DNA of 64,000 nt from sequence record MZ443783.1. The stretch is one strand, 5' to 3'. Both the position numbers and the translations under genes were made by a program. The notes under the pieces are model-generated. The model was given only the letters and a program-made list of their open reading frames with translations, was not told the DNA's origin and searched no databases. Of the stretch, positions 1-64,000 are shown piece by piece (the stretch's first letter is position 1; each line of letters opens with the position of its first letter).

Positions 1-342
1 GTACTCCGCAAAAGAAGTACCGCCAACGGTAACAGTACCAGTCTTAGCGATAGTGCCTGTGTCAGAGATCTGCTCTGGAGCAGCAACGTACAGGTTGGTA
101 CGTTTGTCGGTGACTTTACACGCTACACGCCAGCGCTGTTTGCCTGCACCAGTACCGGCCAATGGATCGACAGTCGCAGTAGCTTCAATAACGAATGAAG
201 CCAGGTCGGTGGACGGAATCGTCGATGCGACGGTACCGTTAACGCTCACCAGCTGGAAGCCGTTGTCCACCAAATCCTGGAGGATAGATTTCCACATCTT
301 GATGTTGCTGGTGAAGCCAGATTTCACAATCAGTTTGTTCAT
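1..342 (-). CDS. Putative virion/fibre structural protein, N-terminal part (runs off the window start); paralogue of 362..1348
   Basis: Not in the ORF track. Manual translation from ATG at 342: MNKLIVKSGFTSNIKMWKSILQDLVDNGFQLVSVNG...EATATVDPL...QRWRV, open to base 1. SD-like AGGGG upstream. Shares GF(E/Q)LV.V.G and VDPL motifs with 362..1348. Confidence 0.75.
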   Translation of the reverse strand, partial: MNKLIVKSGFTSNIKMWKSILQDLVDNGFQLVSVNGTVASTIPSTDLASFVIEATATVDPLAGTGAGKQRWRVACKVTDKRTNLYVAAPEQISDTGTIAKTGTVTVGGTSFAEY

Positions 343-361
343 GAGTCGTTATCCCCTAATA

Positions 362-1348
362 TTAAGCCGCGTCGCCAGCACCGATAGGAAGCATCAGACG
401 CATACCACGGTTGTCTTTACCGTTTGCGTTCATGCCCAGGTACTTGGTTTTGTTAGTCGCTTTCAGTGGGTTCAACTGTACTTCTGAACCAGCAGAGAGA
501 ACGTCAGCAGAGGTATAGCCCAGCATGTCCAGTGTAGCGAAGTACACATAGCGTTGGGTGTTAATCATCTGCGGGAACAGCACGATGGCGCGGTTACCTT
601 CTGCAATCATAACCTGCTGGAGCGGGTTAATGATTGGCGCGGAGTCAGGAGTCGGCTGCACGGCAGACAGAGGAACTGTCGCACTGTAGATACCTGCTTC
701 GATAACAGTGAAGCGCTGAATTGCTTCAGGCTTGATGGTATCAGGGTCGCCAGCCAGACCGCCACCACACGAGAAGATGCAGAACAGTGGGCTATGATCA
801 CCAGGCTTAGTATCGCCCGTCTGTACGCCACGCTGTGCAACGAACCAACTGAACGCGGTGCCAGTGTTGTCGAAACCTTCTGCGTTGATGTGCAGAGCGA
901 TACCGTGGTCGGTGGTGATGAAGTCATAGGTCAGCGGATATGCTGCCATGTCAGCGGTCGCGTCCATCTTCCAGTCAGCAACCAGATCGATGAAGCTGTT
1001 AGCAAGCAGACCAGACTTGGACAGACGGCCGATTTCTACGGTAGCAGAACGCTTCGCCGCAGTGTAGTCGTTCTCACTCACCTGAAGGTCAGGCAGAACG
1101 TTGATTGACAGAGTTTTGGCCGTGTCGTCAGCTTTGAGGATGATACCCCATTGCTGTGTATCGAACAGCGGATCAACTGCATCAGAAGCCATCAGGTAGA
1201 ATGCTTTACCATCTGGTTTGATCTGAGTACCAGCAGTACCATCGACTGCAACGAGTTCAAAACCCGCAGCAACCATTTTAGCCACCAGGTCACGGGTCAG
1301 AGCTTCCAGACCAATGATCTTAGTGGCAGTTACACGTTGAATAGCCAT
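362..1348 (-). CDS. Putative virion structural protein (328 aa)
   Basis: Long ORF with GGAG SD, in the tail gene cluster; paralogous to the adjacent downstream gene. Confidence 0.6.
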   Translation of the reverse strand: MAIQRVTATKIIGLEALTRDLVAKMVAAGFELVAVDGTAGTQIKPDGKAFYLMASDAVDPLFDTQQWGIILKADDTAKTLSINVLPDLQVSENDYTAAKRSATVEIGRLSKSGLLANSFIDLVADWKMDATADMAAYPLTYDFITTDHGIALHINAEGFDNTGTAFSWFVAQRGVQTGDTKPGDHSPLFCIFSCGGGLAGDPDTIKPEAIQRFTVIEAGIYSATVPLSAVQPTPDSAPIINPLQQVMIAEGNRAIVLFPQMINTQRYVYFATLDMLGYTSADVLSAGSEVQLNPLKATNKTKYLGMNANGKDNRGMRLMLPIGAGDAA

Positions 1349-1355
1349 AAGTTAA

Positions 1356-2141
1356 TCACTCCATTACCAGATAGGTTACAGTGAGTTTCGGTTTCGACGG
1401 CGAGGTGCCGATATTCTTCATACGCCACGAGATTGTAGGCGTGTTGTCCTTGTTGGACAAGAAGCTGTATCGGCGCAGCTTACGGATGACAGGATTGCCT
1501 TCGCTATCCACATCAGAGAACACGCCGTCATCTTCAAGAAAATTAGCAGTGGAGCGGAATAAATACGGATTTCTGTCGTCGCGTTGCGCTGTAGGGAATG
1601 CGGAGAGTTCCACATCAAACGCATTGAGTTGAACAGAAAGCAGCATCACGGTGCGGTTCATCTGCAAATCAAAATCGATCTGCTGACCAGGAGTAATGTA
1701 CGAAGGTGATTCGTACTCCACAGTCTTACGCACACCAGCACTCTCATTGCCGCTCAAGTCGGCCCAGAACATTGTACCATTAGCGCCAGACACGAGGGTC
1801 ATCCCTGCGTATTCAGGCTCAGGCACTTGTTTACTTGGGTCGAGGCCTACAACAGTCAGACCTGTCTCATCCACAGCAGTAACGAAAGGCGACTCGAACT
1901 TATACTCCGAGCCACCAAATTTCGCTTCTTCCCATGTCACGTTGTCTGCACCAAGCTGATACATCTTCTTGGTCTCGGTCACGTAACACAACATCCCAGG
2001 CTTTTTATTACCTACGGACATTGCGTCACGCAACGCGAGTGTAGCAAGACAGCGCATACCCCCACGAAGATAAACATCCTCGAGGAGGTATGGGAGAGCT
2101 GCGGATGCTGGTAACAGGAACGAAGTCATCATTACCGGCAT
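1356..2141 (-). CDS. Putative tail/fibre-associated protein (261 aa)
   Basis: AAGGAG SD; N-terminal LPYLLEDVYLRGG segment resembles fibre-associated domains; tail cluster context. Confidence 0.5.
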   Translation of the reverse strand: MPVMMTSFLLPASAALPYLLEDVYLRGGMRCLATLALRDAMSVGNKKPGMLCYVTETKKMYQLGADNVTWEEAKFGGSEYKFESPFVTAVDETGLTVVGLDPSKQVPEPEYAGMTLVSGANGTMFWADLSGNESAGVRKTVEYESPSYITPGQQIDFDLQMNRTVMLLSVQLNAFDVELSAFPTAQRDDRNPYLFRSTANFLEDDGVFSDVDSEGNPVIRKLRRYSFLSNKDNTPTISWRMKNIGTSPSKPKLTVTYLVME

Positions 2142-2151
2142 CTTATTCTCC

Positions 2152-5100
2152 TTACGCGGTACCTGAACCTGGGGTCGAAGAACCGTAGGTCAGTTTAAAC
2201 GTATACGCCAGATTATCAAACGGGAAGTCGTTACGATAGACAACGTAATCAACACCATTGATAGTCACTTCGGCAGGACCAGCAAAGTTGAAGTCGTCGA
2301 ACTCCAACGCACCATCCCATGAACCAGCGAAGCCTTGAGCAGACTCGACGAAGTAACCATAGCCCAGAGACTTCGGCCACGCAACGTAGAAGAACACGTT
2401 GTTCGTAGAGGTACTCGTTCCACCAGGACAGTTCAGGAGTTGCTGGCCAGTCAGAGTCAACGCAGTTTGCAGACCCTGCACGAACGCTGCGTCATAACCA
2501 GAGACAGACTTGATCTTAGAATGCCAGCCGAAGCGAGCGCCCAGGTCAGAAGACTGTTGTGGTTTGAGCGTAACGTCTTTCGTTGCAGTAACGGTCTTGC
2601 CGTTCTTGACATACGACACAGTGATTGTTACCACAGCATCAGCAGTCACAGCGTTAGACTTCAACGAACCGCCTACAACACTCAGGCCAGTCACCGTACC
2701 GGACTTCACAGCCACAGACCACGTTGTACCGCTATCCGCAGTAACGTCAGGTGTGGTGCCATCAGACAGAGTTGCCGTTGCAGTGTATGCAGTGGTCACG
2801 CCACCAATGATAGAAGCAGGTCCAGTGATAACCACTGAGTCAGGCGTTGGTGGAGCAGGCGTGTTCGTTACAGTCAGGTTCGCAGTTTGCGCTTGGCTGT
2901 TATACGAAGCAGTGCCAGTGATCACCGCAGTCTGAGTCGTGCTCACAGTGTTACCCGTGATGGTGTTGTTGCCATTGAACGTGAAGCCTGTAGTGGAACC
3001 AGAGCTTCGCGTTACAACAGGCGTCAGATCAACCGTCGTGTTATCAGAGAACGTCAGGCGCAGGATATAGGTACCTGTCTCACCTTTGTTTACAGCAGTA
3101 GGACCAATCAGCTCGCGCTTAGTGATCGTTGCTGCCTGATTGATAATCTGGATGGTCTTCTCTGGTGCATACGTTTTACCGTCAACGACGACATTAGCAG
3201 CACGGAGAATTACCGTCTGGTTTTGCGTGATGGAGTTTGGCGGTGAAGTCAACTTCGCACGAGTCGAAGTAGTACCAACACCAAGCGTCACATATGCAGC
3301 ACCTTGAGGCAATGACCAAGTAGGCAGAGAAGTGTACTCAACCTGCGAGCCAGACAGACGAGTGATACGCACCAGATAGTCGCCAGATGCAGTACCTTCG
3401 GTGATGCTGTCTGCGCCGATGATTTCTACAGTGCTCACGTCATCCGTAGGACCAGTGACAGTGAACTGAACGCTACCAGTCTTCGTTACGCTGCCAACAG
3501 TAGCGACAACGTTAAGCTGGAAGGTCAGAGTACCGAAGAATCCAGTCAGAGCAGCTTTCGTACGGATGCGCCAGCCAGTTGTTCCACCAGCAACAATCTC
3601 AAAGTAAGTTTGTGCATTAGAGGACAACGTATAGCTGAGTTCGCCGCTTGTACCCTCACGAGTAGAAGAATCAGAGAACGTCAGAGTGCTATGCAGGTCA
3701 CGGGTCACAGCAGCAGCAGTACCGTAATCAAACGCAGGCGATGGAGCCAGAGGTTGAACGGACAGCAGACTGATCACGATGATGTTTTTAACCAGCACGG
3801 ATTTCTGCGCGTTACGACCATCGTAAGTAGCACGAATCAGAACAGTGGTGTCCTGAGTCACCTCACCTGCCGACAGGATGCCCGTCTGCGCGATGCTTGC
3901 GACTGCGCTACCCTGAATGACAGACCACGTTGGCGCAGATACCTGACGCTCTGTACCGTTTGAAAGAATCTCCCACGCTGTAAACTGCGACGTGGTGTTT
4001 TCGTTCATCTGGTCAGCACCGCGAACTTCCAGTGAGGTCACAACCGGTGGGTTACCAACGATAGTTACGCCCAGAGTCGCAGTCTTAGTGATACCGTTTT
4101 CAGTGTACGATGCGTAGATCGTTACGCTGGTATTTGCAATGTCTACCGCACCAGCAACAAGGTTGGAGTTGGTGAACGTTGCGTAGTTCGAAGCCTGCTG
4201 CAAACGGAACTCGTTAGGAGTAATCGTTGCAGTGTGCCCATCAGAGTAAGTAGCCAGCACGGTGTACGGTGTGGTGGTCTTCTCTTGTACAGACGACGGC
4301 CCAACAATCTTGATGCTCGACAGGTCAACAACAGGCACAACGTTCACGATAAGAATATCGAGTGTTGCGCTCTTAGTGATGCCGTTCTCCGTGTACGTTG
4401 CAGACAGCTTCACAGGAATGTCAGAAGACACTTTGCCTGCGTTAACGGTCTTGTTCACGATAGTCACAACATCCAGGCGGTCGGCAGTGAAGGTCGTCGG
4501 GTCAATCAGCTTCGTGCTTCCGTCAGAGTAGGTAGCGAGGAACGTATAGTTCGCGCTTTCTTCGCTGCGGATTGTGTTCGCACCCTGGATTGCCAGAGAG
4601 GACAGCACAACAGCTTCGGTCTCTTTCAGAATCGTAACGTTCTTCGTGCCAGTCACTGTCTGGTCGGCAGTGATGTACGTTGCAGTCAACACGATCTGAC
4701 GGTCAGAAACAGTCTCTTTACGCGCTGTTACCACGTTGCCACTGATGGTGGTGTACGTTGTAGGTGCAGCCGTGAAGGAGTTCTGCGTAACCATTTCGGT
4801 ATCGCCGTTCGACCACGTAATACGGAACGTGTATGTCGCGCTCTGCTGAGAAACGATGGTAGAAGCACCAAGCACTTCAAGCTGAGTAATCAACTGCGCT
4901 TTAACCGTCACGTTCTTATTCGCCGTGAAGGTAACGCCGTTGTACACGTAGGTCGCAGTCAGTTTGACGACGGTATCGACAGAGACTTTCTTCGCTGTGC
5001 CCTGCAGGCCTACGAGGTCCAGCGCGTTTGCGTTATCAACCGTGAAGTTAGTCGGCATGATAGTCGCAACGTTACCAGACTTGTAGCGAGCAGTAACGGT

Positions 5101-6162
5101 GTAGGTCTCTTTCTGTTTGTAGAACAGAGTACCTGTGCCCACAATTGAGATAGACACCAGCTCATCGTCGATGATGAAGGTATTCTTGATCAGCAAGTTG
5201 TAGGTGGCTGTTACCCAGTTACCGTAAACAGGGTCACGCTTACGTGCAGTCACTTTCAACACAACGTCAGCAGCGAGGTCAGGAGCAGTAACAGTGCCGT
5301 CCTGAGAGATAGTCACACCGATAACGTTTTCTTCGATAGACCACTCAACGCCAGCAGGCTGGTGCTCGATACGGTCAGACCATTCAGCGTCGATGTTCAG
5401 CTTGACGCTACTGTTATCCGACATGTAGCTCGCGTTACCAGGCAGGCTGATACGCAAGTTCATCAGGTGAGGAGATTCCCACTCGACGTTATCAGCAGTA
5501 GGCTTAACCCACTTACCGATGTACTTGTTCGGATTCGTTGGGTCTTGGTCAACGATAGCCAGCACGTAGCCTTCTTGCGGTTCGTTAGAGCTTGAGACTT
5601 CAACGAATGCAGTGGCGTTCAGACGAATCATGGTACGAGCATAGTCAGGATGATCGTGATTCGTCGGATAACGTGCGTTAGACATGCGCGGGTCAGAGCT
5701 GGACACAGCAACAGTCTCGTCCGAAGAAGCAGGCTCGTCTTTAGTGACGACACTACCCAAACGGTTAGTAGTTGCGTGTGGTATTTCCAGCTCACCTACG
5801 TCGATGCCGAGGTCGCCAGCGTTCTCCACAACAAAGCGGAAGAACTGTTTCTGGCTAAACAACTGCGCGTAGTCATTCACGGTAACCCATGAGCCACGGT
5901 GATTACCATCAGACACGCTACTGGTACGGCGCAGCACATACATATACTGCGGGCTACCAGAGTTGGCATCAATCCAAATCAGGTTGTACGGCTTTTCAGA
6001 AAACGACGGCTCTGTCATAGACACGACAACCTGATGCACTTCCGTTTGATCGTTCGCGTTAGGTCGGAACAAGAAAGTGATTGGGTTACGTGGCGTCAGA
6101 CCGCGAGTGCGAGCCAGGCCGATATACTGTTTAGCAAAGCCGTCGATCGTGGTTACGCTCAT
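2152..6162 (-). CDS. Large Ig-like-repeat tail fibre/whisker protein (1336 aa)
   Basis: About 10 repeats of ~90-100 aa beginning L.S(I/L).I.G...I....(S/T)..YT..A.YSDG (Big_2-like); Thr/Val/Ser-rich; N-terminal domain shared with the two upstream genes, C-terminal domain shared with 7475..8170. Confidence 0.8.
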   Translation of the reverse strand: MSVTTIDGFAKQYIGLARTRGLTPRNPITFLFRPNANDQTEVHQVVVSMTEPSFSEKPYNLIWIDANSGSPQYMYVLRRTSSVSDGNHRGSWVTVNDYAQLFSQKQFFRFVVENAGDLGIDVGELEIPHATTNRLGSVVTKDEPASSDETVAVSSSDPRMSNARYPTNHDHPDYARTMIRLNATAFVEVSSSNEPQEGYVLAIVDQDPTNPNKYIGKWVKPTADNVEWESPHLMNLRISLPGNASYMSDNSSVKLNIDAEWSDRIEHQPAGVEWSIEENVIGVTISQDGTVTAPDLAADVVLKVTARKRDPVYGNWVTATYNLLIKNTFIIDDELVSISIVGTGTLFYKQKETYTVTARYKSGNVATIMPTNFTVDNANALDLVGLQGTAKKVSVDTVVKLTATYVYNGVTFTANKNVTVKAQLITQLEVLGASTIVSQQSATYTFRITWSNGDTEMVTQNSFTAAPTTYTTISGNVVTARKETVSDRQIVLTATYITADQTVTGTKNVTILKETEAVVLSSLAIQGANTIRSEESANYTFLATYSDGSTKLIDPTTFTADRLDVVTIVNKTVNAGKVSSDIPVKLSATYTENGITKSATLDILIVNVVPVVDLSSIKIVGPSSVQEKTTTPYTVLATYSDGHTATITPNEFRLQQASNYATFTNSNLVAGAVDIANTSVTIYASYTENGITKTATLGVTIVGNPPVVTSLEVRGADQMNENTTSQFTAWEILSNGTERQVSAPTWSVIQGSAVASIAQTGILSAGEVTQDTTVLIRATYDGRNAQKSVLVKNIIVISLLSVQPLAPSPAFDYGTAAAVTRDLHSTLTFSDSSTREGTSGELSYTLSSNAQTYFEIVAGGTTGWRIRTKAALTGFFGTLTFQLNVVATVGSVTKTGSVQFTVTGPTDDVSTVEIIGADSITEGTASGDYLVRITRLSGSQVEYTSLPTWSLPQGAAYVTLGVGTTSTRAKLTSPPNSITQNQTVILRAANVVVDGKTYAPEKTIQIINQAATITKRELIGPTAVNKGETGTYILRLTFSDNTTVDLTPVVTRSSGSTTGFTFNGNNTITGNTVSTTQTAVITGTASYNSQAQTANLTVTNTPAPPTPDSVVITGPASIIGGVTTAYTATATLSDGTTPDVTADSGTTWSVAVKSGTVTGLSVVGGSLKSNAVTADAVVTITVSYVKNGKTVTATKDVTLKPQQSSDLGARFGWHSKIKSVSGYDAAFVQGLQTALTLTGQQLLNCPGGTSTSTNNVFFYVAWPKSLGYGYFVESAQGFAGSWDGALEFDDFNFAGPAEVTINGVDYVVYRNDFPFDNLAYTFKLTYGSSTPGSGTA

Positions 6163-6165
6163 TCA

Positions 6166-6792
6166 TTATTCTCCAAGAATGTCGGTCGCAATCAGATGGC
6201 CGTATGATGCTTTCACGTTAGTGTCAGCAATGAACGTAGAACCGTTGTCGCCAACGTCTGCATCCATGTTCACTTTGTCCTGCACGGTCTTCACTTCAAC
6301 CAGCGGCTTCTCTGGGTGCATTTCATCATGCGGCAGAGGAGTACGCTTGTCGGTGTTACGTGGGTCCGTTGTAGACACGAACGTAGGACGACCAACAGAA
6401 GCAGGCTCAGTAGTCAGACGCGCAATACCGTATTCGTCCACAGACGCGTTCGGGATGTTGTCGCTACCACTGATATCAGACGGATCGTAATACTGCGGTG
6501 CCCAGAACGAGTTGAAGTTCTTCACTTCTTCCCAGGTATTCTGGAAACCACCAGCAGGCGTCTTAGACTTACGCGCAAGGAACTTACGATAGTAAATGCT
6601 ATCGCGTACCATGCACAGCCAGACGACGTTCATTGGCAGCACGATGCCAACAGGCTCTTCCTGCGCAATGATGTGCGTACAACTGATGTTGAGTGTCGGG
6701 TTAATCTGACGAACAACTTGCTCTTTAGCAGTGTCGTCCATGAATCCCGTTACAGCCAACAGAGCAGCGGCGATATCGTTCAGTGTAGTCAT
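6166..6792 (-). CDS. Fibre-anchor-like structural protein (208 aa), paralogue of the N-terminus of 2152..6162
   Basis: Shared motifs: MNVVWL / YNLIWI, STTDPRNTDKRTP..HD..HPE / SSSDPRMSNARYP..HDHPD. Confidence 0.55.
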   Translation of the reverse strand: MTTLNDIAAALLAVTGFMDDTAKEQVVRQINPTLNISCTHIIAQEEPVGIVLPMNVVWLCMVRDSIYYRKFLARKSKTPAGGFQNTWEEVKNFNSFWAPQYYDPSDISGSDNIPNASVDEYGIARLTTEPASVGRPTFVSTTDPRNTDKRTPLPHDEMHPEKPLVEVKTVQDKVNMDADVGDNGSTFIADTNVKASYGHLIATDILGE

Positions 6793-6801
6793 AACCGCTC
6801 C

Positions 6802-7440
6802 TTAATCAGTAGGCTGGCCGAGTTCAGATTCACGCACCTTACGCCATTGAAGCGTAGAGTCTTCAAGTACCATGACCTGATTCACAGCAGGAACCAGCTG
6901 GTCTTTAATGGGTACGTGTTCTTCGCCATAACTACCGTTGATGCTGATCATGGTAGCAGGCTTCTCAGGGTGCGTGTGGTCAAGCGGGTCACGATTGTTA
7001 GTGAGTGTCTCATCACCTTCAATCAGAACGCGAGACTCTGCTTCGGGATAAGACAGATATCCCACACCACGAGTGATTGAAGTCGCAAGTGGCGGCAGCG
7101 CACGGTTGATGATTTGCAGATCGTTCGGGTCATACGTCTGTTCCATCATGGCGTCATCATAGAAATACAGCGCAGTCCAAACATCCTGATACGGGTCTGA
7201 ATTGTTCTTGGCAGTACGTTTGAACGCAGTACCATACGTGGACGATTCAGGGTTGTAGTCAATCCAGATCGCATTGATCGGAAGGACCACGAAACGCGGA
7301 ACTGCATACGAGCAGTAGAACAACAGACCCAACTGCGAGCCATCTTTTGGCAGACGGAACATGATTGGGTTTTTGTTCTGCTGGTGGATATTCGTAAGCA
7401 ACTCAACGTTACTGATGAACTGTTCAAGTTTCAGTTCCAT
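6802..7440 (-). CDS. Fibre-anchor-like structural protein (212 aa), paralogue of the N-terminus of 2152..6162
   Basis: Shared motifs: NPIMF / NPITF, INAIWID / YNLIWID, RDPLDHTHPEKP. Confidence 0.55.
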   Translation of the reverse strand: MELKLEQFISNVELLTNIHQQNKNPIMFRLPKDGSQLGLLFYCSYAVPRFVVLPINAIWIDYNPESSTYGTAFKRTAKNNSDPYQDVWTALYFYDDAMMEQTYDPNDLQIINRALPPLATSITRGVGYLSYPEAESRVLIEGDETLTNNRDPLDHTHPEKPATMISINGSYGEEHVPIKDQLVPAVNQVMVLEDSTLQWRKVRESELGQPTD

Positions 7441-7471
7441 TGTGTTCTCCGTTTACCAGAAGCGGTGGTTA

Positions 7472-7478
7472 AAATTAT
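7472..7478 (-). promoter_or_regulatory. Class-2 promoter-like motif variant (ATAATTT)
   Basis: 31 nt upstream of the 7440 start; overlaps the stop codon of 7475..8170. Confidence 0.3.
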
Positions 7479-8170
7479 ACAGGGTCACCGGACTTAGGAC
7501 TGGTGGAACCGTATTTAATGCGGAACACATAATCGAGACTATCGAACGGGAAATCGTTCCTGTACACGACATAATCAAAGCCACCAAGTGATACTTCCGC
7601 TGCGCCTACAAAGTTGAAGTCGTTAAACTCCATGGCGCCATCCCACGAACCAGAGAAGCCCTGCACCGTCTCTTGGAAATACCCATAGAGCAGTCGCTTA
7701 GGCCAGGCCACGTAGAAGAAGCGGTTGTTATCAGAAGTAGATTGGTTAGGTGGGCAAGTGATTTGTTGCGGACTAGTCTCACCCAAAATGGTAGGGAGAG
7801 AACGGAAGAAGGTGTCGTTGTAATCAAGTATCGACAACACTTTATCGTGAACGCCGAAGCGTGGACCGTACTCACCACTGAACGGCACAGACACTCTTAC
7901 TTTGTTTGACGTAGCGTTGAGCGTCGTGCTGACGTTATACGCCTTAGCAACAAGGTCGTGTTCACCAGTATCGAATGGCAAAGTGAAGTCAAAGTAGGCA
8001 GTCGAACCTGACGTTGGCATATCAAGTTTCTTGAGCACCGTACCCGCAGCGTTTTCAATCTGGAGTGTACCACGCAGTGGTGGGTTGTCCATGCTGACCA
8101 AGAAGCGGAGCTCCTTGTTACGCAGCGAGAAGCAGTATTCCAAGTTACCTTGAATGGTCAAAGTAAGCAT
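7475..8170 (-). CDS. Tail-associated protein (231 aa) carrying a copy of the Ig-fibre C-terminal domain
   Basis: C-terminal ~130 aa (RFG.H.K...FFYVAWPK..YGYF.E..QGF.GSWDGA.EF.DFNF.G.AEV....DYVVYRNDFPFD) closely matches the end of 2152..6162. Confidence 0.65.
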   Translation of the reverse strand: MLTLTIQGNLEYCFSLRNKELRFLVSMDNPPLRGTLQIENAAGTVLKKLDMPTSGSTAYFDFTLPFDTGEHDLVAKAYNVSTTLNATSNKVRVSVPFSGEYGPRFGVHDKVLSILDYNDTFFRSLPTILGETSPQQITCPPNQSTSDNNRFFYVAWPKRLLYGYFQETVQGFSGSWDGAMEFNDFNFVGAAEVSLGGFDYVVYRNDFPFDSLDYVFRIKYGSTSPKSGDPV

Positions 8171-8186
8171 AGAACCTCACAATACG

Positions 8187-8212
8187 AAAAAAGGAGGACC
8201 GAAGCCCTCCTT
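8187..8212 (-). terminator. Intrinsic terminator
   Basis: Minus strand GGAGGGC-TTCG-GTCCTCC-TTTTTT directly after the sheath stop codon. Confidence 0.85.
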
Positions 8213-8216
8213 AGTG

Positions 8217-9893
8217 TTACAGACTCAGACTTGTGGAGGTACTGCCTGACGGGTTGATGTTGAAGCGATAGATCAGACGCTTGGTAGTGCGCGTCGGGTC
8301 TAACACGATATCCAGAATCAAATCGCCGTTAGCGATAGTCTGGTTCGTGTTGTTGTTCTCATCACACACAACCTGATAGCCTTGAGAGCCAGAGCTACCG
8401 CCACGAAGACCGCGAGCGAGTTTAATCTCCTCGAGGAACTTCTCAACAATACCCTTCAGGTAACCACGAAGGATGTTGTCGTTCGGGTCGAACAGGCCGA
8501 CTTTACAGGTGCGATGACACACCTCAAGCACGTAGCCCACCATACGCTGAATCTGAATCTGCTGGAAGGCAGAGTTCATGTTATACTGCGTACTCGCTTC
8601 CCAAACTGCGTAGCCACCACCAGAGATATCTGGCAGCTTACGGATGTAGTTGACCTGCTCACGGGTCATAGCATCACGGTCGTCCTGATCATACTTCTGC
8701 GCGATAGCGAGGAAGTCGAGAGGGCTAGATGCAGTGATACCTGCAGGCGCGAACCACGTACCGCGGTTGTTGTCAGTGTACGCAAACACAGCACAGATCT
8801 GACCGACACAGGCTGTCCACAGGTAGCGGCCAGTATCTTCATCGAAGATTTTAATGTCAGGCGTATACAGTGCCATGTTGGTATCGTTCACGTTCAACGT
8901 CTGGCGACGATAGCGAATCGCTTTAGACACAGACTGCTCGGCAGAAGGGATGCCGCAGATAACGAAGCAGTTGATGTGCGCAGCAGCCGCAGCTTTCATA
9001 CCACGGTGAATGATGTAGTCCTGAGTAGGACTAATCAGCAGCGTCACACGAACTTCTTCTGGATCACCGAAGTAATCCTGATACGCTTGCGCCAGTTGGT
9101 CAGAACCAACAGTATCACCGTCTGAGCCACCTTGGAAGAAGATGAAGTCAGTGGTGAAGAAGTCGATATCAGTCGTGAAGTATTCGTTACGGATGAAACG
9201 GAAGTTTGAACTCTCGTTCTCCATAGCGTGATCAACACGGTACTGACGGTCGAACTCATCGGCGTAGTCAAACAGACTGCACTGATAAGAGTTTACTGGC
9301 GCACTGCCGTTCTGGTAGTTCTCGAACTCGTCGATGTAGAACAGCTTCGTGTTGTACGATTTGCGATCATCGAACGGGTCGAGGCCACGTGGCGTAGCAG
9401 GACGAATCTGCAACGACATTGCGTTGTTCCAGTCCCCTGGGTTTTCCAGAATGATGTAACCGATGATGTTTTCATTCAACGGATCATCAGGCAGGAAGCC
9501 GAGCTGGTCTGGAGAATCGACGCCAACGATATTACCTTCATCGTCAGTGTACGGAGTCAGGCGAAGTACAGGCTGTACAGCCGACGCGTCATCCACAGTC
9601 AGAACACCAACAGCGTACTTCGCGTTTTTAGTCACACGAACGTATTTGAGCTGATTGGTCTGTTTGGCTACAGGCAACGCTAAATATAAGCCGAGGCCAT
9701 ACTTGGGATCTTTTGCACCGAAGATGTTTTTCAAATCATCTTTATTACGCACATCAACACGCTGATTAACAGGACCTCGACGGGCCTGACCAACGATGCC
9801 TACGACGGACGTAGATAAAGACGTTGCACCAACGGAGAGATCCCGTACACCGGTGTAAACACCAGCAGAGGAATGCGTTGAGTTAACGGGCAT
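8217..9893 (-). CDS. Contractile tail sheath protein (558 aa)
   Basis: N-terminal AGVYTGVRDLS...SVVGIVGQARRGPVN; WFAPAG; C-terminal FDPND...F.EEIK.ARG...VVCDENNNT...I.NG.L..DI...P. Typical sheath motifs. Confidence 0.92.
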   Translation of the reverse strand: MPVNSTHSSAGVYTGVRDLSVGATSLSTSVVGIVGQARRGPVNQRVDVRNKDDLKNIFGAKDPKYGLGLYLALPVAKQTNQLKYVRVTKNAKYAVGVLTVDDASAVQPVLRLTPYTDDEGNIVGVDSPDQLGFLPDDPLNENIIGYIILENPGDWNNAMSLQIRPATPRGLDPFDDRKSYNTKLFYIDEFENYQNGSAPVNSYQCSLFDYADEFDRQYRVDHAMENESSNFRFIRNEYFTTDIDFFTTDFIFFQGGSDGDTVGSDQLAQAYQDYFGDPEEVRVTLLISPTQDYIIHRGMKAAAAAHINCFVICGIPSAEQSVSKAIRYRRQTLNVNDTNMALYTPDIKIFDEDTGRYLWTACVGQICAVFAYTDNNRGTWFAPAGITASSPLDFLAIAQKYDQDDRDAMTREQVNYIRKLPDISGGGYAVWEASTQYNMNSAFQQIQIQRMVGYVLEVCHRTCKVGLFDPNDNILRGYLKGIVEKFLEEIKLARGLRGGSSGSQGYQVVCDENNNTNQTIANGDLILDIVLDPTRTTKRLIYRFNINPSGSTSTSLSL

Positions 9894-9919
9894 GTTTCGT
9901 CTCCTTATATGACTGTCTG

Positions 9920-9926
9920 AAATTAT
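9920..9926 (-). promoter_or_regulatory. Class-2 promoter-like motif variant (ATAATTT)
   Basis: 26 nt upstream of the sheath start, downstream of a terminator. Confidence 0.45.
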
Positions 9927-9977
9927 TGAATGGACGGCCTAGAACAAGGAGAAGGGTGCTATTTGGGTTAGAAATGC

Positions 9978-10006
9978 AAAAAGGGCAGCCGAAGCCACCC
10001 TTTTTT
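9978..10006 (-). terminator. Intrinsic terminator
   Basis: GGGTGGC-TTCG-GCTGCCC-TTTTT after the DHH gene. Confidence 0.85.
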
Positions 10007-10008
10007 GA

Positions 10009-11091
10009 TTAGCAATCACAACCTACTGAGTCGAAATCCAGTTTCAGGCCAGGATAGAGTTGGTTAAACTCTTCCAGAGGCATATTGAAACCAGCAGCAC
10101 TAACATGTCCATCACCACCGCGCGAACGTGCGATGAAACGAGCACTACCCGCATGGCCTTCAGGATAACCTTTAGAACGGCAGCTAACGTAAACCTTTGT
10201 AGGGTCACGATGGCCCTTACGCACCAGCATCACTGTTTGGAAGTGAGCATAGTTGTCATAAACGTAAGTACCAGTCTCGGATGCAATGCCCTTATCGCAA
10301 GGCACCACCGCATGTTTCACACCAATCAGATGATTGGGTTCCGAGAAGAAGCTGTTCGTTTCGATCAGACCGCGAATTACTTCGTTGCGTTCTTCGATAG
10401 CGACAAAACCTTGTGAGATGATCTGTTCGATATCACCAGACAGGATAATCTTGTACGCAGCGCTAACGGTAGGAGGCATGTCAGTGTAGAAGCGACCACA
10501 CTTCTCAACTTCCTTGAATACGTCCTTAACGTAGCCTTCATAGAAAGCGAAAGCACGTTCGTTGGTACGAATCCACAGGTCACGGTCAGACACCAGTTGC
10601 GCCATGCGAATGATGTTATCAGTGCAGGCATATTGGTGCTGCTGGAAGTCAGATACGTGCGCCATGTAGGCAAGCAGAGTACCACTACCACCAGCTTTGA
10701 ACGTCAGGTCGAGAGGCGATACACCCAGCGCAGCACATTCTTTGGCATACAGCTCTGGTTCACGGCAATCATGGTGGTCAAGCACCTTGAAGTTACCGCC
10801 GAAGCGTTTTGTCATGACTGCCATCTGGCGCTCAGTCAGAGAGAAGTCAACAACGACAACGCGCGTGTAGCCTGTTGGGTTTTTAATGAAATCGCCTTTA
10901 TCGTCTTTGATACCTTCGAGACCCTTCATGTCTTCGAACTTAGTACCTTCGGCGTCAACGATATCTCCCTGGTCGTTCGCGTAGACAGCAGGGAAGAAGT
11001 GGAGAGTATCGTTCGGGTACGCAAGTGCTGTAATGGCAGCGGCGAAACTACCATCAGCACATCCTTGATGATAGACAACAAGTGTAGTCAT
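10009..11091 (-). CDS. DHH/DHHA1-family phosphoesterase (360 aa)
   Basis: YHQGCADG, VVVDFS, VLDHH and C-terminal SCRS...GGDGHVSAAGF motifs. Confidence 0.85.
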   Translation of the reverse strand: MTTLVVYHQGCADGSFAAAITALAYPNDTLHFFPAVYANDQGDIVDAEGTKFEDMKGLEGIKDDKGDFIKNPTGYTRVVVVDFSLTERQMAVMTKRFGGNFKVLDHHDCREPELYAKECAALGVSPLDLTFKAGGSGTLLAYMAHVSDFQQHQYACTDNIIRMAQLVSDRDLWIRTNERAFAFYEGYVKDVFKEVEKCGRFYTDMPPTVSAAYKIILSGDIEQIISQGFVAIEERNEVIRGLIETNSFFSEPNHLIGVKHAVVPCDKGIASETGTYVYDNYAHFQTVMLVRKGHRDPTKVYVSCRSKGYPEGHAGSARFIARSRGGDGHVSAAGFNMPLEEFNQLYPGLKLDFDSVGCDC

Positions 11092-11093
11092 TG

Positions 11094-11954
11094 TTAAACC
11101 CAGTGGTTATTGTGATTTGCTCCAGATTGGACGCTACGCATATGCTCAAGCATTTGGCGCAGGCCCGCCAGCGTCTGTTCTAACGACATGCGGTATTGGT
11201 CAGAGGCAACGCTCTCTCCATAATGCAGTGAGAGAACGTACAGCGACCATTCTTCGGACTGGCGCAGGCGCTCCATTTTCTTATAGAGGTCTTGACGGCG
11301 TTCACGCGCACGTAACAGACGCTCCATTAAATTAAGTGAATCGTGAGATTTTTTCAGCAACTCGATATGAATCGCGTCGAGCCCCTCATAGTCCAAACGA
11401 ATCACTGCCTCTTTTGCCTTAAGGAACAACTCGCGGCGGCGCTTCTGTTCTTCGGCAGGAAGATTGCGGCATTTGTCTGGATGCGTAATACGTGCGATGA
11501 TCTTATATAGCGCTTTGCACTTCTTACGCAGGATGGCTTTGGAGATTATCGCGTTAGACGCTTCACGGTCCGCTGCTTCTTCGTTGTCTTCCGTTTCGTG
11601 CTCGGTGTCCTGAACGAAGTTATCATCCATGAGCTTTTTCAGATCTTCTGCATTCGCCTGGTCTTCGAGATCGTCAGAGTCAGCCATCTGCAACATCAAG
11701 GCTTGAATCTGATTGTTAGTGATCTCAATCTCGGCGATGATTGGACGGTGTGTTGCATTGAGTCCGTCCACCAGCTTTGTAACACGTTCGCAGTCTGCGC
11801 CGTAACGCAGTTCAAGCGCGGCAACTTCTTCGAGAATCTCATCGAGAGTTTCGCCTGTCGCTTCTTCAAACTGCTGTACTTCTTCTGCCAGGTCCATGTT
11901 TGGTGGAACTGGTACTGGGAGTTGAGGGATAACCATCAACTGTGTATTTGTCAT
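11094..11954 (-). CDS. J-domain (DnaJ-like, HPD) protein with acidic coiled-coil N-terminus (286 aa)
   Basis: KALYKIIARITHPDK...RRELFLKAKEA helix-HPD-helix pattern. Confidence 0.7.
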   Translation of the reverse strand: MTNTQLMVIPQLPVPVPPNMDLAEEVQQFEEATGETLDEILEEVAALELRYGADCERVTKLVDGLNATHRPIIAEIEITNNQIQALMLQMADSDDLEDQANAEDLKKLMDDNFVQDTEHETEDNEEAADREASNAIISKAILRKKCKALYKIIARITHPDKCRNLPAEEQKRRRELFLKAKEAVIRLDYEGLDAIHIELLKKSHDSLNLMERLLRARERRQDLYKKMERLRQSEEWSLYVLSLHYGESVASDQYRMSLEQTLAGLRQMLEHMRSVQSGANHNNHWV

Positions 11955-12145
11955 GGGCGCACAAGCTCCGAAATAGGTTTAGCTACCAGCTCTGCAATGC
12001 GCTGTGGACATTGCGGGTTGCGCTTCAAGTTCTTATGCAACCACTGCAAGTTGTTACCTGACGTAGATACCTCAGCACGGAAGCTGGGAAGTTTAAGCTC
12101 GTCACGGTGTTTGTTTAACAGCGCATTCAGTTCGTTCAGTAACAT
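11951..12145 (-). CDS. Hypothetical protein (64 aa)
   Basis: AAGGA SD; stop overlaps the next start (ATGA). Confidence 0.6.
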   Translation of the reverse strand: MLLNELNALLNKHRDELKLPSFRAEVSTSGNNLQWLHKNLKRNPQCPQRIAELVAKPISELVRP

Positions 12146-12154
12146 CGTTTTTCC

Positions 12155-12775
12155 TTAAAGAGATGAGGTCATTAATTCGAGAACGTTTGATACCACATGC
12201 GCAGGCCCGATTGAAATACCAGTGTGCGCCTGCAGGTGAATACGTTTAGTGAATAGCTCTAACGGGTCTGGCCCGCCACCAGTCACTACGATGCGAGGTA
12301 TCTTCGGGAACATCTCAAGGATATCGCGCAGTCGTTCAATCTTATAACTGGTGCTGTCCATTGTTACGTTTGTCAGCACCAACAACGATGGTCGTTTCTG
12401 TTTGAGTTGTTCGTAGTCGAAACGATCACCATACAACGTTACCCAGCGTGGCTTTAACGCAGTTGCCTCACTATCCTCTACTGCCGCATTGAAGATAGAC
12501 AACGCAGCCATCTTCGCACGATAATCATTTGGGAAACTACTGATCACCGTGATACGCGGGTCAAACGAGAAAGGGTTTTGAATCATCTTCGCAAGGTGCG
12601 TAAGCTGTTTGGTCTTACTTACTACCTTGCCTTTAAAGTAAGGCGACAGTGGCTTATAGTCCTGCGCGGCTTCGGCCACATCAAACTGTTCACGCTTACC
12701 GAATAATAGCTGTGGGTCAACGCCCAGAGTCTGCATCTGCTTTGCTACAGCAGGTTCAAAGTCAAATGTTAGCAC
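12155..12775 (-). CDS. Degenerate DnaC/IstB-like AAA+ fold protein (206 aa)
   Basis: GTG start with GGAGG SD; PSLLVLTNV...RLRDILE...PRIVVTG resembles DnaC DLLILDDLG...IID.R...PTIITTN, but Walker A and B are not intact. Confidence 0.4.
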   Translation of the reverse strand: MLTFDFEPAVAKQMQTLGVDPQLLFGKREQFDVAEAAQDYKPLSPYFKGKVVSKTKQLTHLAKMIQNPFSFDPRITVISSFPNDYRAKMAALSIFNAAVEDSEATALKPRWVTLYGDRFDYEQLKQKRPSLLVLTNVTMDSTSYKIERLRDILEMFPKIPRIVVTGGGPDPLELFTKRIHLQAHTGISIGPAHVVSNVLELMTSSL

Positions 12776-12795
12776 AATACCCTCCGTTGTTCATG

Positions 12796-13158
12796 TTAGG
12801 TATTTACAGATTCTGGCGAGCGCTGCCACACAACGAATTTGACGTTCAGAGCCAGCTCCTCCGTTTCAGCAGCAAGCCTAGGCTCGTACTTATGTGCGTA
12901 GCCACGCAAACACTCAGGCCGGACTGCAAGCTGCACATTAATCTTTTGGATTGGGTTCGGCACCTGACTGTACGAATGGTCTTCAATGATAACAAGGTTA
13001 TCAATGCGGAGAACACCAGGAACTTCAAACACTGTGGGCAGTACGCCTGGTTTGAATGCTGAACCCATAACTGTCTCATGGTATTCAACAAGCGCTTTAA
13101 CCAACAATCGGCCGGCAGACTGACTCAGTGTAAGATTGTACTCAGTACGAAATTCCAT
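12796..13158 (-). CDS. Hypothetical protein (120 aa)
   Basis: AAGGAG SD; packed in operon. Confidence 0.6.
   Translation of the reverse strand: MEFRTEYNLTLSQSAGRLLVKALVEYHETVMGSAFKPGVLPTVFEVPGVLRIDNLVIIEDHSYSQVPNPIQKINVQLAVRPECLRGYAHKYEPRLAAETEELALNVKFVVWQRSPESVNT
12801..12809 (-). promoter_or_regulatory. Class-1 promoter-like motif CTGTAAATA
   Basis: Exact copy, 25 nt upstream of the 12775 start. Confidence 0.6.
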
Positions 13159-13174
13159 GATGTTCTCCTTGATA

Positions 13175-13546
13175 TTACATCAGTGCCAGTTCAGGGTCGA
13201 TATACGTGTACGAGAATACAACGTTCCAACCAGAAGCGGCATCTTTGTTTGGGTGATAGCGGAAGCCGTAGATCATCAGCTTGCCTTTAGTATCAGGCTC
13301 AAGCGTAGGCTCATACTCAAGCCAAGCCGCTTCCAGCTTCATCTTCTCGGCAATGTCTTTCGACCAGCCATCGAAGTCATACGGACCTTCTGGTACTTCC
13401 CACGACAGCGAATGCTTAGTCCAATGTTCGGCCTGCATATCAGTGTCTTTGGAAATCCAGTCGAGATGGGTAACGCCCATGTGATAAGCAATGGCATGTG
13501 CGTAACCACGCTCTTTCATGTAGCGCTGTAGTTGATCAAGACGCAT
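13175..13546 (-). CDS. Hypothetical protein (123 aa; start revised to MRLDQLQ)
   Basis: AAGGAG SD before ATG 13546; the track start at 13630 overlaps the upstream gene by 95 nt. Confidence 0.55.
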   Translation of the reverse strand: MRLDQLQRYMKERGYAHAIAYHMGVTHLDWISKDTDMQAEHWTKHSLSWEVPEGPYDFDGWSKDIAEKMKLEAAWLEYEPTLEPDTKGKLMIYGFRYHPNKDAASGWNVVFSYTYIDPELALM

Positions 13547-13856
13547 TAGGCTGCTCCTTGTAGCGTGGGAATACAGTAACGCTAATGCGCGTAGTGTCCT
13601 TCTGGTACGGCTGTTCATCATGCGACACAAGCAGGACGTCGGTGACCTCCAGTGTGTTACGAATCAGAATAAGCAACTGACCTACAACGGACAAAGGATG
13701 GATGAAGTTAGAGACAACCATATTGATCTCAGTTACATGATCATGGTCGCCTACACTAACATCACCATCCCATTTTTCTACGTGCATACACGCACGGACA
13801 GCTTCACTCTTGAGCATATCCATATCGAGAGTGAAGGGTAATCGCTCTTTCATCAT
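13536..13856 (-). CDS. Hypothetical protein (106 aa)
   Basis: AAGGAG SD. Confidence 0.55.
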   Translation of the reverse strand: MMKERLPFTLDMDMLKSEAVRACMHVEKWDGDVSVGDHDHVTEINMVVSNFIHPLSVVGQLLILIRNTLEVTDVLLVSHDEQPYQKDTTRISVTVFPRYKEQPNAS

Positions 13857-13892
13857 AAACTCCTTATAGGCTGCTGAAAAGAGACAGTCTAT

Positions 13893-13899
13893 AAATTAG
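13893..13899 (-). promoter_or_regulatory. Class-2 promoter-like motif CTAATTT
   Basis: 36 nt upstream of 13856; overlaps a TAA stop codon, so may be coincidental. Confidence 0.3.
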
Positions 13900-14360
13900 A
13901 GAGCGACACCCTTAAGGAACGTCCGAGCGAATTTAATGAAGATCTTTTGCTTGGCTTCGGGCAGCTTACGATAGCGTTGGAGAATGTCCTCCATCGAGTC
14001 GTCTTCCGATAGATCAACAGGCGAGACTACACCTTCTTCGCCTTTGTGCCAGTTTGCTTTCGTGACAGTTAACAGGAACGTGCCTCGAACTTCTTCCGCA
14101 ACGCGCTCACCAGGACCACCTACAGGAACACGCACCTTAGTGTGATCGATATCAGCAATGCGCTGGATAGCAACACCATCTGGGAACTGGGCGAACACCT
14201 CAGTCAGATCGATATCGGCTTCATTGTTCGGCGCAGGGTTTTTAGCAGTAAACGACACGCGAAACGTAATGCCACCATCAACGTCATACTGACCGTCGAA
14301 GATGATCTTTTTGTTTGCGCGTAGCGTGTTGCAGATTAGAGTATGTAAGGGATCGAACAT
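13896..14360 (-). CDS. Hypothetical protein (154 aa)
   Basis: Packed operon ORF with GAGG SD. Confidence 0.55.
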   Translation of the reverse strand: MFDPLHTLICNTLRANKKIIFDGQYDVDGGITFRVSFTAKNPAPNNEADIDLTEVFAQFPDGVAIQRIADIDHTKVRVPVGGPGERVAEEVRGTFLLTVTKANWHKGEEGVVSPVDLSEDDSMEDILQRYRKLPEAKQKIFIKFARTFLKGVAL

Positions 14361-14361
14361 G

Positions 14362-14850
14362 TTACTTCCTCAGATAGTCGGCCAGCATTTCAACATGATT
14401 ACGAATCATCCGCTTCTGGTCGATAGTGAGCTTGCTGAAAGGCGGCAGGTCTGGATAGATCCCCTGCATCGCCAGATACGTTGTCTGGATATTGCGCTTA
14501 GGTGCAGGCTCTTCTCCAACCGCAAAGATACAGTCTTTGAATAAATACGATGGAGGGCAGCCGAACGGAGTGTCCAGAACCTCAATGAGGCCACATCCAA
14601 GTAGCATCAGACAGTTACCTAAAGTCTTACGCACATCACTCATACCTAAGACGGACAGCTTTTCGTAGGTAGCATCAACAAGGCTGGTGGCTGCACCTTC
14701 GATAGAAATTTTGACTGTCACGTCCAGAGTCGCCGTGGCCGCACCCAATACGGACTGGTGCACAAGAGTAATGCCCTCCTCCGCGAGGGCACGCCGCAAT
14801 AAAGTTTCAAGGTCTCCGTGCGGCTTGGATTGCACTTCATGAAGATTCAT
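14362..14850 (-). CDS. Hypothetical protein (162 aa)
   Basis: TAATG overlap with the helicase stop. Confidence 0.55.
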   Translation of the reverse strand: MNLHEVQSKPHGDLETLLRRALAEEGITLVHQSVLGAATATLDVTVKISIEGAATSLVDATYEKLSVLGMSDVRKTLGNCLMLLGCGLIEVLDTPFGCPPSYLFKDCIFAVGEEPAPKRNIQTTYLAMQGIYPDLPPFSKLTIDQKRMIRNHVEMLADYLRK

Positions 14851-16451
14851 TAGAATCGCCTCATACCTAAGTTAGACGGCTGGCCTTTCACACGCGCTTC
14901 TGGTTCAAAGAAATCTGGCAGTTCTCCATCAAGCGCTTCTTCTCTCGACACGACCCCCATCCAGTCACGCAGTTTCTTCGGTGTACGCTTCGCTTTCGCG
15001 TAACCAAACTTCCAGCACATCTTGAGAACTGAACGAGCACACTGCATCGAACGGTCCATCTTAGGATCAATGAACATACGAATAACAGGTGTGCGTTTGT
15101 TTTCCATCGGCGTCAGAATACGGCACGATTCCTGTTTCCAGTTCGGTTCATTATTCATTGGCATGATGTAGTACAGCGTGTCCCACTTCGGAACGTTCAG
15201 GCCGCGCTGCATCAATTTCCTCATACCGACGACACAACGAATCTTACCTTCACGCGCTGCATCAATGATTGGCTTACGCCGCTTCGCCTCTTTCGCACCG
15301 CCGAGGAACACGGCCGCGACTTCTTCCATGTAATGCTCATTGATACGCTGCACCAGACGACGAGCCTGATCAGTGAACATAATCGGTATCGCAATGCTAC
15401 GGCCTGCATCGAGGTCTTTGATAATCCACTCAAAGATCTTATCGTTGCGGTCTGGATGATTCGCAAGGAACTTACAGAAGCGCACCCAACCACTTTTGTT
15501 ATTGTAGTTGGCTTTCGACTGCACACGCGAAGAGGTCTTGTGCAACGTTACTTTCGGCACAAGTTCTTCGACGAATGCTTCGGCAATCACAGGCCCGAAG
15601 ATAGATTCAATCAGGTAGTGACGACCATCTTTACGCTTAGGCGTTGCAGTCAGGCCGAAACGATACTTCATCTTGAGCGAGGCCAGTACGCGGCTGTAAC
15701 AGCTTGCGTTACCAGCGTGACACTCATCGACGAACAACGTGCCGTAGTTCTCGTTCAGCAACTTGAGTCGCTTCTTCGAGTTCTTACTGTCAGAGATCAA
15801 CGACTGATAGGTCACCAGAATGATCTGGAAGTTCTTATAGTCATCGAGAGTTTTAGGGAAGCCATACAGCTTCTTACCGGTCTTCTCCTCCAGCTCTGGC
15901 AGGTTCGTCATCTGCTCGATAGTCTCCAAGAAACCATCAAGGAAGTCTTTCTGGTCAGCCATAATGACTGTACGGAATCCAGAGTGACACGCACCAGCAG
16001 TGCCGATAACTGTCTTACCAGAACGAGGCGGTGCTTTAAACACACCACACAGTTCGCCGAACATCTTCTCGAACGGCTCTTCCTGATAATCACGCAGCTT
16101 ACCAGTGAACTTCACTTTATAGTCGAATGGCACACGGCTCGTACCATTGACGAACTTCACTTCTTTCAGGCTTAACCCTGCTGTACGTTCGAAGCGGTGC
16201 ATCTCGCCGTAAGGAATCGAAACGTAACGCTTACCCTTAATGTCAGAGTATTTGGCCAGCACGGTTATATCAACCAGTCCACCTTTAGAACACTGACGGC
16301 ATTCTTCGGACGGACGTATAGAACGAAACTCACAGTTCTTACAAGCGGCGTTGTCGAACTCGTAGTGAGTCATCTTCTTGATGATGTTGTCAGCGTCTAC
16401 ATGCTTAACAGGAATGTGCAGACGGCTATCGACCAATACTTTGGCAGTCAC
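14850..16451 (-). CDS. Superfamily 2 DNA helicase, UvsW/Rad25-like (533 aa)
   Basis: LRDYQEE (Q motif), APPRSGKT (Walker A), FVDECH (Walker B), GLTATPKRKDG, RGLNVPKWDTL; N-terminal CxxC..CxxC. Confidence 0.9.
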   Translation of the reverse strand: MTAKVLVDSRLHIPVKHVDADNIIKKMTHYEFDNAACKNCEFRSIRPSEECRQCSKGGLVDITVLAKYSDIKGKRYVSIPYGEMHRFERTAGLSLKEVKFVNGTSRVPFDYKVKFTGKLRDYQEEPFEKMFGELCGVFKAPPRSGKTVIGTAGACHSGFRTVIMADQKDFLDGFLETIEQMTNLPELEEKTGKKLYGFPKTLDDYKNFQIILVTYQSLISDSKNSKKRLKLLNENYGTLFVDECHAGNASCYSRVLASLKMKYRFGLTATPKRKDGRHYLIESIFGPVIAEAFVEELVPKVTLHKTSSRVQSKANYNNKSGWVRFCKFLANHPDRNDKIFEWIIKDLDAGRSIAIPIMFTDQARRLVQRINEHYMEEVAAVFLGGAKEAKRRKPIIDAAREGKIRCVVGMRKLMQRGLNVPKWDTLYYIMPMNNEPNWKQESCRILTPMENKRTPVIRMFIDPKMDRSMQCARSVLKMCWKFGYAKAKRTPKKLRDWMGVVSREEALDGELPDFFEPEARVKGQPSNLGMRRF

Positions 16452-16453
16452 AT

Positions 16454-17005
16454 CTATTTCCTTGAGTTCGGCAGACCGTACTCACGCTGATTGATCAGGC
16501 TCATCGTATCAACCAGTGCGCGATAAGCAAAGCCACACTTGTCGATATCCTTGATATACAAATCAAGTTCCTCTTTGAGCAAATCAAGTTGATCAGCGTA
16601 ACGGTAATACTCCGCCATAATGTTTCTGACACAACGCTCACGCTCTTTGGCGGCGCCGACGGCTTTCAGATCTTTTGCATACGTGACCGAAGCGTAATCC
16701 TGAAATCGTTCCAACATGTCATTTAACAGTTTCGAGGCTGCGTGAACATGCGTCATAATCTCAGTCATACGGCTTCGGTACGATTGATCTTGAATTATCG
16801 ACTCAGCCACCTTGTTGAGAGCGTTAGGGTCACCAGAGACATTCAGCGTTCTGACTTTACGAATCTTAAACAACTGCCGAGCTTCATCCTGATACTCTGC
16901 TAATGGCAGTTGAAACAGATCGTTGGTCTTATAGATATCGCGCAACTTTTTGTAGCGCTTATCCTCTTTGACCTTTAATCGTATACGCTTTAGGTCGTCC
17001 ATCAA
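16454..17005 (-). CDS. Helical protein, possibly UvsY-like recombination mediator (183 aa)
   Basis: C-terminal YIKDIDKCGFAYRALVD resembles T4 UvsY LDAIKSRGFAIKHIQD; adjacent to a UvsW-like helicase as in T4. Confidence 0.4.
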   Translation of the reverse strand: MMDDLKRIRLKVKEDKRYKKLRDIYKTNDLFQLPLAEYQDEARQLFKIRKVRTLNVSGDPNALNKVAESIIQDQSYRSRMTEIMTHVHAASKLLNDMLERFQDYASVTYAKDLKAVGAAKERERCVRNIMAEYYRYADQLDLLKEELDLYIKDIDKCGFAYRALVDTMSLINQREYGLPNSRK

Positions 17006-17436
17006 TCACCTCTATCGGTTACCAACAAAGGACTGTCTGGAGTCTTGTGCGGCATAGCGAAGAAACTACCATGCTCATCACGATACACCAACAGACCTCC
17101 AGATGACCCTTCAATCGGGCAGGTAAAGTTAAATATCTTTTCAAGAGGCGGCATATAGCTAACAGACACGTCATTAAACGTGCACCACTTGGCAGACACT
17201 TCAATCAACGAACCAACGACGGTATCGGCAAGGCGCAGGTAAGACTGCTTGAAGTGGTAACTATGTTCGATAGGAGCCACACTATCAATCGTCAGCTCAT
17301 CACCGTACACAGCCTTATAAATTAGGCAGAAGCGGCGACGGCCACGAGGAGCATTCGGTATTTCATACAGTACATCATGTATGAGTGAAGAAACGTCCCC
17401 ACAGAGGACGTTTTTCTTGACCACCAGATTGATCAT
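17002..17436 (-). CDS. Hypothetical protein (144 aa)
   Basis: ATGA overlaps on both sides. Confidence 0.55.
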   Translation of the reverse strand: MINLVVKKNVLCGDVSSLIHDVLYEIPNAPRGRRRFCLIYKAVYGDELTIDSVAPIEHSYHFKQSYLRLADTVVGSLIEVSAKWCTFNDVSVSYMPPLEKIFNFTCPIEGSSGGLLVYRDEHGSFFAMPHKTPDSPLLVTDRGD

Positions 17437-18611
17437 GCTGGCAGGTAACCGAAGTACAACAGCGTGTGTGTATCGAACTTGTAGTTCAGGCTGAATGCGT
17501 TCAGGCTATTGATGCTGCTGCCATGGAAGCCCATGTTGTGGCGTTCTTCACGACCGATGTTACGCAGCAACTCACGGATGATACGCATATCGAGAGCAGT
17601 AGTGAACTCCTTCTCGATTGGTTTCGCCAGCTTGAGACTGTCCTGTACGCTGCCGCTATCGTTACCAAACTTGAGTCGAAACTCTTGCTTCTTAACGTGG
17701 AGCTTCGCGTTCGTGTTGCCCTTCTTCTCAATCAGAGTCGAGATGTTAGCGAACGGTGCAGACAGGTCACCTTTGATCACACAACCCAGAATTGGTTTAC
17801 CGAGTTGTGCAATCATGTTGTCCATGTAGCGGTAGTCTTCATCGCTCGCCTGAATCGGAGGCAGAGTCAGTACGAACGATTCCGCTTCGGCAGCAAACGA
17901 ACTGCTATCAACATGGAACGTTACCTTCTCCTCACCGCAGAAGCGATACACCAGATCGAACATCTCGCCAGTCATACTGAAACGGAACGGCTTCACTTTC
18001 TTTTTCAGTTCCGAACGATAACGAGAAGACGTCCAGTGACCAGGACTAACGAGCGACAGACTTGTACCGTCACAGATAACGCGACACATAACAGTCTGAC
18101 CGGTGATGGTATCTTTCAGGCGAGTCAGCTTAACGCCTTGAGTCATCGCGTCGATTACTTCACGCGTCATCTCATGGCCACCTTCGATGTGGTGATGCAG
18201 ACCCTGTTCAACCATCGGGATTTGTTCGGCAGACACAGGACGCAGTTTAAGCTCGGCCTTGTATTTACCTTTCTGTTCGCTGATGTGCAGCACCTTACCG
18301 TCGAACTCAACGTCCAGCTCTTTACGCTTGTTGATCAAGCCAGTCAACTGAATCGGGTCGATGTTCATAACCGTATCGGCGTCAGCAGTTGCGCCAGGTA
18401 CCAGATACGCAACGAAGGTGTCAGGCGTACGGCCCAACACGAACACGTCAGACTTGTACGTTACCAGCAGATGGATATGCGTCAACTTATCGTCCGACTC
18501 AGAGAAGCGCGTCACGAGGTCAACACGTTTCAGAATATCTGACAGGAACGTACCATTCAGTGTCAGGTTGCACTTCTTAGCGGGGTTCTTCGGCAGTCGG
18601 CAAGTCTTCAT
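17433..18611 (-). CDS. Sliding clamp, DNA polymerase III beta-like (392 aa)
   Basis: Length and three-domain periodicity match DnaN; LSDILKRVDLV....LTHIHLLV....VFVLGRT resembles the DnaN N-terminus; next to the DNA polymerase; a DnaX-like loader is present in the window. Confidence 0.55.
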   Translation of the reverse strand: MKTCRLPKNPAKKCNLTLNGTFLSDILKRVDLVTRFSESDDKLTHIHLLVTYKSDVFVLGRTPDTFVAYLVPGATADADTVMNIDPIQLTGLINKRKELDVEFDGKVLHISEQKGKYKAELKLRPVSAEQIPMVEQGLHHHIEGGHEMTREVIDAMTQGVKLTRLKDTITGQTVMCRVICDGTSLSLVSPGHWTSSRYRSELKKKVKPFRFSMTGEMFDLVYRFCGEEKVTFHVDSSSFAAEAESFVLTLPPIQASDEDYRYMDNMIAQLGKPILGCVIKGDLSAPFANISTLIEKKGNTNAKLHVKKQEFRLKFGNDSGSVQDSLKLAKPIEKEFTTALDMRIIRELLRNIGREERHNMGFHGSSINSLNAFSLNYKFDTHTLLYFGYLPA

Positions 18612-18873
18612 CTCTATCCTCTAAAACAAATTGTAGTGTGCCTTGTATATTTACAGCTTCAAGGCGCTTACCTGTAGGCATTAACAGGCCATTCAACACA
18701 CCCAGCATATCAGCGCTGTGGCAGTCAGGTGCTATCTGGTGAACGTAGATATCATCAGGCACATCACCTGGGTTAAGCTGCCAAGATGTTCTCAAGGCAG
18801 CACCCATGAATGCCGGACGCTCTACCAGATGCCTGTTCAAAAATGAACATACGTCTTCGGCGCTCAACGTCAT
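18577..18873 (-). CDS. Hypothetical protein (98 aa)
   Basis: ATGA overlap with the polymerase stop; overlaps the clamp start by 35 nt. Confidence 0.4.
   Translation of the reverse strand: MTLSAEDVCSFLNRHLVERPAFMGAALRTSWQLNPGDVPDDIYVHQIAPDCHSADMLGVLNGLLMPTGKRLEAVNIQGTLQFVLEDRDEDLPTAEEPR
18648..18656 (-). promoter_or_regulatory. Class-1 promoter-like motif CTGTAAATA
   Basis: Exact copy, 36 nt upstream of the clamp start. Confidence 0.6.
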
Positions 18874-21800
18874 TTCTTACCAATCCCCTTAAGTGCGGAA
18901 CGGAGCATCGACTTACTGATTTTGATTTTCTTAGGAGCACCATCGCCCATCGCAGCCGCTGCTTTCTTAGCTTTCTCGTCTGCTTCGTATTTCTCAAAGG
19001 TTTTGATGTTCTTCGGAAGTTCGGCAAGCCACTCTTTGATGTTCTTCTTGTCCTTGTTGGTGAGTGGATTGACCTTGTCCATCGACCGAATCTTAATGTC
19101 GTTGGCCCAAAGTTGTTTCTTCATCCAATCGGACATAAGGTGATACTGGTCCTGCATGATGCTGTCAGTCACCTTATCAACATCGAGGTCCTTCTCACCA
19201 AGCTCATCACGTTTGACGATCAGACCATCACGGATGAGTTTCTTGAGTTGAACGTAAGAGAAGTTCCAACCCTGTACGTCTTTCTCCGATGCACCGATTT
19301 CAAAGTCAATCTCAGGCACGGATGTGAACGCAAATCCTTCGTGGCGTTTCTGTACGACTTCGACCACTGCGCTGGTCATCGCACGTTCGATCATATCGAG
19401 CGCAAGGAAGATCCATTTATAATCGCAGTCAACAGTCAAGGAGTCGTGTACCGATACGTTCATATCGAAGTCAGGGTACTCACCATTCGCTTTGAAGTAG
19501 TCATACTTCATACGGTCCAGAATACGAATCGCACTCATCATCAAGTCAGAACCGAAACCCTGTACTGGACTGTTTACCGCACGACGGTCACAAGCGGCAT
19601 GAACCATGTTCGCTTCTTTGTGTGACTCAGGCAGCATCAGGCCCCAGAGATGACGACGACGACCGACTGGCGATTCGACATAGAAGTTCTCGTGTGCAAA
19701 CTTCTTGATCTTGTCGAACCATTTTAAGCCAACAGGGAAACGAGTAAGGAACTTGCCTTTGATTTCGGCAATCTCTTTCACGTCACGACCAGTAGACTTC
19801 GCAAGACCTTTATCGCCCTGCTGATAGATCAGACCGAAGATTACGGTCTTAACCGCGTTACGTACGGACTTGGTTACGTCCATTACGTTTGGAATACCGA
19901 AGAAGTATGCGGCGTTGATTTTGTGAACGTCACCTTCTGCTTCGACGCGGTGCTCGATCCACGGGTCAGGTACTGTACGGAAACGATGACGTAACTTACG
20001 GCCTTGCTCGAATACGTCTGCAACGCCTTGGTCACCTGAGATGATCGACCAGCCCCTTACTTCGTGGGCTGAGTAGTCGACCTTGATTAGTAAACGGTTC
20101 TTACGCGCAATCAAGATACGCTTGATCAGTTTACCCATCTCACTACGGCTCGGTACCTGTTGCAAGTTCGGGTCAGACGCTGAGGTACGACCCGTTACAA
20201 CTCCAAGATAACCATACGTCGGTCGGATTGATCTATCGTGTTTGAAGTCTTCCGATTCGCCCCAGAGTTTAAGCAGGCTGTTAACGTAGGCGTTCTTGAG
20301 CTTGTACGCTTTTCCGAGTTTCGAGTAGAGAGCAACAAGCGGTATATCTGCATACGCCGCTTGGAAGTCCTTGTCCAGCTTGCCCGTCTTCTTACCGTTC
20401 TCACGTAGCTGTTCCCCTTCTTTCAGAGGCTTGAGTTTCATCACGTCGAAGAACAGGATTTGCTTATGCTCTGACTTCGACATATCGAACTTCGTGACCT
20501 CGACTTTGCCCATAAGACCCATCTTAGGAACATTGTCGTCTTTGCAGATCAGTTTGTTCGCAGCCTTAACTTCAGGGCTGTTCATGAACTCACGCTCTAC
20601 GTTTCGAATCTCCTCGTTAATAGGAGAGTTTGGCAGGTTGAGCTTAAACAGGTAGTCGATATCAGCACCAGCGCCTGTCGTCTCCAGAATCGAGAACGCA
20701 TGAATCTGGTCGGAGATTTGCTCACTGACCATAGACTCATATTTGGCATACTTGATATCGTTGGCTCGCTTGAGTTGTTGCTCTGCGATGCGGAACGGAA
20801 CGATAACGTCGAGGCCAGCATATTCCTGAACGTTCTCGTCCAAGTCAACGTCGGCAATCGTCGCTCGCATCTCTTTACCGAACGATACTTCATGATACAC
20901 CTGACAGCCGTACTGCATCGTCAGGTTCGCTAAGTTGTAATAACCAGCGCCCGTAACGTTAAGCAATGACTTGGCGTTCTCATCGTTCGCAAACTCACCA
21001 GCCTGAATATCCCACACGTTCGCGGCGTAACTACGAATGCCAAAGTTGGAGCGCATTACGTTTAGGTCGAACTTCGCGTTGGTGTAGATTTGATACTTGT
21101 TCGAGTTCTCCTCAAAGAAGTCTTTGAATAGCTCACGAACCTTGCGCAGTTCTTTCGGACTGAATGGACTGTCGCGGTGATAAATAGGAATGACATATGC
21201 CTTCTGACCGTCATCCGATAACTGCACCGTTAAGATTTTATTCTTGATACGGTTCAGGTTCTCGGTTTCGGTATCGACTGCAACCTTCTTGGCGCGCTTC
21301 ATACGCTTCAAGATTTTCTCAAGTTGCTTGACCTTCGTTACATACACGAGGTCCCAGTTACGCTTCTTACCACACGTAACCTCTGCGATCTTATAGCGCA
21401 TCCCCTTGTTAAGCCACGGCAACATCCAGCGAGCCATGTAGCCGAGCGTGTACGATGAACCAGCAATGTGCATCGGGTTTAGAACGGTGTGATAGCTAAC
21501 GTTCGGCAGATGGACGAAGCTGTGTTTCTTCGAACCATGTTTGACCTTCGTCGGTATCTCAACACCGTACCAGTGCTCATAGTGATCTTTCGAGAACTGA
21601 ATCTTCTCGTTGTTCAGCGCTTTGAACGGCGCCTTACCAAACGTCAGCACGTAGTCAGGTTTGTAGTCTACAATGATTTCCCGAATACGGTCAGCGAACG
21701 CGGCATCGGCATCTTCCTTAAACTGTTCGCCCTTGTCATAGGTCTTGAACATGTTGTACGAGACAACGAGGAAGTTCCAATCGTCGAGAGTCGTCTTGGT

Positions 21801-22037
21801 CGGAAACGTATCTTCAAGATACTGAATCTGGTTTAGAAACAACTCACCTTCTGTCGAAGTAAAGATTCTGCCGCTACGCAGATCTTCGGTCGGCATATGA
21901 TCGAGGACGAGAAGTGCTTTGCCACCTTTAGCGCTTTTACTTACGCTTTTCAAAAGTCGAACGCCATCGTAGGTCTGCATGTCTGCAAACTGTTCAGGCG
22001 GATCGAAGTCGAGGGATATAAACTTTGGTTTTTCCAC
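18870..22037 (-). CDS. polA: Family A DNA polymerase with N-terminal UDG-like domain and 3'-5' exonuclease (1055 aa)
   Basis: Exo: VAVDTET, NAKFDL, YAGLD. Pol: VTGRTSASDPNLQQVP, DYSAHEVR (motif A), RNAVKTVIFGLIY (motif B, Phe at the 762-equivalent position), NSPVQG, SVHDS (motif C). GTG start with AGGA SD. Confidence 0.95.
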   Translation of the reverse strand: MEKPKFISLDFDPPEQFADMQTYDGVRLLKSVSKSAKGGKALLVLDHMPTEDLRSGRIFTSTEGELFLNQIQYLEDTFPTKTTLDDWNFLVVSYNMFKTYDKGEQFKEDADAAFADRIREIIVDYKPDYVLTFGKAPFKALNNEKIQFSKDHYEHWYGVEIPTKVKHGSKKHSFVHLPNVSYHTVLNPMHIAGSSYTLGYMARWMLPWLNKGMRYKIAEVTCGKKRNWDLVYVTKVKQLEKILKRMKRAKKVAVDTETENLNRIKNKILTVQLSDDGQKAYVIPIYHRDSPFSPKELRKVRELFKDFFEENSNKYQIYTNAKFDLNVMRSNFGIRSYAANVWDIQAGEFANDENAKSLLNVTGAGYYNLANLTMQYGCQVYHEVSFGKEMRATIADVDLDENVQEYAGLDVIVPFRIAEQQLKRANDIKYAKYESMVSEQISDQIHAFSILETTGAGADIDYLFKLNLPNSPINEEIRNVEREFMNSPEVKAANKLICKDDNVPKMGLMGKVEVTKFDMSKSEHKQILFFDVMKLKPLKEGEQLRENGKKTGKLDKDFQAAYADIPLVALYSKLGKAYKLKNAYVNSLLKLWGESEDFKHDRSIRPTYGYLGVVTGRTSASDPNLQQVPSRSEMGKLIKRILIARKNRLLIKVDYSAHEVRGWSIISGDQGVADVFEQGRKLRHRFRTVPDPWIEHRVEAEGDVHKINAAYFFGIPNVMDVTKSVRNAVKTVIFGLIYQQGDKGLAKSTGRDVKEIAEIKGKFLTRFPVGLKWFDKIKKFAHENFYVESPVGRRRHLWGLMLPESHKEANMVHAACDRRAVNSPVQGFGSDLMMSAIRILDRMKYDYFKANGEYPDFDMNVSVHDSLTVDCDYKWIFLALDMIERAMTSAVVEVVQKRHEGFAFTSVPEIDFEIGASEKDVQGWNFSYVQLKKLIRDGLIVKRDELGEKDLDVDKVTDSIMQDQYHLMSDWMKKQLWANDIKIRSMDKVNPLTNKDKKNIKEWLAELPKNIKTFEKYEADEKAKKAAAAMGDGAPKKIKISKSMLRSALKGIGKK

Positions 22038-22075
22038 CAGCTAGTCCTATCAGTGTCTCACAATGTGATGGCAGT

Positions 22076-22084
22076 TATTTACAG
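22076..22084 (-). promoter_or_regulatory. Class-1 promoter-like motif CTGTAAATA
   Basis: Exact copy, 38 nt upstream of the polymerase start, right after a terminator. Confidence 0.7.
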
Positions 22085-22096
22085 ATTTTAGAAACG

Positions 22097-22123
22097 AAAA
22101 AGGGCACCCTAAGGCACCCTTTT
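22097..22123 (-). terminator. Intrinsic terminator
   Basis: GGGTGCC-TTAG-GGTGCCC-TTTTT. Confidence 0.85.
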
Positions 22124-22126
22124 AGA

Positions 22127-23314
22127 TTAAAGTTTACGCAGACCTTTCTTAATGGCCGCTTGTGCTTGAGCCGCTGTAGGGTCTTTCGTTGCAAACAGTT
22201 CGATAACGTTCTTGATTGATTCCAGCTCACCCAAATGAATCTGTACGTTCTGCACTTTCTTCAAGTGGTCACCGATGAACGTCATCAGCCATCCCTTCTG
22301 TTTCATAACTACGGAAACTTCCAGTCCCTTATACTCGAAGGAGAACTGGTTGCCCGTAGTACGAAGCAGTTTAGCAGCGCCAGGCGTAGGCTCAACAGCA
22401 CGGATGAACTTCGGCGCGTACTTGCTGGCCGTCTGAGTACGCAATACTGAGTATGCAGGGTCGAATGCCACAGCACCCGCAGTCACAGTCGCAGCTTTCT
22501 TACCTTTCGCGCCTGGCGTACCGACTTTGCCGACCAGCTTAGTGATTGCAGCAGCGAAAGCAGCAGGCGTAGGACGACGCAATTCCTGCCCGATTACAAT
22601 ACCACCAGTGTTGGTAGTAGCGCCGATATGCCATGAAGTCGAACGCTCGTACTCATGGAACTCATACGGTGGGTCGATATGAATCTCACGGTAGCGGGCG
22701 TTAGGGTTTGCAGCACTGAACGTCCAGTCAGACGACTGACCATTGCTTGGTGTGTGCTCGCCAACAAACGTCAGGCCTGTTGCTTCTGACAACGCGGCAG
22801 CAATAGAATCAATCTGCGTCTGCGTCACGTTGTTCATGAACTTAGGACCGATACGTGCGAGATCGATCTTAGGCAGAGAGGCATTCTGATTAACACGCTG
22901 CGCTACGACTTTGGCAGGCTTGGTGCCTGTATCGCCTTTAGTTTTAGCGACACGCTGAGGCTTGACAGCGGCTTTGGCTGTATCGTTCGGAGCAGTCACT
23001 TTGATCTTGATTGCACGAAGACCATTGATGGTAGTCACCAGCGTCTTCGCCTTGTACAGGTTCTTGATCGCAGTGACTGCATTTTTACCAGCAGCCTTCT
23101 TCACAAACGCGTTGGTCGCTTCGGTATCTTTCAGGATATCGAGAATGGCTTCGAGCTTAGACGTGTCCAGCTCTTTGATTTTTACCAGCTCGTCGATACG
23201 CTTGATCAGCACTTTGGCGTTCTTACCAAAGAGGATTTCTGCATTAGCGACCTGAGCTTTGGTGGCAGCAGAGACAGACACCACTGCACCACTGTTCATT
23301 GTCATTTCGTACAT
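22127..23314 (-). CDS. Hypothetical basic multidomain protein, possibly virion-internal (395 aa)
   Basis: AAGGAA SD; Lys/Ala-rich linker; N-terminal VVSVSAA motif. Confidence 0.55.
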   Translation of the reverse strand: MYEMTMNSGAVVSVSAATKAQVANAEILFGKNAKVLIKRIDELVKIKELDTSKLEAILDILKDTEATNAFVKKAAGKNAVTAIKNLYKAKTLVTTINGLRAIKIKVTAPNDTAKAAVKPQRVAKTKGDTGTKPAKVVAQRVNQNASLPKIDLARIGPKFMNNVTQTQIDSIAAALSEATGLTFVGEHTPSNGQSSDWTFSAANPNARYREIHIDPPYEFHEYERSTSWHIGATTNTGGIVIGQELRRPTPAAFAAAITKLVGKVGTPGAKGKKAATVTAGAVAFDPAYSVLRTQTASKYAPKFIRAVEPTPGAAKLLRTTGNQFSFEYKGLEVSVVMKQKGWLMTFIGDHLKKVQNVQIHLGELESIKNVIELFATKDPTAAQAQAAIKKGLRKL

Positions 23315-23323
23315 TGCTGTTCC

Positions 23324-23878
23324 TTATCGCTTCTTGGTCCAGTTGGAGTTCTGCTTAGGCTGCTGGTTATTTGCAGGCGCTGGTGCAGGCGTGTTGTCGT
23401 CCTCAATGTCATCTTCTTCATCGTCGATGACTTCTTCTTTTTCAGGCTCAGGCGCTTTCACCTGAGTGTTGAGGACAGATGCTGCGAGTGGTGCTTGCTG
23501 CACTGTATTTACAGTAGCAACAGGCTCTTGCACTGCGGCAGTACGCGCAACAGCAGCTTCACCTACAGCGTGTTCACGGACCATATCAACAGTGACCAAT
23601 TGACCTTTCTCTTTCAAGATCTCATCGGCGCGAGCTTGATCCCACTTGTCCCAAAGAATGTCGAGGCCTTTGTGCATGTAGTTCATGCCGGCAGGGAGTT
23701 TACCACGACCGTTGAAAGGCAGACCGTTCGAAGGAGTAGCTGGCTCGAACTCGTCCATCATCTCCCACTTACGTTTTGCTTCAATACACTTAGGGCCCCA
23801 GACACCGTCACACAGACCATCATAGAGTCCCATCATGGTCATGATAAGCTGGAGCTTCTGGTAGAATTTATTGAGCAT
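23324..23878 (-). CDS. Protein with N-terminal peptidoglycan-binding (PG_binding_1-like) motif and acidic low-complexity tail (184 aa)
   Basis: LQLIMTMMGLYDGLCDGVWGPKCIEA matches LQ..L...G......DG..G..T..A. Confidence 0.55.
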   Translation of the reverse strand: MLNKFYQKLQLIMTMMGLYDGLCDGVWGPKCIEAKRKWEMMDEFEPATPSNGLPFNGRGKLPAGMNYMHKGLDILWDKWDQARADEILKEKGQLVTVDMVREHAVGEAAVARTAAVQEPVATVNTVQQAPLAASVLNTQVKAPEPEKEEVIDDEEDDIEDDNTPAPAPANNQQPKQNSNWTKKR

Positions 23879-23900
23879 TATGTTTTCCTTGCGGCAAATG

Positions 23901-23919
23901 AAAGGGGCCGAAGCCCCTT
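23901..23919 (-). terminator. Intrinsic terminator
   Basis: AGGGGC-TTCG-GCCCCT-TT after the SNF2 gene. Confidence 0.75.
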
Positions 23920-23925
23920 ATCTGA

Positions 23926-26900
23926 TTACACTGCCTTGTTCTTGGTAGTGGTCAGTTTCAGACGGTCAAGAGCCGTCGTCAACTTCTTGATGTTCGTGAT
24001 GTTGTAGCCTGCTTTCACGATCTTGTTGATACGTGCTTTCGCAGTAGCGACATTCTTCACGAAGCCAATCCACATGCCTGGCGACACATCGAAGGTACCA
24101 AACTTACGAGTGTTCGGAATCTTCGTACCGACGAAACGTTTCATCTGCGGGTTAGTGTTCAGGTCGAACATGATACGCAGACGATCTTCCATTACCATCG
24201 GGTATGCCTTGACGTGTTTCTTATCAGAGGCTGCCTTGTGACGAATCAGGAAGAACTGTTTCAACTGCTCCTGAGCTTTCAACGCCAGTTTGATGTTGAA
24301 GCCCATACGCGGCGTAGACTCGTCGAAGAAGTCCAGCACGAACTCCAAGCGCTTCTCGGAAGGCTTGTCGAATGCCAGTTTCTTCTTAACCTCAATGAAG
24401 TCGAGCATCTTCTCGAAGTCTTCATAGTAGGCACAGTCGTAATACACGTAGTCACCGAACTCCACGAAGTCGAATGCCTTGAGGGCTTTCGCATCCGGGT
24501 CGGTAGCGTTCGCGTAAATAGCCACGAAGCCGTTGTACACGGTAGGCGTCAGTTCGAGCGCCATGTCTGCACCAGTCGCTTCTTCGACAGCGGCAGCAAC
24601 AGGTTTCTTACGACGAGTCGTGTTGTCCAACACAGGCAGATCAGCAGGCTTACGACGACGAACACGGCCAGCAGCCTCAGCAACACCTTCGTTGATTGGC
24701 TTACCTTCTGCTTTGTTCGTAGCACGTTGTTTGGCGCGAGCGGTCTTACGCGCTACAGCCACAACCTTCTTCTCTGTCTCAACGGTATCGGCAGTTTCTG
24801 TCTCGTCCTTAATCGTATCTTCAATTTCAATACGATTCGCTTCGGCCGTAGCACGTTTGCGGTCTTTCTCGTTCGCCCACGGTTTACGCGCTTCGAAGAA
24901 CTTCTTGAGATCAGCCTTGTCGACCTTAGTTGCGATGTGAACTTTGTTGGCAGAAATGCTAACAGTCTCACCTGTACCCGCCAGACGCACACGCACCGTA
25001 CTGATAGGACTATCTGCACGGAGTTTGCCGTCAACTGTACGCGCAGTCACAGACACGATAACACCATTGCCGTACTCAGTAACGACAGGTGCACGGTTCA
25101 GAGAATCTTTCAGGTTCTCACCGTTCGTGAAGTTGCGGTTACGTGTCCAGTCCAGCAGACGCTCCAGACCCCAGCCGTAGCGGTCAGGAATCTTCTGGTT
25201 GGCAACAAACGGAGTCTGCTCCATAACACGGAAGTCGTTCAGCGCTGGCGTAGCGGGCAGTGCCTGCATAGCTGCAACAGTCGTCTTACGCATCTCATGG
25301 AATTCCTGAGACTCGATTTCGTTCAGGTCGCGCTTGGCAAAGAAGTACTGGGCGAAGTCTTCCATCGTGTTGTTGTCGATGAGCAGTTTCGCACTCATCT
25401 TGATCGGGTCCAGTTTATACTGGTCGAGTGCTTCGTAACGCTGGTTGCCCTTCTCATCGAAGCGCGTTTTCTCCAGTGTCTTCCACATCAAACGAGCGAC
25501 CTTACCAACTTCGAGGGTCTTGTTCGTCATTACCCAGTCAATGAACACAACTTCACGGGCCATGTCGCCTGGCTTACCGTTCTCATCCAGTTTTGCAGCA
25601 GCAACGTCAGGACGGAAGATACGCGCAGTAGACTGATCGTAAGTACCTGGTGACCACGGAGTATCGCAGCGGATGATACGGCTACCCATCTGCATGTTGT
25701 GGCCTTCGGAGATTGCCTGTTCGTTCGCAATCAGAATCTGGACGTTGTTGTCCGTTTTGAATGCGTCGAGGTTAGCGTCTTTGTTCTGGCCCAGCTTACC
25801 AACTTCACCGTGATACACTACAGCAACTTTCTTGTAGTTCTCAGGCAGAGCGTTGTAGATAGCGTTAGCCGCACGAACGTAGCGCGTGAAGACAATCAGC
25901 TTGCCCTGAACCTCTGGTTTCCAGTAGTCCGGATCGTCCGGAGGCGGAACCATTGAAGGCGGTAAGGCTTGACGTTTGTACTCTTCGGACTGCTTACGTG
26001 CCAGATACTTCTGACCGTTGTAGACAGCAATGTCCAGTTCACGAGGAGTAACGCCTGGCTTCCAGTCGAAGATCTGCTGTTCACCAACCATCGGGTCACG
26101 TTCAGGCTGCACTTCGAAGTGCTTCTTGATACGGTCGATAATGGTCAGCACTTTCGCAGATACGAAGTTGGTAACACCAGCGGCTTCAAACGTCAGACGT
26201 GCAACGTCATCACCCATCGGGTCAGTCAACATCATTTCCATACGCTGGAAGTACATGTTCAGGTCGGCGTTACCTGCAAGCAGTGCGCCCAGGTCATCAC
26301 CTTCCTCGATATCGTCTTCGTCAATGTCGGAAGCGTTATCGTCAGCGCCACCAGCATCATCGTCTTCGTCATCGTTACCAGCAGAGGCTTTGCGTTTCGC
26401 AGCGTTGGCCGCGTCTTGCAATTTCTCCAGCACCTGTTCGTACATCGCGTTATACACCTCTTGGTGTAGCGCAGAGTTAGGAACAGACGGGTCATCGATC
26501 TCAACCTGAATGAAGGTGTCAATCGGGTTAGGCAGCATGAACGCCCAGTGCTTACGCTTGAACGAGATGAATGCAGTGTGGTTCGCCATACGAGAGTGAG
26601 CACGACGAATCATTTCGATATCGTCTTTCGCACCATCATACGCAACATCCAGTGAGTCACCGAACATTGCAGGCGTCATCAGCGCGGCCTGACCAACGAT
26701 ATCACGCACACGGTCAGTTACCAGCGTACCAGTCGCGATACGAGCATAGCGAACGGACGGAGCAGTGAATACCGCTTTGGTGTTGAAGTGAACCTGCGAG
26801 CCAGCCTGACCACCAGAGAAGTTCTTCACTTTATGCGACTCATCGAGCAGCACATAGCTGAAACGGAAGCGGTTAACGAACTCTACAGCACCACGCACAC

Positions 26901-29775
26901 GAACACGCACACCGCCGATATCAACGTTGAACGTACCAGTCTGGAGGAAGCTCAGGCCAACGATATAGATCGTGTTGCGCGGAGCCTGCTGGATAACGTC
27001 ATACATGCGGTCTTCGCCCCACGTATTAACAGTGTCAGCAGTGATAGGCACTGCGTTCCAACCATCAACAACTTTGTGGAGGTCATCACACCAGTTCGCT
27101 ACGAGGTTAGACGGACAGATGATCAGAGGACGAATCGTTTCTTCGCCAAGGTCATCCAGCTCTTTGATTAGAGCAGCAACGTCGGTCAGACCGATGATTG
27201 TCTTACCGCCACCAGGTGCGATAAAGATTGTTGCGAAGCGTGGACGACGACGCAGAGTTTTGTGCGCTTCAACCTGATGCGGCAGTAACGCTGCACCTGC
27301 TTTAAGACCTGGGATACGGATATCTTCAATCGTGATACCGCTATCCGGTTTCAGCTTCTCAATCTCCACTTCGGCCTGTTCGAAGTATTCGAGTGATTTA
27401 GGAATCACGTCGCTGTACATCGTGGCGAACGGCAGAATGATTTGTTGCAGACGGTCAGAGCCTGGGGCCTGTTCGTCTTCAATCAGAGAGCTGAACAACT
27501 TCTTACGATCACTACGAGCCAGAGCCTGAGTCATCTCACGATACAGCGCGCCACCGAAGTAGTTATTCAGTCGCGCCATGTCAGACAGCTTGGAGCTTTC
27601 ACCCATCACGAAGTAGTGAGTGTGGTTCGGCAGAGATTCGGTTGCAGCCTGAATGCTACCCATCTCATTGAGAGAGGTCATAATCAGGTTAGACCCACGC
27701 AGACCAGCAGCATCGTTCAGCACACGGAGCATCACGCGCATCATCGTCATTGCAGGACGTTCGTTAGCGAGGTCTGGAATTGAGAAGTCGTTCTCAATCA
27801 GGTTCTGATACAGGTTCTGGTCCATCGGGCTTTCGGCCAATGAAGCATTCTCTGCGTCCATACCGATAGCAACACGCGCCTGCTGCACCAGAGTTTTCAG
27901 ATCAGGAACTTGTTTGTTCTTGAGCATGAACTCATAGGTCTGACAGGTAGATGCGATAATCTGCACCAGCTCGTGGAGGTTAGAACCTTCGGTGCTGTTG
28001 TACTTGATGGTGCTGTCCGAAACAGCTTCCACCAGACGGCCAGCGCCAGATTCTGCTTTCGCCGCTTCGATCATCATGTCGTTAGACACGCGATATGCAG
28101 CCATACCACCAGAAGACTGATTGTGGTGGATGTTACCGATTACGTTAGATGCAGAACGGAAGTTAGGTGCTTCACCAGGCTCTGCGAAGTCGTAGCCAAG
28201 TGAGTCAGCAACGTCCAGAGAGTTCGGCGCTTTCATGCCTACGGTACGTGTCTCTTTAACATCGAGACCGCCACCATTAGACGTGTTCACGATCAGCGCG
28301 AAGTCAGGGTCAATGCCGATGCACACGTTACTGAAACGAGAGAGCGACTTGGCCTTGGTCTGCACTTCACGGTCGAAGTCCAGATTACCGTTCTGAATTG
28401 CGAACATGTTGGTACGCAGGGTATCGTGCTCGGTGGACAGAGGCACACCCTTTTCGAACAGGTCTTCGAGTACGCTGTTGAGAGAAGACTCGTAGGTCTT
28501 AACCATCTCAATGTCGATATCTTCACGACGAGGAAGCACTGCGAGAGTACCATTCGGCATGATCGTCAGACCGTTATCGTCTGCAACCACATCGTTTACC
28601 ACATAGCCAAACTTCTCACGGAGTTTCTTCAACTCAGGCAGAGTGGTGGCCGAGGTAACGTAGCGTGGGATACGCGCAGCACGAGTGATACCAGTACGAG
28701 TAGAGCCAGCAACACGGAAGTAGTAGCTCGCCCAACCCTGGAACCAACGATACAGACACATGGTCTGCGTGTCAGCGCCCTGAGAGATGTACTCGACCAT
28801 TTCTTTTTCGAAGTTAACGATCAGGCCGCCTTCAACGCGAACGTCAGTAGCGAGAGCGACAGGGTTAAAATCGACAGGCGTATCGTGGCTGATTTTCATC
28901 GCTTGAATCTTGCGATCAATCATCGCCTTGCCTGGGATAGGACGAATACCGATCGTCATGAAATCGCCCAGCGCTTCGGCAGCACCTTTGTCCAGATTAC
29001 GGAACAGGTCGATATCCATGTTGTGCATCAGCGGGTGAATGGAGCGCAGAGCCGCGTTATACACAGTCCAGTCTTTATCGAGAGGAATGCGGACCATCTT
29101 CGTTTCGAATGCGTTGGAGTTGGTGCGTTCAACGCCGAAGATATCTTTGTACAGAGTCTTCGCCACACGAATCGCAGCCTGTGCAATATCAGAACTGTAG
29201 GTCTGAATGTTGGCACGTTCGAAGTTGGCGTCATTGTCCACACGAGGACGGTCGCTACCCTGATTGTTCAGAACGTTGAAGTTACCGTTCGAGGCCAGAG
29301 GACTTGTCGGGCATGGCGTACCAGACATGATAATGTCACGACCACCTGGGAAGCGCGTACTGTTTTCAATCACGGCACCAGATGCTGCGGACAGGTGTTC
29401 AGCCAGAGAGGTCTTAATCTCACGACTCAACTTGTCGCCGTTCAGTGACATATTGATACGCATGATGGACAGATCGATGTTGTTCTTAACACGCTTAACA
29501 AAATCGTCTGGCGCTACTTCCAGCATGTCTTCGAACTCTGCACCGTTGGTAACGATGTAGTTGATCAAATCGAATGCGGCGTAGATGCGAGCAACGGTAG
29601 ATGCGGTGAACACTGCAAGGGTTTCGTAGTTACGACGAGACTTCCCTGTAGCGTACATTTTCGACATTTTACCATCGAACTCGGGCGGCAACGTCTTCAC
29701 AGCCAGAGCCTGATTAAACGTATCGGCGATCTGCTGGGTTGCGGTTGCTGAGGTACTGATCATTTGATTCATCAT
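23926..29775 (-). CDS. Giant SNF2/SWI2-type (DarB-like) helicase protein (1949 aa)
   Basis: LLPHQ, APGGGKT, LIICPSNLVANW, LLDESHKVKN, ATGTLV, KLIVFTRY, SEGHNMQ...DTPWSP..YDQSTARIFR motifs at ~25.6-27.3 kb. Confidence 0.85.
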   Translation of the reverse strand: MMNQMISTSATATQQIADTFNQALAVKTLPPEFDGKMSKMYATGKSRRNYETLAVFTASTVARIYAAFDLINYIVTNGAEFEDMLEVAPDDFVKRVKNNIDLSIMRINMSLNGDKLSREIKTSLAEHLSAASGAVIENSTRFPGGRDIIMSGTPCPTSPLASNGNFNVLNNQGSDRPRVDNDANFERANIQTYSSDIAQAAIRVAKTLYKDIFGVERTNSNAFETKMVRIPLDKDWTVYNAALRSIHPLMHNMDIDLFRNLDKGAAEALGDFMTIGIRPIPGKAMIDRKIQAMKISHDTPVDFNPVALATDVRVEGGLIVNFEKEMVEYISQGADTQTMCLYRWFQGWASYYFRVAGSTRTGITRAARIPRYVTSATTLPELKKLREKFGYVVNDVVADDNGLTIMPNGTLAVLPRREDIDIEMVKTYESSLNSVLEDLFEKGVPLSTEHDTLRTNMFAIQNGNLDFDREVQTKAKSLSRFSNVCIGIDPDFALIVNTSNGGGLDVKETRTVGMKAPNSLDVADSLGYDFAEPGEAPNFRSASNVIGNIHHNQSSGGMAAYRVSNDMMIEAAKAESGAGRLVEAVSDSTIKYNSTEGSNLHELVQIIASTCQTYEFMLKNKQVPDLKTLVQQARVAIGMDAENASLAESPMDQNLYQNLIENDFSIPDLANERPAMTMMRVMLRVLNDAAGLRGSNLIMTSLNEMGSIQAATESLPNHTHYFVMGESSKLSDMARLNNYFGGALYREMTQALARSDRKKLFSSLIEDEQAPGSDRLQQIILPFATMYSDVIPKSLEYFEQAEVEIEKLKPDSGITIEDIRIPGLKAGAALLPHQVEAHKTLRRRPRFATIFIAPGGGKTIIGLTDVAALIKELDDLGEETIRPLIICPSNLVANWCDDLHKVVDGWNAVPITADTVNTWGEDRMYDVIQQAPRNTIYIVGLSFLQTGTFNVDIGGVRVRVRGAVEFVNRFRFSYVLLDESHKVKNFSGGQAGSQVHFNTKAVFTAPSVRYARIATGTLVTDRVRDIVGQAALMTPAMFGDSLDVAYDGAKDDIEMIRRAHSRMANHTAFISFKRKHWAFMLPNPIDTFIQVEIDDPSVPNSALHQEVYNAMYEQVLEKLQDAANAAKRKASAGNDDEDDDAGGADDNASDIDEDDIEEGDDLGALLAGNADLNMYFQRMEMMLTDPMGDDVARLTFEAAGVTNFVSAKVLTIIDRIKKHFEVQPERDPMVGEQQIFDWKPGVTPRELDIAVYNGQKYLARKQSEEYKRQALPPSMVPPPDDPDYWKPEVQGKLIVFTRYVRAANAIYNALPENYKKVAVVYHGEVGKLGQNKDANLDAFKTDNNVQILIANEQAISEGHNMQMGSRIIRCDTPWSPGTYDQSTARIFRPDVAAAKLDENGKPGDMAREVVFIDWVMTNKTLEVGKVARLMWKTLEKTRFDEKGNQRYEALDQYKLDPIKMSAKLLIDNNTMEDFAQYFFAKRDLNEIESQEFHEMRKTTVAAMQALPATPALNDFRVMEQTPFVANQKIPDRYGWGLERLLDWTRNRNFTNGENLKDSLNRAPVVTEYGNGVIVSVTARTVDGKLRADSPISTVRVRLAGTGETVSISANKVHIATKVDKADLKKFFEARKPWANEKDRKRATAEANRIEIEDTIKDETETADTVETEKKVVAVARKTARAKQRATNKAEGKPINEGVAEAAGRVRRRKPADLPVLDNTTRRKKPVAAAVEEATGADMALELTPTVYNGFVAIYANATDPDAKALKAFDFVEFGDYVYYDCAYYEDFEKMLDFIEVKKKLAFDKPSEKRLEFVLDFFDESTPRMGFNIKLALKAQEQLKQFFLIRHKAASDKKHVKAYPMVMEDRLRIMFDLNTNPQMKRFVGTKIPNTRKFGTFDVSPGMWIGFVKNVATAKARINKIVKAGYNITNIKKLTTALDRLKLTTTKNKAV

Positions 29776-30269
29776 TCACCCAGTTTAATATAGTTGTCGA
29801 TTACAGACGTCCACACTCCAGGTACAGGCAGGTTTCGGTCGGCAGCGATATCAGAAAGCACGATAGCCAGTGCGTAAGCACGAAGCGGTTCGAGGCCTTC
29901 AAACTTATCACGCGTAAACACAGACGTGAGTTGTTCGTTGGTCAGCGTCTGATACTGCGCACGGTACTCCGTCAAGTACAGGCGATACTTGCCGTCATCG
30001 ACAGGAGTAGTGTCTGGTGTGCTCTGCACATACAGCAGTGCTTTACCCAGCGCATCCAGAAGCAGCAGCAGATCGTTCTGATCGTACGGCGTAATTTCTG
30101 GAACGTTGGAACTGCCCATCAGTTCGATGACCGAATCAGGCAGTTGAATAGGCTCTTTCGCCTCAGAGATGGACTCGATAATCCCTTGAGCCGCATTTGC
30201 GTAGCGCTTATCGCTCGTCGCAATGCCAGACAGCAAGGAATGGAGCCGCGTATTTACGTCGTGCGTCAC
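29772..30269 (-). CDS. Hypothetical protein (165 aa; start revised to GTG MTHDVNT)
   Basis: AGGAG SD before GTG 30269; the track start overlaps the upstream gene by 179 nt. Confidence 0.55.
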   Translation of the reverse strand: MTHDVNTRLHSLLSGIATSDKRYANAAQGIIESISEAKEPIQLPDSVIELMGSSNVPEITPYDQNDLLLLLDALGKALLYVQSTPDTTPVDDGKYRLYLTEYRAQYQTLTNEQLTSVFTRDKFEGLEPLRAYALAIVLSDIAADRNLPVPGVWTSVIDNYIKLGE

Positions 30270-30279
30270 GGTTCTTCTC

Positions 30280-31062
30280 CTAGATAAAAATGCTCTTGAC
30301 CAGAGAGTTGAGTCGCTTTTCCACGGCGTGTCGTTTGTGTGTCGTAAGGAAACAGCACATACGGCGCGACTGTAGATGCAGCGCAATGGCATTGCCCTTG
30401 ACGCGAGCGCAGTCAATCCCAAGGTCAATGTTCCACGGATGCCAAGCACGAGGTGCAAGCATCACCTGTTGGATGTTCGGATAAGTGTCCATCAATACAG
30501 GAATCGCAGACTTTGCCAGTTTCTTGGTCAAATTATCAGTTTTGAACAAAGCCTTAGGCTGTTTGTTCGAAAACCAGTACGGAACCTGCTTGTGGAGTAT
30601 CTCCCCGACTTTAGGAATGCCACCACGAGTAGTCTGAGGCACATACACCAGATAGATATCGATCGTGGTGTTGATGCAGTTCGCTACGCGGTTGTAATCG
30701 CTGTTAGTACGCGAATGCACCTCGGCCAGTCTGAACTTATTGCTGAACTCGATACGCTGCAACCACTGGCGCAAGTCCTGGTGCTGCAACTTGAGAAGGA
30801 CACGGGCCTGCTCCAGAGAATGCTTAGTCACAGACGGGATTGGGCGTATCAGATACTTCGTGGTAGTCTTAGACAGCGAGGACATGAAGCCTTCAACAAC
30901 ACGCTGCATACCAAGAGGCTGCGGCAGTGAGTGAAAGAGATCGACTGCGGTTTGGGTTGTGATGTACGAACCCCACGCCTCAATATACTCAGGGTCAATG
31001 CAGTCTGGGAAAGCACGTAGGTTCAATCCTACTTCGGAGCCATATGTTTTCAAACGACTCAC
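30280..31062 (-). CDS. Hypothetical protein (260 aa)
   Basis: ATGA overlap with the HNH gene. Confidence 0.55.
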   Translation of the reverse strand: MSRLKTYGSEVGLNLRAFPDCIDPEYIEAWGSYITTQTAVDLFHSLPQPLGMQRVVEGFMSSLSKTTTKYLIRPIPSVTKHSLEQARVLLKLQHQDLRQWLQRIEFSNKFRLAEVHSRTNSDYNRVANCINTTIDIYLVYVPQTTRGGIPKVGEILHKQVPYWFSNKQPKALFKTDNLTKKLAKSAIPVLMDTYPNIQQVMLAPRAWHPWNIDLGIDCARVKGNAIALHLQSRRMCCFLTTHKRHAVEKRLNSLVKSIFI

Positions 31063-31424
31063 TTTCTACCTCCGTGAAGCAATCGAGAGCCGCGTCGGTT
31101 TGCAGTACCGATTTGGTTATTGTCGCACGTATAGCACAGCAGTTCAAGGTTATGCTTCATGTTAGAACCACCATTGGCATGTGCAACTTTATGGTTGAGA
31201 ATCAATTCGCGTGTGGGCTTACCACAGCGCTCGCAGTAGTAACCGCGCTCGTCGATGATGCTCATCTTGAGTTTGGTCCAGTCTGCTCTGTCCATGCGAA
31301 CGTGTGTACCTGCACGGGCACGTTCAAATCCCGTTACGCCAGCAAGACGTTGGGAAGTAGACAGAGTACGTCCACGTCCACCTTGCGTTCGAGCGGCGAT
31401 GCCGCCTCTTGGTCTGTATGCCAT
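31059..31424 (-). CDS. HNH endonuclease family protein (121 aa)
   Basis: CERCG...ILNHKVAHANGGSNMKHNLELLCYTCDN: CxxC, HNH-like core, CxxC. Confidence 0.8.
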   Translation of the reverse strand: MAYRPRGGIAARTQGGRGRTLSTSQRLAGVTGFERARAGTHVRMDRADWTKLKMSIIDERGYYCERCGKPTRELILNHKVAHANGGSNMKHNLELLCYTCDNNQIGTANRRGSRLLHGGRK

Positions 31425-31446
31425 GATGTTCTCCTAAATACAATGA

Positions 31447-31455
31447 TATTTACAG
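31447..31455 (-). promoter_or_regulatory. Class-1 promoter-like motif CTGTAAATA
   Basis: Exact intergenic copy, 22 nt upstream of the HNH start. Confidence 0.65.
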
Positions 31456-31457
31456 AC

Positions 31458-32270
31458 TTATGCAGAGGCGGAGAAGATCTGTACCGTCTTATCCAGACCA
31501 GCTTGATAGGACTGTTCGATATCTTTGGCTGAACGGCTGATAATCTGCTTAGTTGAGTTAGACGCAGCAGCAATCAATTCAACAGGCAGATTCTTTTTGT
31601 TCCATGCGTTAATCTGGTGGAATACTGAAACGAGAACGGTACCAGCAGACTCGGCGAACGGACCAAGCACCTCAGCATTGAGGATCTCAGCCAACTGACC
31701 AACATCGCGCAGCGCACGAAGGTCAGCAATGATTTCGCGCATCTGGTCATAGAGTTTCATCAGCGCATAAATATCACGACTCTGTTTCTTTTGCAGGTAC
31801 AGGTTTTCGCACTCACGCGCCATAGCCTGACACTGCTTGAACATGGTCATGTATTCTTGAATCTGGTCATTCTCCTGCTTGATGGCGTCAGGGATATCAG
31901 CCATGACCTCCATCAATTGACCCTCAAGCACTGCAACATCAGTGCCAAGCGCTTTCCTGTCTTTCTTTTTCTTCTTCTTGATGACCTCTACGGCGTTCTC
32001 TTTTTTCTTTTTCTTCTTCGCTTTCGGTTTGTCTTCAATGGAAGCGATTGCCTTTTGGGTACTGGCGATATCAGCGTAAAGTTCTTCTGGGTTAAGCACA
32101 CCAGGCATGATATCACTCGAAGGGTCTTTCTTTTTCTTCTTTTTGACCTTCACGCCTTTGCTAACTGTCTTAGCTTTAACGGCGGTGGTCTTAGCTTTCA
32201 CTTTCGCTTTGCCTTTCTTTTTAGCAGGCTGTGCGTAAGAGCCAATGTCATCCAAGCTTATGGCCGCCAT
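31458..32270 (-). CDS. Hypothetical protein with poly-Lys N-terminal half and helical C-terminus (270 aa)
   Basis: Three K5-K6 tracts; GAGG SD. Confidence 0.6.
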   Translation of the reverse strand: MAAISLDDIGSYAQPAKKKGKAKVKAKTTAVKAKTVSKGVKVKKKKKKDPSSDIMPGVLNPEELYADIASTQKAIASIEDKPKAKKKKKKENAVEVIKKKKKKDRKALGTDVAVLEGQLMEVMADIPDAIKQENDQIQEYMTMFKQCQAMARECENLYLQKKQSRDIYALMKLYDQMREIIADLRALRDVGQLAEILNAEVLGPFAESAGTVLVSVFHQINAWNKKNLPVELIAAASNSTKQIISRSAKDIEQSYQAGLDKTVQIFSASA

Positions 32271-32292
32271 GTGAAAATCCTCTGTAGAAACG

Positions 32293-32320
32293 AAAAAGGG
32301 AACCCCGCGAGGCTCCCTTT
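32293..32320 (-). terminator. Intrinsic terminator
   Basis: GGGAGCC-loop-GGTTCCC-TTTTT. Confidence 0.8.
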
Positions 32321-32329
32321 AGGGTTTGA

Positions 32330-33136
32330 TTAGAAGCTGTGACCTTTGATGATACCAGCAATCTTGCTGTAGTAGTCCGGGCTATAACGGAATACCTGAG
32401 CGTAATAGCTCAACAGCTTAGGCACGTCAACGCCAGCAGCGGCAGACACGCTATCGACAGCAGGGAACTGGTTAGGGTCCAGCTCGTCACCAGACAGTAC
32501 AGCAACCATAGACATGGAGCTGATCTGTTCTTCGTTACCCTGCTCGTCAACCACCAGCATGGTGTTGTCGTCGGTAACGTTAGCAGCAACGAAACCAACT
32601 TTCAGGTCACCGCTGTTTGATACGAAGCTGATCATATCGCCACCAACAGCAGCAGCCAGAATCGCTTCATTGCGCATGATAGCCTGAGCCAGTTCAGGAC
32701 GCTGGGCAGCGAAGTTAACGCTCTGTGCGCCACTGACAGAACGAATCATATCGATCAGTTCGGCGTTGTCGTTAGCAGAGCTATCGCGTACCAGAACGTC
32801 TTCGCCAGATTCAGAACGACGAACATGCCACATGCGCTCGCTCTTGTCCATGTACATGTTCTTAGACAGTGCCTGGAACTGGTCGCCCATCTGAGACACA
32901 GGAATGATATCCTGCATACGGTTCATGATGGTGCGCACGAAGCTGGTGGTCTTGCCGCCTTCGATCAGAGTCGAAGCGCCTTCAACTGGCAGGAACTCGC
33001 GGTCGCATGAAGCGCTCACGATTGCGCCGAAGTTGTCAGCGATGTTCTCACCGTGTGAGTGAGTTAATTGCACGATAGCCACGCTCTGGTTGTCGTTGAG
33101 CTGGTCAATCTGTTTGATGAAAGCCTTCATTGTCAT
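32330..33136 (-). CDS. Putative virion protein (268 aa)
   Basis: AGGAG SD; strongly biased codon usage; own class-2 motif and terminator. Confidence 0.55.
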   Translation of the reverse strand: MTMKAFIKQIDQLNDNQSVAIVQLTHSHGENIADNFGAIVSASCDREFLPVEGASTLIEGGKTTSFVRTIMNRMQDIIPVSQMGDQFQALSKNMYMDKSERMWHVRRSESGEDVLVRDSSANDNAELIDMIRSVSGAQSVNFAAQRPELAQAIMRNEAILAAAVGGDMISFVSNSGDLKVGFVAANVTDDNTMLVVDEQGNEEQISSMSMVAVLSGDELDPNQFPAVDSVSAAAGVDVPKLLSYYAQVFRYSPDYYSKIAGIIKGHSF

Positions 33137-33159
33137 CTCCTGAATAGTTCGACAATATG

Positions 33160-33166
33160 AAATTAG
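33160..33166 (-). promoter_or_regulatory. Class-2 promoter-like motif CTAATTT
   Basis: Intergenic, 23 nt upstream of 33136. Confidence 0.55.
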
Positions 33167-33177
33167 TATTTCGAGGG

Positions 33178-34374
33178 TTAGCCAGTGACGCGATAACGTG
33201 CATTGACCCAGATACTGCGGTTACCAACAGTAGCCCATTTGGTGGTTGGGCTGTTTGTGATGCCGAGCTTGCCGAGTGAACGTGCACCGTCAATCGCATT
33301 GGCACCCTGAGAACCATCACCGTCGTTTATTCCGGCTTTAGACAGCTTGTTCTTCAAGTTCGTAACAGGACCTTGTATCTCTGTCTCAAGTCTGCCTAAC
33401 GCAGATTCAATTGACGGAGTACGGTCCATGTTTAAGTTAACGACCTGACCTGTGAAGTCAAACGCTAACTGACCCTCTGCCTGTAGTTGCGCGGCGAGAG
33501 CGTAATACGAAGCGCAGATAACCCAACCGTTAAGAATGGTTCCCTGCATGTTCGTACCGTTGAAGCCTGTAACACGAGGACCAATCGTGTTGAACAACGC
33601 AAGTCCACGATACAGGTAGTTCATGATATCAGCCTGGGTGTATTCCAACTCAGGGATAACGTTCATTGCTCGGGCTTTGTTGATGTGGTCTTCAACCATT
33701 GACGCTGCGATAAGAATCTGCGGCGTTACAACCCAGAGCTTGTACGTGAACATCTTCGTGGTCTTGCGTGTGTTCGAAGTATGCTGTGCGATTAAGCTGA
33801 TAGGCTCCAATCGACGAACAGCAACCCAGACAGGAATCTGGAACACGCAGGTCTTGGCGCGGTTCACAACCATCTTCACACCAGAATCGCCAGAGTCGAT
33901 ATCAGATGCGATGATTTGGTTGTTGAGTGCCAGTTGGAATTTCAGCTTATCGCCGCGCGTGTCGTAATGAAACGGTAACGTCATCTCAAACGTTTCGTCA
34001 TCACCGAACAGGCATACGATATCTGTCACACGGTTTTCAGTCAGTGGCTCAACGATGAGTTCCTGACGGGACTGCATGATTCCTTCTTCGGACTCATAGC
34101 GCCATGAAAGCAGCAGACGCTTATCGTCCACCAGCCCCATGTTCGGCACGGCAACATCAGCGGTCCAGGCGCCAGGAATTTCACCAGGCGTTGCAACCAC
34201 TTGAGCCAGTACCGATCTATCTTCGGGGTCAATGAGGCTTACTACAGGCCCCATGTCATCCGATAGTGGGTACAGTGGTTCGTCGAGGTCGTTATAGAAA
34301 CTTTCCTCGACTACCAGTACATTACCTTCTGTTGTGCGCATATCAGTCTGCCTTAGTGAGTCCCAGATACTCAA
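33178..34374 (-). CDS. Putative neck/head-tail adaptor-like structural protein (398 aa; start may be 34341)
   Basis: C-terminal helical region (YTQADIMNYLYRGLALFN...AFDFTGQVVNL) resembles neck proteins; context only. Confidence 0.35.
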   Translation of the reverse strand: MSIWDSLRQTDMRTTEGNVLVVEESFYNDLDEPLYPLSDDMGPVVSLIDPEDRSVLAQVVATPGEIPGAWTADVAVPNMGLVDDKRLLLSWRYESEEGIMQSRQELIVEPLTENRVTDIVCLFGDDETFEMTLPFHYDTRGDKLKFQLALNNQIIASDIDSGDSGVKMVVNRAKTCVFQIPVWVAVRRLEPISLIAQHTSNTRKTTKMFTYKLWVVTPQILIAASMVEDHINKARAMNVIPELEYTQADIMNYLYRGLALFNTIGPRVTGFNGTNMQGTILNGWVICASYYALAAQLQAEGQLAFDFTGQVVNLNMDRTPSIESALGRLETEIQGPVTNLKNKLSKAGINDGDGSQGANAIDGARSLGKLGITNSPTTKWATVGNRSIWVNARYRVTG

Positions 34375-35449
34375 TCAGATTGCGTAGCTGGTCGTTATAC
34401 CCACCTTCGATTAGCGCTCTCGCCATTGACACGTGGTTGGAGTTCGCTGTACGCACTACCTTAGCCTGATAGTCAGGAACGTTTTGCATGTTCTGATTCA
34501 GGTTGTAGAAGTAGCTACGCACGAAGTTCGTTCGTTCCACGTTACTCGCTTCCATATCGCTGGTGTCCTGTGTAGGAGTCAGCAACAGGTAGAGGGCAGC
34601 AAGCAGTTCAGGACTCTGGTCAACAATCGGCGAGGCGAGCGAAGCAGCAATCTTCATCAGGCCTTTTGCAACGAAGTCAACCACAGTCTTCTCGATGTAC
34701 GCCGTGCCAGCTTTGCCAACGTTAGGCAGATACAGGCCAGGCAGAATGAAGATACAGAAGTACAGCGGAAAGTCTTTACGCATCACGTCGGGGATAAGCA
34801 TCTCCGAGTAGTCTTTCCAGATGTTCACGTTGAAGTGCCACTCATCGTAGGGCACTGTACGCATCAGGTTCGATACCGATAGGTCTTTCACTTGGTTCGC
34901 CTGCGATGCAAGATCGCGAGCGCTCTGCGAAGGAGCAAGGTTCGAACTCGATACCAGTTGAACGTAGTTGCGAGTGACAACACCCACAGTGTTATACGTC
35001 ACGTTCAACATCTCAACGCCGTTACCGTTCAGGCCGAAGATAACAGAACGAGGAAGACCGATAGTGATGTACTCGTTGTTATTGTCCACGCCCCACAAGC
35101 GCCAGTAACGCCCGCGACCAAGTTGAGTCATAGGCTGCGGGAGAATACGGTTGGCGCGAGCTTTCAGGCAGAACGTGAAACAGATACCGCTGTCAATCAT
35201 AATCACCGAATCATCTGGACGATTCGAGTAACCCATCGACATATCGTTATCGGTACTGTACACGTTTACCAGAGTGAAGTTCTGAGCCTTAGTGAAAGGC
35301 ATCTGCGCTTCAATCAAATAGCCGAGGACTTGTCGCAGGATAGTATCGAGCACATAAGGAGAAGCAGAACGCATTTGCTGTGGACGGTACTGACCACTAT
35401 ACGTGTTCTCCTTGAATGTGCGATCTACCTTGAAGTGCGTCAACGCCAT
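34343..35449 (-). CDS. Hypothetical, probably virion protein (368 aa)
   Basis: TAATG coupling with the upstream gene. Confidence 0.55.
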   Translation of the reverse strand: MALTHFKVDRTFKENTYSGQYRPQQMRSASPYVLDTILRQVLGYLIEAQMPFTKAQNFTLVNVYSTDNDMSMGYSNRPDDSVIMIDSGICFTFCLKARANRILPQPMTQLGRGRYWRLWGVDNNNEYITIGLPRSVIFGLNGNGVEMLNVTYNTVGVVTRNYVQLVSSSNLAPSQSARDLASQANQVKDLSVSNLMRTVPYDEWHFNVNIWKDYSEMLIPDVMRKDFPLYFCIFILPGLYLPNVGKAGTAYIEKTVVDFVAKGLMKIAASLASPIVDQSPELLAALYLLLTPTQDTSDMEASNVERTNFVRSYFYNLNQNMQNVPDYQAKVVRTANSNHVSMARALIEGGYNDQLRNLIEYLGLTKAD

Positions 35450-36744
35450 TACTTAACCGACTGCTTGAGCAAACGTTTCTGCTGCGGGTTCAGGCCCATA
35501 ACGTCTGCGATCTCATCGATCTTACGCAACGTCAACACGCCTTTAGCAGTACCGCCAGAACCTGTCAGGCTGACCTTAACGAACTCGCGTCCGTTACGAC
35601 CGTTAACGATCTGGTGAATGATACTGTTCTTACCGCCGCGGCCAGCGCGAAGTGCGGTGCTAGCCATGCCCAGAATTTCGGTGATAGCTTCTTTCTTCTC
35701 GGTTGGGCTGAGGCCCTGCACCAGACGAACATACAGGCTATCATTCTGCACACGCACGTTGTCGAAGATCTCTTTCTTACGACCACGAATATCGTGTTGA
35801 GCATTACCCAGCTGAGTTGTATCACGCAGGTTCTGAGTAGAGCGGTTGATTGGCTTACGTTCGCTGTAGTTCAGGAAGCCGTCAACAGCCATGAGCTGGT
35901 TGATAGTACGCTTCATTTCTGGAGCAGTAGCAATCAGACGACCCATAGGGAATGACCCAGGAACTTTCTCGTCAACGAGTGACGTCAGGAAGTTCTCACT
36001 GATACCGCTTGCAACCGCGATCGTGGTAGACAGCACCAGAGCGTAGTTCGGATAATGCAGGCCTTCTGAGTTCACGAAGTTATCAATGAACACATAGGTC
36101 TGGAAGCAGATAGGGTCAGTGCCTGACGCGATGAAGGTACGTGTACGAATCTTCGAATAGTCTTCTTTATTCAGAATCTTCGACAGATAGTTAGCGATAG
36201 TCGCAGCCAGCTTGGTGTGTTCTTTCGGGGCGCCGTTCTTAACGTCGATGCTCATCAGTTTGACCAGCTTCTGCTGTTGGTTCTTCGCTTGCTCGATGAC
36301 GCTCAACAGGCTCTTGGCAGCGGCATTCTGATCTTTGAACGCGCTGAAAGTTTTGCTGCTGAGAATCTGGTAGGCAACAGACAGTTCACCGATTGCCTGA
36401 GAGAGATTGCTCACCTGTTGGTTGTACTGTGCTTTAGAGCGCACGTCGGTGATATCAATCTTCGTCAGGTCAATAACCTGGTTGAGGTCAATCGCTTTGG
36501 CCTGTTTGCCTTTGATTTTACCTTCGAGATCTGCCAGCTCAACAGCCTTAGGACTAGCGCTGACAGACAGGAGTTTCTTCGGAATAGTGACTGAGGTGGC
36601 GTTAGCGATTACTTTATCAAGTACGTTACGGAATTCTTTCGCTGTGCGAGCACCACGCAGGGCAGCCATATTCCCAGAGTTATAGTCAACAGATGCGCTG
36701 ATACTGCTAACTTCATTGTTTTTGGCAGTCTTAGCCATGATCAT
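35449..36744 (-). CDS. Hypothetical, probably virion protein (431 aa)
   Basis: GAGGA SD; class-2 motif upstream; SSISAS and LLSVSAS motifs near the N-terminus. Confidence 0.55.
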   Translation of the reverse strand: MIMAKTAKNNEVSSISASVDYNSGNMAALRGARTAKEFRNVLDKVIANATSVTIPKKLLSVSASPKAVELADLEGKIKGKQAKAIDLNQVIDLTKIDITDVRSKAQYNQQVSNLSQAIGELSVAYQILSSKTFSAFKDQNAAAKSLLSVIEQAKNQQQKLVKLMSIDVKNGAPKEHTKLAATIANYLSKILNKEDYSKIRTRTFIASGTDPICFQTYVFIDNFVNSEGLHYPNYALVLSTTIAVASGISENFLTSLVDEKVPGSFPMGRLIATAPEMKRTINQLMAVDGFLNYSERKPINRSTQNLRDTTQLGNAQHDIRGRKKEIFDNVRVQNDSLYVRLVQGLSPTEKKEAITEILGMASTALRAGRGGKNSIIHQIVNGRNGREFVKVSLTGSGGTAKGVLTLRKIDEIADVMGLNPQQKRLLKQSVK

Positions 36745-36776
36745 CCTCTACTGGGTCTATTATTCATGTCGAGTAA

Positions 36777-36783
36777 AAATTAG
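36777..36783 (-). promoter_or_regulatory. Class-2 promoter-like motif CTAATTT
   Basis: Intergenic, 32 nt upstream of 36744; shares CTAATTTTTAC with the copy at 37651. Confidence 0.6.
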
Positions 36784-36851
36784 CGACTAAGGTCAGTTTT
36801 ACCCAACATAGTATACTCGAACACTTTACAAATTTTGGGTGCAGAAACGAC

Positions 36852-36879
36852 AAAAGGGGCAGCCGAAGCCACCCCTTTT
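36852..36879 (-). terminator. Intrinsic terminator
   Basis: GGGGTGGC-TTCG-GCTGCCCC-TTTTG. Confidence 0.85.
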
Positions 36880-36908
36880 GTTTTGTAACGTCATACCGAC
36901 CAGGTCGA

Positions 36909-37580
36909 TTAAACGACTACTTTACCTTTTGCTTTGGTCTTAGCGGCTTTCTTGCCACCAGCTTTCTGCGCTGCGGTACCTTTGTGCTTAACGACTTTAG
37001 CAGTGGTTTCTTTACCACCTTTCAGACGCGGCATTGGTTTCAGCTTAGGCTTGACCAGAGTTACGGCTTTCGGTGCTACTTTCGGAGTCACCAGTTTGCC
37101 GTCTTTGATGCTTGGCTTACGTGCTTTGCGCGCGGCCAGACGAGCTTTCTGTTTCAGGATCAGGTTTTTGTAACCAGCTTTCTGTTTAGCAGCAAGGTTG
37201 CTCTTAGCAACAGCCTGACGTTTCAGCAGGAGCTTACGCACTTTACCCTGGGAAACAGCGGTCGCTTTCAGGCCAGCCTGGTATTTAGCCAGACGTTCCT
37301 TCAGGCGCTGCTCGATGGTTTTCGCTTTGCCTTTCTTAGCCTGCTTACGCAGGTGAGTCGCACGTTCGTTGTCGTACTTCTTCTCGGAAGCGGTACGCTT
37401 AGGTGCAGCTTTCTTAGGCTTAGCAGCCTTAGGTGCAGCGGTTTTCTTCGCAGCTTTCGGCTTAGCAGCCTTAGGAGCAGCGGCTTTCTTCGCAGCAGGT
37501 TTTTTACCAGCGGCTTTCTTAGCCTTGGAACCGCCTTTAACCGGGTCGGTCGGGGAAGTGGTTTTGCGTTTTACGGCCAT
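36909..37580 (-). CDS. Histone H1-like Lys/Ala/Pro-rich DNA-binding protein (223 aa)
   Basis: KKAAGKKPAAKKAAAPKAAKPKAAKKTAAPKAAKPKKAAPKR repeats; almost no acidic or aromatic residues. Confidence 0.75.
   Translation of the reverse strand: MAVKRKTTSPTDPVKGGSKAKKAAGKKPAAKKAAAPKAAKPKAAKKTAAPKAAKPKKAAPKRTASEKKYDNERATHLRKQAKKGKAKTIEQRLKERLAKYQAGLKATAVSQGKVRKLLLKRQAVAKSNLAAKQKAGYKNLILKQKARLAARKARKPSIKDGKLVTPKVAPKAVTLVKPKLKPMPRLKGGKETTAKVVKHKGTAAQKAGGKKAAKTKAKGKVVV
37417..37496. repeat. Tandem coding repeat, 42-bp period (two 38-bp copies, 36/38 identical)
   Basis: ggcttagcagccttagg(t/a)gcagcgg(t/c)tttcttcgcagc at 37417-37454 and 37459-37496, encoding AAKK(T/A)AAPKAAKP. Confidence 0.85.
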
Positions 37581-37650
37581 GATTATATCCTCAAGTTACA
37601 ATTGAACTTTCGTCCTTCGGGACATTAAAGTTTTTGAAATCAGCATGTAA

Positions 37651-37657
37651 AAATTAG
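37651..37657 (-). promoter_or_regulatory. Class-2 promoter-like motif CTAATTT
   Basis: Intergenic, 70 nt upstream of the H1-like gene. Confidence 0.55.
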
Positions 37658-37701
37658 TATAATCTCTCCAGGATTCCTGAGGAAATTTCCTAAAAAACTT
37701 T

Positions 37702-38775
37702 TTACATAGCAGTATACCCTATTTCAGATAACACCGCGTTAAGTTCCTTGCGAGCACTAACCCGCAAAGACTTTTTAATTCCAGAAGCCTTCAGGTATTC
37801 CTTTAGGCCATCACGTGGGTCGATATCCGCAAGCGCCAGCTCGCTAACATCAACTGTATCTATATTATCGAGATCGACACGTTTATTCGTGGAATTTATT
37901 TGAGAAATATTTGGAACGCGAGTACGAATATCTGCTGGGATTGACACCGTATCTTTGACGACAACACGATATCGGATCGCAGGGTTTACCTCAAGGCGTG
38001 ACCAATCCTTTTGGTTTTCAATCACAACTGTTTCGAGTCTAAAGCCTGGCTTACTATCGACAAACTTACGCTTAACCACCAGCTCTTTGTTCTTGTACTG
38101 CGCACGAATATGAATGAATCCTTTCGGTAATGCTTCTCCAAATGTTTTCTGATACGGTGAGCCACAATATTCGAAGCGCTTCTTCTCCAGCACCTGAGCC
38201 AAGTGGATGTGCCCACTGATTGTGTAATCGCGTGGGTCTACTTTGATATCGTGTTTCGTCTTGAGTGGACGACCGTTATCGCCAAGAGCGCCAACAGCTT
38301 CAACGTGACAGAAGTTAAGGCATGGCTTCTTATGCTTGATACTTTCTCTTGCAGGGTGAGCCAAGAAGTTAACCACGATACCGTCAATCTCTACCTGCTC
38401 TGGACGAAGATAGATGTGCAGAGACTTGAGGAAGTCCCACTCACAAAACGTTTTGATAAGGTCCACACTGGTGCTCGTCATATCTGCCCAGTCATGGTTG
38501 CCACCACAATACCACGTATCAATGATGCCGTCATACTTCAAGAAGAACTGGAGCAACTTACGCTTCGTGTCATCGTCCATCTTGAACTTGTCAGTGATAT
38601 CACCAGGAACGAAGATGTGTTTGATGCCGTGCTCCAGTGCGTACTGATAGATACGGTCGATCGTTTCAAGCTGACGGTCAATGTGGTCAACAGGGAAGTG
38701 ACTCGACAGACCTTCTAAGTGCCAGTCAGAAGTTACAAGCGCTTCAAGGAAAGCCGCTACTTTGTTCTTTTTCAT
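37702..38775 (-). CDS. sbcD: SbcD/Mre11-like metallophosphoesterase nuclease (357 aa)
   Basis: TSDWHL, PGDITD, GGNHD, SGHIH, YCGSPYQKTFGE. Confidence 0.9.
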   Translation of the reverse strand: MKKNKVAAFLEALVTSDWHLEGLSSHFPVDHIDRQLETIDRIYQYALEHGIKHIFVPGDITDKFKMDDDTKRKLLQFFLKYDGIIDTWYCGGNHDWADMTSTSVDLIKTFCEWDFLKSLHIYLRPEQVEIDGIVVNFLAHPARESIKHKKPCLNFCHVEAVGALGDNGRPLKTKHDIKVDPRDYTISGHIHLAQVLEKKRFEYCGSPYQKTFGEALPKGFIHIRAQYKNKELVVKRKFVDSKPGFRLETVVIENQKDWSRLEVNPAIRYRVVVKDTVSIPADIRTRVPNISQINSTNKRVDLDNIDTVDVSELALADIDPRDGLKEYLKASGIKKSLRVSARKELNAVLSEIGYTAM

Positions 38776-38804
38776 TGGTGTAATCCACAGGTTTCAATGT
38801 AAGC

Positions 38805-38813
38805 TATTTACAG
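38805..38813 (-). promoter_or_regulatory. Class-1 promoter-like motif CTGTAAATA
   Basis: Exact copy immediately after a terminator U-tract, 29 nt upstream of sbcD. Confidence 0.7.
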
Positions 38814-38841
38814 AAAAATGGGCACCCGAAGGCACCCATTT
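38814..38841 (-). terminator. Intrinsic terminator
   Basis: ATGGGTGCC-TTCG-GGTGCCCAT-TTTT. Confidence 0.85.
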
Positions 38842-38845
38842 GGAT

Positions 38846-40726
38846 TTATTTCTTGGCTCGTAATCTTCTGGCCTTAGCTTCATCTCTGAGGTCAATCAAT
38901 GAATCCAGAGACTCTTCCATGCCGAGTTCGATAGCACGTTTGATGACAGCCTCTTTTATCACTTTCGAGGACTGACCTGACGCAATCAACAGATAGAGTC
39001 CAGAACGTGACATGTTGATCGCTTCTGGGTACAACTCTTCCGACGCTTGCTGCAACAGGAAGTCACCATCAAGTCGATGCAGGAGAATGCCGACCTCTTT
39101 CTGTTTGATTTTAGGCTTAGGATTGTTGATCAGTGCATCACGCATACGAGGGCGGAGGTCTAGTCGATCATCGAATGCAATCAGCTTATCTCCGTCCATG
39201 ATGCGAGTGATAACATCGTAGTAGCGAGGACTAAGCATGTCCTTGTGTCGTTCCAAACTCGCACGATTCGCAGCAGGGCACTTTGGATTCTGTGCAGCGA
39301 ATGCAGCGGCAGCAGGTAGGAGCACATACTCCGTGTACATGCTTCCTGTATAGCTTCCGAACTCCTCGTCCACATACTGCGTCTGCGTACCAGCACTGTT
39401 AATGCGCGAAGCGTTGTACCAGAACATTTGCTCTGGGTTCTTAGAGTATTTGGCGAATGACCAAATCTCCGAGAGCGCAGCAGGGAAGGCACCATCAACA
39501 GTCGCATCCGTATTGTCACGATACAGGTCCATCGAGCCTAAGTTAGCGTCCAGGAAACTATCACGCTGACTGTTAGGCAGGGCTTCGATAAACATCATAA
39601 GCGGTTGTGGTTTTCCTGACAGACTCTCCCACACCTTCGACATAACGTAATCGTCAAGCTCGAAGTTCTCAAACAACGTATCGAAGTAACGACGTAATTC
39701 GGTCAGGTGCCCGTTATTAATCAGCAGCGATACGCAACGACTATAGAAACGAGTCTGGCCCCATTTCTGTTTCGCCAGTGCAGTAGCAATCTGAGGGAAT
39801 CGGTCCATGTACTCCAGAGCTATATCTTCTGCTTCTTTGGAGCGACTAGCAATCAGACCCTGAATGAAAGCGTTAACATCACCACGCATCATGGGACCTT
39901 CGAGATCGTAGTTGAACTGACCCCTTGAATCAATATACAACTTACTGGCCATCTCGTACACGCCTTTACGTTCAGTAGTAGCGATAAACGGATTGACCTT
40001 CTCGTTCAACCAATCTTGCAGCGTGTGGATGAATGGCATCTTGTTGTCAGGATAAGCGTACTCGACCATGTACATGGCGTTCACTTTATCGGAGCCAACG
40101 AACTTATCAGCAGCTTTCGCCTTAGTGCGTTCAAAGAAAGGCTTGGCAAGACAACGACCAATAGGCTTGTTGATGTTCTTATCCTGATGGTCAATCAAGT
40201 AAGCAATCAGAGTACCATTTGCGATATCCTGTTTGATATACTTCTTGTTGCTGCCTGTTTTCAAATTCATGCAGCTCACCCAGCCACGATCGGTACTCAT
40301 ACCAGCGATATCATACGGGTGCATTGAGATACAGATCAGCTGGTGGTTACGCGTTGCGTTAACAAGTGACTTGCGCTTAGGGTCCGAATCAAACATCTTC
40401 TTGAGTTCGGGCAGCTTCGCAAGATACTTACCGATTTTAACAATACGTCCGTGCGAATCTTTACCTGTGCCTGCAACGTAATCCACCAGCACGATATTCT
40501 TTTCGGCAAGTGCGTCAACGATCTCAATAGGTGCCACAACGTTTTGTGCAACATTCTTGATCACGGTATCGGTCTTTGCGTCTATATAGATACGCATCGC
40601 CTTGTGACCTTTCTTGCCACTAATCTTTTCGAAGATACCCAACAGTGTGGGATTTGGCTTCCAGCCTTTTCTGTACTTGCGATACATTGAAGGAGGTAGC
40701 GCAGACAAACTAACCATTATTTCCAT
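38846..40726 (-). CDS. Hypothetical protein with MEIMVSLSA leader (626 aa; start revised)
   Basis: ATG 40726 with GAGA SD and class-2 motif upstream; the track start at 40915 overlaps the upstream gene and a terminator. Contains ISMHPYDIAGMSTDRGWVSCM. Confidence 0.65.
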   Translation of the reverse strand: MEIMVSLSALPPSMYRKYRKGWKPNPTLLGIFEKISGKKGHKAMRIYIDAKTDTVIKNVAQNVVAPIEIVDALAEKNIVLVDYVAGTGKDSHGRIVKIGKYLAKLPELKKMFDSDPKRKSLVNATRNHQLICISMHPYDIAGMSTDRGWVSCMNLKTGSNKKYIKQDIANGTLIAYLIDHQDKNINKPIGRCLAKPFFERTKAKAADKFVGSDKVNAMYMVEYAYPDNKMPFIHTLQDWLNEKVNPFIATTERKGVYEMASKLYIDSRGQFNYDLEGPMMRGDVNAFIQGLIASRSKEAEDIALEYMDRFPQIATALAKQKWGQTRFYSRCVSLLINNGHLTELRRYFDTLFENFELDDYVMSKVWESLSGKPQPLMMFIEALPNSQRDSFLDANLGSMDLYRDNTDATVDGAFPAALSEIWSFAKYSKNPEQMFWYNASRINSAGTQTQYVDEEFGSYTGSMYTEYVLLPAAAAFAAQNPKCPAANRASLERHKDMLSPRYYDVITRIMDGDKLIAFDDRLDLRPRMRDALINNPKPKIKQKEVGILLHRLDGDFLLQQASEELYPEAINMSRSGLYLLIASGQSSKVIKEAVIKRAIELGMEESLDSLIDLRDEAKARRLRAKK

Positions 40727-40755
40727 GATGTTTCTCGTTATTCGGGTGTTACGAA

Positions 40756-40762
40756 AAATTAG
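40756..40762 (-). promoter_or_regulatory. Class-2 promoter-like motif CTAATTT
   Basis: Intergenic, 29 nt upstream of 40726, after a hairpin. Confidence 0.55.
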
Positions 40763-40772
40763 CGTTGAAATG

Positions 40773-40798
40773 ACAAACGCCCCGTTAGGAGCGTTTGT
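40773..40798 (-). terminator. Terminator-like hairpin overlapping the SLOG stop codon
   Basis: ACAAACGCTCC-TAAC-GGGGCGTTTGT; weak U-tract. Confidence 0.55.
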
Positions 40799-41303
40799 AG
40801 CGTTCGTTGAATCTCTGCCAGTCTTTCCACCAGTACTCAACACGCTTACCATTTCGAAGCGCATAGTCGATGCAGTTCTGTGTACCAGAAGGTGCACCGC
40901 AACAAAGAGAAGCAAGACGGTCAGTGTTGTCCACCATGAAATGATTCCGCTTGTTTAGCGCAAACACCTCTTGTCCATCCATATGTACCCAGTCCTCTTT
41001 GGACGTCACGATATGGACTTCGTGGCTTTTATTCAACAGACCGTCAAGCTCAAACACACTGGACATATTCCAGCGGTTATTAAATCCGAGATAAGGGATA
41101 CATGACACAACACGGTGTCCTTGCTCGATAGCAGCATTGGCGATTGCCATGTCAAAGCCGAGAGCGCAACCAACCCAAATTTCAGTGTCGTTCTCGATAC
41201 GCAGCAATCTTCTATGAGCAAAAGTATAGAGGCGGCGTTTTGCCTCAGGGCCGAAGCCACCTAGATACTGTGGTCGATGGCCAGTGAAGGATAGTTTTTC
41301 CAT
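40785..41303 (-). CDS. SLOG-superfamily, YspA/DUF1273-like protein (172 aa)
   Basis: LSFTGHRP, GCALGFDM..A..A, KRNHFMVDNTDRL, SGTQNCIDYA. Confidence 0.8.
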   Translation of the reverse strand: MEKLSFTGHRPQYLGGFGPEAKRRLYTFAHRRLLRIENDTEIWVGCALGFDMAIANAAIEQGHRVVSCIPYLGFNNRWNMSSVFELDGLLNKSHEVHIVTSKEDWVHMDGQEVFALNKRNHFMVDNTDRLASLCCGAPSGTQNCIDYALRNGKRVEYWWKDWQRFNERYKRS

Positions 41304-41309
41304 GCTCTG

Positions 41310-41318
41310 TATTTACAG
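41310..41318 (-). promoter_or_regulatory. Class-1 promoter-like motif CTGTAAATA
   Basis: Exact copy, only 6 nt upstream of the ATG. Confidence 0.6.
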
Positions 41319-41324
41319 AACTTA

Positions 41325-42215
41325 TCAGACGGCGATATCAAACGATTTTATGTTGATACCAACATTGATTGGATATCGTTTCCCTGGAGTACACGCTGCG
41401 CCCGCATTAACTGAGAAGTCAGCACTGGTCAGCGTCAGCACTCTGTCACCTGCGATGAAAGCCATTAGATTAGGCTTCACCTGTTCGGTATCAGGATAAG
41501 GAGTCATTCCGCCTCTACCTAAGTACAGTTGTGGGCGTGTGCCTTTGAGGTCAGGAGGATCTGTTAGACCACCAGATCTACTGAATGAACGTACAGTCAG
41601 AATGAAGGGCTTGGCCATATATGTAGGAGTGTCTTTGTATTCCATACGACAATCCCATGTGGTCATAATCGATCCTATTGCAGCATTGGTTGAACCGAAG
41701 TTCATCTCCTTACCGAAAGCAACAGCACTCTGCGAAGTAAGGCTACACAATGTGGCGTCATATCGAGGACGACAGTTCATATTGTTGTTGGCGACTTGAC
41801 TGCGAACGTACATACCAAGATAACCATCACCACCGTTATACCCTTGAATGAATCTAGGCGTCCATTCAGGAATTATCCATGACATGCGATTGTTTTCTTC
41901 GCCTACTGAGTAATCCGTGTATGAGACAGGAGTACCAGATTTAGCCAACAGCAAATCATTGAATGTGTAGGGCATATCAGGAGCAGAGAACTTCAAGTTC
42001 GTGTAGTACCTGATATAAGTTTCGTTGCCTGCAACAATCGTTGTATTGCCGTCACTGCCTAAACAGCATCGCGCCTTTGATACGTTCGCAATCAAATCAG
42101 AAACAGAATTGAACGACGAAGGTACGCCAGAGTCTAACACGGTATCAAACAGAAATATCTCAGGAAGGTTTTGCGCTTCACTGAAATCAAAGTTGTTTCC
42201 ATTAACGTATTGCAT
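41325..42215 (-). CDS. 'MQY' paralogue family protein (296 aa), probably structural
   Basis: Shares the MQY start, KAR..LG and terminal PG(T/K)R with 42631..43491 and 46710..47594. Confidence 0.55.
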   Translation of the reverse strand: MQYVNGNNFDFSEAQNLPEIFLFDTVLDSGVPSSFNSVSDLIANVSKARCCLGSDGNTTIVAGNETYIRYYTNLKFSAPDMPYTFNDLLLAKSGTPVSYTDYSVGEENNRMSWIIPEWTPRFIQGYNGGDGYLGMYVRSQVANNNMNCRPRYDATLCSLTSQSAVAFGKEMNFGSTNAAIGSIMTTWDCRMEYKDTPTYMAKPFILTVRSFSRSGGLTDPPDLKGTRPQLYLGRGGMTPYPDTEQVKPNLMAFIAGDRVLTLTSADFSVNAGAACTPGKRYPINVGINIKSFDIAV

Positions 42216-42255
42216 GTGAGTCCTCCTTGAGACACGTCCTTGTGTCGCATAGCGA

Positions 42256-42621
42256 TTAAGCCACTACTTCAAGGTCATGATCACCAGAGTTCCACACAAG
42301 CTCACGAATGTTGCGTGGCATGATGATACAACCAGACGATGCAGTCCCTGGTGCTTTGATACTATCACCGTGCATCTGGAACGCAGAGCGGCCGAACATC
42401 ACGTTCTCTTTTGCTGGAGTCAAGTCCATTGCATACGGACCAGTCTTCTGACTTTGGCGTGGAGCATTCAGTGTGTAATGCCCTACAGGCAGAGGACCTA
42501 GGCCAACGATGTTCTGACTATCGTGTTTGTTCTTGTGCTCGCCTTTACCGGCATAACCAGTAGCGACAAGTTTATTAGCCGAGTTATACAGACGGCCTGT
42601 TGTTTGCTCATACTTCCACAT
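42256..42621 (-). CDS. Tlde1/DUF2778-like (L,D-transpeptidase fold) protein (121 aa)
   Basis: MWKYEQTTG.L, GYAG.G, GPLP.G.Y, GRSAFQMHGD......ASSGCII (His...SxGC catalytic signature). Confidence 0.8.
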   Translation of the reverse strand: MWKYEQTTGRLYNSANKLVATGYAGKGEHKNKHDSQNIVGLGPLPVGHYTLNAPRQSQKTGPYAMDLTPAKENVMFGRSAFQMHGDSIKAPGTASSGCIIMPRNIRELVWNSGDHDLEVVA

Positions 42622-42630
42622 ATACGCTCC

Positions 42631-43491
42631 TTATAGCTCTGTGTGGTTTTTGGGGAAATCAATGTACGGACGAGTGCCTGGGACCAAATCACTTTCGACC
42701 GTGAAGTCTATGTCTCTTTCGAATTTCCAGAACGTGTTAGAAGAAAGTGGAAAGAGTCCGAAATGAATGTCCACTGTCTCAGGCTCAAACAACATCTCTG
42801 GAGAGTAGAAGGAATCAGTGACTTTGTTGTTGCCCCACCTAAGGCCTTGACCAGAAGATGAGGTATTGTAGCGAGTAGCGAACATGCAATCAAGCATTGA
42901 GATCGCATCAGTCACTTCATATGAAGGGGTGACGTCGTAATTACCACTCCAGTTAAGTGTGGCGACGTAGCTAGATGAAGTCGGAGCTTTCCCTGATTCA
43001 CACAGATAGGCATCGAGATAGTAACCGTACCAACTCGCAGAGCTTTGTCTAGTGACAGAGAATGTTGGCATAGTCATTTGGGTATGACCTAAGCCTGGAT
43101 TAATGACGAAGTTACGTTTCAGTGGGTAGTAGTATATGGCAGCAGATATTGCATACTCAAATACTTCCCATTCGGTCGACTGCCCATCAGACGCGAGAGA
43201 AGCGTAGTTTTCATCAGTCCTGAGTGCAGCGCCAATGACCGTGTTATCTTCGGCAGCAACGACGGCCCGCGATGTAAAGGCGTTACGCATCTGGGTGAAG
43301 TAATACTTCTCGGCAGCCTGACCGCGAATTGGGTTTAGCTGGAATCCGCCTCCTAGTGTTGTTCTTGCTTTACGAAATATCTCTTCCATTGTGTCTTCGC
43401 TGATTTGAGGCAGGTTATCATCATCAGACAAAAACACGGTTGTTGGTTGAGATGGTTTGGTGATTGAAGCGAAACTGGATAAATATTGCAT
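42631..43491 (-). CDS. 'MQY' paralogue family protein (286 aa; start revised)
   Basis: MQYL start; KARTTLG, LNPIRGQ, LVPGTRP. Confidence 0.55.
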   Translation of the reverse strand: MQYLSSFASITKPSQPTTVFLSDDDNLPQISEDTMEEIFRKARTTLGGGFQLNPIRGQAAEKYYFTQMRNAFTSRAVVAAEDNTVIGAALRTDENYASLASDGQSTEWEVFEYAISAAIYYYPLKRNFVINPGLGHTQMTMPTFSVTRQSSASWYGYYLDAYLCESGKAPTSSSYVATLNWSGNYDVTPSYEVTDAISMLDCMFATRYNTSSSGQGLRWGNNKVTDSFYSPEMLFEPETVDIHFGLFPLSSNTFWKFERDIDFTVESDLVPGTRPYIDFPKNHTEL

Positions 43492-43533
43492 GTTATAAGC
43501 CTTGGTTTTTATTGTGGAACCACGGCATAGCAC

Positions 43534-43566
43534 AAAAGGGCCTACACCTTTCGATGCAAGCCCTTT
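43534..43566 (-). terminator. Intrinsic terminator
   Basis: GGGCTTGCATC-GAAA-GGTGTAGGCCC-TTTT (three G-U pairs, GNRA loop). Confidence 0.8.
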
Positions 43567-43571
43567 GGGTG

Positions 43572-43709
43572 TCAGACTATGATTGTCTTGATCACGTTAC
43601 GGTTCTTCTTTGGGTCGAACCATACTTCTTCGATAATCTTGCCCATGCCGAAATTGATCATCTGAACCGTACGGCGTCGAACGAGTTGCAGACGTTTAGA
43701 CTGGAACAT
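43572..43709 (-). CDS. Small basic protein (45 aa), absent from the ORF track
   Basis: AAGGAG SD; MFQSKRLQLVRRRTVQMINFGMGKIIEEVWFDPKKNRNVIKTIIV; fills the gap up to the terminator. Confidence 0.6.
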   Translation of the reverse strand: MFQSKRLQLVRRRTVQMINFGMGKIIEEVWFDPKKNRNVIKTIIV

Positions 43710-43711
43710 GA

Positions 43712-44221
43712 TTACTCCTTAATCATTTTGACACGCGTGTGGTCGAAGATGCCAAAGGTAGGAACATCATTATGCTCACCTTCGTTACCTTTGATTGAGT
43801 CATACCCAGCAAGTTTGAGTATCTTGCTGATCTCGGTATACTCGTCCCACCACATGTAGACTCGCTTATACTGCGATGCAGGTATAAGTTTGTCTAGCGC
43901 GTCTAACCTTTTAACGAGAGTCATCGCTTCATCTTTGCCAACCAGATGCAACTGGAAGGCTTCCATGATAAGATGCTTCACTCGTCTATGAATCTCAGCG
44001 AACTTTACTTCCGTCCACAGAGAACGGAATTTCAGGCTGGCGTATCGGCCTGGGTCCGCATGAAATTTGTAGAGGCGCCCATCCTCCGCATACTTCTCGG
44101 CATACGCACGATCAGGAGTTACCCAAGTCATGTGTTGCTTCTTAGCATGTTCATCTGACCAGTCTTCTGCAAGACCGCGATAGTAGATTGTGGGCGCACT
44201 CAGGCTGACAAAGATCTGCAA
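43712..44221 (-). CDS. ADP-ribosyltransferase-fold protein (ART-PolyVal-like) with MQIFVSLSA leader (169 aa)
   Basis: YYRGL...TWVTPDRAYAEKYA...RLYKF and LKLAGYDSIK....TFGIFD patterns. Confidence 0.6.
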   Translation of the reverse strand: MQIFVSLSAPTIYYRGLAEDWSDEHAKKQHMTWVTPDRAYAEKYAEDGRLYKFHADPGRYASLKFRSLWTEVKFAEIHRRVKHLIMEAFQLHLVGKDEAMTLVKRLDALDKLIPASQYKRVYMWWDEYTEISKILKLAGYDSIKGNEGEHNDVPTFGIFDHTRVKMIKE

Positions 44222-44224
44222 CTG

Positions 44225-45148
44225 TTACTTGCTCAGGCGTTTGAACGTAGCGCCCTTGTCGTTGTAGGTGATGCTGACAACGCCAGGAATTTCAAAGCCG
44301 TCTTTCTTACGAACAATCGGGATGTTTTTGTCTGCGAAGTGGTGACGCATTTCGGTAACAACTACACCAGCACCGTTACCGAGCGACTTACCTTCGGAGT
44401 TAGTGATTGTGCCGCTTGCTTTAGAGAAGTCTGCTTTAGCGCCGACAGTTCTCAGAATAGCCTTAGAGCGTTTCTCTACTTTATCACTCAGCTTCTTATC
44501 CGCGCCCGCTGCGGCTGGTTTACTTGGCTTTTTAGCGGCAGGAGCTTCTTTCGCTTTCTGCGTTTTCTTAACAGAAGCGCGAGGTCCCATGCCAGGTTTA
44601 GCCGTAGACGTCTTCTGACCGATAGCGTCAAACGCAGCTTCTTTCAGGAACTTCGGCTTGAAGGTACCACGCTTACCTGTAACGCCGAACTCAGTCAGCT
44701 TGGTAGCACGGATAGATTTCAGTGCCTTGTCAGCACCTACACCAGTTTTGATATCAGCAGCAGACAGAGGCAGATTCAGACCACCCAGACCGTGAGCTTT
44801 AGCAACCTTGTTCGCTTCCCGCAGAGCAGCCTTAGCCGTTTTGATTTCGGCAGTAGCTTTAGCCTTCTCAGTTTTACGAGTGGCCATCAGCTTGGTGCGC
44901 TTATCACCACGAGGCAGTTGGCGAGCCTTTGTCGAAGCAGTGTTGGATTTGATTGAGGCAGTAATGCCGGCAACAGCAGCAGTCTTAGCTTTTTTCAAAT
45001 GACCAACAACAGTCTGCAACTCTGCTTTCTTGGCAGAGTTGACTAGCAGCGTAGTTGCGCCACCAAACTTATGCACACGGTATGCCGGTTTCTTTGCAGC
45101 AGATTCTGACACCAGAGAGTCAGCGATATTAATACGAATGAGAGCCAT
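44225..45148 (-). CDS. Basic Lys/Ala-rich protein (307 aa; start revised to MALIRINIADS)
   Basis: AAGGAA SD before ATG 45148; KKTQKAKEAPAAKKPSKPAAAGADKK segment. Confidence 0.6.
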   Translation of the reverse strand: MALIRINIADSLVSESAAKKPAYRVHKFGGATTLLVNSAKKAELQTVVGHLKKAKTAAVAGITASIKSNTASTKARQLPRGDKRTKLMATRKTEKAKATAEIKTAKAALREANKVAKAHGLGGLNLPLSAADIKTGVGADKALKSIRATKLTEFGVTGKRGTFKPKFLKEAAFDAIGQKTSTAKPGMGPRASVKKTQKAKEAPAAKKPSKPAAAGADKKLSDKVEKRSKAILRTVGAKADFSKASGTITNSEGKSLGNGAGVVVTEMRHHFADKNIPIVRKKDGFEIPGVVSITYNDKGATFKRLSK

Positions 45149-45158
45149 TTTGTTTTCC

Positions 45159-45764
45159 TTATACCAGGGCGCGGCCCGGGATATCAAAATTTTTACCAGC
45201 GGAGTAATCACCCAGCGCTTGGTAGAGAGAGTTACGCAACATCTGTTCGATGATATCGGAGTTATGAGCCGATGCGTCTTTGAACGCAACTTCAATCGAA
45301 TCAGTTCTCGGATTCACTACAGCGTATCGCAGAGGGCAGATCGTTTGAGCTTCACACCAGGCATCAATACGCGGCTGCAAGTCAGGCGTGATTGGAATGC
45401 GGAAGTCAGTGAGAGCAAACACTACGCTTTGAATAGGCGGTGGTGCAGACAGCGAATTGTATTTACCTTTCGGGTCGAGTCGCTCCATGGCCATAGAGGC
45501 ATCATAGACAGACTGATAACCTTCACCAACGGTTTTGATATCAGCCAGCTTGAAGCTATGCGTTGACAAGCCTTTGCGAATCAGCTTGGCGATCTTGAGA
45601 TCGTAATCACCAGAATCGTCAGTAGCAAAGGCAACGAACGCGTAGAAGGAGATCCCATCAGTTTCGCGCAGCAGACGATGGTCCAACACACGAAAGCCCA
45701 CGACACTCGAAAGTGCCTGGGCTGTTACCTGAGGCCCCTTAGATAAGGAGACGAAGATTTGCAT
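45159..45764 (-). CDS. Hypothetical protein with MQIFVSLSK leader (201 aa)
   Basis: TAATG coupling; leader motif. Confidence 0.6.
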   Translation of the reverse strand: MQIFVSLSKGPQVTAQALSSVVGFRVLDHRLLRETDGISFYAFVAFATDDSGDYDLKIAKLIRKGLSTHSFKLADIKTVGEGYQSVYDASMAMERLDPKGKYNSLSAPPPIQSVVFALTDFRIPITPDLQPRIDAWCEAQTICPLRYAVVNPRTDSIEVAFKDASAHNSDIIEQMLRNSLYQALGDYSAGKNFDIPGRALV

Positions 45765-46102
45765 TAACGCAGAGTCTTCAACGCCTGTTTAGCTTTCGCC
45801 AAATCAGTGAAGTATTTAGCGTCGTCATCGAACTCTGGTTCCATGCGAATCTCGATGCCAGATACGTTGAAGCCGATATCTTCATCTTCATCTTTGGTGA
45901 CCATGCCGAAACGAGCTACGCCTTCTTTGTAGCTAATGAAACGGAAGTCGATGATATCTTCCGGACCGCTCAAGTCAGACGGCATACCATCGTCCAGCAG
46001 ATCGAAGAACTCTTTCTTCGTCAGCTTAGTGAACACGCTTGCCATGGCGTTGGCAGAAGTAGACGCTACAGATTCGTCGAGATTCAGTTTGATAAGAGTC
46101 AT
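45764..46102 (-). CDS. Acidic hypothetical protein (112 aa)
   Basis: MTLIKLNLDESVASTSA N-terminus parallels that of 44225..45148. Confidence 0.6.
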   Translation of the reverse strand: MTLIKLNLDESVASTSANAMASVFTKLTKKEFFDLLDDGMPSDLSGPEDIIDFRFISYKEGVARFGMVTKDEDEDIGFNVSGIEIRMEPEFDDDAKYFTDLAKAKQALKTLR

Positions 46103-46104
46103 AG

Positions 46105-46674
46105 TTAAATTCCAACCTGTTTAGTGATTGTGATAACACGCTGGTACCAACCATAAATGTTATCTTCCTGGGTTTCATCTGCCTTAGCGATGTTCTTCAA
46201 CTTCGCAATACGACAGCCGTTGTAGGCATAAGCCAATACTTTGATATCGCGTACCTTGACATAGGCGTCAAGTGCAGCCAGTGTCTTAGGACCGATATTT
46301 GCAGCAGGAGCAAAGTCAGGATAGAGTTTGCCGCGCTGGTTCAGGATATTCAACTGGTCTTGCAGTTCAGCAATCGCAGCTGGTGGTCCTGAGTTAACTG
46401 CATAGTCAAATACCCACAGAGCCAGTTCTTGGCTGTACTTAGCAAGCTGATCGCATTTGCAGAAGTCCCAGAAATTAGCGCTGTAGATAGCGTATGCGAT
46501 TTCGTACGGCAGATTTTGCATATCGCCTTTATAGCCATATGCACGAGCATTCTTCTCCGTGACACCCCAACGTGTAGGGCCACCACGATCCGCCGCGCGA
46601 TTTGTATACTTCTCACCACCTTCTCGGTCGATGACCTCGGCAATGGCTTTCTTACGAAACGTCATAGCGTCCAT
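46105..46674 (-). CDS. Glycoside hydrolase family 108 lysozyme (endolysin) with C-terminal PG-binding region (189 aa; start revised)
   Basis: REGGEKYTNRAADRGGPTRWGVT (EGGY-like catalytic motif), FDYAVNSGP, YGWYQR; GAGGA SD. Confidence 0.88.
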   Translation of the reverse strand: MDAMTFRKKAIAEVIDREGGEKYTNRAADRGGPTRWGVTEKNARAYGYKGDMQNLPYEIAYAIYSANFWDFCKCDQLAKYSQELALWVFDYAVNSGPPAAIAELQDQLNILNQRGKLYPDFAPAANIGPKTLAALDAYVKVRDIKVLAYAYNGCRIAKLKNIAKADETQEDNIYGWYQRVITITKQVGI

Positions 46675-46700
46675 AATGAGTCCTCTTGATCGACATATCA

Positions 46701-46707
46701 AAATTAT
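46701..46707 (-). promoter_or_regulatory. Class-2 promoter-like motif variant (ATAATTT)
   Basis: Intergenic, 26 nt upstream of the endolysin start. Confidence 0.4.
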
Positions 46708-46709
46708 CG

Positions 46710-47594
46710 TCAGATGGACAATCTCGTAGCTTTGAACTTAAATGCAGGGCGTGTTCCTGGAATGAGTTCAGCGGGCAGATCATAGTCATTGTCGTCCAGC
46801 ATAACCAACGTATTTAATGCTTTCCAGTAGAAAAGACCGAACGCCAGATTGACTGTTTCGTCCGCAGCTTCTCTCGGTGCCCAGAAGATACCATCATCTC
46901 TGTACGACAGGTGCATGTCCGCGAAGTTACCGCCGTCCGTACCAACAGAGCAGGCTTTCATGGCCATAGCATATTGGAAATTAACGTCAGTAGTCGTGTA
47001 CACATCGACAGGCGCAATGGGAGGAAAACCATATCCTGTTTTAAACTGGTCTGAATACGTCGGTGCCGTGGTGACGACTGAGCCATTATATGTTTTCAAG
47101 TGAAGCGTACTAGGGAAGCGTCCGAACTGACTGCTTGTACCAGACGTTGCGAGAGCAGCACACTTAGGGAAGTGCATCTTAACGTCAAACGGACAGTTGA
47201 AGATTACGGTACCTTTCCGAATTGTATAATCAGGGAAATACTCGGCTCGGGTTGCATCGTAACTCTGATAGTCCACGACTCCTGGTTCCGATACATGCGG
47301 CGAAAAGCCTACGGTGTTCTCCTGCATTATGATATCGTAGGTTGCGGGCGCCCAGTTCTTATCTGAGGCATACTTTGCGAAGGTTGGGAAGTATTTGTTT
47401 CCGTGCTGCCCTGCGACTGGATTGAGCTTACTGCCTACACCAAGAACCGAGCGAGCCTTATGTGCATTCTGTTTCGCAAATGTCATATCTCGCATTTGAA
47501 TTTTGGTGATGCCGTCTCTTGCATCAAAGAAAAGAACGTTAGGCATGTTCGTTTCTTTCGAAGCCAATCCAAAGAGTGTTGCTATGTATTGCAT
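46710..47594 (-). CDS. 'MQY' paralogue family protein (294 aa)
   Basis: MQYI start; KARSVLG, LNPVAGQ, LIPGTRP. Confidence 0.55.
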   Translation of the reverse strand: MQYIATLFGLASKETNMPNVLFFDARDGITKIQMRDMTFAKQNAHKARSVLGVGSKLNPVAGQHGNKYFPTFAKYASDKNWAPATYDIIMQENTVGFSPHVSEPGVVDYQSYDATRAEYFPDYTIRKGTVIFNCPFDVKMHFPKCAALATSGTSSQFGRFPSTLHLKTYNGSVVTTAPTYSDQFKTGYGFPPIAPVDVYTTTDVNFQYAMAMKACSVGTDGGNFADMHLSYRDDGIFWAPREAADETVNLAFGLFYWKALNTLVMLDDNDYDLPAELIPGTRPAFKFKATRLSI

Positions 47595-47642
47595 TGTGTA
47601 TCACCTCAATGGTCTGTCGAAGGTACTACGCGCTTGTGCCTA

Positions 47643-47649
47643 AAATTAG
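47643..47649 (-). promoter_or_regulatory. Class-2 promoter-like motif CTAATTT
   Basis: Intergenic, after a terminator, 48 nt upstream of 47594. Confidence 0.55.
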
Positions 47650-47662
47650 CTCCAAGATCGAC

Positions 47663-47682
47663 AAAAGGGGCCGAAGCCCCTT
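47663..47682 (-). terminator. Intrinsic terminator
   Basis: AAGGGGC-TTCG-GCCCCTT-TT. Confidence 0.85.
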
Positions 47683-48022
47683 AGAATGTCCAACGAGTAG
47701 CCCAAGCGATTAAGCCTGAGATAATACCGATGTGTGCCAGATAACCGTACTGCAACACATAGCCTCTGACATAGTGCTTCATGCCGCCCTCATACGCACC
47801 ATCATACACGGCAGAGATCATCGTGAACGACATAACGTAGGTGAACACATGCCACGTTGTCATCTCCATCACTTCGTTGCAGAACACTATTAGGAATAAT
47901 GAAACTGCCATGATGTACACTGTGCGTTTGGTCTCGGTTAGATTGATACCAAGCACAACAGGACGCATCAAGAAGGATGCGAATATCGAAACCAGCATTA
48001 GCGTTTCATAGTCGGCTGACAT
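47681..48022 (-). CDS. Small membrane protein with several hydrophobic segments (113 aa)
   Basis: Three to four hydrophobic stretches; holin role possible but not demonstrated. Confidence 0.5.
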   Translation of the reverse strand: MSADYETLMLVSIFASFLMRPVVLGINLTETKRTVYIMAVSLFLIVFCNEVMEMTTWHVFTYVMSFTMISAVYDGAYEGGMKHYVRGYVLQYGYLAHIGIISGLIAWATRWTF

Positions 48023-48327
48023 GCTTCGTCTACCTGTTCAGGAGTGATGTGTGCTTTTCTACGCAGGTCGAGCGCCAGTTGTGCTTTACGTCCAATGCGA
48101 GCATACGACTCAAGATCATCGTCGGAGTAACCGCTCATGCTTTCGCGTACATGAGACAGCTCGGCCATTTGGCGTGGACTCAGTTCGTTCGAACGCGCAT
48201 AGGCAGTCGCATGATCAATGTTACCTACATTAAAGCCTGCACAGCGATTCCAGATAGGCTCGGCATTAGGGTCCGTCTGCACCATCAACGTACCGTGACG
48301 ATCAACGTCATGAATATTACGACTCAT
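47998..48327 (-). CDS. Hypothetical protein (109 aa; start revised to MSRNIHD)
   Basis: GGGAG SD before ATG 48327. Confidence 0.55.
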   Translation of the reverse strand: MSRNIHDVDRHGTLMVQTDPNAEPIWNRCAGFNVGNIDHATAYARSNELSPRQMAELSHVRESMSGYSDDDLESYARIGRKAQLALDLRRKAHITPEQVDEACQPTMKR

Positions 48328-48328
48328 A

Positions 48329-49042
48329 TCAAACTCCCTGGTTAGAAACGTAGGTGTCGGTGATGTTCGCAGTCTTCTCCACGTTACCACGAATGTACCC
48401 GAGTTCAAACACCTGCACGTTATGTTTGACGACTGCTTCACCTGCTGTCTCACAGGCACCGCTGTGGAGATCAAGGAAGGCCTGACACAAACGATCTGCA
48501 ACAGGCTTTGCCAAAATCTTCATCAGTGTATGCCTCTGCATAGCAGTGAGCTTGATAGGCATCGCGTCAATCTCGCGTTCGATATTCTTACGACCACCGT
48601 TAAATATCCACTTACAGATTGTCGCAGTCAAAGGCTTCTGGTGAGTCTTCGACGGCAATGTGTAGATGAATGTCATCAGGCTATAGAACAGGCTGCCGTC
48701 GATAGCGCGTTTCTTGAGGTCATCAAGGTACTGACCAACAGGCTGCAACTTACCGCGCTGAGGCTGCATCTCATCCAGCTTGAGATCAACGTCTAGGCCA
48801 AAACGCTTCAACGACTCGGAGTGCCCAAACACATAGACGATATGATTAGGCATATCACGAATAGCAACAGCGTTACGGCTATACTCCCGTGCACCAACGA
48901 CAAACAAATACTTGCGATATTTCTTCGACGGGTCAATGGTGCCACCGATAGGAACAAACGTTACTCGGTCGGCATGACCTTTCTTTTTCAGCCAGCCCAT
49001 AACCTGCTCTGGGCTTTGACGTGTTACCGCGATTACAGGCAT
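48329..49042 (-). CDS. Hypothetical protein (237 aa)
   Basis: GGAG SD; in the SbcC operon. Confidence 0.55.
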   Translation of the reverse strand: MPVIAVTRQSPEQVMGWLKKKGHADRVTFVPIGGTIDPSKKYRKYLFVVGAREYSRNAVAIRDMPNHIVYVFGHSESLKRFGLDVDLKLDEMQPQRGKLQPVGQYLDDLKKRAIDGSLFYSLMTFIYTLPSKTHQKPLTATICKWIFNGGRKNIEREIDAMPIKLTAMQRHTLMKILAKPVADRLCQAFLDLHSGACETAGEAVVKHNVQVFELGYIRGNVEKTANITDTYVSNQGV

Positions 49043-49044
49043 CG

Positions 49045-49368
49045 TTACTCCACAGTGTTGAGCGCTTTAGCCGTGTACTCACGCAGAGTACGTTCGATGT
49101 TTTCTGCCAGAGTAGGATGACAGATGAGCTGGTGGTCTTTCATGAAGACACGCAGCGACGGACGCATTACTTTACGCGTCTGCATCTTCATGCGCAGCGC
49201 ACGGTGCATAGCGGTAGCGTAATATTCTTCCTCACGCTCCTCCAGGCAGTTCGCATTTGCCACTACTTCGTACTTGGCGAAGATGTGTGGATTACGATTG
49301 ATGTACGCCGGGTCCATAGGCACACTATTCTTTTCGTGATCACGATTGAGTTGACCGAAGATCATCAT
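49045..49368 (-). CDS. Hypothetical protein (107 aa)
   Basis: ATGA overlap with the SbcC stop. Confidence 0.55.
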   Translation of the reverse strand: MMIFGQLNRDHEKNSVPMDPAYINRNPHIFAKYEVVANANCLEEREEEYYATAMHRALRMKMQTRKVMRPSLRVFMKDHQLICHPTLAENIERTLREYTAKALNTVE

Positions 49369-51698
49369 ATCACCTTACGGGACAGACTGGACGTTCCACC
49401 TTTCTTGGTGACTGTCCATTGATTGTTAGAGAAGTGCTCGACGTCATTTGGAGTTATCCAGTAGATGTTCGGGATAATCTGTTTGAGAATCGGCAGGAAG
49501 TTTTCAACGATGTGATTACTCACCGCAGGGCTACAACTGTTATCAGGCTCATCGAGGATGATAAAGTTCGTGCGACGGTTCGCTGGGATAAACGGCATGA
49601 TCGCTACAGCGAACAGCAGTCTAAAGCAGTTAGTCTCCGCGCCGCTCATGATACCAATGTCCGTAGTCTTTTTCGAGATCATACGAGTCACGGTAGCACC
49701 AACACCTTGCTTGGTCGTAAACAGTTCGAATCGCATAGGCTCAGGGAAGACGAGGCCAGAGTATTCGTTCAGCTTGGCTTCGATTTGTTTCAATCGACTC
49801 TCAACGGCTTTCAATTTGAGCGCGTTGTTGCTGTATGCCTTATACAAGACTTCGAACACCTTGCGCTTATCAATCAACGGCTGGAGCTTGGCTAGCTTGG
49901 TACGGAGTTCACGTAATGTTTCCTCGTAGTGCTCATGCTCCTGCACACGCATCTGGATGCCTTGCGCCTTGCGCTCTTTCTTGTCGATATCGTTACGCAG
50001 AGATTCAGCTTCCTGTTCAATCTTTTTGTAACGTCCGTCAAGAATGTAGAACGGATCTTCTGGCTCACCGATAGCTTTCATTGCAGCGCGAAGGTCTTTC
50101 AGAATCTCAAGGTCCTTGATTCGGTTCTTGATTGTCTTACGGGCTTTCTTAGGCTGCTTGACCGCTTTAGGTTTCTTGAGCGCTGCCTTACGTGCTTGCA
50201 GCTTCTCCAGCTTCTTGGCCTGTTCGAATTGTTCTTCGATCTGGTCAAGCTGTTTGCCTGCTGTCTTGAGTTTCTTCTCAAGCGCTTTGCGATCATGCTT
50301 CGGCTTCTTCACTTTGTCTGACTGCAACGCGGTGAGTTCGGCATTCAGCTTGTGATAGTCGATATCAGTAATGCACTCGTCAATGATAGCCTGCGCTTTG
50401 GTTGCTGCGCGTGACATGGCTTTGATATCAACATCCTGACCGCAAGTAGGACAGGAGTTACCATCGTGCTCATGCTCCTCAAAAGCACGATACGCCTGAA
50501 CTATTGCTTTGGATTCTGCTCTGGCATCCTGTGCCTCTTCCTGAGTTCGTTTAGGACTTTTGAGCTTAGACAACCGTTTGGTGAGCTTTTCACAGGCTTC
50601 TCGCCAGTCGTCGTATTCTTCTTGTTGCTCATCTACCTTCTCCAGTAGCTCTTGGAGTTCTTCTTCCTCTTTAACCAGCTTGCCGTGTTTCTTACGCAAC
50701 TTCTTGTTATCGAGATCAGCAACATCACCAAGTGCCTTGATGCGTTTCTTAACTTCGGCCAGCTCTGCTTCGTATTCCTCCAGAGCTTCCACGTAATCTT
50801 CGTAACGGTCATGCTCGATGAGCTGGCCCCGCAGGTCATTCAGTTCGCCTTTGAGATCAGTAGTCTCAATGCCAAGAGTGTCCAGTTGGTGTTTCAGCTT
50901 CTCGTACTTACGCGCATTGCTACGCGCCGTACTGAGTTCGACCAGTTTACCATTCAGGTCATTACGTCTGGCTTTCATCTTATCGAGATGCTTGATGATA
51001 GCAGCCAGAGTATTCTTTTCTTCGGCGTGAATGTTCAGCGCGTTTTGTTTACGCTGCGTCACGTCGAACATATCAGCCAGGCCTTTCGATTCTGTCTCGG
51101 CGTCTTTGGCCAAGTCCAGTTTCTTCTTCAACGCCATACGAATGTTGTCGAAGATATCGAGGTTGAATAACGAGGTCAGATACTTGAGGCGATCAGCAGG
51201 TGCAGCGCGTTGGAACGGATGCGAGATCTGCGACTGAATATAACAGTAGCTGTAGAACTCATCTTTGGACAGAGGCCAGTGCTTCTGTACCCAACCACGA
51301 GCAACGTCCTGACGACCAACCTTCTGGTCTTCACCATTGAAGAACACTTGATACTTCGTGGCCGACTGTACGATACGCACAATGCCACCGAGCGGAGATT
51401 CCCACGACAGGTCTATTGAACTACCTTTGCCGAGCATGTTCCCCTTGTCTTTCTTTTTCATCGCAAGAGGGTCAGCTTCATACAGCAAGGTAGGTATCGC
51501 AGCGAACAGCATACTTTTGCCTACGCCGTTCGTGTTGTCTTTAACGTTCGTACTATCGAGGTTCTTTCCGCAGATTGTTGCGAAGCCCTCGTTGTCAAGG
51601 CCGTCAATATCGAGTTCCTTATACACGCCAACGTCGCGCAAGTGAATCTCTTTCAGGCCGATACCGTGCTGCTGTTTCTGCTTTTGCTTCTTGGCCAT
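49365..51698 (-). CDS. sbcC: SbcC/Rad50-like SMC ATPase (777 aa)
   Basis: Walker A NGVGKS, Q-loop YIQSQ, central zinc hook CPTCGQ in coiled coil, signature MSGAE, Walker B IILDEPD. Confidence 0.9.
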   Translation of the reverse strand: MAKKQKQKQQHGIGLKEIHLRDVGVYKELDIDGLDNEGFATICGKNLDSTNVKDNTNGVGKSMLFAAIPTLLYEADPLAMKKKDKGNMLGKGSSIDLSWESPLGGIVRIVQSATKYQVFFNGEDQKVGRQDVARGWVQKHWPLSKDEFYSYCYIQSQISHPFQRAAPADRLKYLTSLFNLDIFDNIRMALKKKLDLAKDAETESKGLADMFDVTQRKQNALNIHAEEKNTLAAIIKHLDKMKARRNDLNGKLVELSTARSNARKYEKLKHQLDTLGIETTDLKGELNDLRGQLIEHDRYEDYVEALEEYEAELAEVKKRIKALGDVADLDNKKLRKKHGKLVKEEEELQELLEKVDEQQEEYDDWREACEKLTKRLSKLKSPKRTQEEAQDARAESKAIVQAYRAFEEHEHDGNSCPTCGQDVDIKAMSRAATKAQAIIDECITDIDYHKLNAELTALQSDKVKKPKHDRKALEKKLKTAGKQLDQIEEQFEQAKKLEKLQARKAALKKPKAVKQPKKARKTIKNRIKDLEILKDLRAAMKAIGEPEDPFYILDGRYKKIEQEAESLRNDIDKKERKAQGIQMRVQEHEHYEETLRELRTKLAKLQPLIDKRKVFEVLYKAYSNNALKLKAVESRLKQIEAKLNEYSGLVFPEPMRFELFTTKQGVGATVTRMISKKTTDIGIMSGAETNCFRLLFAVAIMPFIPANRRTNFIILDEPDNSCSPAVSNHIVENFLPILKQIIPNIYWITPNDVEHFSNNQWTVTKKGGTSSLSRKVI

Positions 51699-51910
51699 TA
51701 GAAATACTCGACAGTTTCTTCCTGTATCAGACCTTTACCATGCGTCTGCTCAAACACTTCGATTTCGTCCTGCGTGTACTCTGAGGACGATTCGGCGATC
51801 ACATCATACGAGATGGATTCTTCGCGTGTGTCAGAAATGATTGGCTTGAGAATACGCCACAGAGGCAGAGCGATTGTTTCGCGCTTCAAGATTTTTGCTA
51901 CGGCAACCAT
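51698..51910 (-). CDS. Hypothetical protein (70 aa; start revised to MVAVAK)
   Basis: TAATG coupling on both sides. Confidence 0.5.
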   Translation of the reverse strand: MVAVAKILKRETIALPLWRILKPIISDTREESISYDVIAESSSEYTQDEIEVFEQTHGKGLIQEETVEYF

Positions 51911-52125
51911 TAGTGAAATACTCCAGCTGGTTCTACCCACAGTTCAGGCGCGTTGTACTGCGCACGTAATTCGTTCAGGCGATCATCAGTCAGTGGACGA
52001 TCGGAGACTAAGATGCACTGCGGCACCTTTTCTTCTTTACCTGTTACAGGATGAATGTCGCGGTCGTGGCGCATGACATTCCAACGTTTTGATACGGAGA
52101 TATTGATGAAGGTATTGCGTTCCAT
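51910..52125 (-). CDS. Hypothetical protein (71 aa; start revised to MERNTF)
   Basis: First gene after the terminator plus class-1 motif. Confidence 0.5.
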   Translation of the reverse strand: MERNTFINISVSKRWNVMRHDRDIHPVTGKEEKVPQCILVSDRPLTDDRLNELRAQYNAPELWVEPAGVFH

Positions 52126-52163
52126 AGTCAAGGACCTATGTATAGTGTATGAATGATACTCGC

Positions 52164-52172
52164 TATTTACAG
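52164..52172 (-). promoter_or_regulatory. Class-1 promoter-like motif CTGTAAATA
   Basis: Exact copy heading the SbcC operon. Confidence 0.65.
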
Positions 52173-52189
52173 TTTTTGAGGATATAGAC

Positions 52190-52219
52190 AAAAAGAAGGG
52201 CCACCGTTAGGCAGCCCCT
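52190..52219 (-). terminator. Intrinsic terminator
   Basis: GGGGCTGCC-TAAC-GGTGGCCCT-TCTTTTT. Confidence 0.75.
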
Positions 52220-52491
52220 GCGAATACTTTGCGCACCCCGTTATCCAGATAGTGATCTGCATAGAAGGGTCCATTTTCGTTTTCAATACCAATGCGCCTA
52301 CATAGCTGACGACGTAAGCGTCTAGGCCATACCAGCTCATCTTCAATCAGATGGATGACGGCAGGTAGTGCTTCCAGTTGCGTCATAGTCAGGTCACGAA
52401 TCTTGTCGTCAATGCGACACAGCTCCGCATAGTCCTGTTCAGGTGTTGGTACGTTGCGCACAGGCTTAGAAAGATCTACGGTGAGTTCCAT
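52207..52491 (-). CDS. Hypothetical protein (94 aa)
   Basis: TGATG coupling; MELTVDLSK start resembles the leader motif. Confidence 0.55.
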   Translation of the reverse strand: MELTVDLSKPVRNVPTPEQDYAELCRIDDKIRDLTMTQLEALPAVIHLIEDELVWPRRLRRQLCRRIGIENENGPFYADHYLDNGVRKVFAGAA

Positions 52492-52937
52492 CAGTATCTC
52501 CGCGGCTTCTTAGGTTTCTTGATAGTGGATTTAGGACGCTTGATTGCTCTCAGAGCTTTACGCGCCTCAATAATCTGCTTGGACAATTCAGAGCGACGAG
52601 CCTTAATCTGGTCAGTGTCCTGCTCAGTGCCTTTGAGTTTATCAAGGCGATTCCATTCTTTGACCAGACGATCAACGACGTTGGCACGAGACACACGCTG
52701 CTGATTGGTACGCACAATGTCCTGCTGCGTCTTCACCGAATCGCGTGTACGATTAACTTCTTCACGCGCTGACTTAACGCCTTTGGTATCACCCTCAGAT
52801 TGTTTGTCGTTCAGCTTCTTACGCGCTAACTGCGAGCGGCGTTGTGCTCCCTTGAGATCATCTTTCGAATTGTCCAAGGAGACTTGAGTATCTTCGAGCG
52901 GGCTTGTACGCGCACTCAAACTGATAAGTATCTTCAT
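52491..52937 (-). CDS. Basic coiled-coil protein with MKILISLSA leader (148 aa)
   Basis: GAGGT SD; heptad-rich; KKPKKPRR tail. Confidence 0.6.
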   Translation of the reverse strand: MKILISLSARTSPLEDTQVSLDNSKDDLKGAQRRSQLARKKLNDKQSEGDTKGVKSAREEVNRTRDSVKTQQDIVRTNQQRVSRANVVDRLVKEWNRLDKLKGTEQDTDQIKARRSELSKQIIEARKALRAIKRPKSTIKKPKKPRRY

Positions 52938-52951
52938 AAGACCTCAAAACG

Positions 52952-52976
52952 AAAAAGGGCGACCCGAAGGCCACCC
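52952..52976 (-). terminator. Intrinsic terminator
   Basis: GGGTGGCC-TTCG-GGTCGCCC-TTTTT. Confidence 0.8.
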
Positions 52977-53068
52977 TGTGTAGAATGGCGCGCTATGCAC
53001 CCGACTGGTTAGGTCTACTACGATTATTTAACCTCGCAGTAGTGAGCGAGGAGATGGGGATCACCTCC

Positions 53069-53605
53069 TCATGCGGATTGAAGTTGAAGAATTTCTTCGT
53101 CTTCGATATCCGCGCCAGACCACGAACGAATCACGGATGCGTTTCCACGATTGCCTGTCAGCATCATCTTAACTGATGGCTTGGCATCGCGTTCTGCGTA
53201 ATAGTCGGCGAGAGCTTTCTCTGTACCGAACCATAAAATGGAGTGACCACCCTTAGGGCAGATCAAGAATTGAGTAGGACGTTGTGGAACGTTCAACGTC
53301 AGATAGAAGTCACCAGCGCCAGTAGGACCAAGCATTGGCATAGGCTTCATGATCTGCTGAAAGTCTCCAGCATCTTTAAGACGTGTATCGCCCAGCAACC
53401 AGATAGCACCTTCTTCGCCTTCACGCACAGCACTCAATGTGCCTTTACGTGTTGTGATAGAGCCAAAGGTGTCTTGGTCAAAACGGGCTAGACCGAAGAT
53501 GAGTGATGCGAGTTTCTTCAGGTCAGGGGTCGTGCATGGACTATCAATTTTGGCCATGCCCTCGGACCCTACTGTAATCTTCGAGAGTGATACAAAGATT
53601 TCCAT
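53069..53605 (-). CDS. Hypothetical protein with MEIFVSLSK leader (178 aa)
   Basis: GGAAG SD; class-2 motif upstream. Confidence 0.6.
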   Translation of the reverse strand: MEIFVSLSKITVGSEGMAKIDSPCTTPDLKKLASLIFGLARFDQDTFGSITTRKGTLSAVREGEEGAIWLLGDTRLKDAGDFQQIMKPMPMLGPTGAGDFYLTLNVPQRPTQFLICPKGGHSILWFGTEKALADYYAERDAKPSVKMMLTGNRGNASVIRSWSGADIEDEEILQLQSA

Positions 53606-53641
53606 ATTGTCTTCCAGAGCTGTATGATTAATTGTGATATA

Positions 53642-53648
53642 AAATTAG
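53642..53648 (-). promoter_or_regulatory. Class-2 promoter-like motif CTAATTT
   Basis: Intergenic, after a terminator, 36 nt upstream of 53605. Confidence 0.55.
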
Positions 53649-53672
53649 TGTTTGATCAGACAATTCTGAAAC

Positions 53673-53704
53673 AAAAATGGGCAGCACAAAGGCCACCCAT
53701 TTTT
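53673..53704 (-). terminator. Intrinsic terminator
   Basis: ATGGGTGGC-CTTTGT-GCTGCCCAT-TTTT. Confidence 0.8.
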
Positions 53705-53711
53705 CACTTAT

Positions 53712-54995
53712 TTACTTCTTCTTCTTTTTCTTTTCTTTCTTCGGCTTGTCGTCTTCGTCGTCTTCGCCCATCTTGACTGCCAGCTTACCTTCATAGATAT
53801 CAGCCATGAGAGTAAGCACTTTGGACTCCAACATAATGTCTGCTGGTACGGACGTTGAGTTGAAAGCTACTTCGGCATCAGCCAGTGCGGATTGCAGATA
53901 GACCATGCTAACCAGATTGACTTTGATGTTGTCTTTCTTGGTCATGTTCATGAACATCTTGAGGCCAGCCGACTGCCACTTATTAGTTTCGGCATAATGA
54001 CCTAACACGCCGTGAATAATCCAACGAGCTTTCGCAACGATTGCACGTGGGTTGTTCGCTTCACGCAGGAACTGAATAACACCAATCAGGTCCATCGCAA
54101 GATACGCACCAATCATCTGGACAGCTTTCGCTTCCATATCGATCTCTGGATCTGCTGCTGCGAGTTCGGCAACGAGGTTCTTATCGAAGTCCTCACCACC
54201 TTTCACGGACGCATAGATATTCTGCAACATGGTGATTGCGCCACGCATCTGACCACCAGCATACTCTGCAACCTGATGCAGTGCTGCTTCTGCTTTATCA
54301 CGCGCCTTATCTTTCTTCGGCATGATATCAAGCTGGTCACTGATCTCCAACAGACGCTTATGAATCACGTCAGTAGGAATCGGCCTGATAGGCAATTGCG
54401 TCATGCGACTGATCATCGTGTTCTTCATCTTCTCTGGGTTCGTTGTTACGAAGATGAATACAACGTGCGCTGGTGGCTGCTCGGTGATCTTAAGGAACTT
54501 CGATTCGGCCGCGCTCGACATGAGGTGCGATTCGTCGAAGATGAATACGCGACGTTTGAACATCGGACTCAGCGGTGCGCTGTCCACAATCTTCTGGCTA
54601 CCTTCAACCTTACCAGCATCGCCACCCATATCGAACTCTTGCTCATCAGGGTGTGCGCCACGGTCGTGCATCTCACACGAACGGCATTTGCCACAGGCCG
54701 AGAACGTGTCGCAGTTGATATACTTCGCAACCAGACGCGCAAACGTTGTTTTACCTGAACCCAAATGACCAGTAATGATCATTGTCGAGGGAATCGTTTT
54801 CGACTTCTGCCAACCCTTCATGATCTTAACGATGTGGTCTTGACCAACATAGTCTTCAATCTTCTTTGGTCGGAATTGGTCTGCAAAGTTAATCGTTGTC
54901 AGTTCAACTGACTCGGAAGAATCGCCTTTCTTTTTCTTTGGAGTATCACCACCAAAGGAACGCGACTTCTTCTTTTTCTTTTCTTCTTTAGCCAT
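53712..54995 (-). CDS. dnaX: Clamp loader ATPase, DNA polymerase III gamma/tau-like (427 aa from ATG 54995; TTG 55001 possible)
   Basis: FADQFRPKKIEDYVGQDH, GHLGSGKTTFAR, zinc motif C....CGKCRSC, FIFDESHLM, SRM, GQMRGAI. Confidence 0.88.
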   Translation of the reverse strand: MAKEEKKKKKSRSFGGDTPKKKKGDSSESVELTTINFADQFRPKKIEDYVGQDHIVKIMKGWQKSKTIPSTMIITGHLGSGKTTFARLVAKYINCDTFSACGKCRSCEMHDRGAHPDEQEFDMGGDAGKVEGSQKIVDSAPLSPMFKRRVFIFDESHLMSSAAESKFLKITEQPPAHVVFIFVTTNPEKMKNTMISRMTQLPIRPIPTDVIHKRLLEISDQLDIMPKKDKARDKAEAALHQVAEYAGGQMRGAITMLQNIYASVKGGEDFDKNLVAELAAADPEIDMEAKAVQMIGAYLAMDLIGVIQFLREANNPRAIVAKARWIIHGVLGHYAETNKWQSAGLKMFMNMTKKDNIKVNLVSMVYLQSALADAEVAFNSTSVPADIMLESKVLTLMADIYEGKLAVKMGEDDEDDKPKKEKKKKKK

Positions 54996-55032
54996 TTTCA
55001 ATTCGCCCTTAGTTCTAATGCGTTACACCAGT

Positions 55033-55041
55033 TATTTACAG
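55033..55041 (-). promoter_or_regulatory. Class-1 promoter-like motif CTGTAAATA
   Basis: Exact copy, 37 nt upstream of dnaX, after a terminator. Confidence 0.7.
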
Positions 55042-55050
55042 ATTTTAGAC

Positions 55051-55086
55051 AAAAAGAAAGGACCACATCCAAAACGGAGGGTCCTT
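55051..55086 (-). terminator. Intrinsic terminator
   Basis: AAGGACC...GGTCCTT-TCTTTTT. Confidence 0.65.
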
Positions 55087-55136
55087 ACGTGTTACAATGG
55101 TTTGAATGATAACGCATCGGCAGTGGGCGCTGTCGA

Positions 55137-55334
55137 TTAGGCAAAGCTCATCTCCCAACGCGGTACAACGCGGAAGAATTGCTTAAAGTGGGACGGTGGG
55201 TTCTGCTTGATGGACTCAAGTTTCTTTTCCACAACGTCATAATCTTTTATGCCACTCTCAACGCAGTGAGTGGTGAATGTACCGTCAGCCTCAATCAAAT
55301 CGGCGACAACACGGTAGCTTGGTTTTCTCAGCAT
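55137..55334 (-). CDS. Hypothetical protein (65 aa)
   Basis: AGGAG SD; variant motif CTGTAAACA at 55374-55382 upstream. Confidence 0.6.
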   Translation of the reverse strand: MLRKPSYRVVADLIEADGTFTTHCVESGIKDYDVVEKKLESIKQNPPSHFKQFFRVVPRWEMSFA

Positions 55335-55399
55335 CTAGTCTCCTGAAAACGAAATTCTCATTGCTCTGAATTATGTTTACAGATTACTGGAGTAGTCAC

Positions 55400-55760
55400 A
55401 AAAGAATAAAGTAAGACAAATCTTAAACTCCAATAGGGACTCGCTGGAATTCCTATTGGAGTTCACCCTCAACCGATGACGGTCGGCGGAAGGTGTTCTC
55501 CCCGTGCTTTTCGATTGCACCAGCACGGTAGCGCTTGCGGTCTTACGCTCTTGTCATGCAGCGGGCCGGCAGGGATGGTAGCATTTCCCGCCGCAAAGAG
55601 CAGCCGCTTTCGGCCATTAGCGATAACGCGGTGTTACGCTTAACGGCCCGACTCTGTGGCCGAGTCTGTACAAAAAAGAGTTCGGCCTATTCCCCAATTC
55701 GGCAAAAAGAAATAAGCCGAACTAAACAGTCAACGCACACTCCATATGCGCTGTTTTGTA
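55400..55760 (-). ncRNA. Candidate structured non-coding RNA (family unknown)
   Basis: Largest intergenic gap in the window, nearly filled by stem-loops, with class-2 motif CTAATTT at 55768-55774 pointing into it. Strand inferred from that motif only. Confidence 0.45.
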
Positions 55761-55767
55761 CTGTAAC

Positions 55768-55774
55768 AAATTAG
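55768..55774 (-). promoter_or_regulatory. Class-2 promoter-like motif CTAATTT with no CDS directly downstream
   Basis: Intergenic; the next credible start codon is more than 430 nt away. Confidence 0.45.
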
Positions 55775-55801
55775 AAACATCCTGCAATATTCAGACAATT
55801 C

Positions 55802-56389
55802 TTAGTTCAACATCGGAACAAGATTTTGCAAGAAATGTTTGCGATCAAACGAACTGATTCGGTGCGGATGATCGACGTGCATGTTCCATCCTTTGTTGAA
55901 CAGCAGCACGTTCTTCGGCAGGACAATGTTAAGGCCAACGCGAGTGAACGAATCACGAACGGCAGTCACTGGATTGTCGTCAACCAGAATCCAAGTACCT
56001 TCACCGTACTTCTCGTTCAGGTAAGCAATCTTATCAGGATGCTGGCGTGAGTCCAGACAGTCGATGTGGTCAAACAACGACAGGTGCTTCTCCAACACCT
56101 TGCGTGTGTAGCGTTCACCTTTGGCGTGATAACCACGATGCGTACAAATGCCGACACTGAAACCGTCGCGCACCAGCATTGCAACCGTTTGGATGAAGTA
56201 GTCACGCATGTTAGCTTCGAGCATGAAGCGACCGTCAGCCAGCATCTCCACGAAAGGTTCGTGACCATTCTCTGGCGTAATGTACGTGTCGGTACCTGGG
56301 TAGATTCCCCAGTTCATCAGATAGCACAGCATGAAGTTATGCGTATCGAATGCCGTGTCGTCCATGTCGAAGAAAATATATTTAATCAT
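55802..56389 (-). CDS. HAD-superfamily phosphatase, 5'(3')-deoxyribonucleotidase-like (195 aa)
   Basis: YIFFDMDDT (DxD motif I), ICTHRG, K (motif III), ILVDDNP (motif IV). Confidence 0.8.
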   Translation of the reverse strand: MIKYIFFDMDDTAFDTHNFMLCYLMNWGIYPGTDTYITPENGHEPFVEMLADGRFMLEANMRDYFIQTVAMLVRDGFSVGICTHRGYHAKGERYTRKVLEKHLSLFDHIDCLDSRQHPDKIAYLNEKYGEGTWILVDDNPVTAVRDSFTRVGLNIVLPKNVLLFNKGWNMHVDHPHRISSFDRKHFLQNLVPMLN

Positions 56390-56727
56390 TAATGCCTCGT
56401 GCTATTGCACAGAAAAGGTGTATCGTTAATGAAGCCGAGATTCAACTGACAGGCAAGGTGAGTCAGCCGCATCTCATCGGCGTTGGTTACGATCATAACG
56501 TTAGCGTATGGGTCGAGTCGGAAGTTTGGAACTTCAATCAACTCAACGTTGAATGGACCAGACTCGTTCTCATTAATGAAGTACGCGCCAAGCATCCACG
56601 TTGTACCGTTATCATCTGGAAGTAGGTGACCGATGATGCAATCCTCGTCCTGCATAACAATATGCAGTGGTCTATCGAAGTCCATATCTTCTGCACCAAA
56701 TTCAAAATGGAAATCATCATCGCTCAT
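56389..56727 (-). CDS. Acidic hypothetical protein (112 aa)
   Basis: TAATG coupling with the HAD gene. Confidence 0.55.
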   Translation of the reverse strand: MSDDDFHFEFGAEDMDFDRPLHIVMQDEDCIIGHLLPDDNGTTWMLGAYFINENESGPFNVELIEVPNFRLDPYANVMIVTNADEMRLTHLACQLNLGFINDTPFLCNSTRH

Positions 56728-56729
56728 GG

Positions 56730-57305
56730 TTACGCCCTCAGATCAACAAGTATCGACGCACTCAAATCTCGAAGCATGTCACGGCCGAGAGAGGTGTACA
56801 TCGTTTGAGAAACAACTATGCGTTCAAGGAACAGGCGGGAACCAATGACGTCCCTGCCTAACTTCTGCTGAACGAACTCAATGATTGAAGACGGAGGCTG
56901 AATGAGGAACGTGAGTATCTCGGCATCGTGGAGAACGTTACCCATCGCTGTCACAGGTCGCATTTCTGTTTCCTGATCGAGGATGTATGAGATGACTCGG
57001 TCTGCATTGCCTATGTTTGGATAGCGCTTGAAGAATCTACGCACCGCTTCTACGGTGTGCATGAAATCGTATTCCGGTCGGGTCGGCATACGAAGAAAGA
57101 GTGAAGCGAGCAACAGGTTTATTTCTAACTGCGGACCTTGTTCAATGTTCAACATCGCATGTGCGGTCAACACAACATTCAACGAGAAGTCACGAGTATA
57201 GAGCGGGTGAGAGGTCGCTGTCTGATCGAAATAGTCAAGGGCCTGACGCAACCCTTGACGTATTAACAGGTGCTCTGCTTTAATGCGGGACAGGCGTTGC
57301 ATCAC
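56730..57305 (-). CDS. Hypothetical protein, possibly a degenerate HD-domain fold (191 aa)
   Basis: FSLNVVLTA...LLLASLF...VLHDAEIL resembles the HD pattern but lacks the central HD. Confidence 0.4.
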   Translation of the reverse strand: MMQRLSRIKAEHLLIRQGLRQALDYFDQTATSHPLYTRDFSLNVVLTAHAMLNIEQGPQLEINLLLASLFLRMPTRPEYDFMHTVEAVRRFFKRYPNIGNADRVISYILDQETEMRPVTAMGNVLHDAEILTFLIQPPSSIIEFVQQKLGRDVIGSRLFLERIVVSQTMYTSLGRDMLRDLSASILVDLRA

Positions 57306-58276
57306 TCAGCGCCGCGAATCTCTTTCAGGCTATTCTTGATCGCTTTGCGCAGCGTCTTGCCTACGTCAATGCCATCAATGTGACGAGCAAACACGTTGGC
57401 GAATAGCGTGGTTGGATTCTTCATGATCGCTTTGTCGAGGTCAGGACGACCTTCTGCAATCTGCAACTCCCCTGGCCAAAGTTCTGCAACCGCCGCGCTA
57501 TCGTTAGCCGCAATCAGTTCCAGTTCACGGACCGAGATAGAGTTCTGACGTGCAATCGTACGGAAGATTATGTCAACGAAAGGCAGCATGTCTTCGCTAA
57601 CAACGTTCTTCACGTCTTTGGCATCACCAGCACGTTGGAAATCTTCCAACAGACCTTCGAGATGCGTCTGTGTGATCTTCTGGACGTTACGCAGTTTCTT
57701 GAACAGCATCATCCAGCGAACTTTACGCTTAGAACTTAGCAGGTGAGTCCACACTGATTCACCGAGTGCGATCATCAGGCGGTTGTACACGTCAACGCTC
57801 AGGCTATCACGATCAACGAAGACCGTGATCTCATCATGCCATTCATCTTTACGGAATTTGCTGCGGAACGCATGAGTCTTCGACCCGGACTGCTGGACGA
57901 AGTTGATTTGTTTGCAGCGGCGTACAGCTTCCGCCAGATGATATTTCTCAATCACCTTAGGAAGTTTCTTAACGCCGACACGACACGCTTTTGCAACTTC
58001 GGCCTCACGACCGAAAAGAGATAAACGAGGCAGTCCGCCATAAACAGGCATCGAAGCGTATGGTCTGACTGTCACGCCACACACTGACATACCTGGCTCA
58101 GGGTCTGGTCCGAGAACACACAACACATCACCAGACTTCGGACTGAACTTGATCGTCTCAGGGTCTGGCGTACTCAGCGTGTTGGCCAAAAGACCAACAG
58201 TGTTGCCGGTAGCCAGCACCAAATGGTTTTTGTTACCCTGCCTTACAACAAGGTAATCTTTTTCACTATGTTTCAT
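57302..58276 (-). CDS. Hypothetical protein (324 aa)
   Basis: Long ORF with AAAGG SD; weak zincin-like features without HExxH. Confidence 0.55.
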   Translation of the reverse strand: MKHSEKDYLVVRQGNKNHLVLATGNTVGLLANTLSTPDPETIKFSPKSGDVLCVLGPDPEPGMSVCGVTVRPYASMPVYGGLPRLSLFGREAEVAKACRVGVKKLPKVIEKYHLAEAVRRCKQINFVQQSGSKTHAFRSKFRKDEWHDEITVFVDRDSLSVDVYNRLMIALGESVWTHLLSSKRKVRWMMLFKKLRNVQKITQTHLEGLLEDFQRAGDAKDVKNVVSEDMLPFVDIIFRTIARQNSISVRELELIAANDSAAVAELWPGELQIAEGRPDLDKAIMKNPTTLFANVFARHIDGIDVGKTLRKAIKNSLKEIRGAE

Positions 58277-58284
58277 AACGACCT

Positions 58285-58815
58285 TTATAGTTGATCAACG
58301 ATGTTCATCGTGTGAACTTCCGCTGTGTAGCCCTGACGGAAGATGCGACCTTCTGCGCGGCCAGATGCCTGCTCTGCGGAAGGGACGCCCCAGCTTGTTG
58401 CAGGCTCAACCGAGATGAGTGCCTGCTCATCCCACATGTCACCGTCTTCAAGGTAGTCGGCAATCATCTGGAGAGCAGCAGGACGATCGAGGCCCAAGTG
58501 CGCAAGCTCGGCGATAATAAGTTTCGGCGCAGTGGCGTCTTTCATTTCGTCGAGTTCGTATTGCAAATCGGAAAGCGAGTTAACCTGATGGCAGTCAGCG
58601 CTAGTCAGGCCTGCATACTCGTCTTGTCCGAAATAAGCAATTGCAAAGTCAGAAACATCAAGTTGACTGGAAAAGAAATGAGGAGCGTCCACCAGAACAG
58701 AAGGCGCGGCGCTCATCTGGAGAAAACTCATGTATGGGCGTTGCATATCGTGAGCTTCTACCGAACAGGACTTCCCAGCAAGATCTTTCATTATGCTGTG
58801 TGCGAGATTATTCAT
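58285..58815 (-). CDS. Hypothetical protein (176 aa)
   Basis: GAGGT SD. Confidence 0.55.
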   Translation of the reverse strand: MNNLAHSIMKDLAGKSCSVEAHDMQRPYMSFLQMSAAPSVLVDAPHFFSSQLDVSDFAIAYFGQDEYAGLTSADCHQVNSLSDLQYELDEMKDATAPKLIIAELAHLGLDRPAALQMIADYLEDGDMWDEQALISVEPATSWGVPSAEQASGRAEGRIFRQGYTAEVHTMNIVDQL

Positions 58816-58822
58816 TGTAACC

Positions 58823-59038
58823 TCATTTCTCAGGAGTAGGAGTAAAAGGGCTGTGGGTGTACGGGGTTAACTTATCCACATACAGGAAACGAGATGAAGC
58901 ACTACTGTAACCAGAGCGTGGTGCCGATTGCTTTTTCTTGGCTTCGGCCTCACGTCTATCCAGCTCGTCAAAGATACCTACGCGACGGGCGTACTTAAAC
59001 TTCGGATGTACGGAGATATGTTTGACGATAGCTGTCAT
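58823..59038 (-). CDS. Hypothetical protein (71 aa)
   Basis: ATGA overlap with the upstream gene. Confidence 0.5.
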   Translation of the reverse strand: MTAIVKHISVHPKFKYARRVGIFDELDRREAEAKKKQSAPRSGYSSASSRFLYVDKLTPYTHSPFTPTPEK

Positions 59039-60066
59039 TTTTTATATTGTCCTGTAACAATGTAGACAAGGGATTTTTTGGAGACACGCGCATTGACGAT
59101 CAAGTATTTGAACTCTTTCGTCGGCTCAAGTTCTCCAGCCGTCACACGAACTATTGGAATGTTCTGAATCTCACCGAACGTAAGTGTCGTCCCCATCTCA
59201 TTGATTGAGCAGGAAGATGAAAGCGAAACACTATTCAACGACTTCTTTGAAATCATCGAAGGATGTTTACCGTGCTGGCGTTTGGCATCCAACCATTTTT
59301 GCCAGTCGGCTGTCGCGTGGTGCATTGAACGTTTAATCAAAGAGCGTGGAACATCGCCTTCATACTGCTTGCGAAACTCCGTAATGACTTTCGAGTCAGG
59401 AGCACCTGCGGTTACGCGTCGTTTGTCCTTAAGCGCCCCCTTCAAATGCTCTGACCAATGGTCGTAGGCAGCGCCACGGATCTGGATGTAATCATCCATC
59501 ATCTGAGCTTGCGCCAAACTACATTCAATTTCGAATGTCACCAACTTACCGCGATAGCTTGGCGTATCAGCCGAGTGCCGTTCAGCGAGTTTTGCCGCGC
59601 GTGTTTCAGCGATAAGTTTCTCTTTGATACAAGCTGCCCATGAGTACACAAACGTCAATCGCAGATCAGGACCTTGCGCCAGCAAGTCAGGACAGAACTG
59701 CATTAACAGTGGGATAGCATAACCGAGATAGCAACGACGTTCGATGAACGCGGACTTTAGGTCATCAGGATTGATTTTACCTTCACCGAGATTCGCAAAC
59801 AGTTTTCGAGACTGCTTATACGACTCGGAGATATGGGAGCCATCATACACAACATCATCAATGGTAATTCCCGACTCAATGACTTTGGTGTACGCTTCTT
59901 CGATTGTAACATCAGGCCACGTCCTGTACCCAACATCGGCCAGCAGAAAATTCTTATGGCAGAAGAACTCATACATGTGCAAAAAGTCCGCGACAGGCAG
60001 ACTTTCTGGATATACGAATTGTTTGGGCGCTTTCTTTGGCGTGATACTAGCTTTCTTCTTAATCAT
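59035..60066 (-). CDS. Fusion of an unknown N-domain and a TnpB/IS605-OrfB-like WED/REC module, lacking RuvC (343 aa)
   Basis: C-terminal ~170 aa aligns by eye to the TnpB N-terminal half (see findings); ends where the RuvC-I GIDLG motif would begin. Confidence 0.5.
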   Translation of the reverse strand: MIKKKASITPKKAPKQFVYPESLPVADFLHMYEFFCHKNFLLADVGYRTWPDVTIEEAYTKVIESGITIDDVVYDGSHISESYKQSRKLFANLGEGKINPDDLKSAFIERRCYLGYAIPLLMQFCPDLLAQGPDLRLTFVYSWAACIKEKLIAETRAAKLAERHSADTPSYRGKLVTFEIECSLAQAQMMDDYIQIRGAAYDHWSEHLKGALKDKRRVTAGAPDSKVITEFRKQYEGDVPRSLIKRSMHHATADWQKWLDAKRQHGKHPSMISKKSLNSVSLSSSCSINEMGTTLTFGEIQNIPIVRVTAGELEPTKEFKYLIVNARVSKKSLVYIVTGQYKK

Positions 60067-60073
60067 CGCTTTC

Positions 60074-61825
60074 TCACTGGAGTTTGCTGGCTATTTTCAG
60101 ATACTCGCTATTTACAGTTTCCACATCCGTGTAGCCCCTGCTGGCTGTAACGTCACGGCGTAGATCACCCATGCGGTAACCGTTTTCCCATAGACGCATA
60201 AACAACAGGCTGTTAAGAGTCGGCTGCATGAACGGTTTTTCTTTCAATGCAACATCACCCTTATATTCGGTCAAGAGTATCGCGCCATCAAATTCGGCAC
60301 TGCACCATTCGGCTTCCGCTAAAATTTTAAGCAGGTTATGATTCTCCATGCCTTGGATTAAATGACTAAGCACCGTGTACTGTTCCCGCTTGAAGCGATG
60401 CGCAGGTACTTGGTGTGAGCATCCTGAATCGTTTTTGAAATAGTACGCACCGTTACGAGAATAAGAGGAATCTCGTATGCGCTCGCACAATTCACTGACG
60501 ACTTCGGACGCAGGCTTAAACATCGCCTTCCACTTATCCCAAATAAATCCAACATGCTGGTGCATCTCTTTTTCATTCAGTCGAAGTTTCTTAACCGCAT
60601 TGACGATCTTCGTGTCATTCAACAACTGACGATAAATATCAGTAGCCATAGGCTTTTGTTGTTCGTTGTCCGTGCGTGTCTCGAATGATTGCTTGAAATA
60701 TTTCTGGTTACTCCAGCCGCTATAAATTCCCCCGTAGTTGAGAGTCTTGGCTGTACTGCGCGTAATGTTCAACTGCCGTGCAACCCTATCGTGATTGAGT
60801 TGCTCAAGTTCAGGACAATCTAGTCCATACTGTGCCATCAGGTCTAAAAGCAAAACCATCTGAGCATTAGGCATGTCGAAGTTACGGCCATACGAATGAT
60901 CGAAACATAACAGCTTCACCAATTTAGGTAGAGCGGCCGTAGTTCCAAACAATCGTGACCCAACGTGGTTCATTGTGTATTCGTCGTAAAACTCCACCAG
61001 CCTGTCGTTTGGATTATCGTTAACAAGCCTAAACCCGAAGCGACAAATCTTTTTCAGGAACGAATTGAGTCTGAGGTGCAGTTTCTTTCGGCGATTCGTT
61101 TTTGTATTGTGCATTATGTCCAAGAATCGATCGAGGTACAACCGATACGGACGTTGATTGGCCTGAGCCTTGTTTATCAGTTCGATAACCTCACCGCAAT
61201 ATGCTCTGCGATTTTCGAAGTTATGGGGACGAATAAACGAGCGTGGCTTTATTTCGGAGCAGAACGAAGACGTTACCAAGTCGGCTTCGTTTTTATAGAG
61301 GGCCCTTCTACGCACAGGCTTCATGAGATTGTACAGAGGCTCATCAAGCAAGGTCAGTTCGCAGAATATGTCCGTAAACACCTTATTAAGCGTGTACTTA
61401 CGGGCGATCCCCTTAATGTAATCGTAACGAGTGTGGTCAACCTTTCGACCTAACCACGTAGCTACGGAGTATTCCTTGTGATACACCATCGCGTACCGCA
61501 TCTTTTCGTGCTGACGCAGGTAGGTGTGGGTCACTACCGTTTCGTTATAGACGTTTCTGCGTTCCATAACGCCTGATTTATCGAGAAGGTGCATGAAAAA
61601 CCATGCAAGACTCTCGTAAAACTTATCCGATTTTGCTTTAGGTGGCTTAGGGCAAGAATAAATCGTGTCCCAGAAGAACTTGTGGGCCGATTTATTAACC
61701 GTGAACGCCCATCCTGGCATCACGGCCTTCTTGCGGTACACGGGCTTTGCCATTTGGACCTCAAAACATGCGTTTCGTGGGTGATCTTTACAGAATCCGT
61801 CTTTTTCTCGTGGTATGGAACTCAA
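60074..61825 (-). CDS. Divergent PolA-superfamily (TV-Pol-like) polymerase (583 aa from TTG; ATG 61753 with GAGGT SD gives 559 aa)
   Basis: GSRLF, motif A RNFDMPNAQMVLL, motif B RSTAKTLNYGGIY, HLIQGMEN, motif C AEFDGAIL, in the correct order. Confidence 0.6.
   Translation of the reverse strand: MSSIPREKDGFCKDHPRNACFEVQMAKPVYRKKAVMPGWAFTVNKSAHKFFWDTIYSCPKPPKAKSDKFYESLAWFFMHLLDKSGVMERRNVYNETVVTHTYLRQHEKMRYAMVYHKEYSVATWLGRKVDHTRYDYIKGIARKYTLNKVFTDIFCELTLLDEPLYNLMKPVRRRALYKNEADLVTSSFCSEIKPRSFIRPHNFENRRAYCGEVIELINKAQANQRPYRLYLDRFLDIMHNTKTNRRKKLHLRLNSFLKKICRFGFRLVNDNPNDRLVEFYDEYTMNHVGSRLFGTTAALPKLVKLLCFDHSYGRNFDMPNAQMVLLLDLMAQYGLDCPELEQLNHDRVARQLNITRSTAKTLNYGGIYSGWSNQKYFKQSFETRTDNEQQKPMATDIYRQLLNDTKIVNAVKKLRLNEKEMHQHVGFIWDKWKAMFKPASEVVSELCERIRDSSYSRNGAYYFKNDSGCSHQVPAHRFKREQYTVLSHLIQGMENHNLLKILAEAEWCSAEFDGAILLTEYKGDVALKEKPFMQPTLNSLLFMRLWENGYRMGDLRRDVTASRGYTDVETVNSEYLKIASKLQ
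60109..60117 (-). promoter_or_regulatory. Class-1 promoter-like motif CTGTAAATA
   Basis: Exact copy, 42 nt upstream of 60066, inside the 3' end of the TV-Pol-like gene. Confidence 0.6.
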
Positions 61826-62084
61826 ATTGCATCATCAGATTAGGTAGATAGGAGATATCAGCATGTTCATGCAGCATGAGCGCACTATAGTCACAAGAAA
61901 GCAGCAGTCTGAAACCAGAACCCTGCTCCCAGGAAGCATATCCCTTTGAAATAACCATGCCGAAACAGGCGAAAACGTACAACCTTGAATAGACTGGTTA
62001 TTTGGTGTCAATGCAGAGGATTCTTAATCCCAGCATGTGGACGTGCAAAGGGAGTGCTCCCGGGATGAATCTACAGGAAAGTGG

Positions 62085-62744
62085 TTATTTTTTGCGCGAA
62101 ACGCGCTTACCCAGTTTTACACCGATTTGCGTCATAATGCGCTTCACGGTCTCTCCGTCATGGTCCTCAATGGCGTTTGCGAGTTTTTCGCCCTGCTCGC
62201 GTGAAAGCTCAGGCATAATCAGTTTTAGCATCTGCGAACGCATTTTCGCAGACTTTGATTTGCCGCGTGATAGAGATTGTGTGTCCATTTCGTTTGCAAC
62301 ACGGCTCATGGTGCGCTGCACACGACGATCTGCGAAGATATCAGCAAAAATATTGCCAAACAGGTCCTGGAACGAACGTCCACCGCCCATAATGTCGTCT
62401 TTTGTGAAACGAACAGGCTGTCCGAGCGCATTCTGCTTATTGCAGTGCGTGGATTCCACTTCGTTTTGAGTACGTCCACCAGCACGGAAGTTCTCGTCAG
62501 GGCGTGACGCTTTACCCTCTGCACCTGGTTTAGTGTTGCCGTTGCGCAGATCTGCATCGCCTTCAACAGCCTTATCGGGGTCGAACATGTCGTCCGCTGT
62601 CTCGCTTTGGTTAGCGTCAAACGGAATCTTGCCCGTCAGCTTATTCGGGTCAGGCCAGCTCTTTGGAATATCAGAAGCAGGTTGCGCTTTGTTCGTCATA
62701 TCGCCGTTAGCTTCGCTATTCAGGCTGATCATAATACGTGCCAT
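62085..62744 (-). CDS. Hypothetical protein with MARIMISLNS leader-like N-terminus (219 aa)
   Basis: AGGAG SD; low-complexity middle region, helical C-terminus. Confidence 0.55.
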   Translation of the reverse strand: MARIMISLNSEANGDMTNKAQPASDIPKSWPDPNKLTGKIPFDANQSETADDMFDPDKAVEGDADLRNGNTKPGAEGKASRPDENFRAGGRTQNEVESTHCNKQNALGQPVRFTKDDIMGGGRSFQDLFGNIFADIFADRRVQRTMSRVANEMDTQSLSRGKSKSAKMRSQMLKLIMPELSREQGEKLANAIEDHDGETVKRIMTQIGVKLGKRVSRKK

Positions 62745-62753
62745 TCGAATCTC

Positions 62754-63860
62754 CTATCGGATTTTATAGCCTTTGAAAATGTTGTACGCAACTTCTTTGC
62801 GCTGTACAGGACGAGTGGTACACACCCATTCCCACTGATCGTTCTTGGCCGTGCGTTTCTTCGGTGCTTCCATTACTTTCAGCACGTAGTTTTTGAAAGG
62901 CACAACAAGAATGTCCTCCGGCTCCAGAGGTCCACAACGTGCAGGCAGAACGACTGTAAGGTTGCCGACAGTCAGTTCCTGATCGTAGTTCAACACGTTG
63001 GCCTCTTCGCTGAGGTTACCTTTAACCGCAGGCACACCTAAATCGAAGATGATTGTGGCGTGTGTGAAAGCCTCAACGCCTTTGACGCGCACAATCACAT
63101 GCTTACCACGCCACGGCTCCAGATTCGCAGCAGTCAGCTCCTGTTCTACGCCGTTAACAACCAGTACAGGGCGTGGGAATGCAGGCAGCAACTGTTCATT
63201 CAATCGTACCGAATAAGTCGCCTGCGTAAAGTATTTTGGAATAAGCTGATCGAAATCAACGTGTCCGTCTTTACGTACCTGCCTGAATGTCGCAGGGCTG
63301 GTGGATTGATCGAGCGTATACGCCGTCAGTGTTTTGGCGTGATGGTGCGTCATGACGTTGTAGATAAAGCCTGTGCTGATAAAGCCAGGCACAATGCCCT
63401 GACGGAAGCAGATGCCGCAGTTCGCAACGTTACCTGCATCCCATCCGTTCGACACTTCCTCGTCGCCGTTGCCCATGAGATCGGCAGCGCCCATTACAGC
63501 GTTCATGCCGTCGTCGATATCATCAAGGCTTACTGTTTGGCGTCCACCACCAAACATACCTTTCGATACTGGTGCGATCTTAACGTTCGCGTCCATTACA
63601 GATGATTCGCGGCCAATCGACTTCATGCCGCCCACCTGTTCGTCGAAGATATCGTTGTCCACTTTGTTGCAGCTACAGGTTAGACCCATCTTCGCTTTCT
63701 TGAAGATGACGATATCGGTCGCATCAACCTGTAACGCCTGTTCAACTTTCGACTGCACAACCTTCTGCACCGAGTCGAGGCGTTGCTGGACGCGTTCGGT
63801 TTCGTAGGTCTTATGGCGGTCGTAAGCAGTTCGCGGTCTTCCGCGTTCAATCCAGCTCAT
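62754..63860 (-). CDS. Putative head-closure/neck-like structural protein with Cys cluster (368 aa)
   Basis: CSC...CGICFRQGIVPGF pattern resembles neck proteins of large myoviruses; GAGGAG SD; class-2 motif upstream. Confidence 0.4.
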   Translation of the reverse strand: MSWIERGRPRTAYDRHKTYETERVQQRLDSVQKVVQSKVEQALQVDATDIVIFKKAKMGLTCSCNKVDNDIFDEQVGGMKSIGRESSVMDANVKIAPVSKGMFGGGRQTVSLDDIDDGMNAVMGAADLMGNGDEEVSNGWDAGNVANCGICFRQGIVPGFISTGFIYNVMTHHHAKTLTAYTLDQSTSPATFRQVRKDGHVDFDQLIPKYFTQATYSVRLNEQLLPAFPRPVLVVNGVEQELTAANLEPWRGKHVIVRVKGVEAFTHATIIFDLGVPAVKGNLSEEANVLNYDQELTVGNLTVVLPARCGPLEPEDILVVPFKNYVLKVMEAPKKRTAKNDQWEWVCTTRPVQRKEVAYNIFKGYKIR

Positions 63861-63883
63861 AATCGTTCTCCTCTGTGTGGCTT

Positions 63884-63890
63884 AAATTAG
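63884..63890 (-). promoter_or_regulatory. Class-2 promoter-like motif CTAATTT
   Basis: Intergenic, 23 nt upstream of 63860. Confidence 0.55.
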
Positions 63891-63958
63891 TGTACAAAAT
63901 TTAGGACCTTGCCCCTAGTAAATACTTATTTAGAGTACGTTAAAACACGGAGCCTTTT

Positions 63959-64000
63959 ATGCGTATTCTTTCAGGCGACCCGGGCAAAGTGAACTTCGCG
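63959..64000 (+). CDS. RuvC-like Holliday junction resolvase, N-terminal fragment
   Basis: MRILSGDPGKVNFA resembles the RuvC start MRILGIDPG; GGAG SD; only 14 codons visible. Confidence 0.5.
   Translation, partial: MRILSGDPGKVNFA

Follow-up and report, generated by a model that had tools for sequence, protein, structure and literature searches.

A divergent TV-Pol-type family-A polymerase and its TnpB-derived partner in an Erwinia jumbo phage

The 267 kb genome of the Erwinia jumbo phage pEa_SNUABM_28, which has Erwinia amylovora as its laboratory host, encodes a protein that is predicted to be a catalytically competent, minimal and very divergent polymerase of the family-A superfamily, devoid of a proofreading domain. 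Profile comparisons assign this protein, here POL, to the TV-Pol branch of the superfamily, for whose members Iyer, Abhiman and Aravind in 2008 predicted primase-polymerase activity of a third kind, noting also a linkage to IS605-type transposases (PMC2579912). The next gene, d1, encodes an apparently TnpB-derived protein, and we propose, as a reading that has about an even chance of being right, that POL and d1 constitute a two-subunit primase-polymerase that would act as an auxiliary device for initiation or second-strand synthesis, a function that we infer from comparative evidence. The window analyzed here is a stretch of 64,000 nucleotides from sequence record MZ443783.1, and all features given below with window coordinates are on the minus strand.

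The list of open reading frames places that of POL at 60074..61825, with the stop codon at 60074-60076. Translation almost certainly begins at the ATG at 61753 rather than at the TTG at 61825, because GAGG is found 5 nt upstream of it (61759-61762), all close homologues begin with MAKPVY, and GenBank annotates the same start; the protein encoded at 60074..61753 (QZE58781.1, a CDS labeled ‘hypothetical protein’) therefore consists of 559 amino acids, not 583. POL is assigned to PHROG 30690, which is annotated as being of unknown function, and produced no match in Pfam, NCBIfam or PADLOC, or in a phmmer search of the PDB. Only 6 homologues were detected among 1.8 billion representative proteins, a profile search of a 5.8-billion-protein set added none, and a scan of IMG/VR returned the same phages and nothing else. 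The original prediction started from the frame at 60074..61825 and five motifs within it, and we found all of these in the order described.

The AlphaFold model of POL (pLDDT 79) displays the thumb-palm-fingers fold of the Pol I type, and its fold matches in AFDB are ‘family A palm domain’ proteins; the palm and fingers on which the original prediction hinged are thus present in the predicted structure. The polymerase core encompasses residues ~176-512 (60218..61228) and comprises a short thumb of two helices (207-219 and 223-239), a beta-hairpin (strands within 241-270), the palm, and the fingers with the O-helix (332-345); structural matches to PolA start only at about residue 150-177. At the sequence level, none of 15 members of the POL family matched DNA_pol_A (PF00476) in Pfam up to E-values of 5-10, the polymerase domain of E. 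coli Pol I aligned with the POL family profile at a probability of 1.4% and through isolated motifs only (hhalign), and among PDB sequences the profile scored best, although below significance, with the O-helix of Pol gamma. Given that no profile match to PF00476 or Pol I is significant, POL is placed in the family-A superfamily by its structure and motifs, which is also how TV-Pols in general are placed there. Compared with E. coli Pol I Klenow, T7 gp5, Pol theta and Pol gamma, POL is ~11-14% identical and lacks the 3'-5' exonuclease; it further differs from canonical family-A polymerases in its short thumb and extra N- and C-terminal regions.

Despite an identity of only ~19% across the family, Arg267, Asp293 and Lys336 never vary and Asp489 is found in all full-length homologues, so that the catalytic residues, described in the original prediction as intact, including both aspartates, are unchanged throughout. 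Motif 2, GSRLF (residues 265-269; 60947..60961), with invariant columns Gly265, Arg267 and Phe269, is in register with GRLSS...NLQNIP of E. coli Pol I in the hhalign comparison, and Arg267 is the predicted counterpart of the template-contacting beta-hairpin Arg of Klenow (TGRLSS, Arg668). Motif A, RNFDMPNAQMVLL, had been placed slightly off, at 60861-87; its translation occupies residues 290-302 (60848..60886), N291 and D293 are invariant, and the catalytic Asp293 (codon 60875-60877) aligns with Klenow D705. Motif B, the O-helix RSTAKTLNYGGIY (residues 332-344), is located at 60722..60760, exactly as predicted, and aligns with R754/K758/F762/Y766 of Klenow, with the invariant Lys336 opposite K758 and the positions of Tyr340 and Tyr344 aromatic in the whole family. 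Some family members have K, N or V in place of the Arg of the RxxxK signature (R332), the conserved fingers Asp of TV-Pols (D320 region) is retained only partly, and the canonical steric-gate Glu is not conserved, its position being taken by Gln298 or Val300, depending on the alignment. The helix motif HLIQGMEN (residues 464-471; 60341..60364; His464, Gly468 and Glu470 invariant) is presumably, judging by its position in the fold, the counterpart of the ‘QGxAAD’ motif that precedes motif C in PolA. Motif C itself, AEFDGAIL (residues 486-493; 60275..60298), contains the catalytic Asp489 (codon 60287-60289), aligns with QHDG of gp030 of the Microcystis phage Ma-LMM01, and retains E487, D489 and G490 in every full-length homologue. 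The FDG form that was originally taken as a hallmark is present in POL but is peculiar to one allele class, the family consensus being HDG.

The N-terminal domain, residues 1-175 (61229..61753), is conserved family-wide, aligns with the N-terminal part of Ma-LMM01 gp030, and is probably a domain of the TV-PolN type. The AlphaFold model is of patchy confidence here, and, apart from the start Met, the only invariant columns are His55 and L101. The acidic motifs Exo I-III are absent from these 175 residues in the family alignment and no exonuclease match emerged from any sequence or structure search, in agreement with the earlier claim that POL lacks this domain. A non-polymerase region does precede the motifs, as had been proposed, but with a length of ~175 rather than ~290 amino acids, because the thumb and the motif-2 beta-hairpin already account for residues ~176-290; nor is this region unrelated to other proteins, given that it is found in gp030 and in every member of the family.

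The assignment to the TV-Pol branch is anchored by the same phage protein. Ma-LMM01 was named by Iyer et al. as the carrier of a TV-Pol element (PMC2579912), and gp030, a 506-amino acid hypothetical protein that adjoins IS605-type transposases, is the probable TV-Pol in question, as deduced from its size and its IS605 neighbors, the gene being unnamed in that article. In hhalign, gp030 matched the POL family profile with a probability of 97.4% (E 9.6e-12), the 369 aligned columns spanning almost the full length, N-terminal domain included, and in hmmsearch with the POL profile it was the only match (E 9.8e-10) among the open reading frames of the first 50 kb of Ma-LMM01. Set against the negligible match to Pol I and joined by relatives in integrase-bearing elements, this result bears out the TV-Pol label of the original prediction. 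The features of the minimal TV-Pol core, namely, the antiparallel two-helix thumb, the hairpin Arg (R267) and the fingers Lys (K336), are all found in POL, which additionally shares with the TV-Pols, gp030 among them, the two palm Asp residues, the lack of a nuclease domain, a family-specific N-terminal domain, occurrence in viruses and integrase-bearing elements, and neighbors of the IS605/TnpB type. No nuclease domain is fused or linked to POL, the products of the adjacent d1 and d2 genes not being nucleases. TV-Pols have been described in viruses and mobile elements together with a D5-like helicase or, when they have an N-terminal TV-PolN domain, together with an integrase, a resolvase or an IS605/IS630 transposase (PMC2579912). 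Unlike the helicase-associated TV-Pols, POL has no fused or adjacent D5-like helicase, and it departs from the family also in residing in a jumbo phage with its own PolA and primase, in its FDG motif C and the variable RxxxK Arg of its relatives, and in having as its partner not a complete transposase but a TnpB fragment without RuvC.

This partner, d1 (59035..60066; 343 amino acids), starts 7 nt past the POL stop codon and is followed by d2 (58823..59038), a 71-amino acid third gene of the apparent operon, the ATG of which overlaps the d1 stop codon (ATGA) and the product of which is 52-63% identical across the genus. POL and d1 are probably translationally coupled within one apparent operon. 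The structural model of d1 (pLDDT 84) contains the N-terminal WED-REC module of TnpB/Cas12 at residues 171-343 (59038..59556), preceded by a new N-terminal helical domain. As modeled, the C-terminal half of d1 is the nuclease-less, predicted nucleic acid-binding front of TnpB, the Cas12 ancestor, or Cas12: the protein ends at residue 343, where RuvC would begin, and the RuvC domain with its D-E-D triad is absent. The overlap with d2 leaves no non-coding space behind d1, and neither a guide RNA nor an Rfam match was found at the POL-d1 locus. With no RuvC and no guide RNA, d1 is therefore to be regarded as TnpB-derived, not as a TnpB. The kinship is visible only in structure and language-model features; no sequence-level homology was detected between d1 and either the TnpB of Ma-LMM01 (gp031) or Pfam. 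The gene evolves under constraint (dN/dS 0.067), and in related phages its homologues occur only beside POL. Congeneric phages with the other POL allele class have, in place of d1, an unrelated protein of ~155-175 amino acids, with no homology between d1 and this ~170-amino acid partner, and the POL family can therefore do without a TnpB-like partner.

A TnpB-family module next to a priming polymerase is also known from the PrimPol-TnpB operon of Deinococcus (PMC10691335), which resembles POL-d1 in the reuse of TnpB outside transposition. The Deinococcus polymerase, however, is a PrimPol of the AEP type whereas POL belongs to family A, and both this system and exapted or nuclease-dead TnpBs retain RuvC, active or inactivated, and a guide RNA, in contrast to d1, for which no RuvC and no guide RNA were found. 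The new N-terminal helical domain likewise sets d1 apart from exapted TnpB derivatives.

Upstream of POL is a non-coding leader of 330 nt (61754..62084) that contains, in addition to GAGG, a promoter-like site, TTCAGA-18-TATAGT, and a block, TTGTGACTATAGTGCGCTCATGCTGCAT (61868-61896), that is unique in the window and is kept in SNU35, SNU7 and Yoloswag. The leader has no Rfam match and no significant RNA fold. No origin or iterons were found within its 330 nt, and no origin-like repeats nearby. A search for RNA-seq runs of the phage returned only one DNA metagenome, with 5% of words.

Every genome examined from Alexandravirus, Salmondvirus, Yoloswagvirus and the Yersinia phages has POL at one and the same locus and in intact form. 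Apparent decay in AD1, JA13 and phB78 was ruled out, the short CDSs being start-codon annotation errors and the open reading frames being full length. PaBG, a more distant relative, has no POL homologue at the syntenic site, and Vibrio phage GR7B encodes one among genes for a Rep helicase, a ligase and RNase HI. Beyond these phages, Klebsiella, Hafnia and Scandinavium harbor relatives of POL in integrase-AlpA elements, where a core of integrase, AlpA and a gene for a Rep_trans-like protein of 381 amino acids surrounds the polymerase and the cargo, with type I R-M systems and AAA_15 ATPases as neighbors, is variable; the polymerase is part of the conserved core, not of the cargo. The relatives in mobile elements lack a TnpB-like neighbor. 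POL is under strong purifying selection within each allele class (dN/dS 0.024 against the SNU35 allele), and positive selection within a class was ruled out (dN/dS 0.02). Two allele classes occupy one site in a single genus and are as distant from each other as from the bacterial mobile-element copies, and, with neighboring genes 80-92% identical, strong variation is confined to the segment that extends from d3 to the POL leader.

That POL would be a second polymerase was part of the original prediction, and a distinct, bona fide PolA that has the 3'-5' exonuclease is indeed encoded within the window, at 18870..21980. The phage also encodes a clamp loader and a DnaG-type primase (record position 192415..193398). 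With a PolA, a clamp loader and a primase of the phage's own in place, POL is therefore considered auxiliary; a role as the only primase of the phage is ruled out by the DnaG-type enzyme.

In the two-subunit model, POL and d1 would be translated from one transcript as subunits of a primase-polymerase that works beside these canonical proteins; d1 would bind DNA (or RNA/DNA) and choose the site, as the OB-fold protein MP does for CcPol, and the task of POL would be to initiate short DNA chains or, without proofreading, to elongate them. The fold, active-site conservation, family and purifying selection of POL, the operon arrangement, the fold of d1 and the presence of canonical replication genes are the findings on which the model builds; from these, we infer physical contact between POL and d1, de novo priming, which sugar the substrates carry, and the biological role. 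CcPol of SCCmec, which is itself placed in the TV-Pol family, is the only TV-Pol studied biochemically (PMC7581432) and the sole biochemical model for priming by such an enzyme; it primes only when bound to its small ssDNA-binding partner (PMC7581432, PMC10061031). By their published description, CcPol-MP and the Pol-SSB pairs of Bacillota resemble POL-d1 in that an exonuclease-less family-A polymerase with a shortened thumb is encoded directly upstream of a nucleic acid-binding partner in a mobile-element lineage. The differences are that the partner of POL is a 343-amino acid TnpB WED-REC protein instead of an OB-fold SSB of ~100 amino acids, that no helicase gene follows POL-d1, and that CcPol keeps ribonucleotide-excluding residues (PMC7581432) whereas the steric-gate Glu is not conserved in POL. 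We count against the two-subunit model the lack of POL in PaBG, the swapping of d1 in the other allele class, the variable Arg of RxxxK and the unconserved steric gate, as well as the lack of origin-like repeats nearby and of TnpB-like neighbors in mobile-element relatives. Furthermore, a second primase is not obviously needed because the phage already has one of the DnaG type.

Among the alternatives, the one that fares best, albeit with a clearly minor share of the probability, is that POL does not prime at all and instead is a primer-dependent polymerase for repair, gap filling or translesion synthesis (cf. Pol theta and Pol nu) in phage recombination and repair. The relatives argue otherwise, being part of replication cores in small mobile elements, beside a Rep_trans-like gene, rather than of repair operons, and the tight coupling to a nucleic acid-binding partner recalls the logic of the CcPol-MP primase.

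Somewhat less probable still is that POL-d1 is a domesticated or selfish remnant of a TV-Pol/IS605-type element in a variable island, maintaining itself or playing no role in phage growth. Such an origin would fit the confinement of strong variation to the d3-to-leader region, the presence of allele classes as far apart as bacterial copies at the same site, the integrative elements that harbor relatives, the TnpB ancestry of d1, the absence of POL from PaBG and the IS605 genes next to Ma-LMM01 gp030. However, in the phage, no transposase, integrase or terminal repeats accompany POL, which is intact at one locus throughout the four groups examined and is under strong purifying selection.

A more specific version of the primase-polymerase proposal, which we regard as a long shot, is that of a targeted primase: d1 would address a site by protein contacts or a guide RNA, open or hold it, and hand the template or an RNA 3' end to POL, from which DNA would then be synthesized at that site. 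If so, the recurrent linkage of TV-Pols or PrimPols with TnpB, observed since 2008, would be explained.

Still more doubtful is a host-interaction module for counter-defense or superinfection exclusion, acting through decoy or blocking nucleic acid or through escape from a host sensor. This possibility would explain allele swapping, and the deep allelic replacement at a fixed locus within one genus and the R-M and AAA_15 cargo near bacterial relatives are in its favor; against it speak the lack of a PADLOC defense-family match, the position of the polymerase in the island core rather than in the cargo, and purifying selection within each allele class. Finally, that POL makes RNA, either as a single-subunit RNA polymerase of minimal form or as a synthase of RNA primers, perhaps under the direction of d1, is marginally the least probable reading, given that DNA polymerases match its structure almost twice as well as RNA polymerases, that the promoter-binding N-terminal domain and specificity loop of T7-like enzymes are both absent and hhalign of the POL profile to T7 RNA polymerase was empty, that CcPol, the only characterized TV-Pol, uses dNTPs (PMC7581432), and that the phage lineage apparently relies on host RNA polymerase, as read from the sigma-70-type factor gene of its relative PaBG, which is common to that phage group (PMC7412058).

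The POL genes represent a clade of intact TV-Pols at one locus across a lineage of cultivable jumbo phages of Erwinia, Dickeya and Yersinia, all copies of which are annotated as ‘hypothetical’, and they link these phages to a previously undescribed enterobacterial integrative element with a core of integrase, Rep_trans-like gene and TV-Pol. The phages thereby offer a tractable system for asking what a second, proofreading-less family-A polymerase does beside a full replisome, and d1 provides a natural case of a TnpB nucleic acid-binding module that has lost its nuclease entirely and come to be joined to a polymerase. If POL-d1 is indeed a site-directed primase, both mechanistic and biotechnological interest would attach to it as a programmable or sequence-addressed device for the initiation of replication.

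The window is 100% identical to the sequence of Erwinia phage pEa_SNUABM_28 (MZ443783.1), a jumbo phage of the genus Alexandravirus with a 267-kb genome; window positions equal record positions minus 124000. Every gene in the neighbourhood of the divergent polymerase gene studied here (hereafter POL) is annotated as a 'hypothetical protein'. The open reading frame 60074..61825 on the minus strand is present, and because the ATG at 61753 (MAKPVY...) is the start used by GenBank and all close homologues, with a GAGG 5 nt before it, the product is taken to be 559 amino acids (60074..61753). As the original prediction held, this is a second polymerase-like gene: a separate, genuine PolA of 1036 amino acids with a 3'-5' exonuclease domain is encoded at 18870..21980, and the window also encodes a clamp loader (53712..54995), an SbcC-like protein and helicases. 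Adjoining the replication genes is a 1949-aa SNF2/helicase-C protein (23926-29775, minus strand) that matches PHROG 21391, annotated as a DNA helicase. Elsewhere, a tandem repeat of 42/30-nt units with 94% matches (37417-37520) lies inside the open reading frame 36909..37580 and probably encodes a repetitive Ala/Lys-rich segment.

POL has no match in Pfam, NCBIfam or PADLOC and matches only a PHROG of unknown function; its family is small, 1.8 billion representative proteins having yielded 6 matches, and the best match of the family profile among PDB sequences, the O-helix (motif B) of DNA polymerase gamma, is sub-significant. With an AlphaFold model based on 15 sequences (mean pLDDT 79, confident from residue ~160 on), the top Foldseek matches in the PDB are all family-A DNA polymerases, the AlphaFold-DB cluster matches carry the name 'family A palm domain-containing' and in some cases align from residue 1 on, and the language-model atlas agrees with this assignment. 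The five motifs originally read from the sequence were all found in the proposed order, two of their three coordinate ranges being correct and that of motif A slightly off (60848-60886 in fact).

In an alignment of 12 homologues with 18-21% identity to the query, the invariant columns include Gly265, Arg267 and Phe269 (motif 2 hairpin), Lys280, Asn291, Asp293 (motif A), Lys336 (motif B), His464, Gly468 and Glu470, and Gln298 and Glu487-Asp489-Gly490 (motif C) are absent from one truncated sequence only. Profile alignment with hhalign places Asp293/Arg332/Lys336/Tyr340/Tyr344 opposite Klenow Asp705/Arg754/Lys758/Phe762/Tyr766, and the family pattern GGRLFE..GFQNLP opposite TGRLSS..NLQNIP of Pol I. 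The dN/dS ratio is 0.024 between the window and SNU35, a related phage with 82% nucleotide identity. Given this conservation of active-site residues at such low identity, together with the dN/dS value, POL is almost certainly enzymatically active. The prediction of a PolA-superfamily enzyme with intact catalytic residues and no exonuclease domain thus agrees with the Foldseek matches, the invariant Asp293 and the conserved Asp489, and with a stretch of ~175 N-terminal residues that carries no Exo motifs and matches nothing. The modelled thumb is short, consisting of two helices (207-239), and, according to which alignment of the loop after Asp293 is taken, either Gln298 or a variable residue (Val300 here) stands at the steric-gate Glu position of DNA polymerases.

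TV-Pols have been defined as minimal family-A enzymes whose thumb consists of two helices and which have an Arg in the hairpin, RxxxK in the fingers and two Asp; they are found in viruses and transposons with no nuclease linkage whatever, and are accompanied either by a D5-like helicase or by an N-terminal domain together with an integrase, a resolvase, or an IS605 or IS630 transposase (PMC2579912). One carrier listed in that work is cyanophage Ma-LMM01. Run on the first 50 kb of the Ma-LMM01 genome, the POL family HMM has a sole match (E 9.8e-10), gp030, a 506-aa hypothetical protein adjoining an IS605-type TnpB/TnpA pair; from this context, we equate gp030 with the TV-Pol meant in PMC2579912, the text of which leaves the gene unnamed. 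In hhalign, the POL family and gp030 align from the N-terminal domain up to and including motif C (369 columns; probability 97.4%, E 9.6e-12), whereas the polymerase domain of E. coli Pol I reaches 1.4%. On this evidence, the TV-Pol label of the original prediction holds, and we place POL in this known family, as a new clade that had no annotation before.

The proposed partner gene, d1 (59035..60066, 343 aa), starts 7 nt past the POL stop codon and overlaps at its stop codon with the start of d2, which encodes 71 aa. Homologues of d1 occur exclusively beside POL, in phages with type A alleles including Yoloswag (30% identity), and in JA29 (27%); most phages with type B alleles have an unrelated protein of ~155-175 aa in its place. 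Sequence methods gave no match for d1. The order of predicted secondary-structure elements suggested a TnpB N-terminus, which structure searches then confirmed: for the d1 model (pLDDT 84), the top PDB matches are ISDra2 TnpB, and about two thirds of the best 30 AlphaFold-DB cluster matches bear the name transposase or TnpB, with 29 of the 30 aligning from d1 residue ~148-175 on and nearly all via their own N-terminal regions. By these matches and by language-model features that agree with TnpB (0.96), d1 is a new helical domain followed by a TnpB WED-REC module that ends exactly where the RuvC nuclease would begin.

All genomes examined from Alexandravirus, Salmondvirus and Yoloswagvirus, as well as that of Yersinia phage fHe-Yen9-02, carry an intact POL at this one locus. 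The short homologues annotated in Dickeya phages AD1 (AD1_214, L002:5905-7521) and JA13 (JA13_200, L024:2447-4084) and Erwinia phage phB78 (SHZ78_208, L025:2326-3942) are start-codon errors, annotated too late; the uninterrupted frames encode 538-545 aa, and their alignment with homologues runs from end to end. POL alleles of congeneric phages are only 21-28% identical, against 80-92% for the proteins of flanking genes. In a tree, type A (the window, SNU35, SNU7, Yoloswag, SNU5) and type B (AD1, SNU1, phB78, Yen9-02, SNU20, SNU30, JA29) form separate clades, as do the bacterial-element sequences, with no resolution of the deep branching order. The variable island is wider than POL (58285-62084): d2 and the 176-aa d3 show only 52-66% identity to congeneric phages, the bounding genes (62085..62744 and 57302..58276) 80-92%, and the right-hand breakpoint falls at 62085, where the 219-aa gene has its stop codon. 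In the more distant Pseudomonas phage PaBG, the family HMM found no copy at the syntenic site, where ~1.5 kb (116152-117630; L027:2153-3631) lacks an annotated gene or long ORF.

The 330-nt POL leader contains a conserved, promoter-like block. This non-coding TTGTGACTATAGTGCGCTCATGCTGCAT (61868-61896, minus strand), conserved in SNU35, SNU7 and partly Yoloswag, has no second copy in the window; it overlaps a TTCAGA-18-TATAGT site that resembles a promoter, and a weak terminator-like hairpin (61921-61934) comes before it. The leader shows no iterons, Rfam family or significant fold, and a search for RNA-seq data on the phage found none.

The annotated DnaG-type primase of PaBG has a clear homologue in pEa_SNUABM_28 (record 192415..193398; L001:21320-22378; E 1e-58): pEaSNUABM28_00233, a CHC2 zinc-finger protein annotated merely as a 'hypothetical protein', on the same strand as POL at a distance of ~6.6 kb, slightly beyond the window. 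This makes POL an auxiliary enzyme, neither the sole primase nor the replicative polymerase.

The contexts of its relatives point to replication. The nearest non-phage relative (P0013) belongs to small integrative elements found in Klebsiella spallanzanii, Hafnia paralvei, Scandinavium manionii and strain RIT691, with a conserved core of DUF2787, RadC, tyrosine integrase, (AlpA), a 381-aa protein and TV-Pol (L015:2115-15291; L020-L023); the 381-aa protein gives repeatable sub-threshold matches (E 0.005-0.017) to the Rep_trans replication-initiator family. Downstream cargo is variable, with a type I R-M system and an AAA_15 ATPase in the metagenomic copy and neither in the four genome copies. 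This enterobacterial element apparently is undescribed so far. In Vibrio phage GR7B, the homologue lies between a Rep helicase and RNase HI. A metagenomic phage contig with another relative (P0011; L013:1-3089) encodes two QueC-like proteins and a DUF5591 protein, which suggests 7-deazaguanine DNA modification in that phage.

The WED domain of TnpB and Cas12 is a nucleic-acid-binding module, and this, with the precedents of CcPol-MP, TV-Pol/IS605 linkage and a PrimPol-TnpB operon, leads us to favour POL and d1 as a putative two-subunit primase-polymerase. CcPol, the sole characterised TV-Pol, is a primer-dependent DNA polymerase by itself and becomes a dNTP-using primase with MP, a small ssDNA-binding protein with an OB fold whose gene follows directly (PMC7581432; PMC10061031); we liken POL-d1 to this pairing of a polymerase with a downstream-encoded nucleic-acid binder. 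The IS605 linkage was noted by Iyer et al. (PMC2579912) and the PrimPol-TnpB operon by Altae-Tran et al. (PMC10691335). Competing readings make POL a repair or gap-filling polymerase or an RNA-making enzyme, or the POL-d1 pair a domesticated selfish element or a host-interaction module. In the favoured two-subunit primase-polymerase, d1 would supply nucleic-acid binding and perhaps site choice, and the pair would work alongside the canonical replisome in a step such as initiation or second-strand synthesis. A jumbo-phage lineage with such a polymerase in fixed coupling to a TnpB fragment that lacks the nuclease is new, as far as the searched literature shows.
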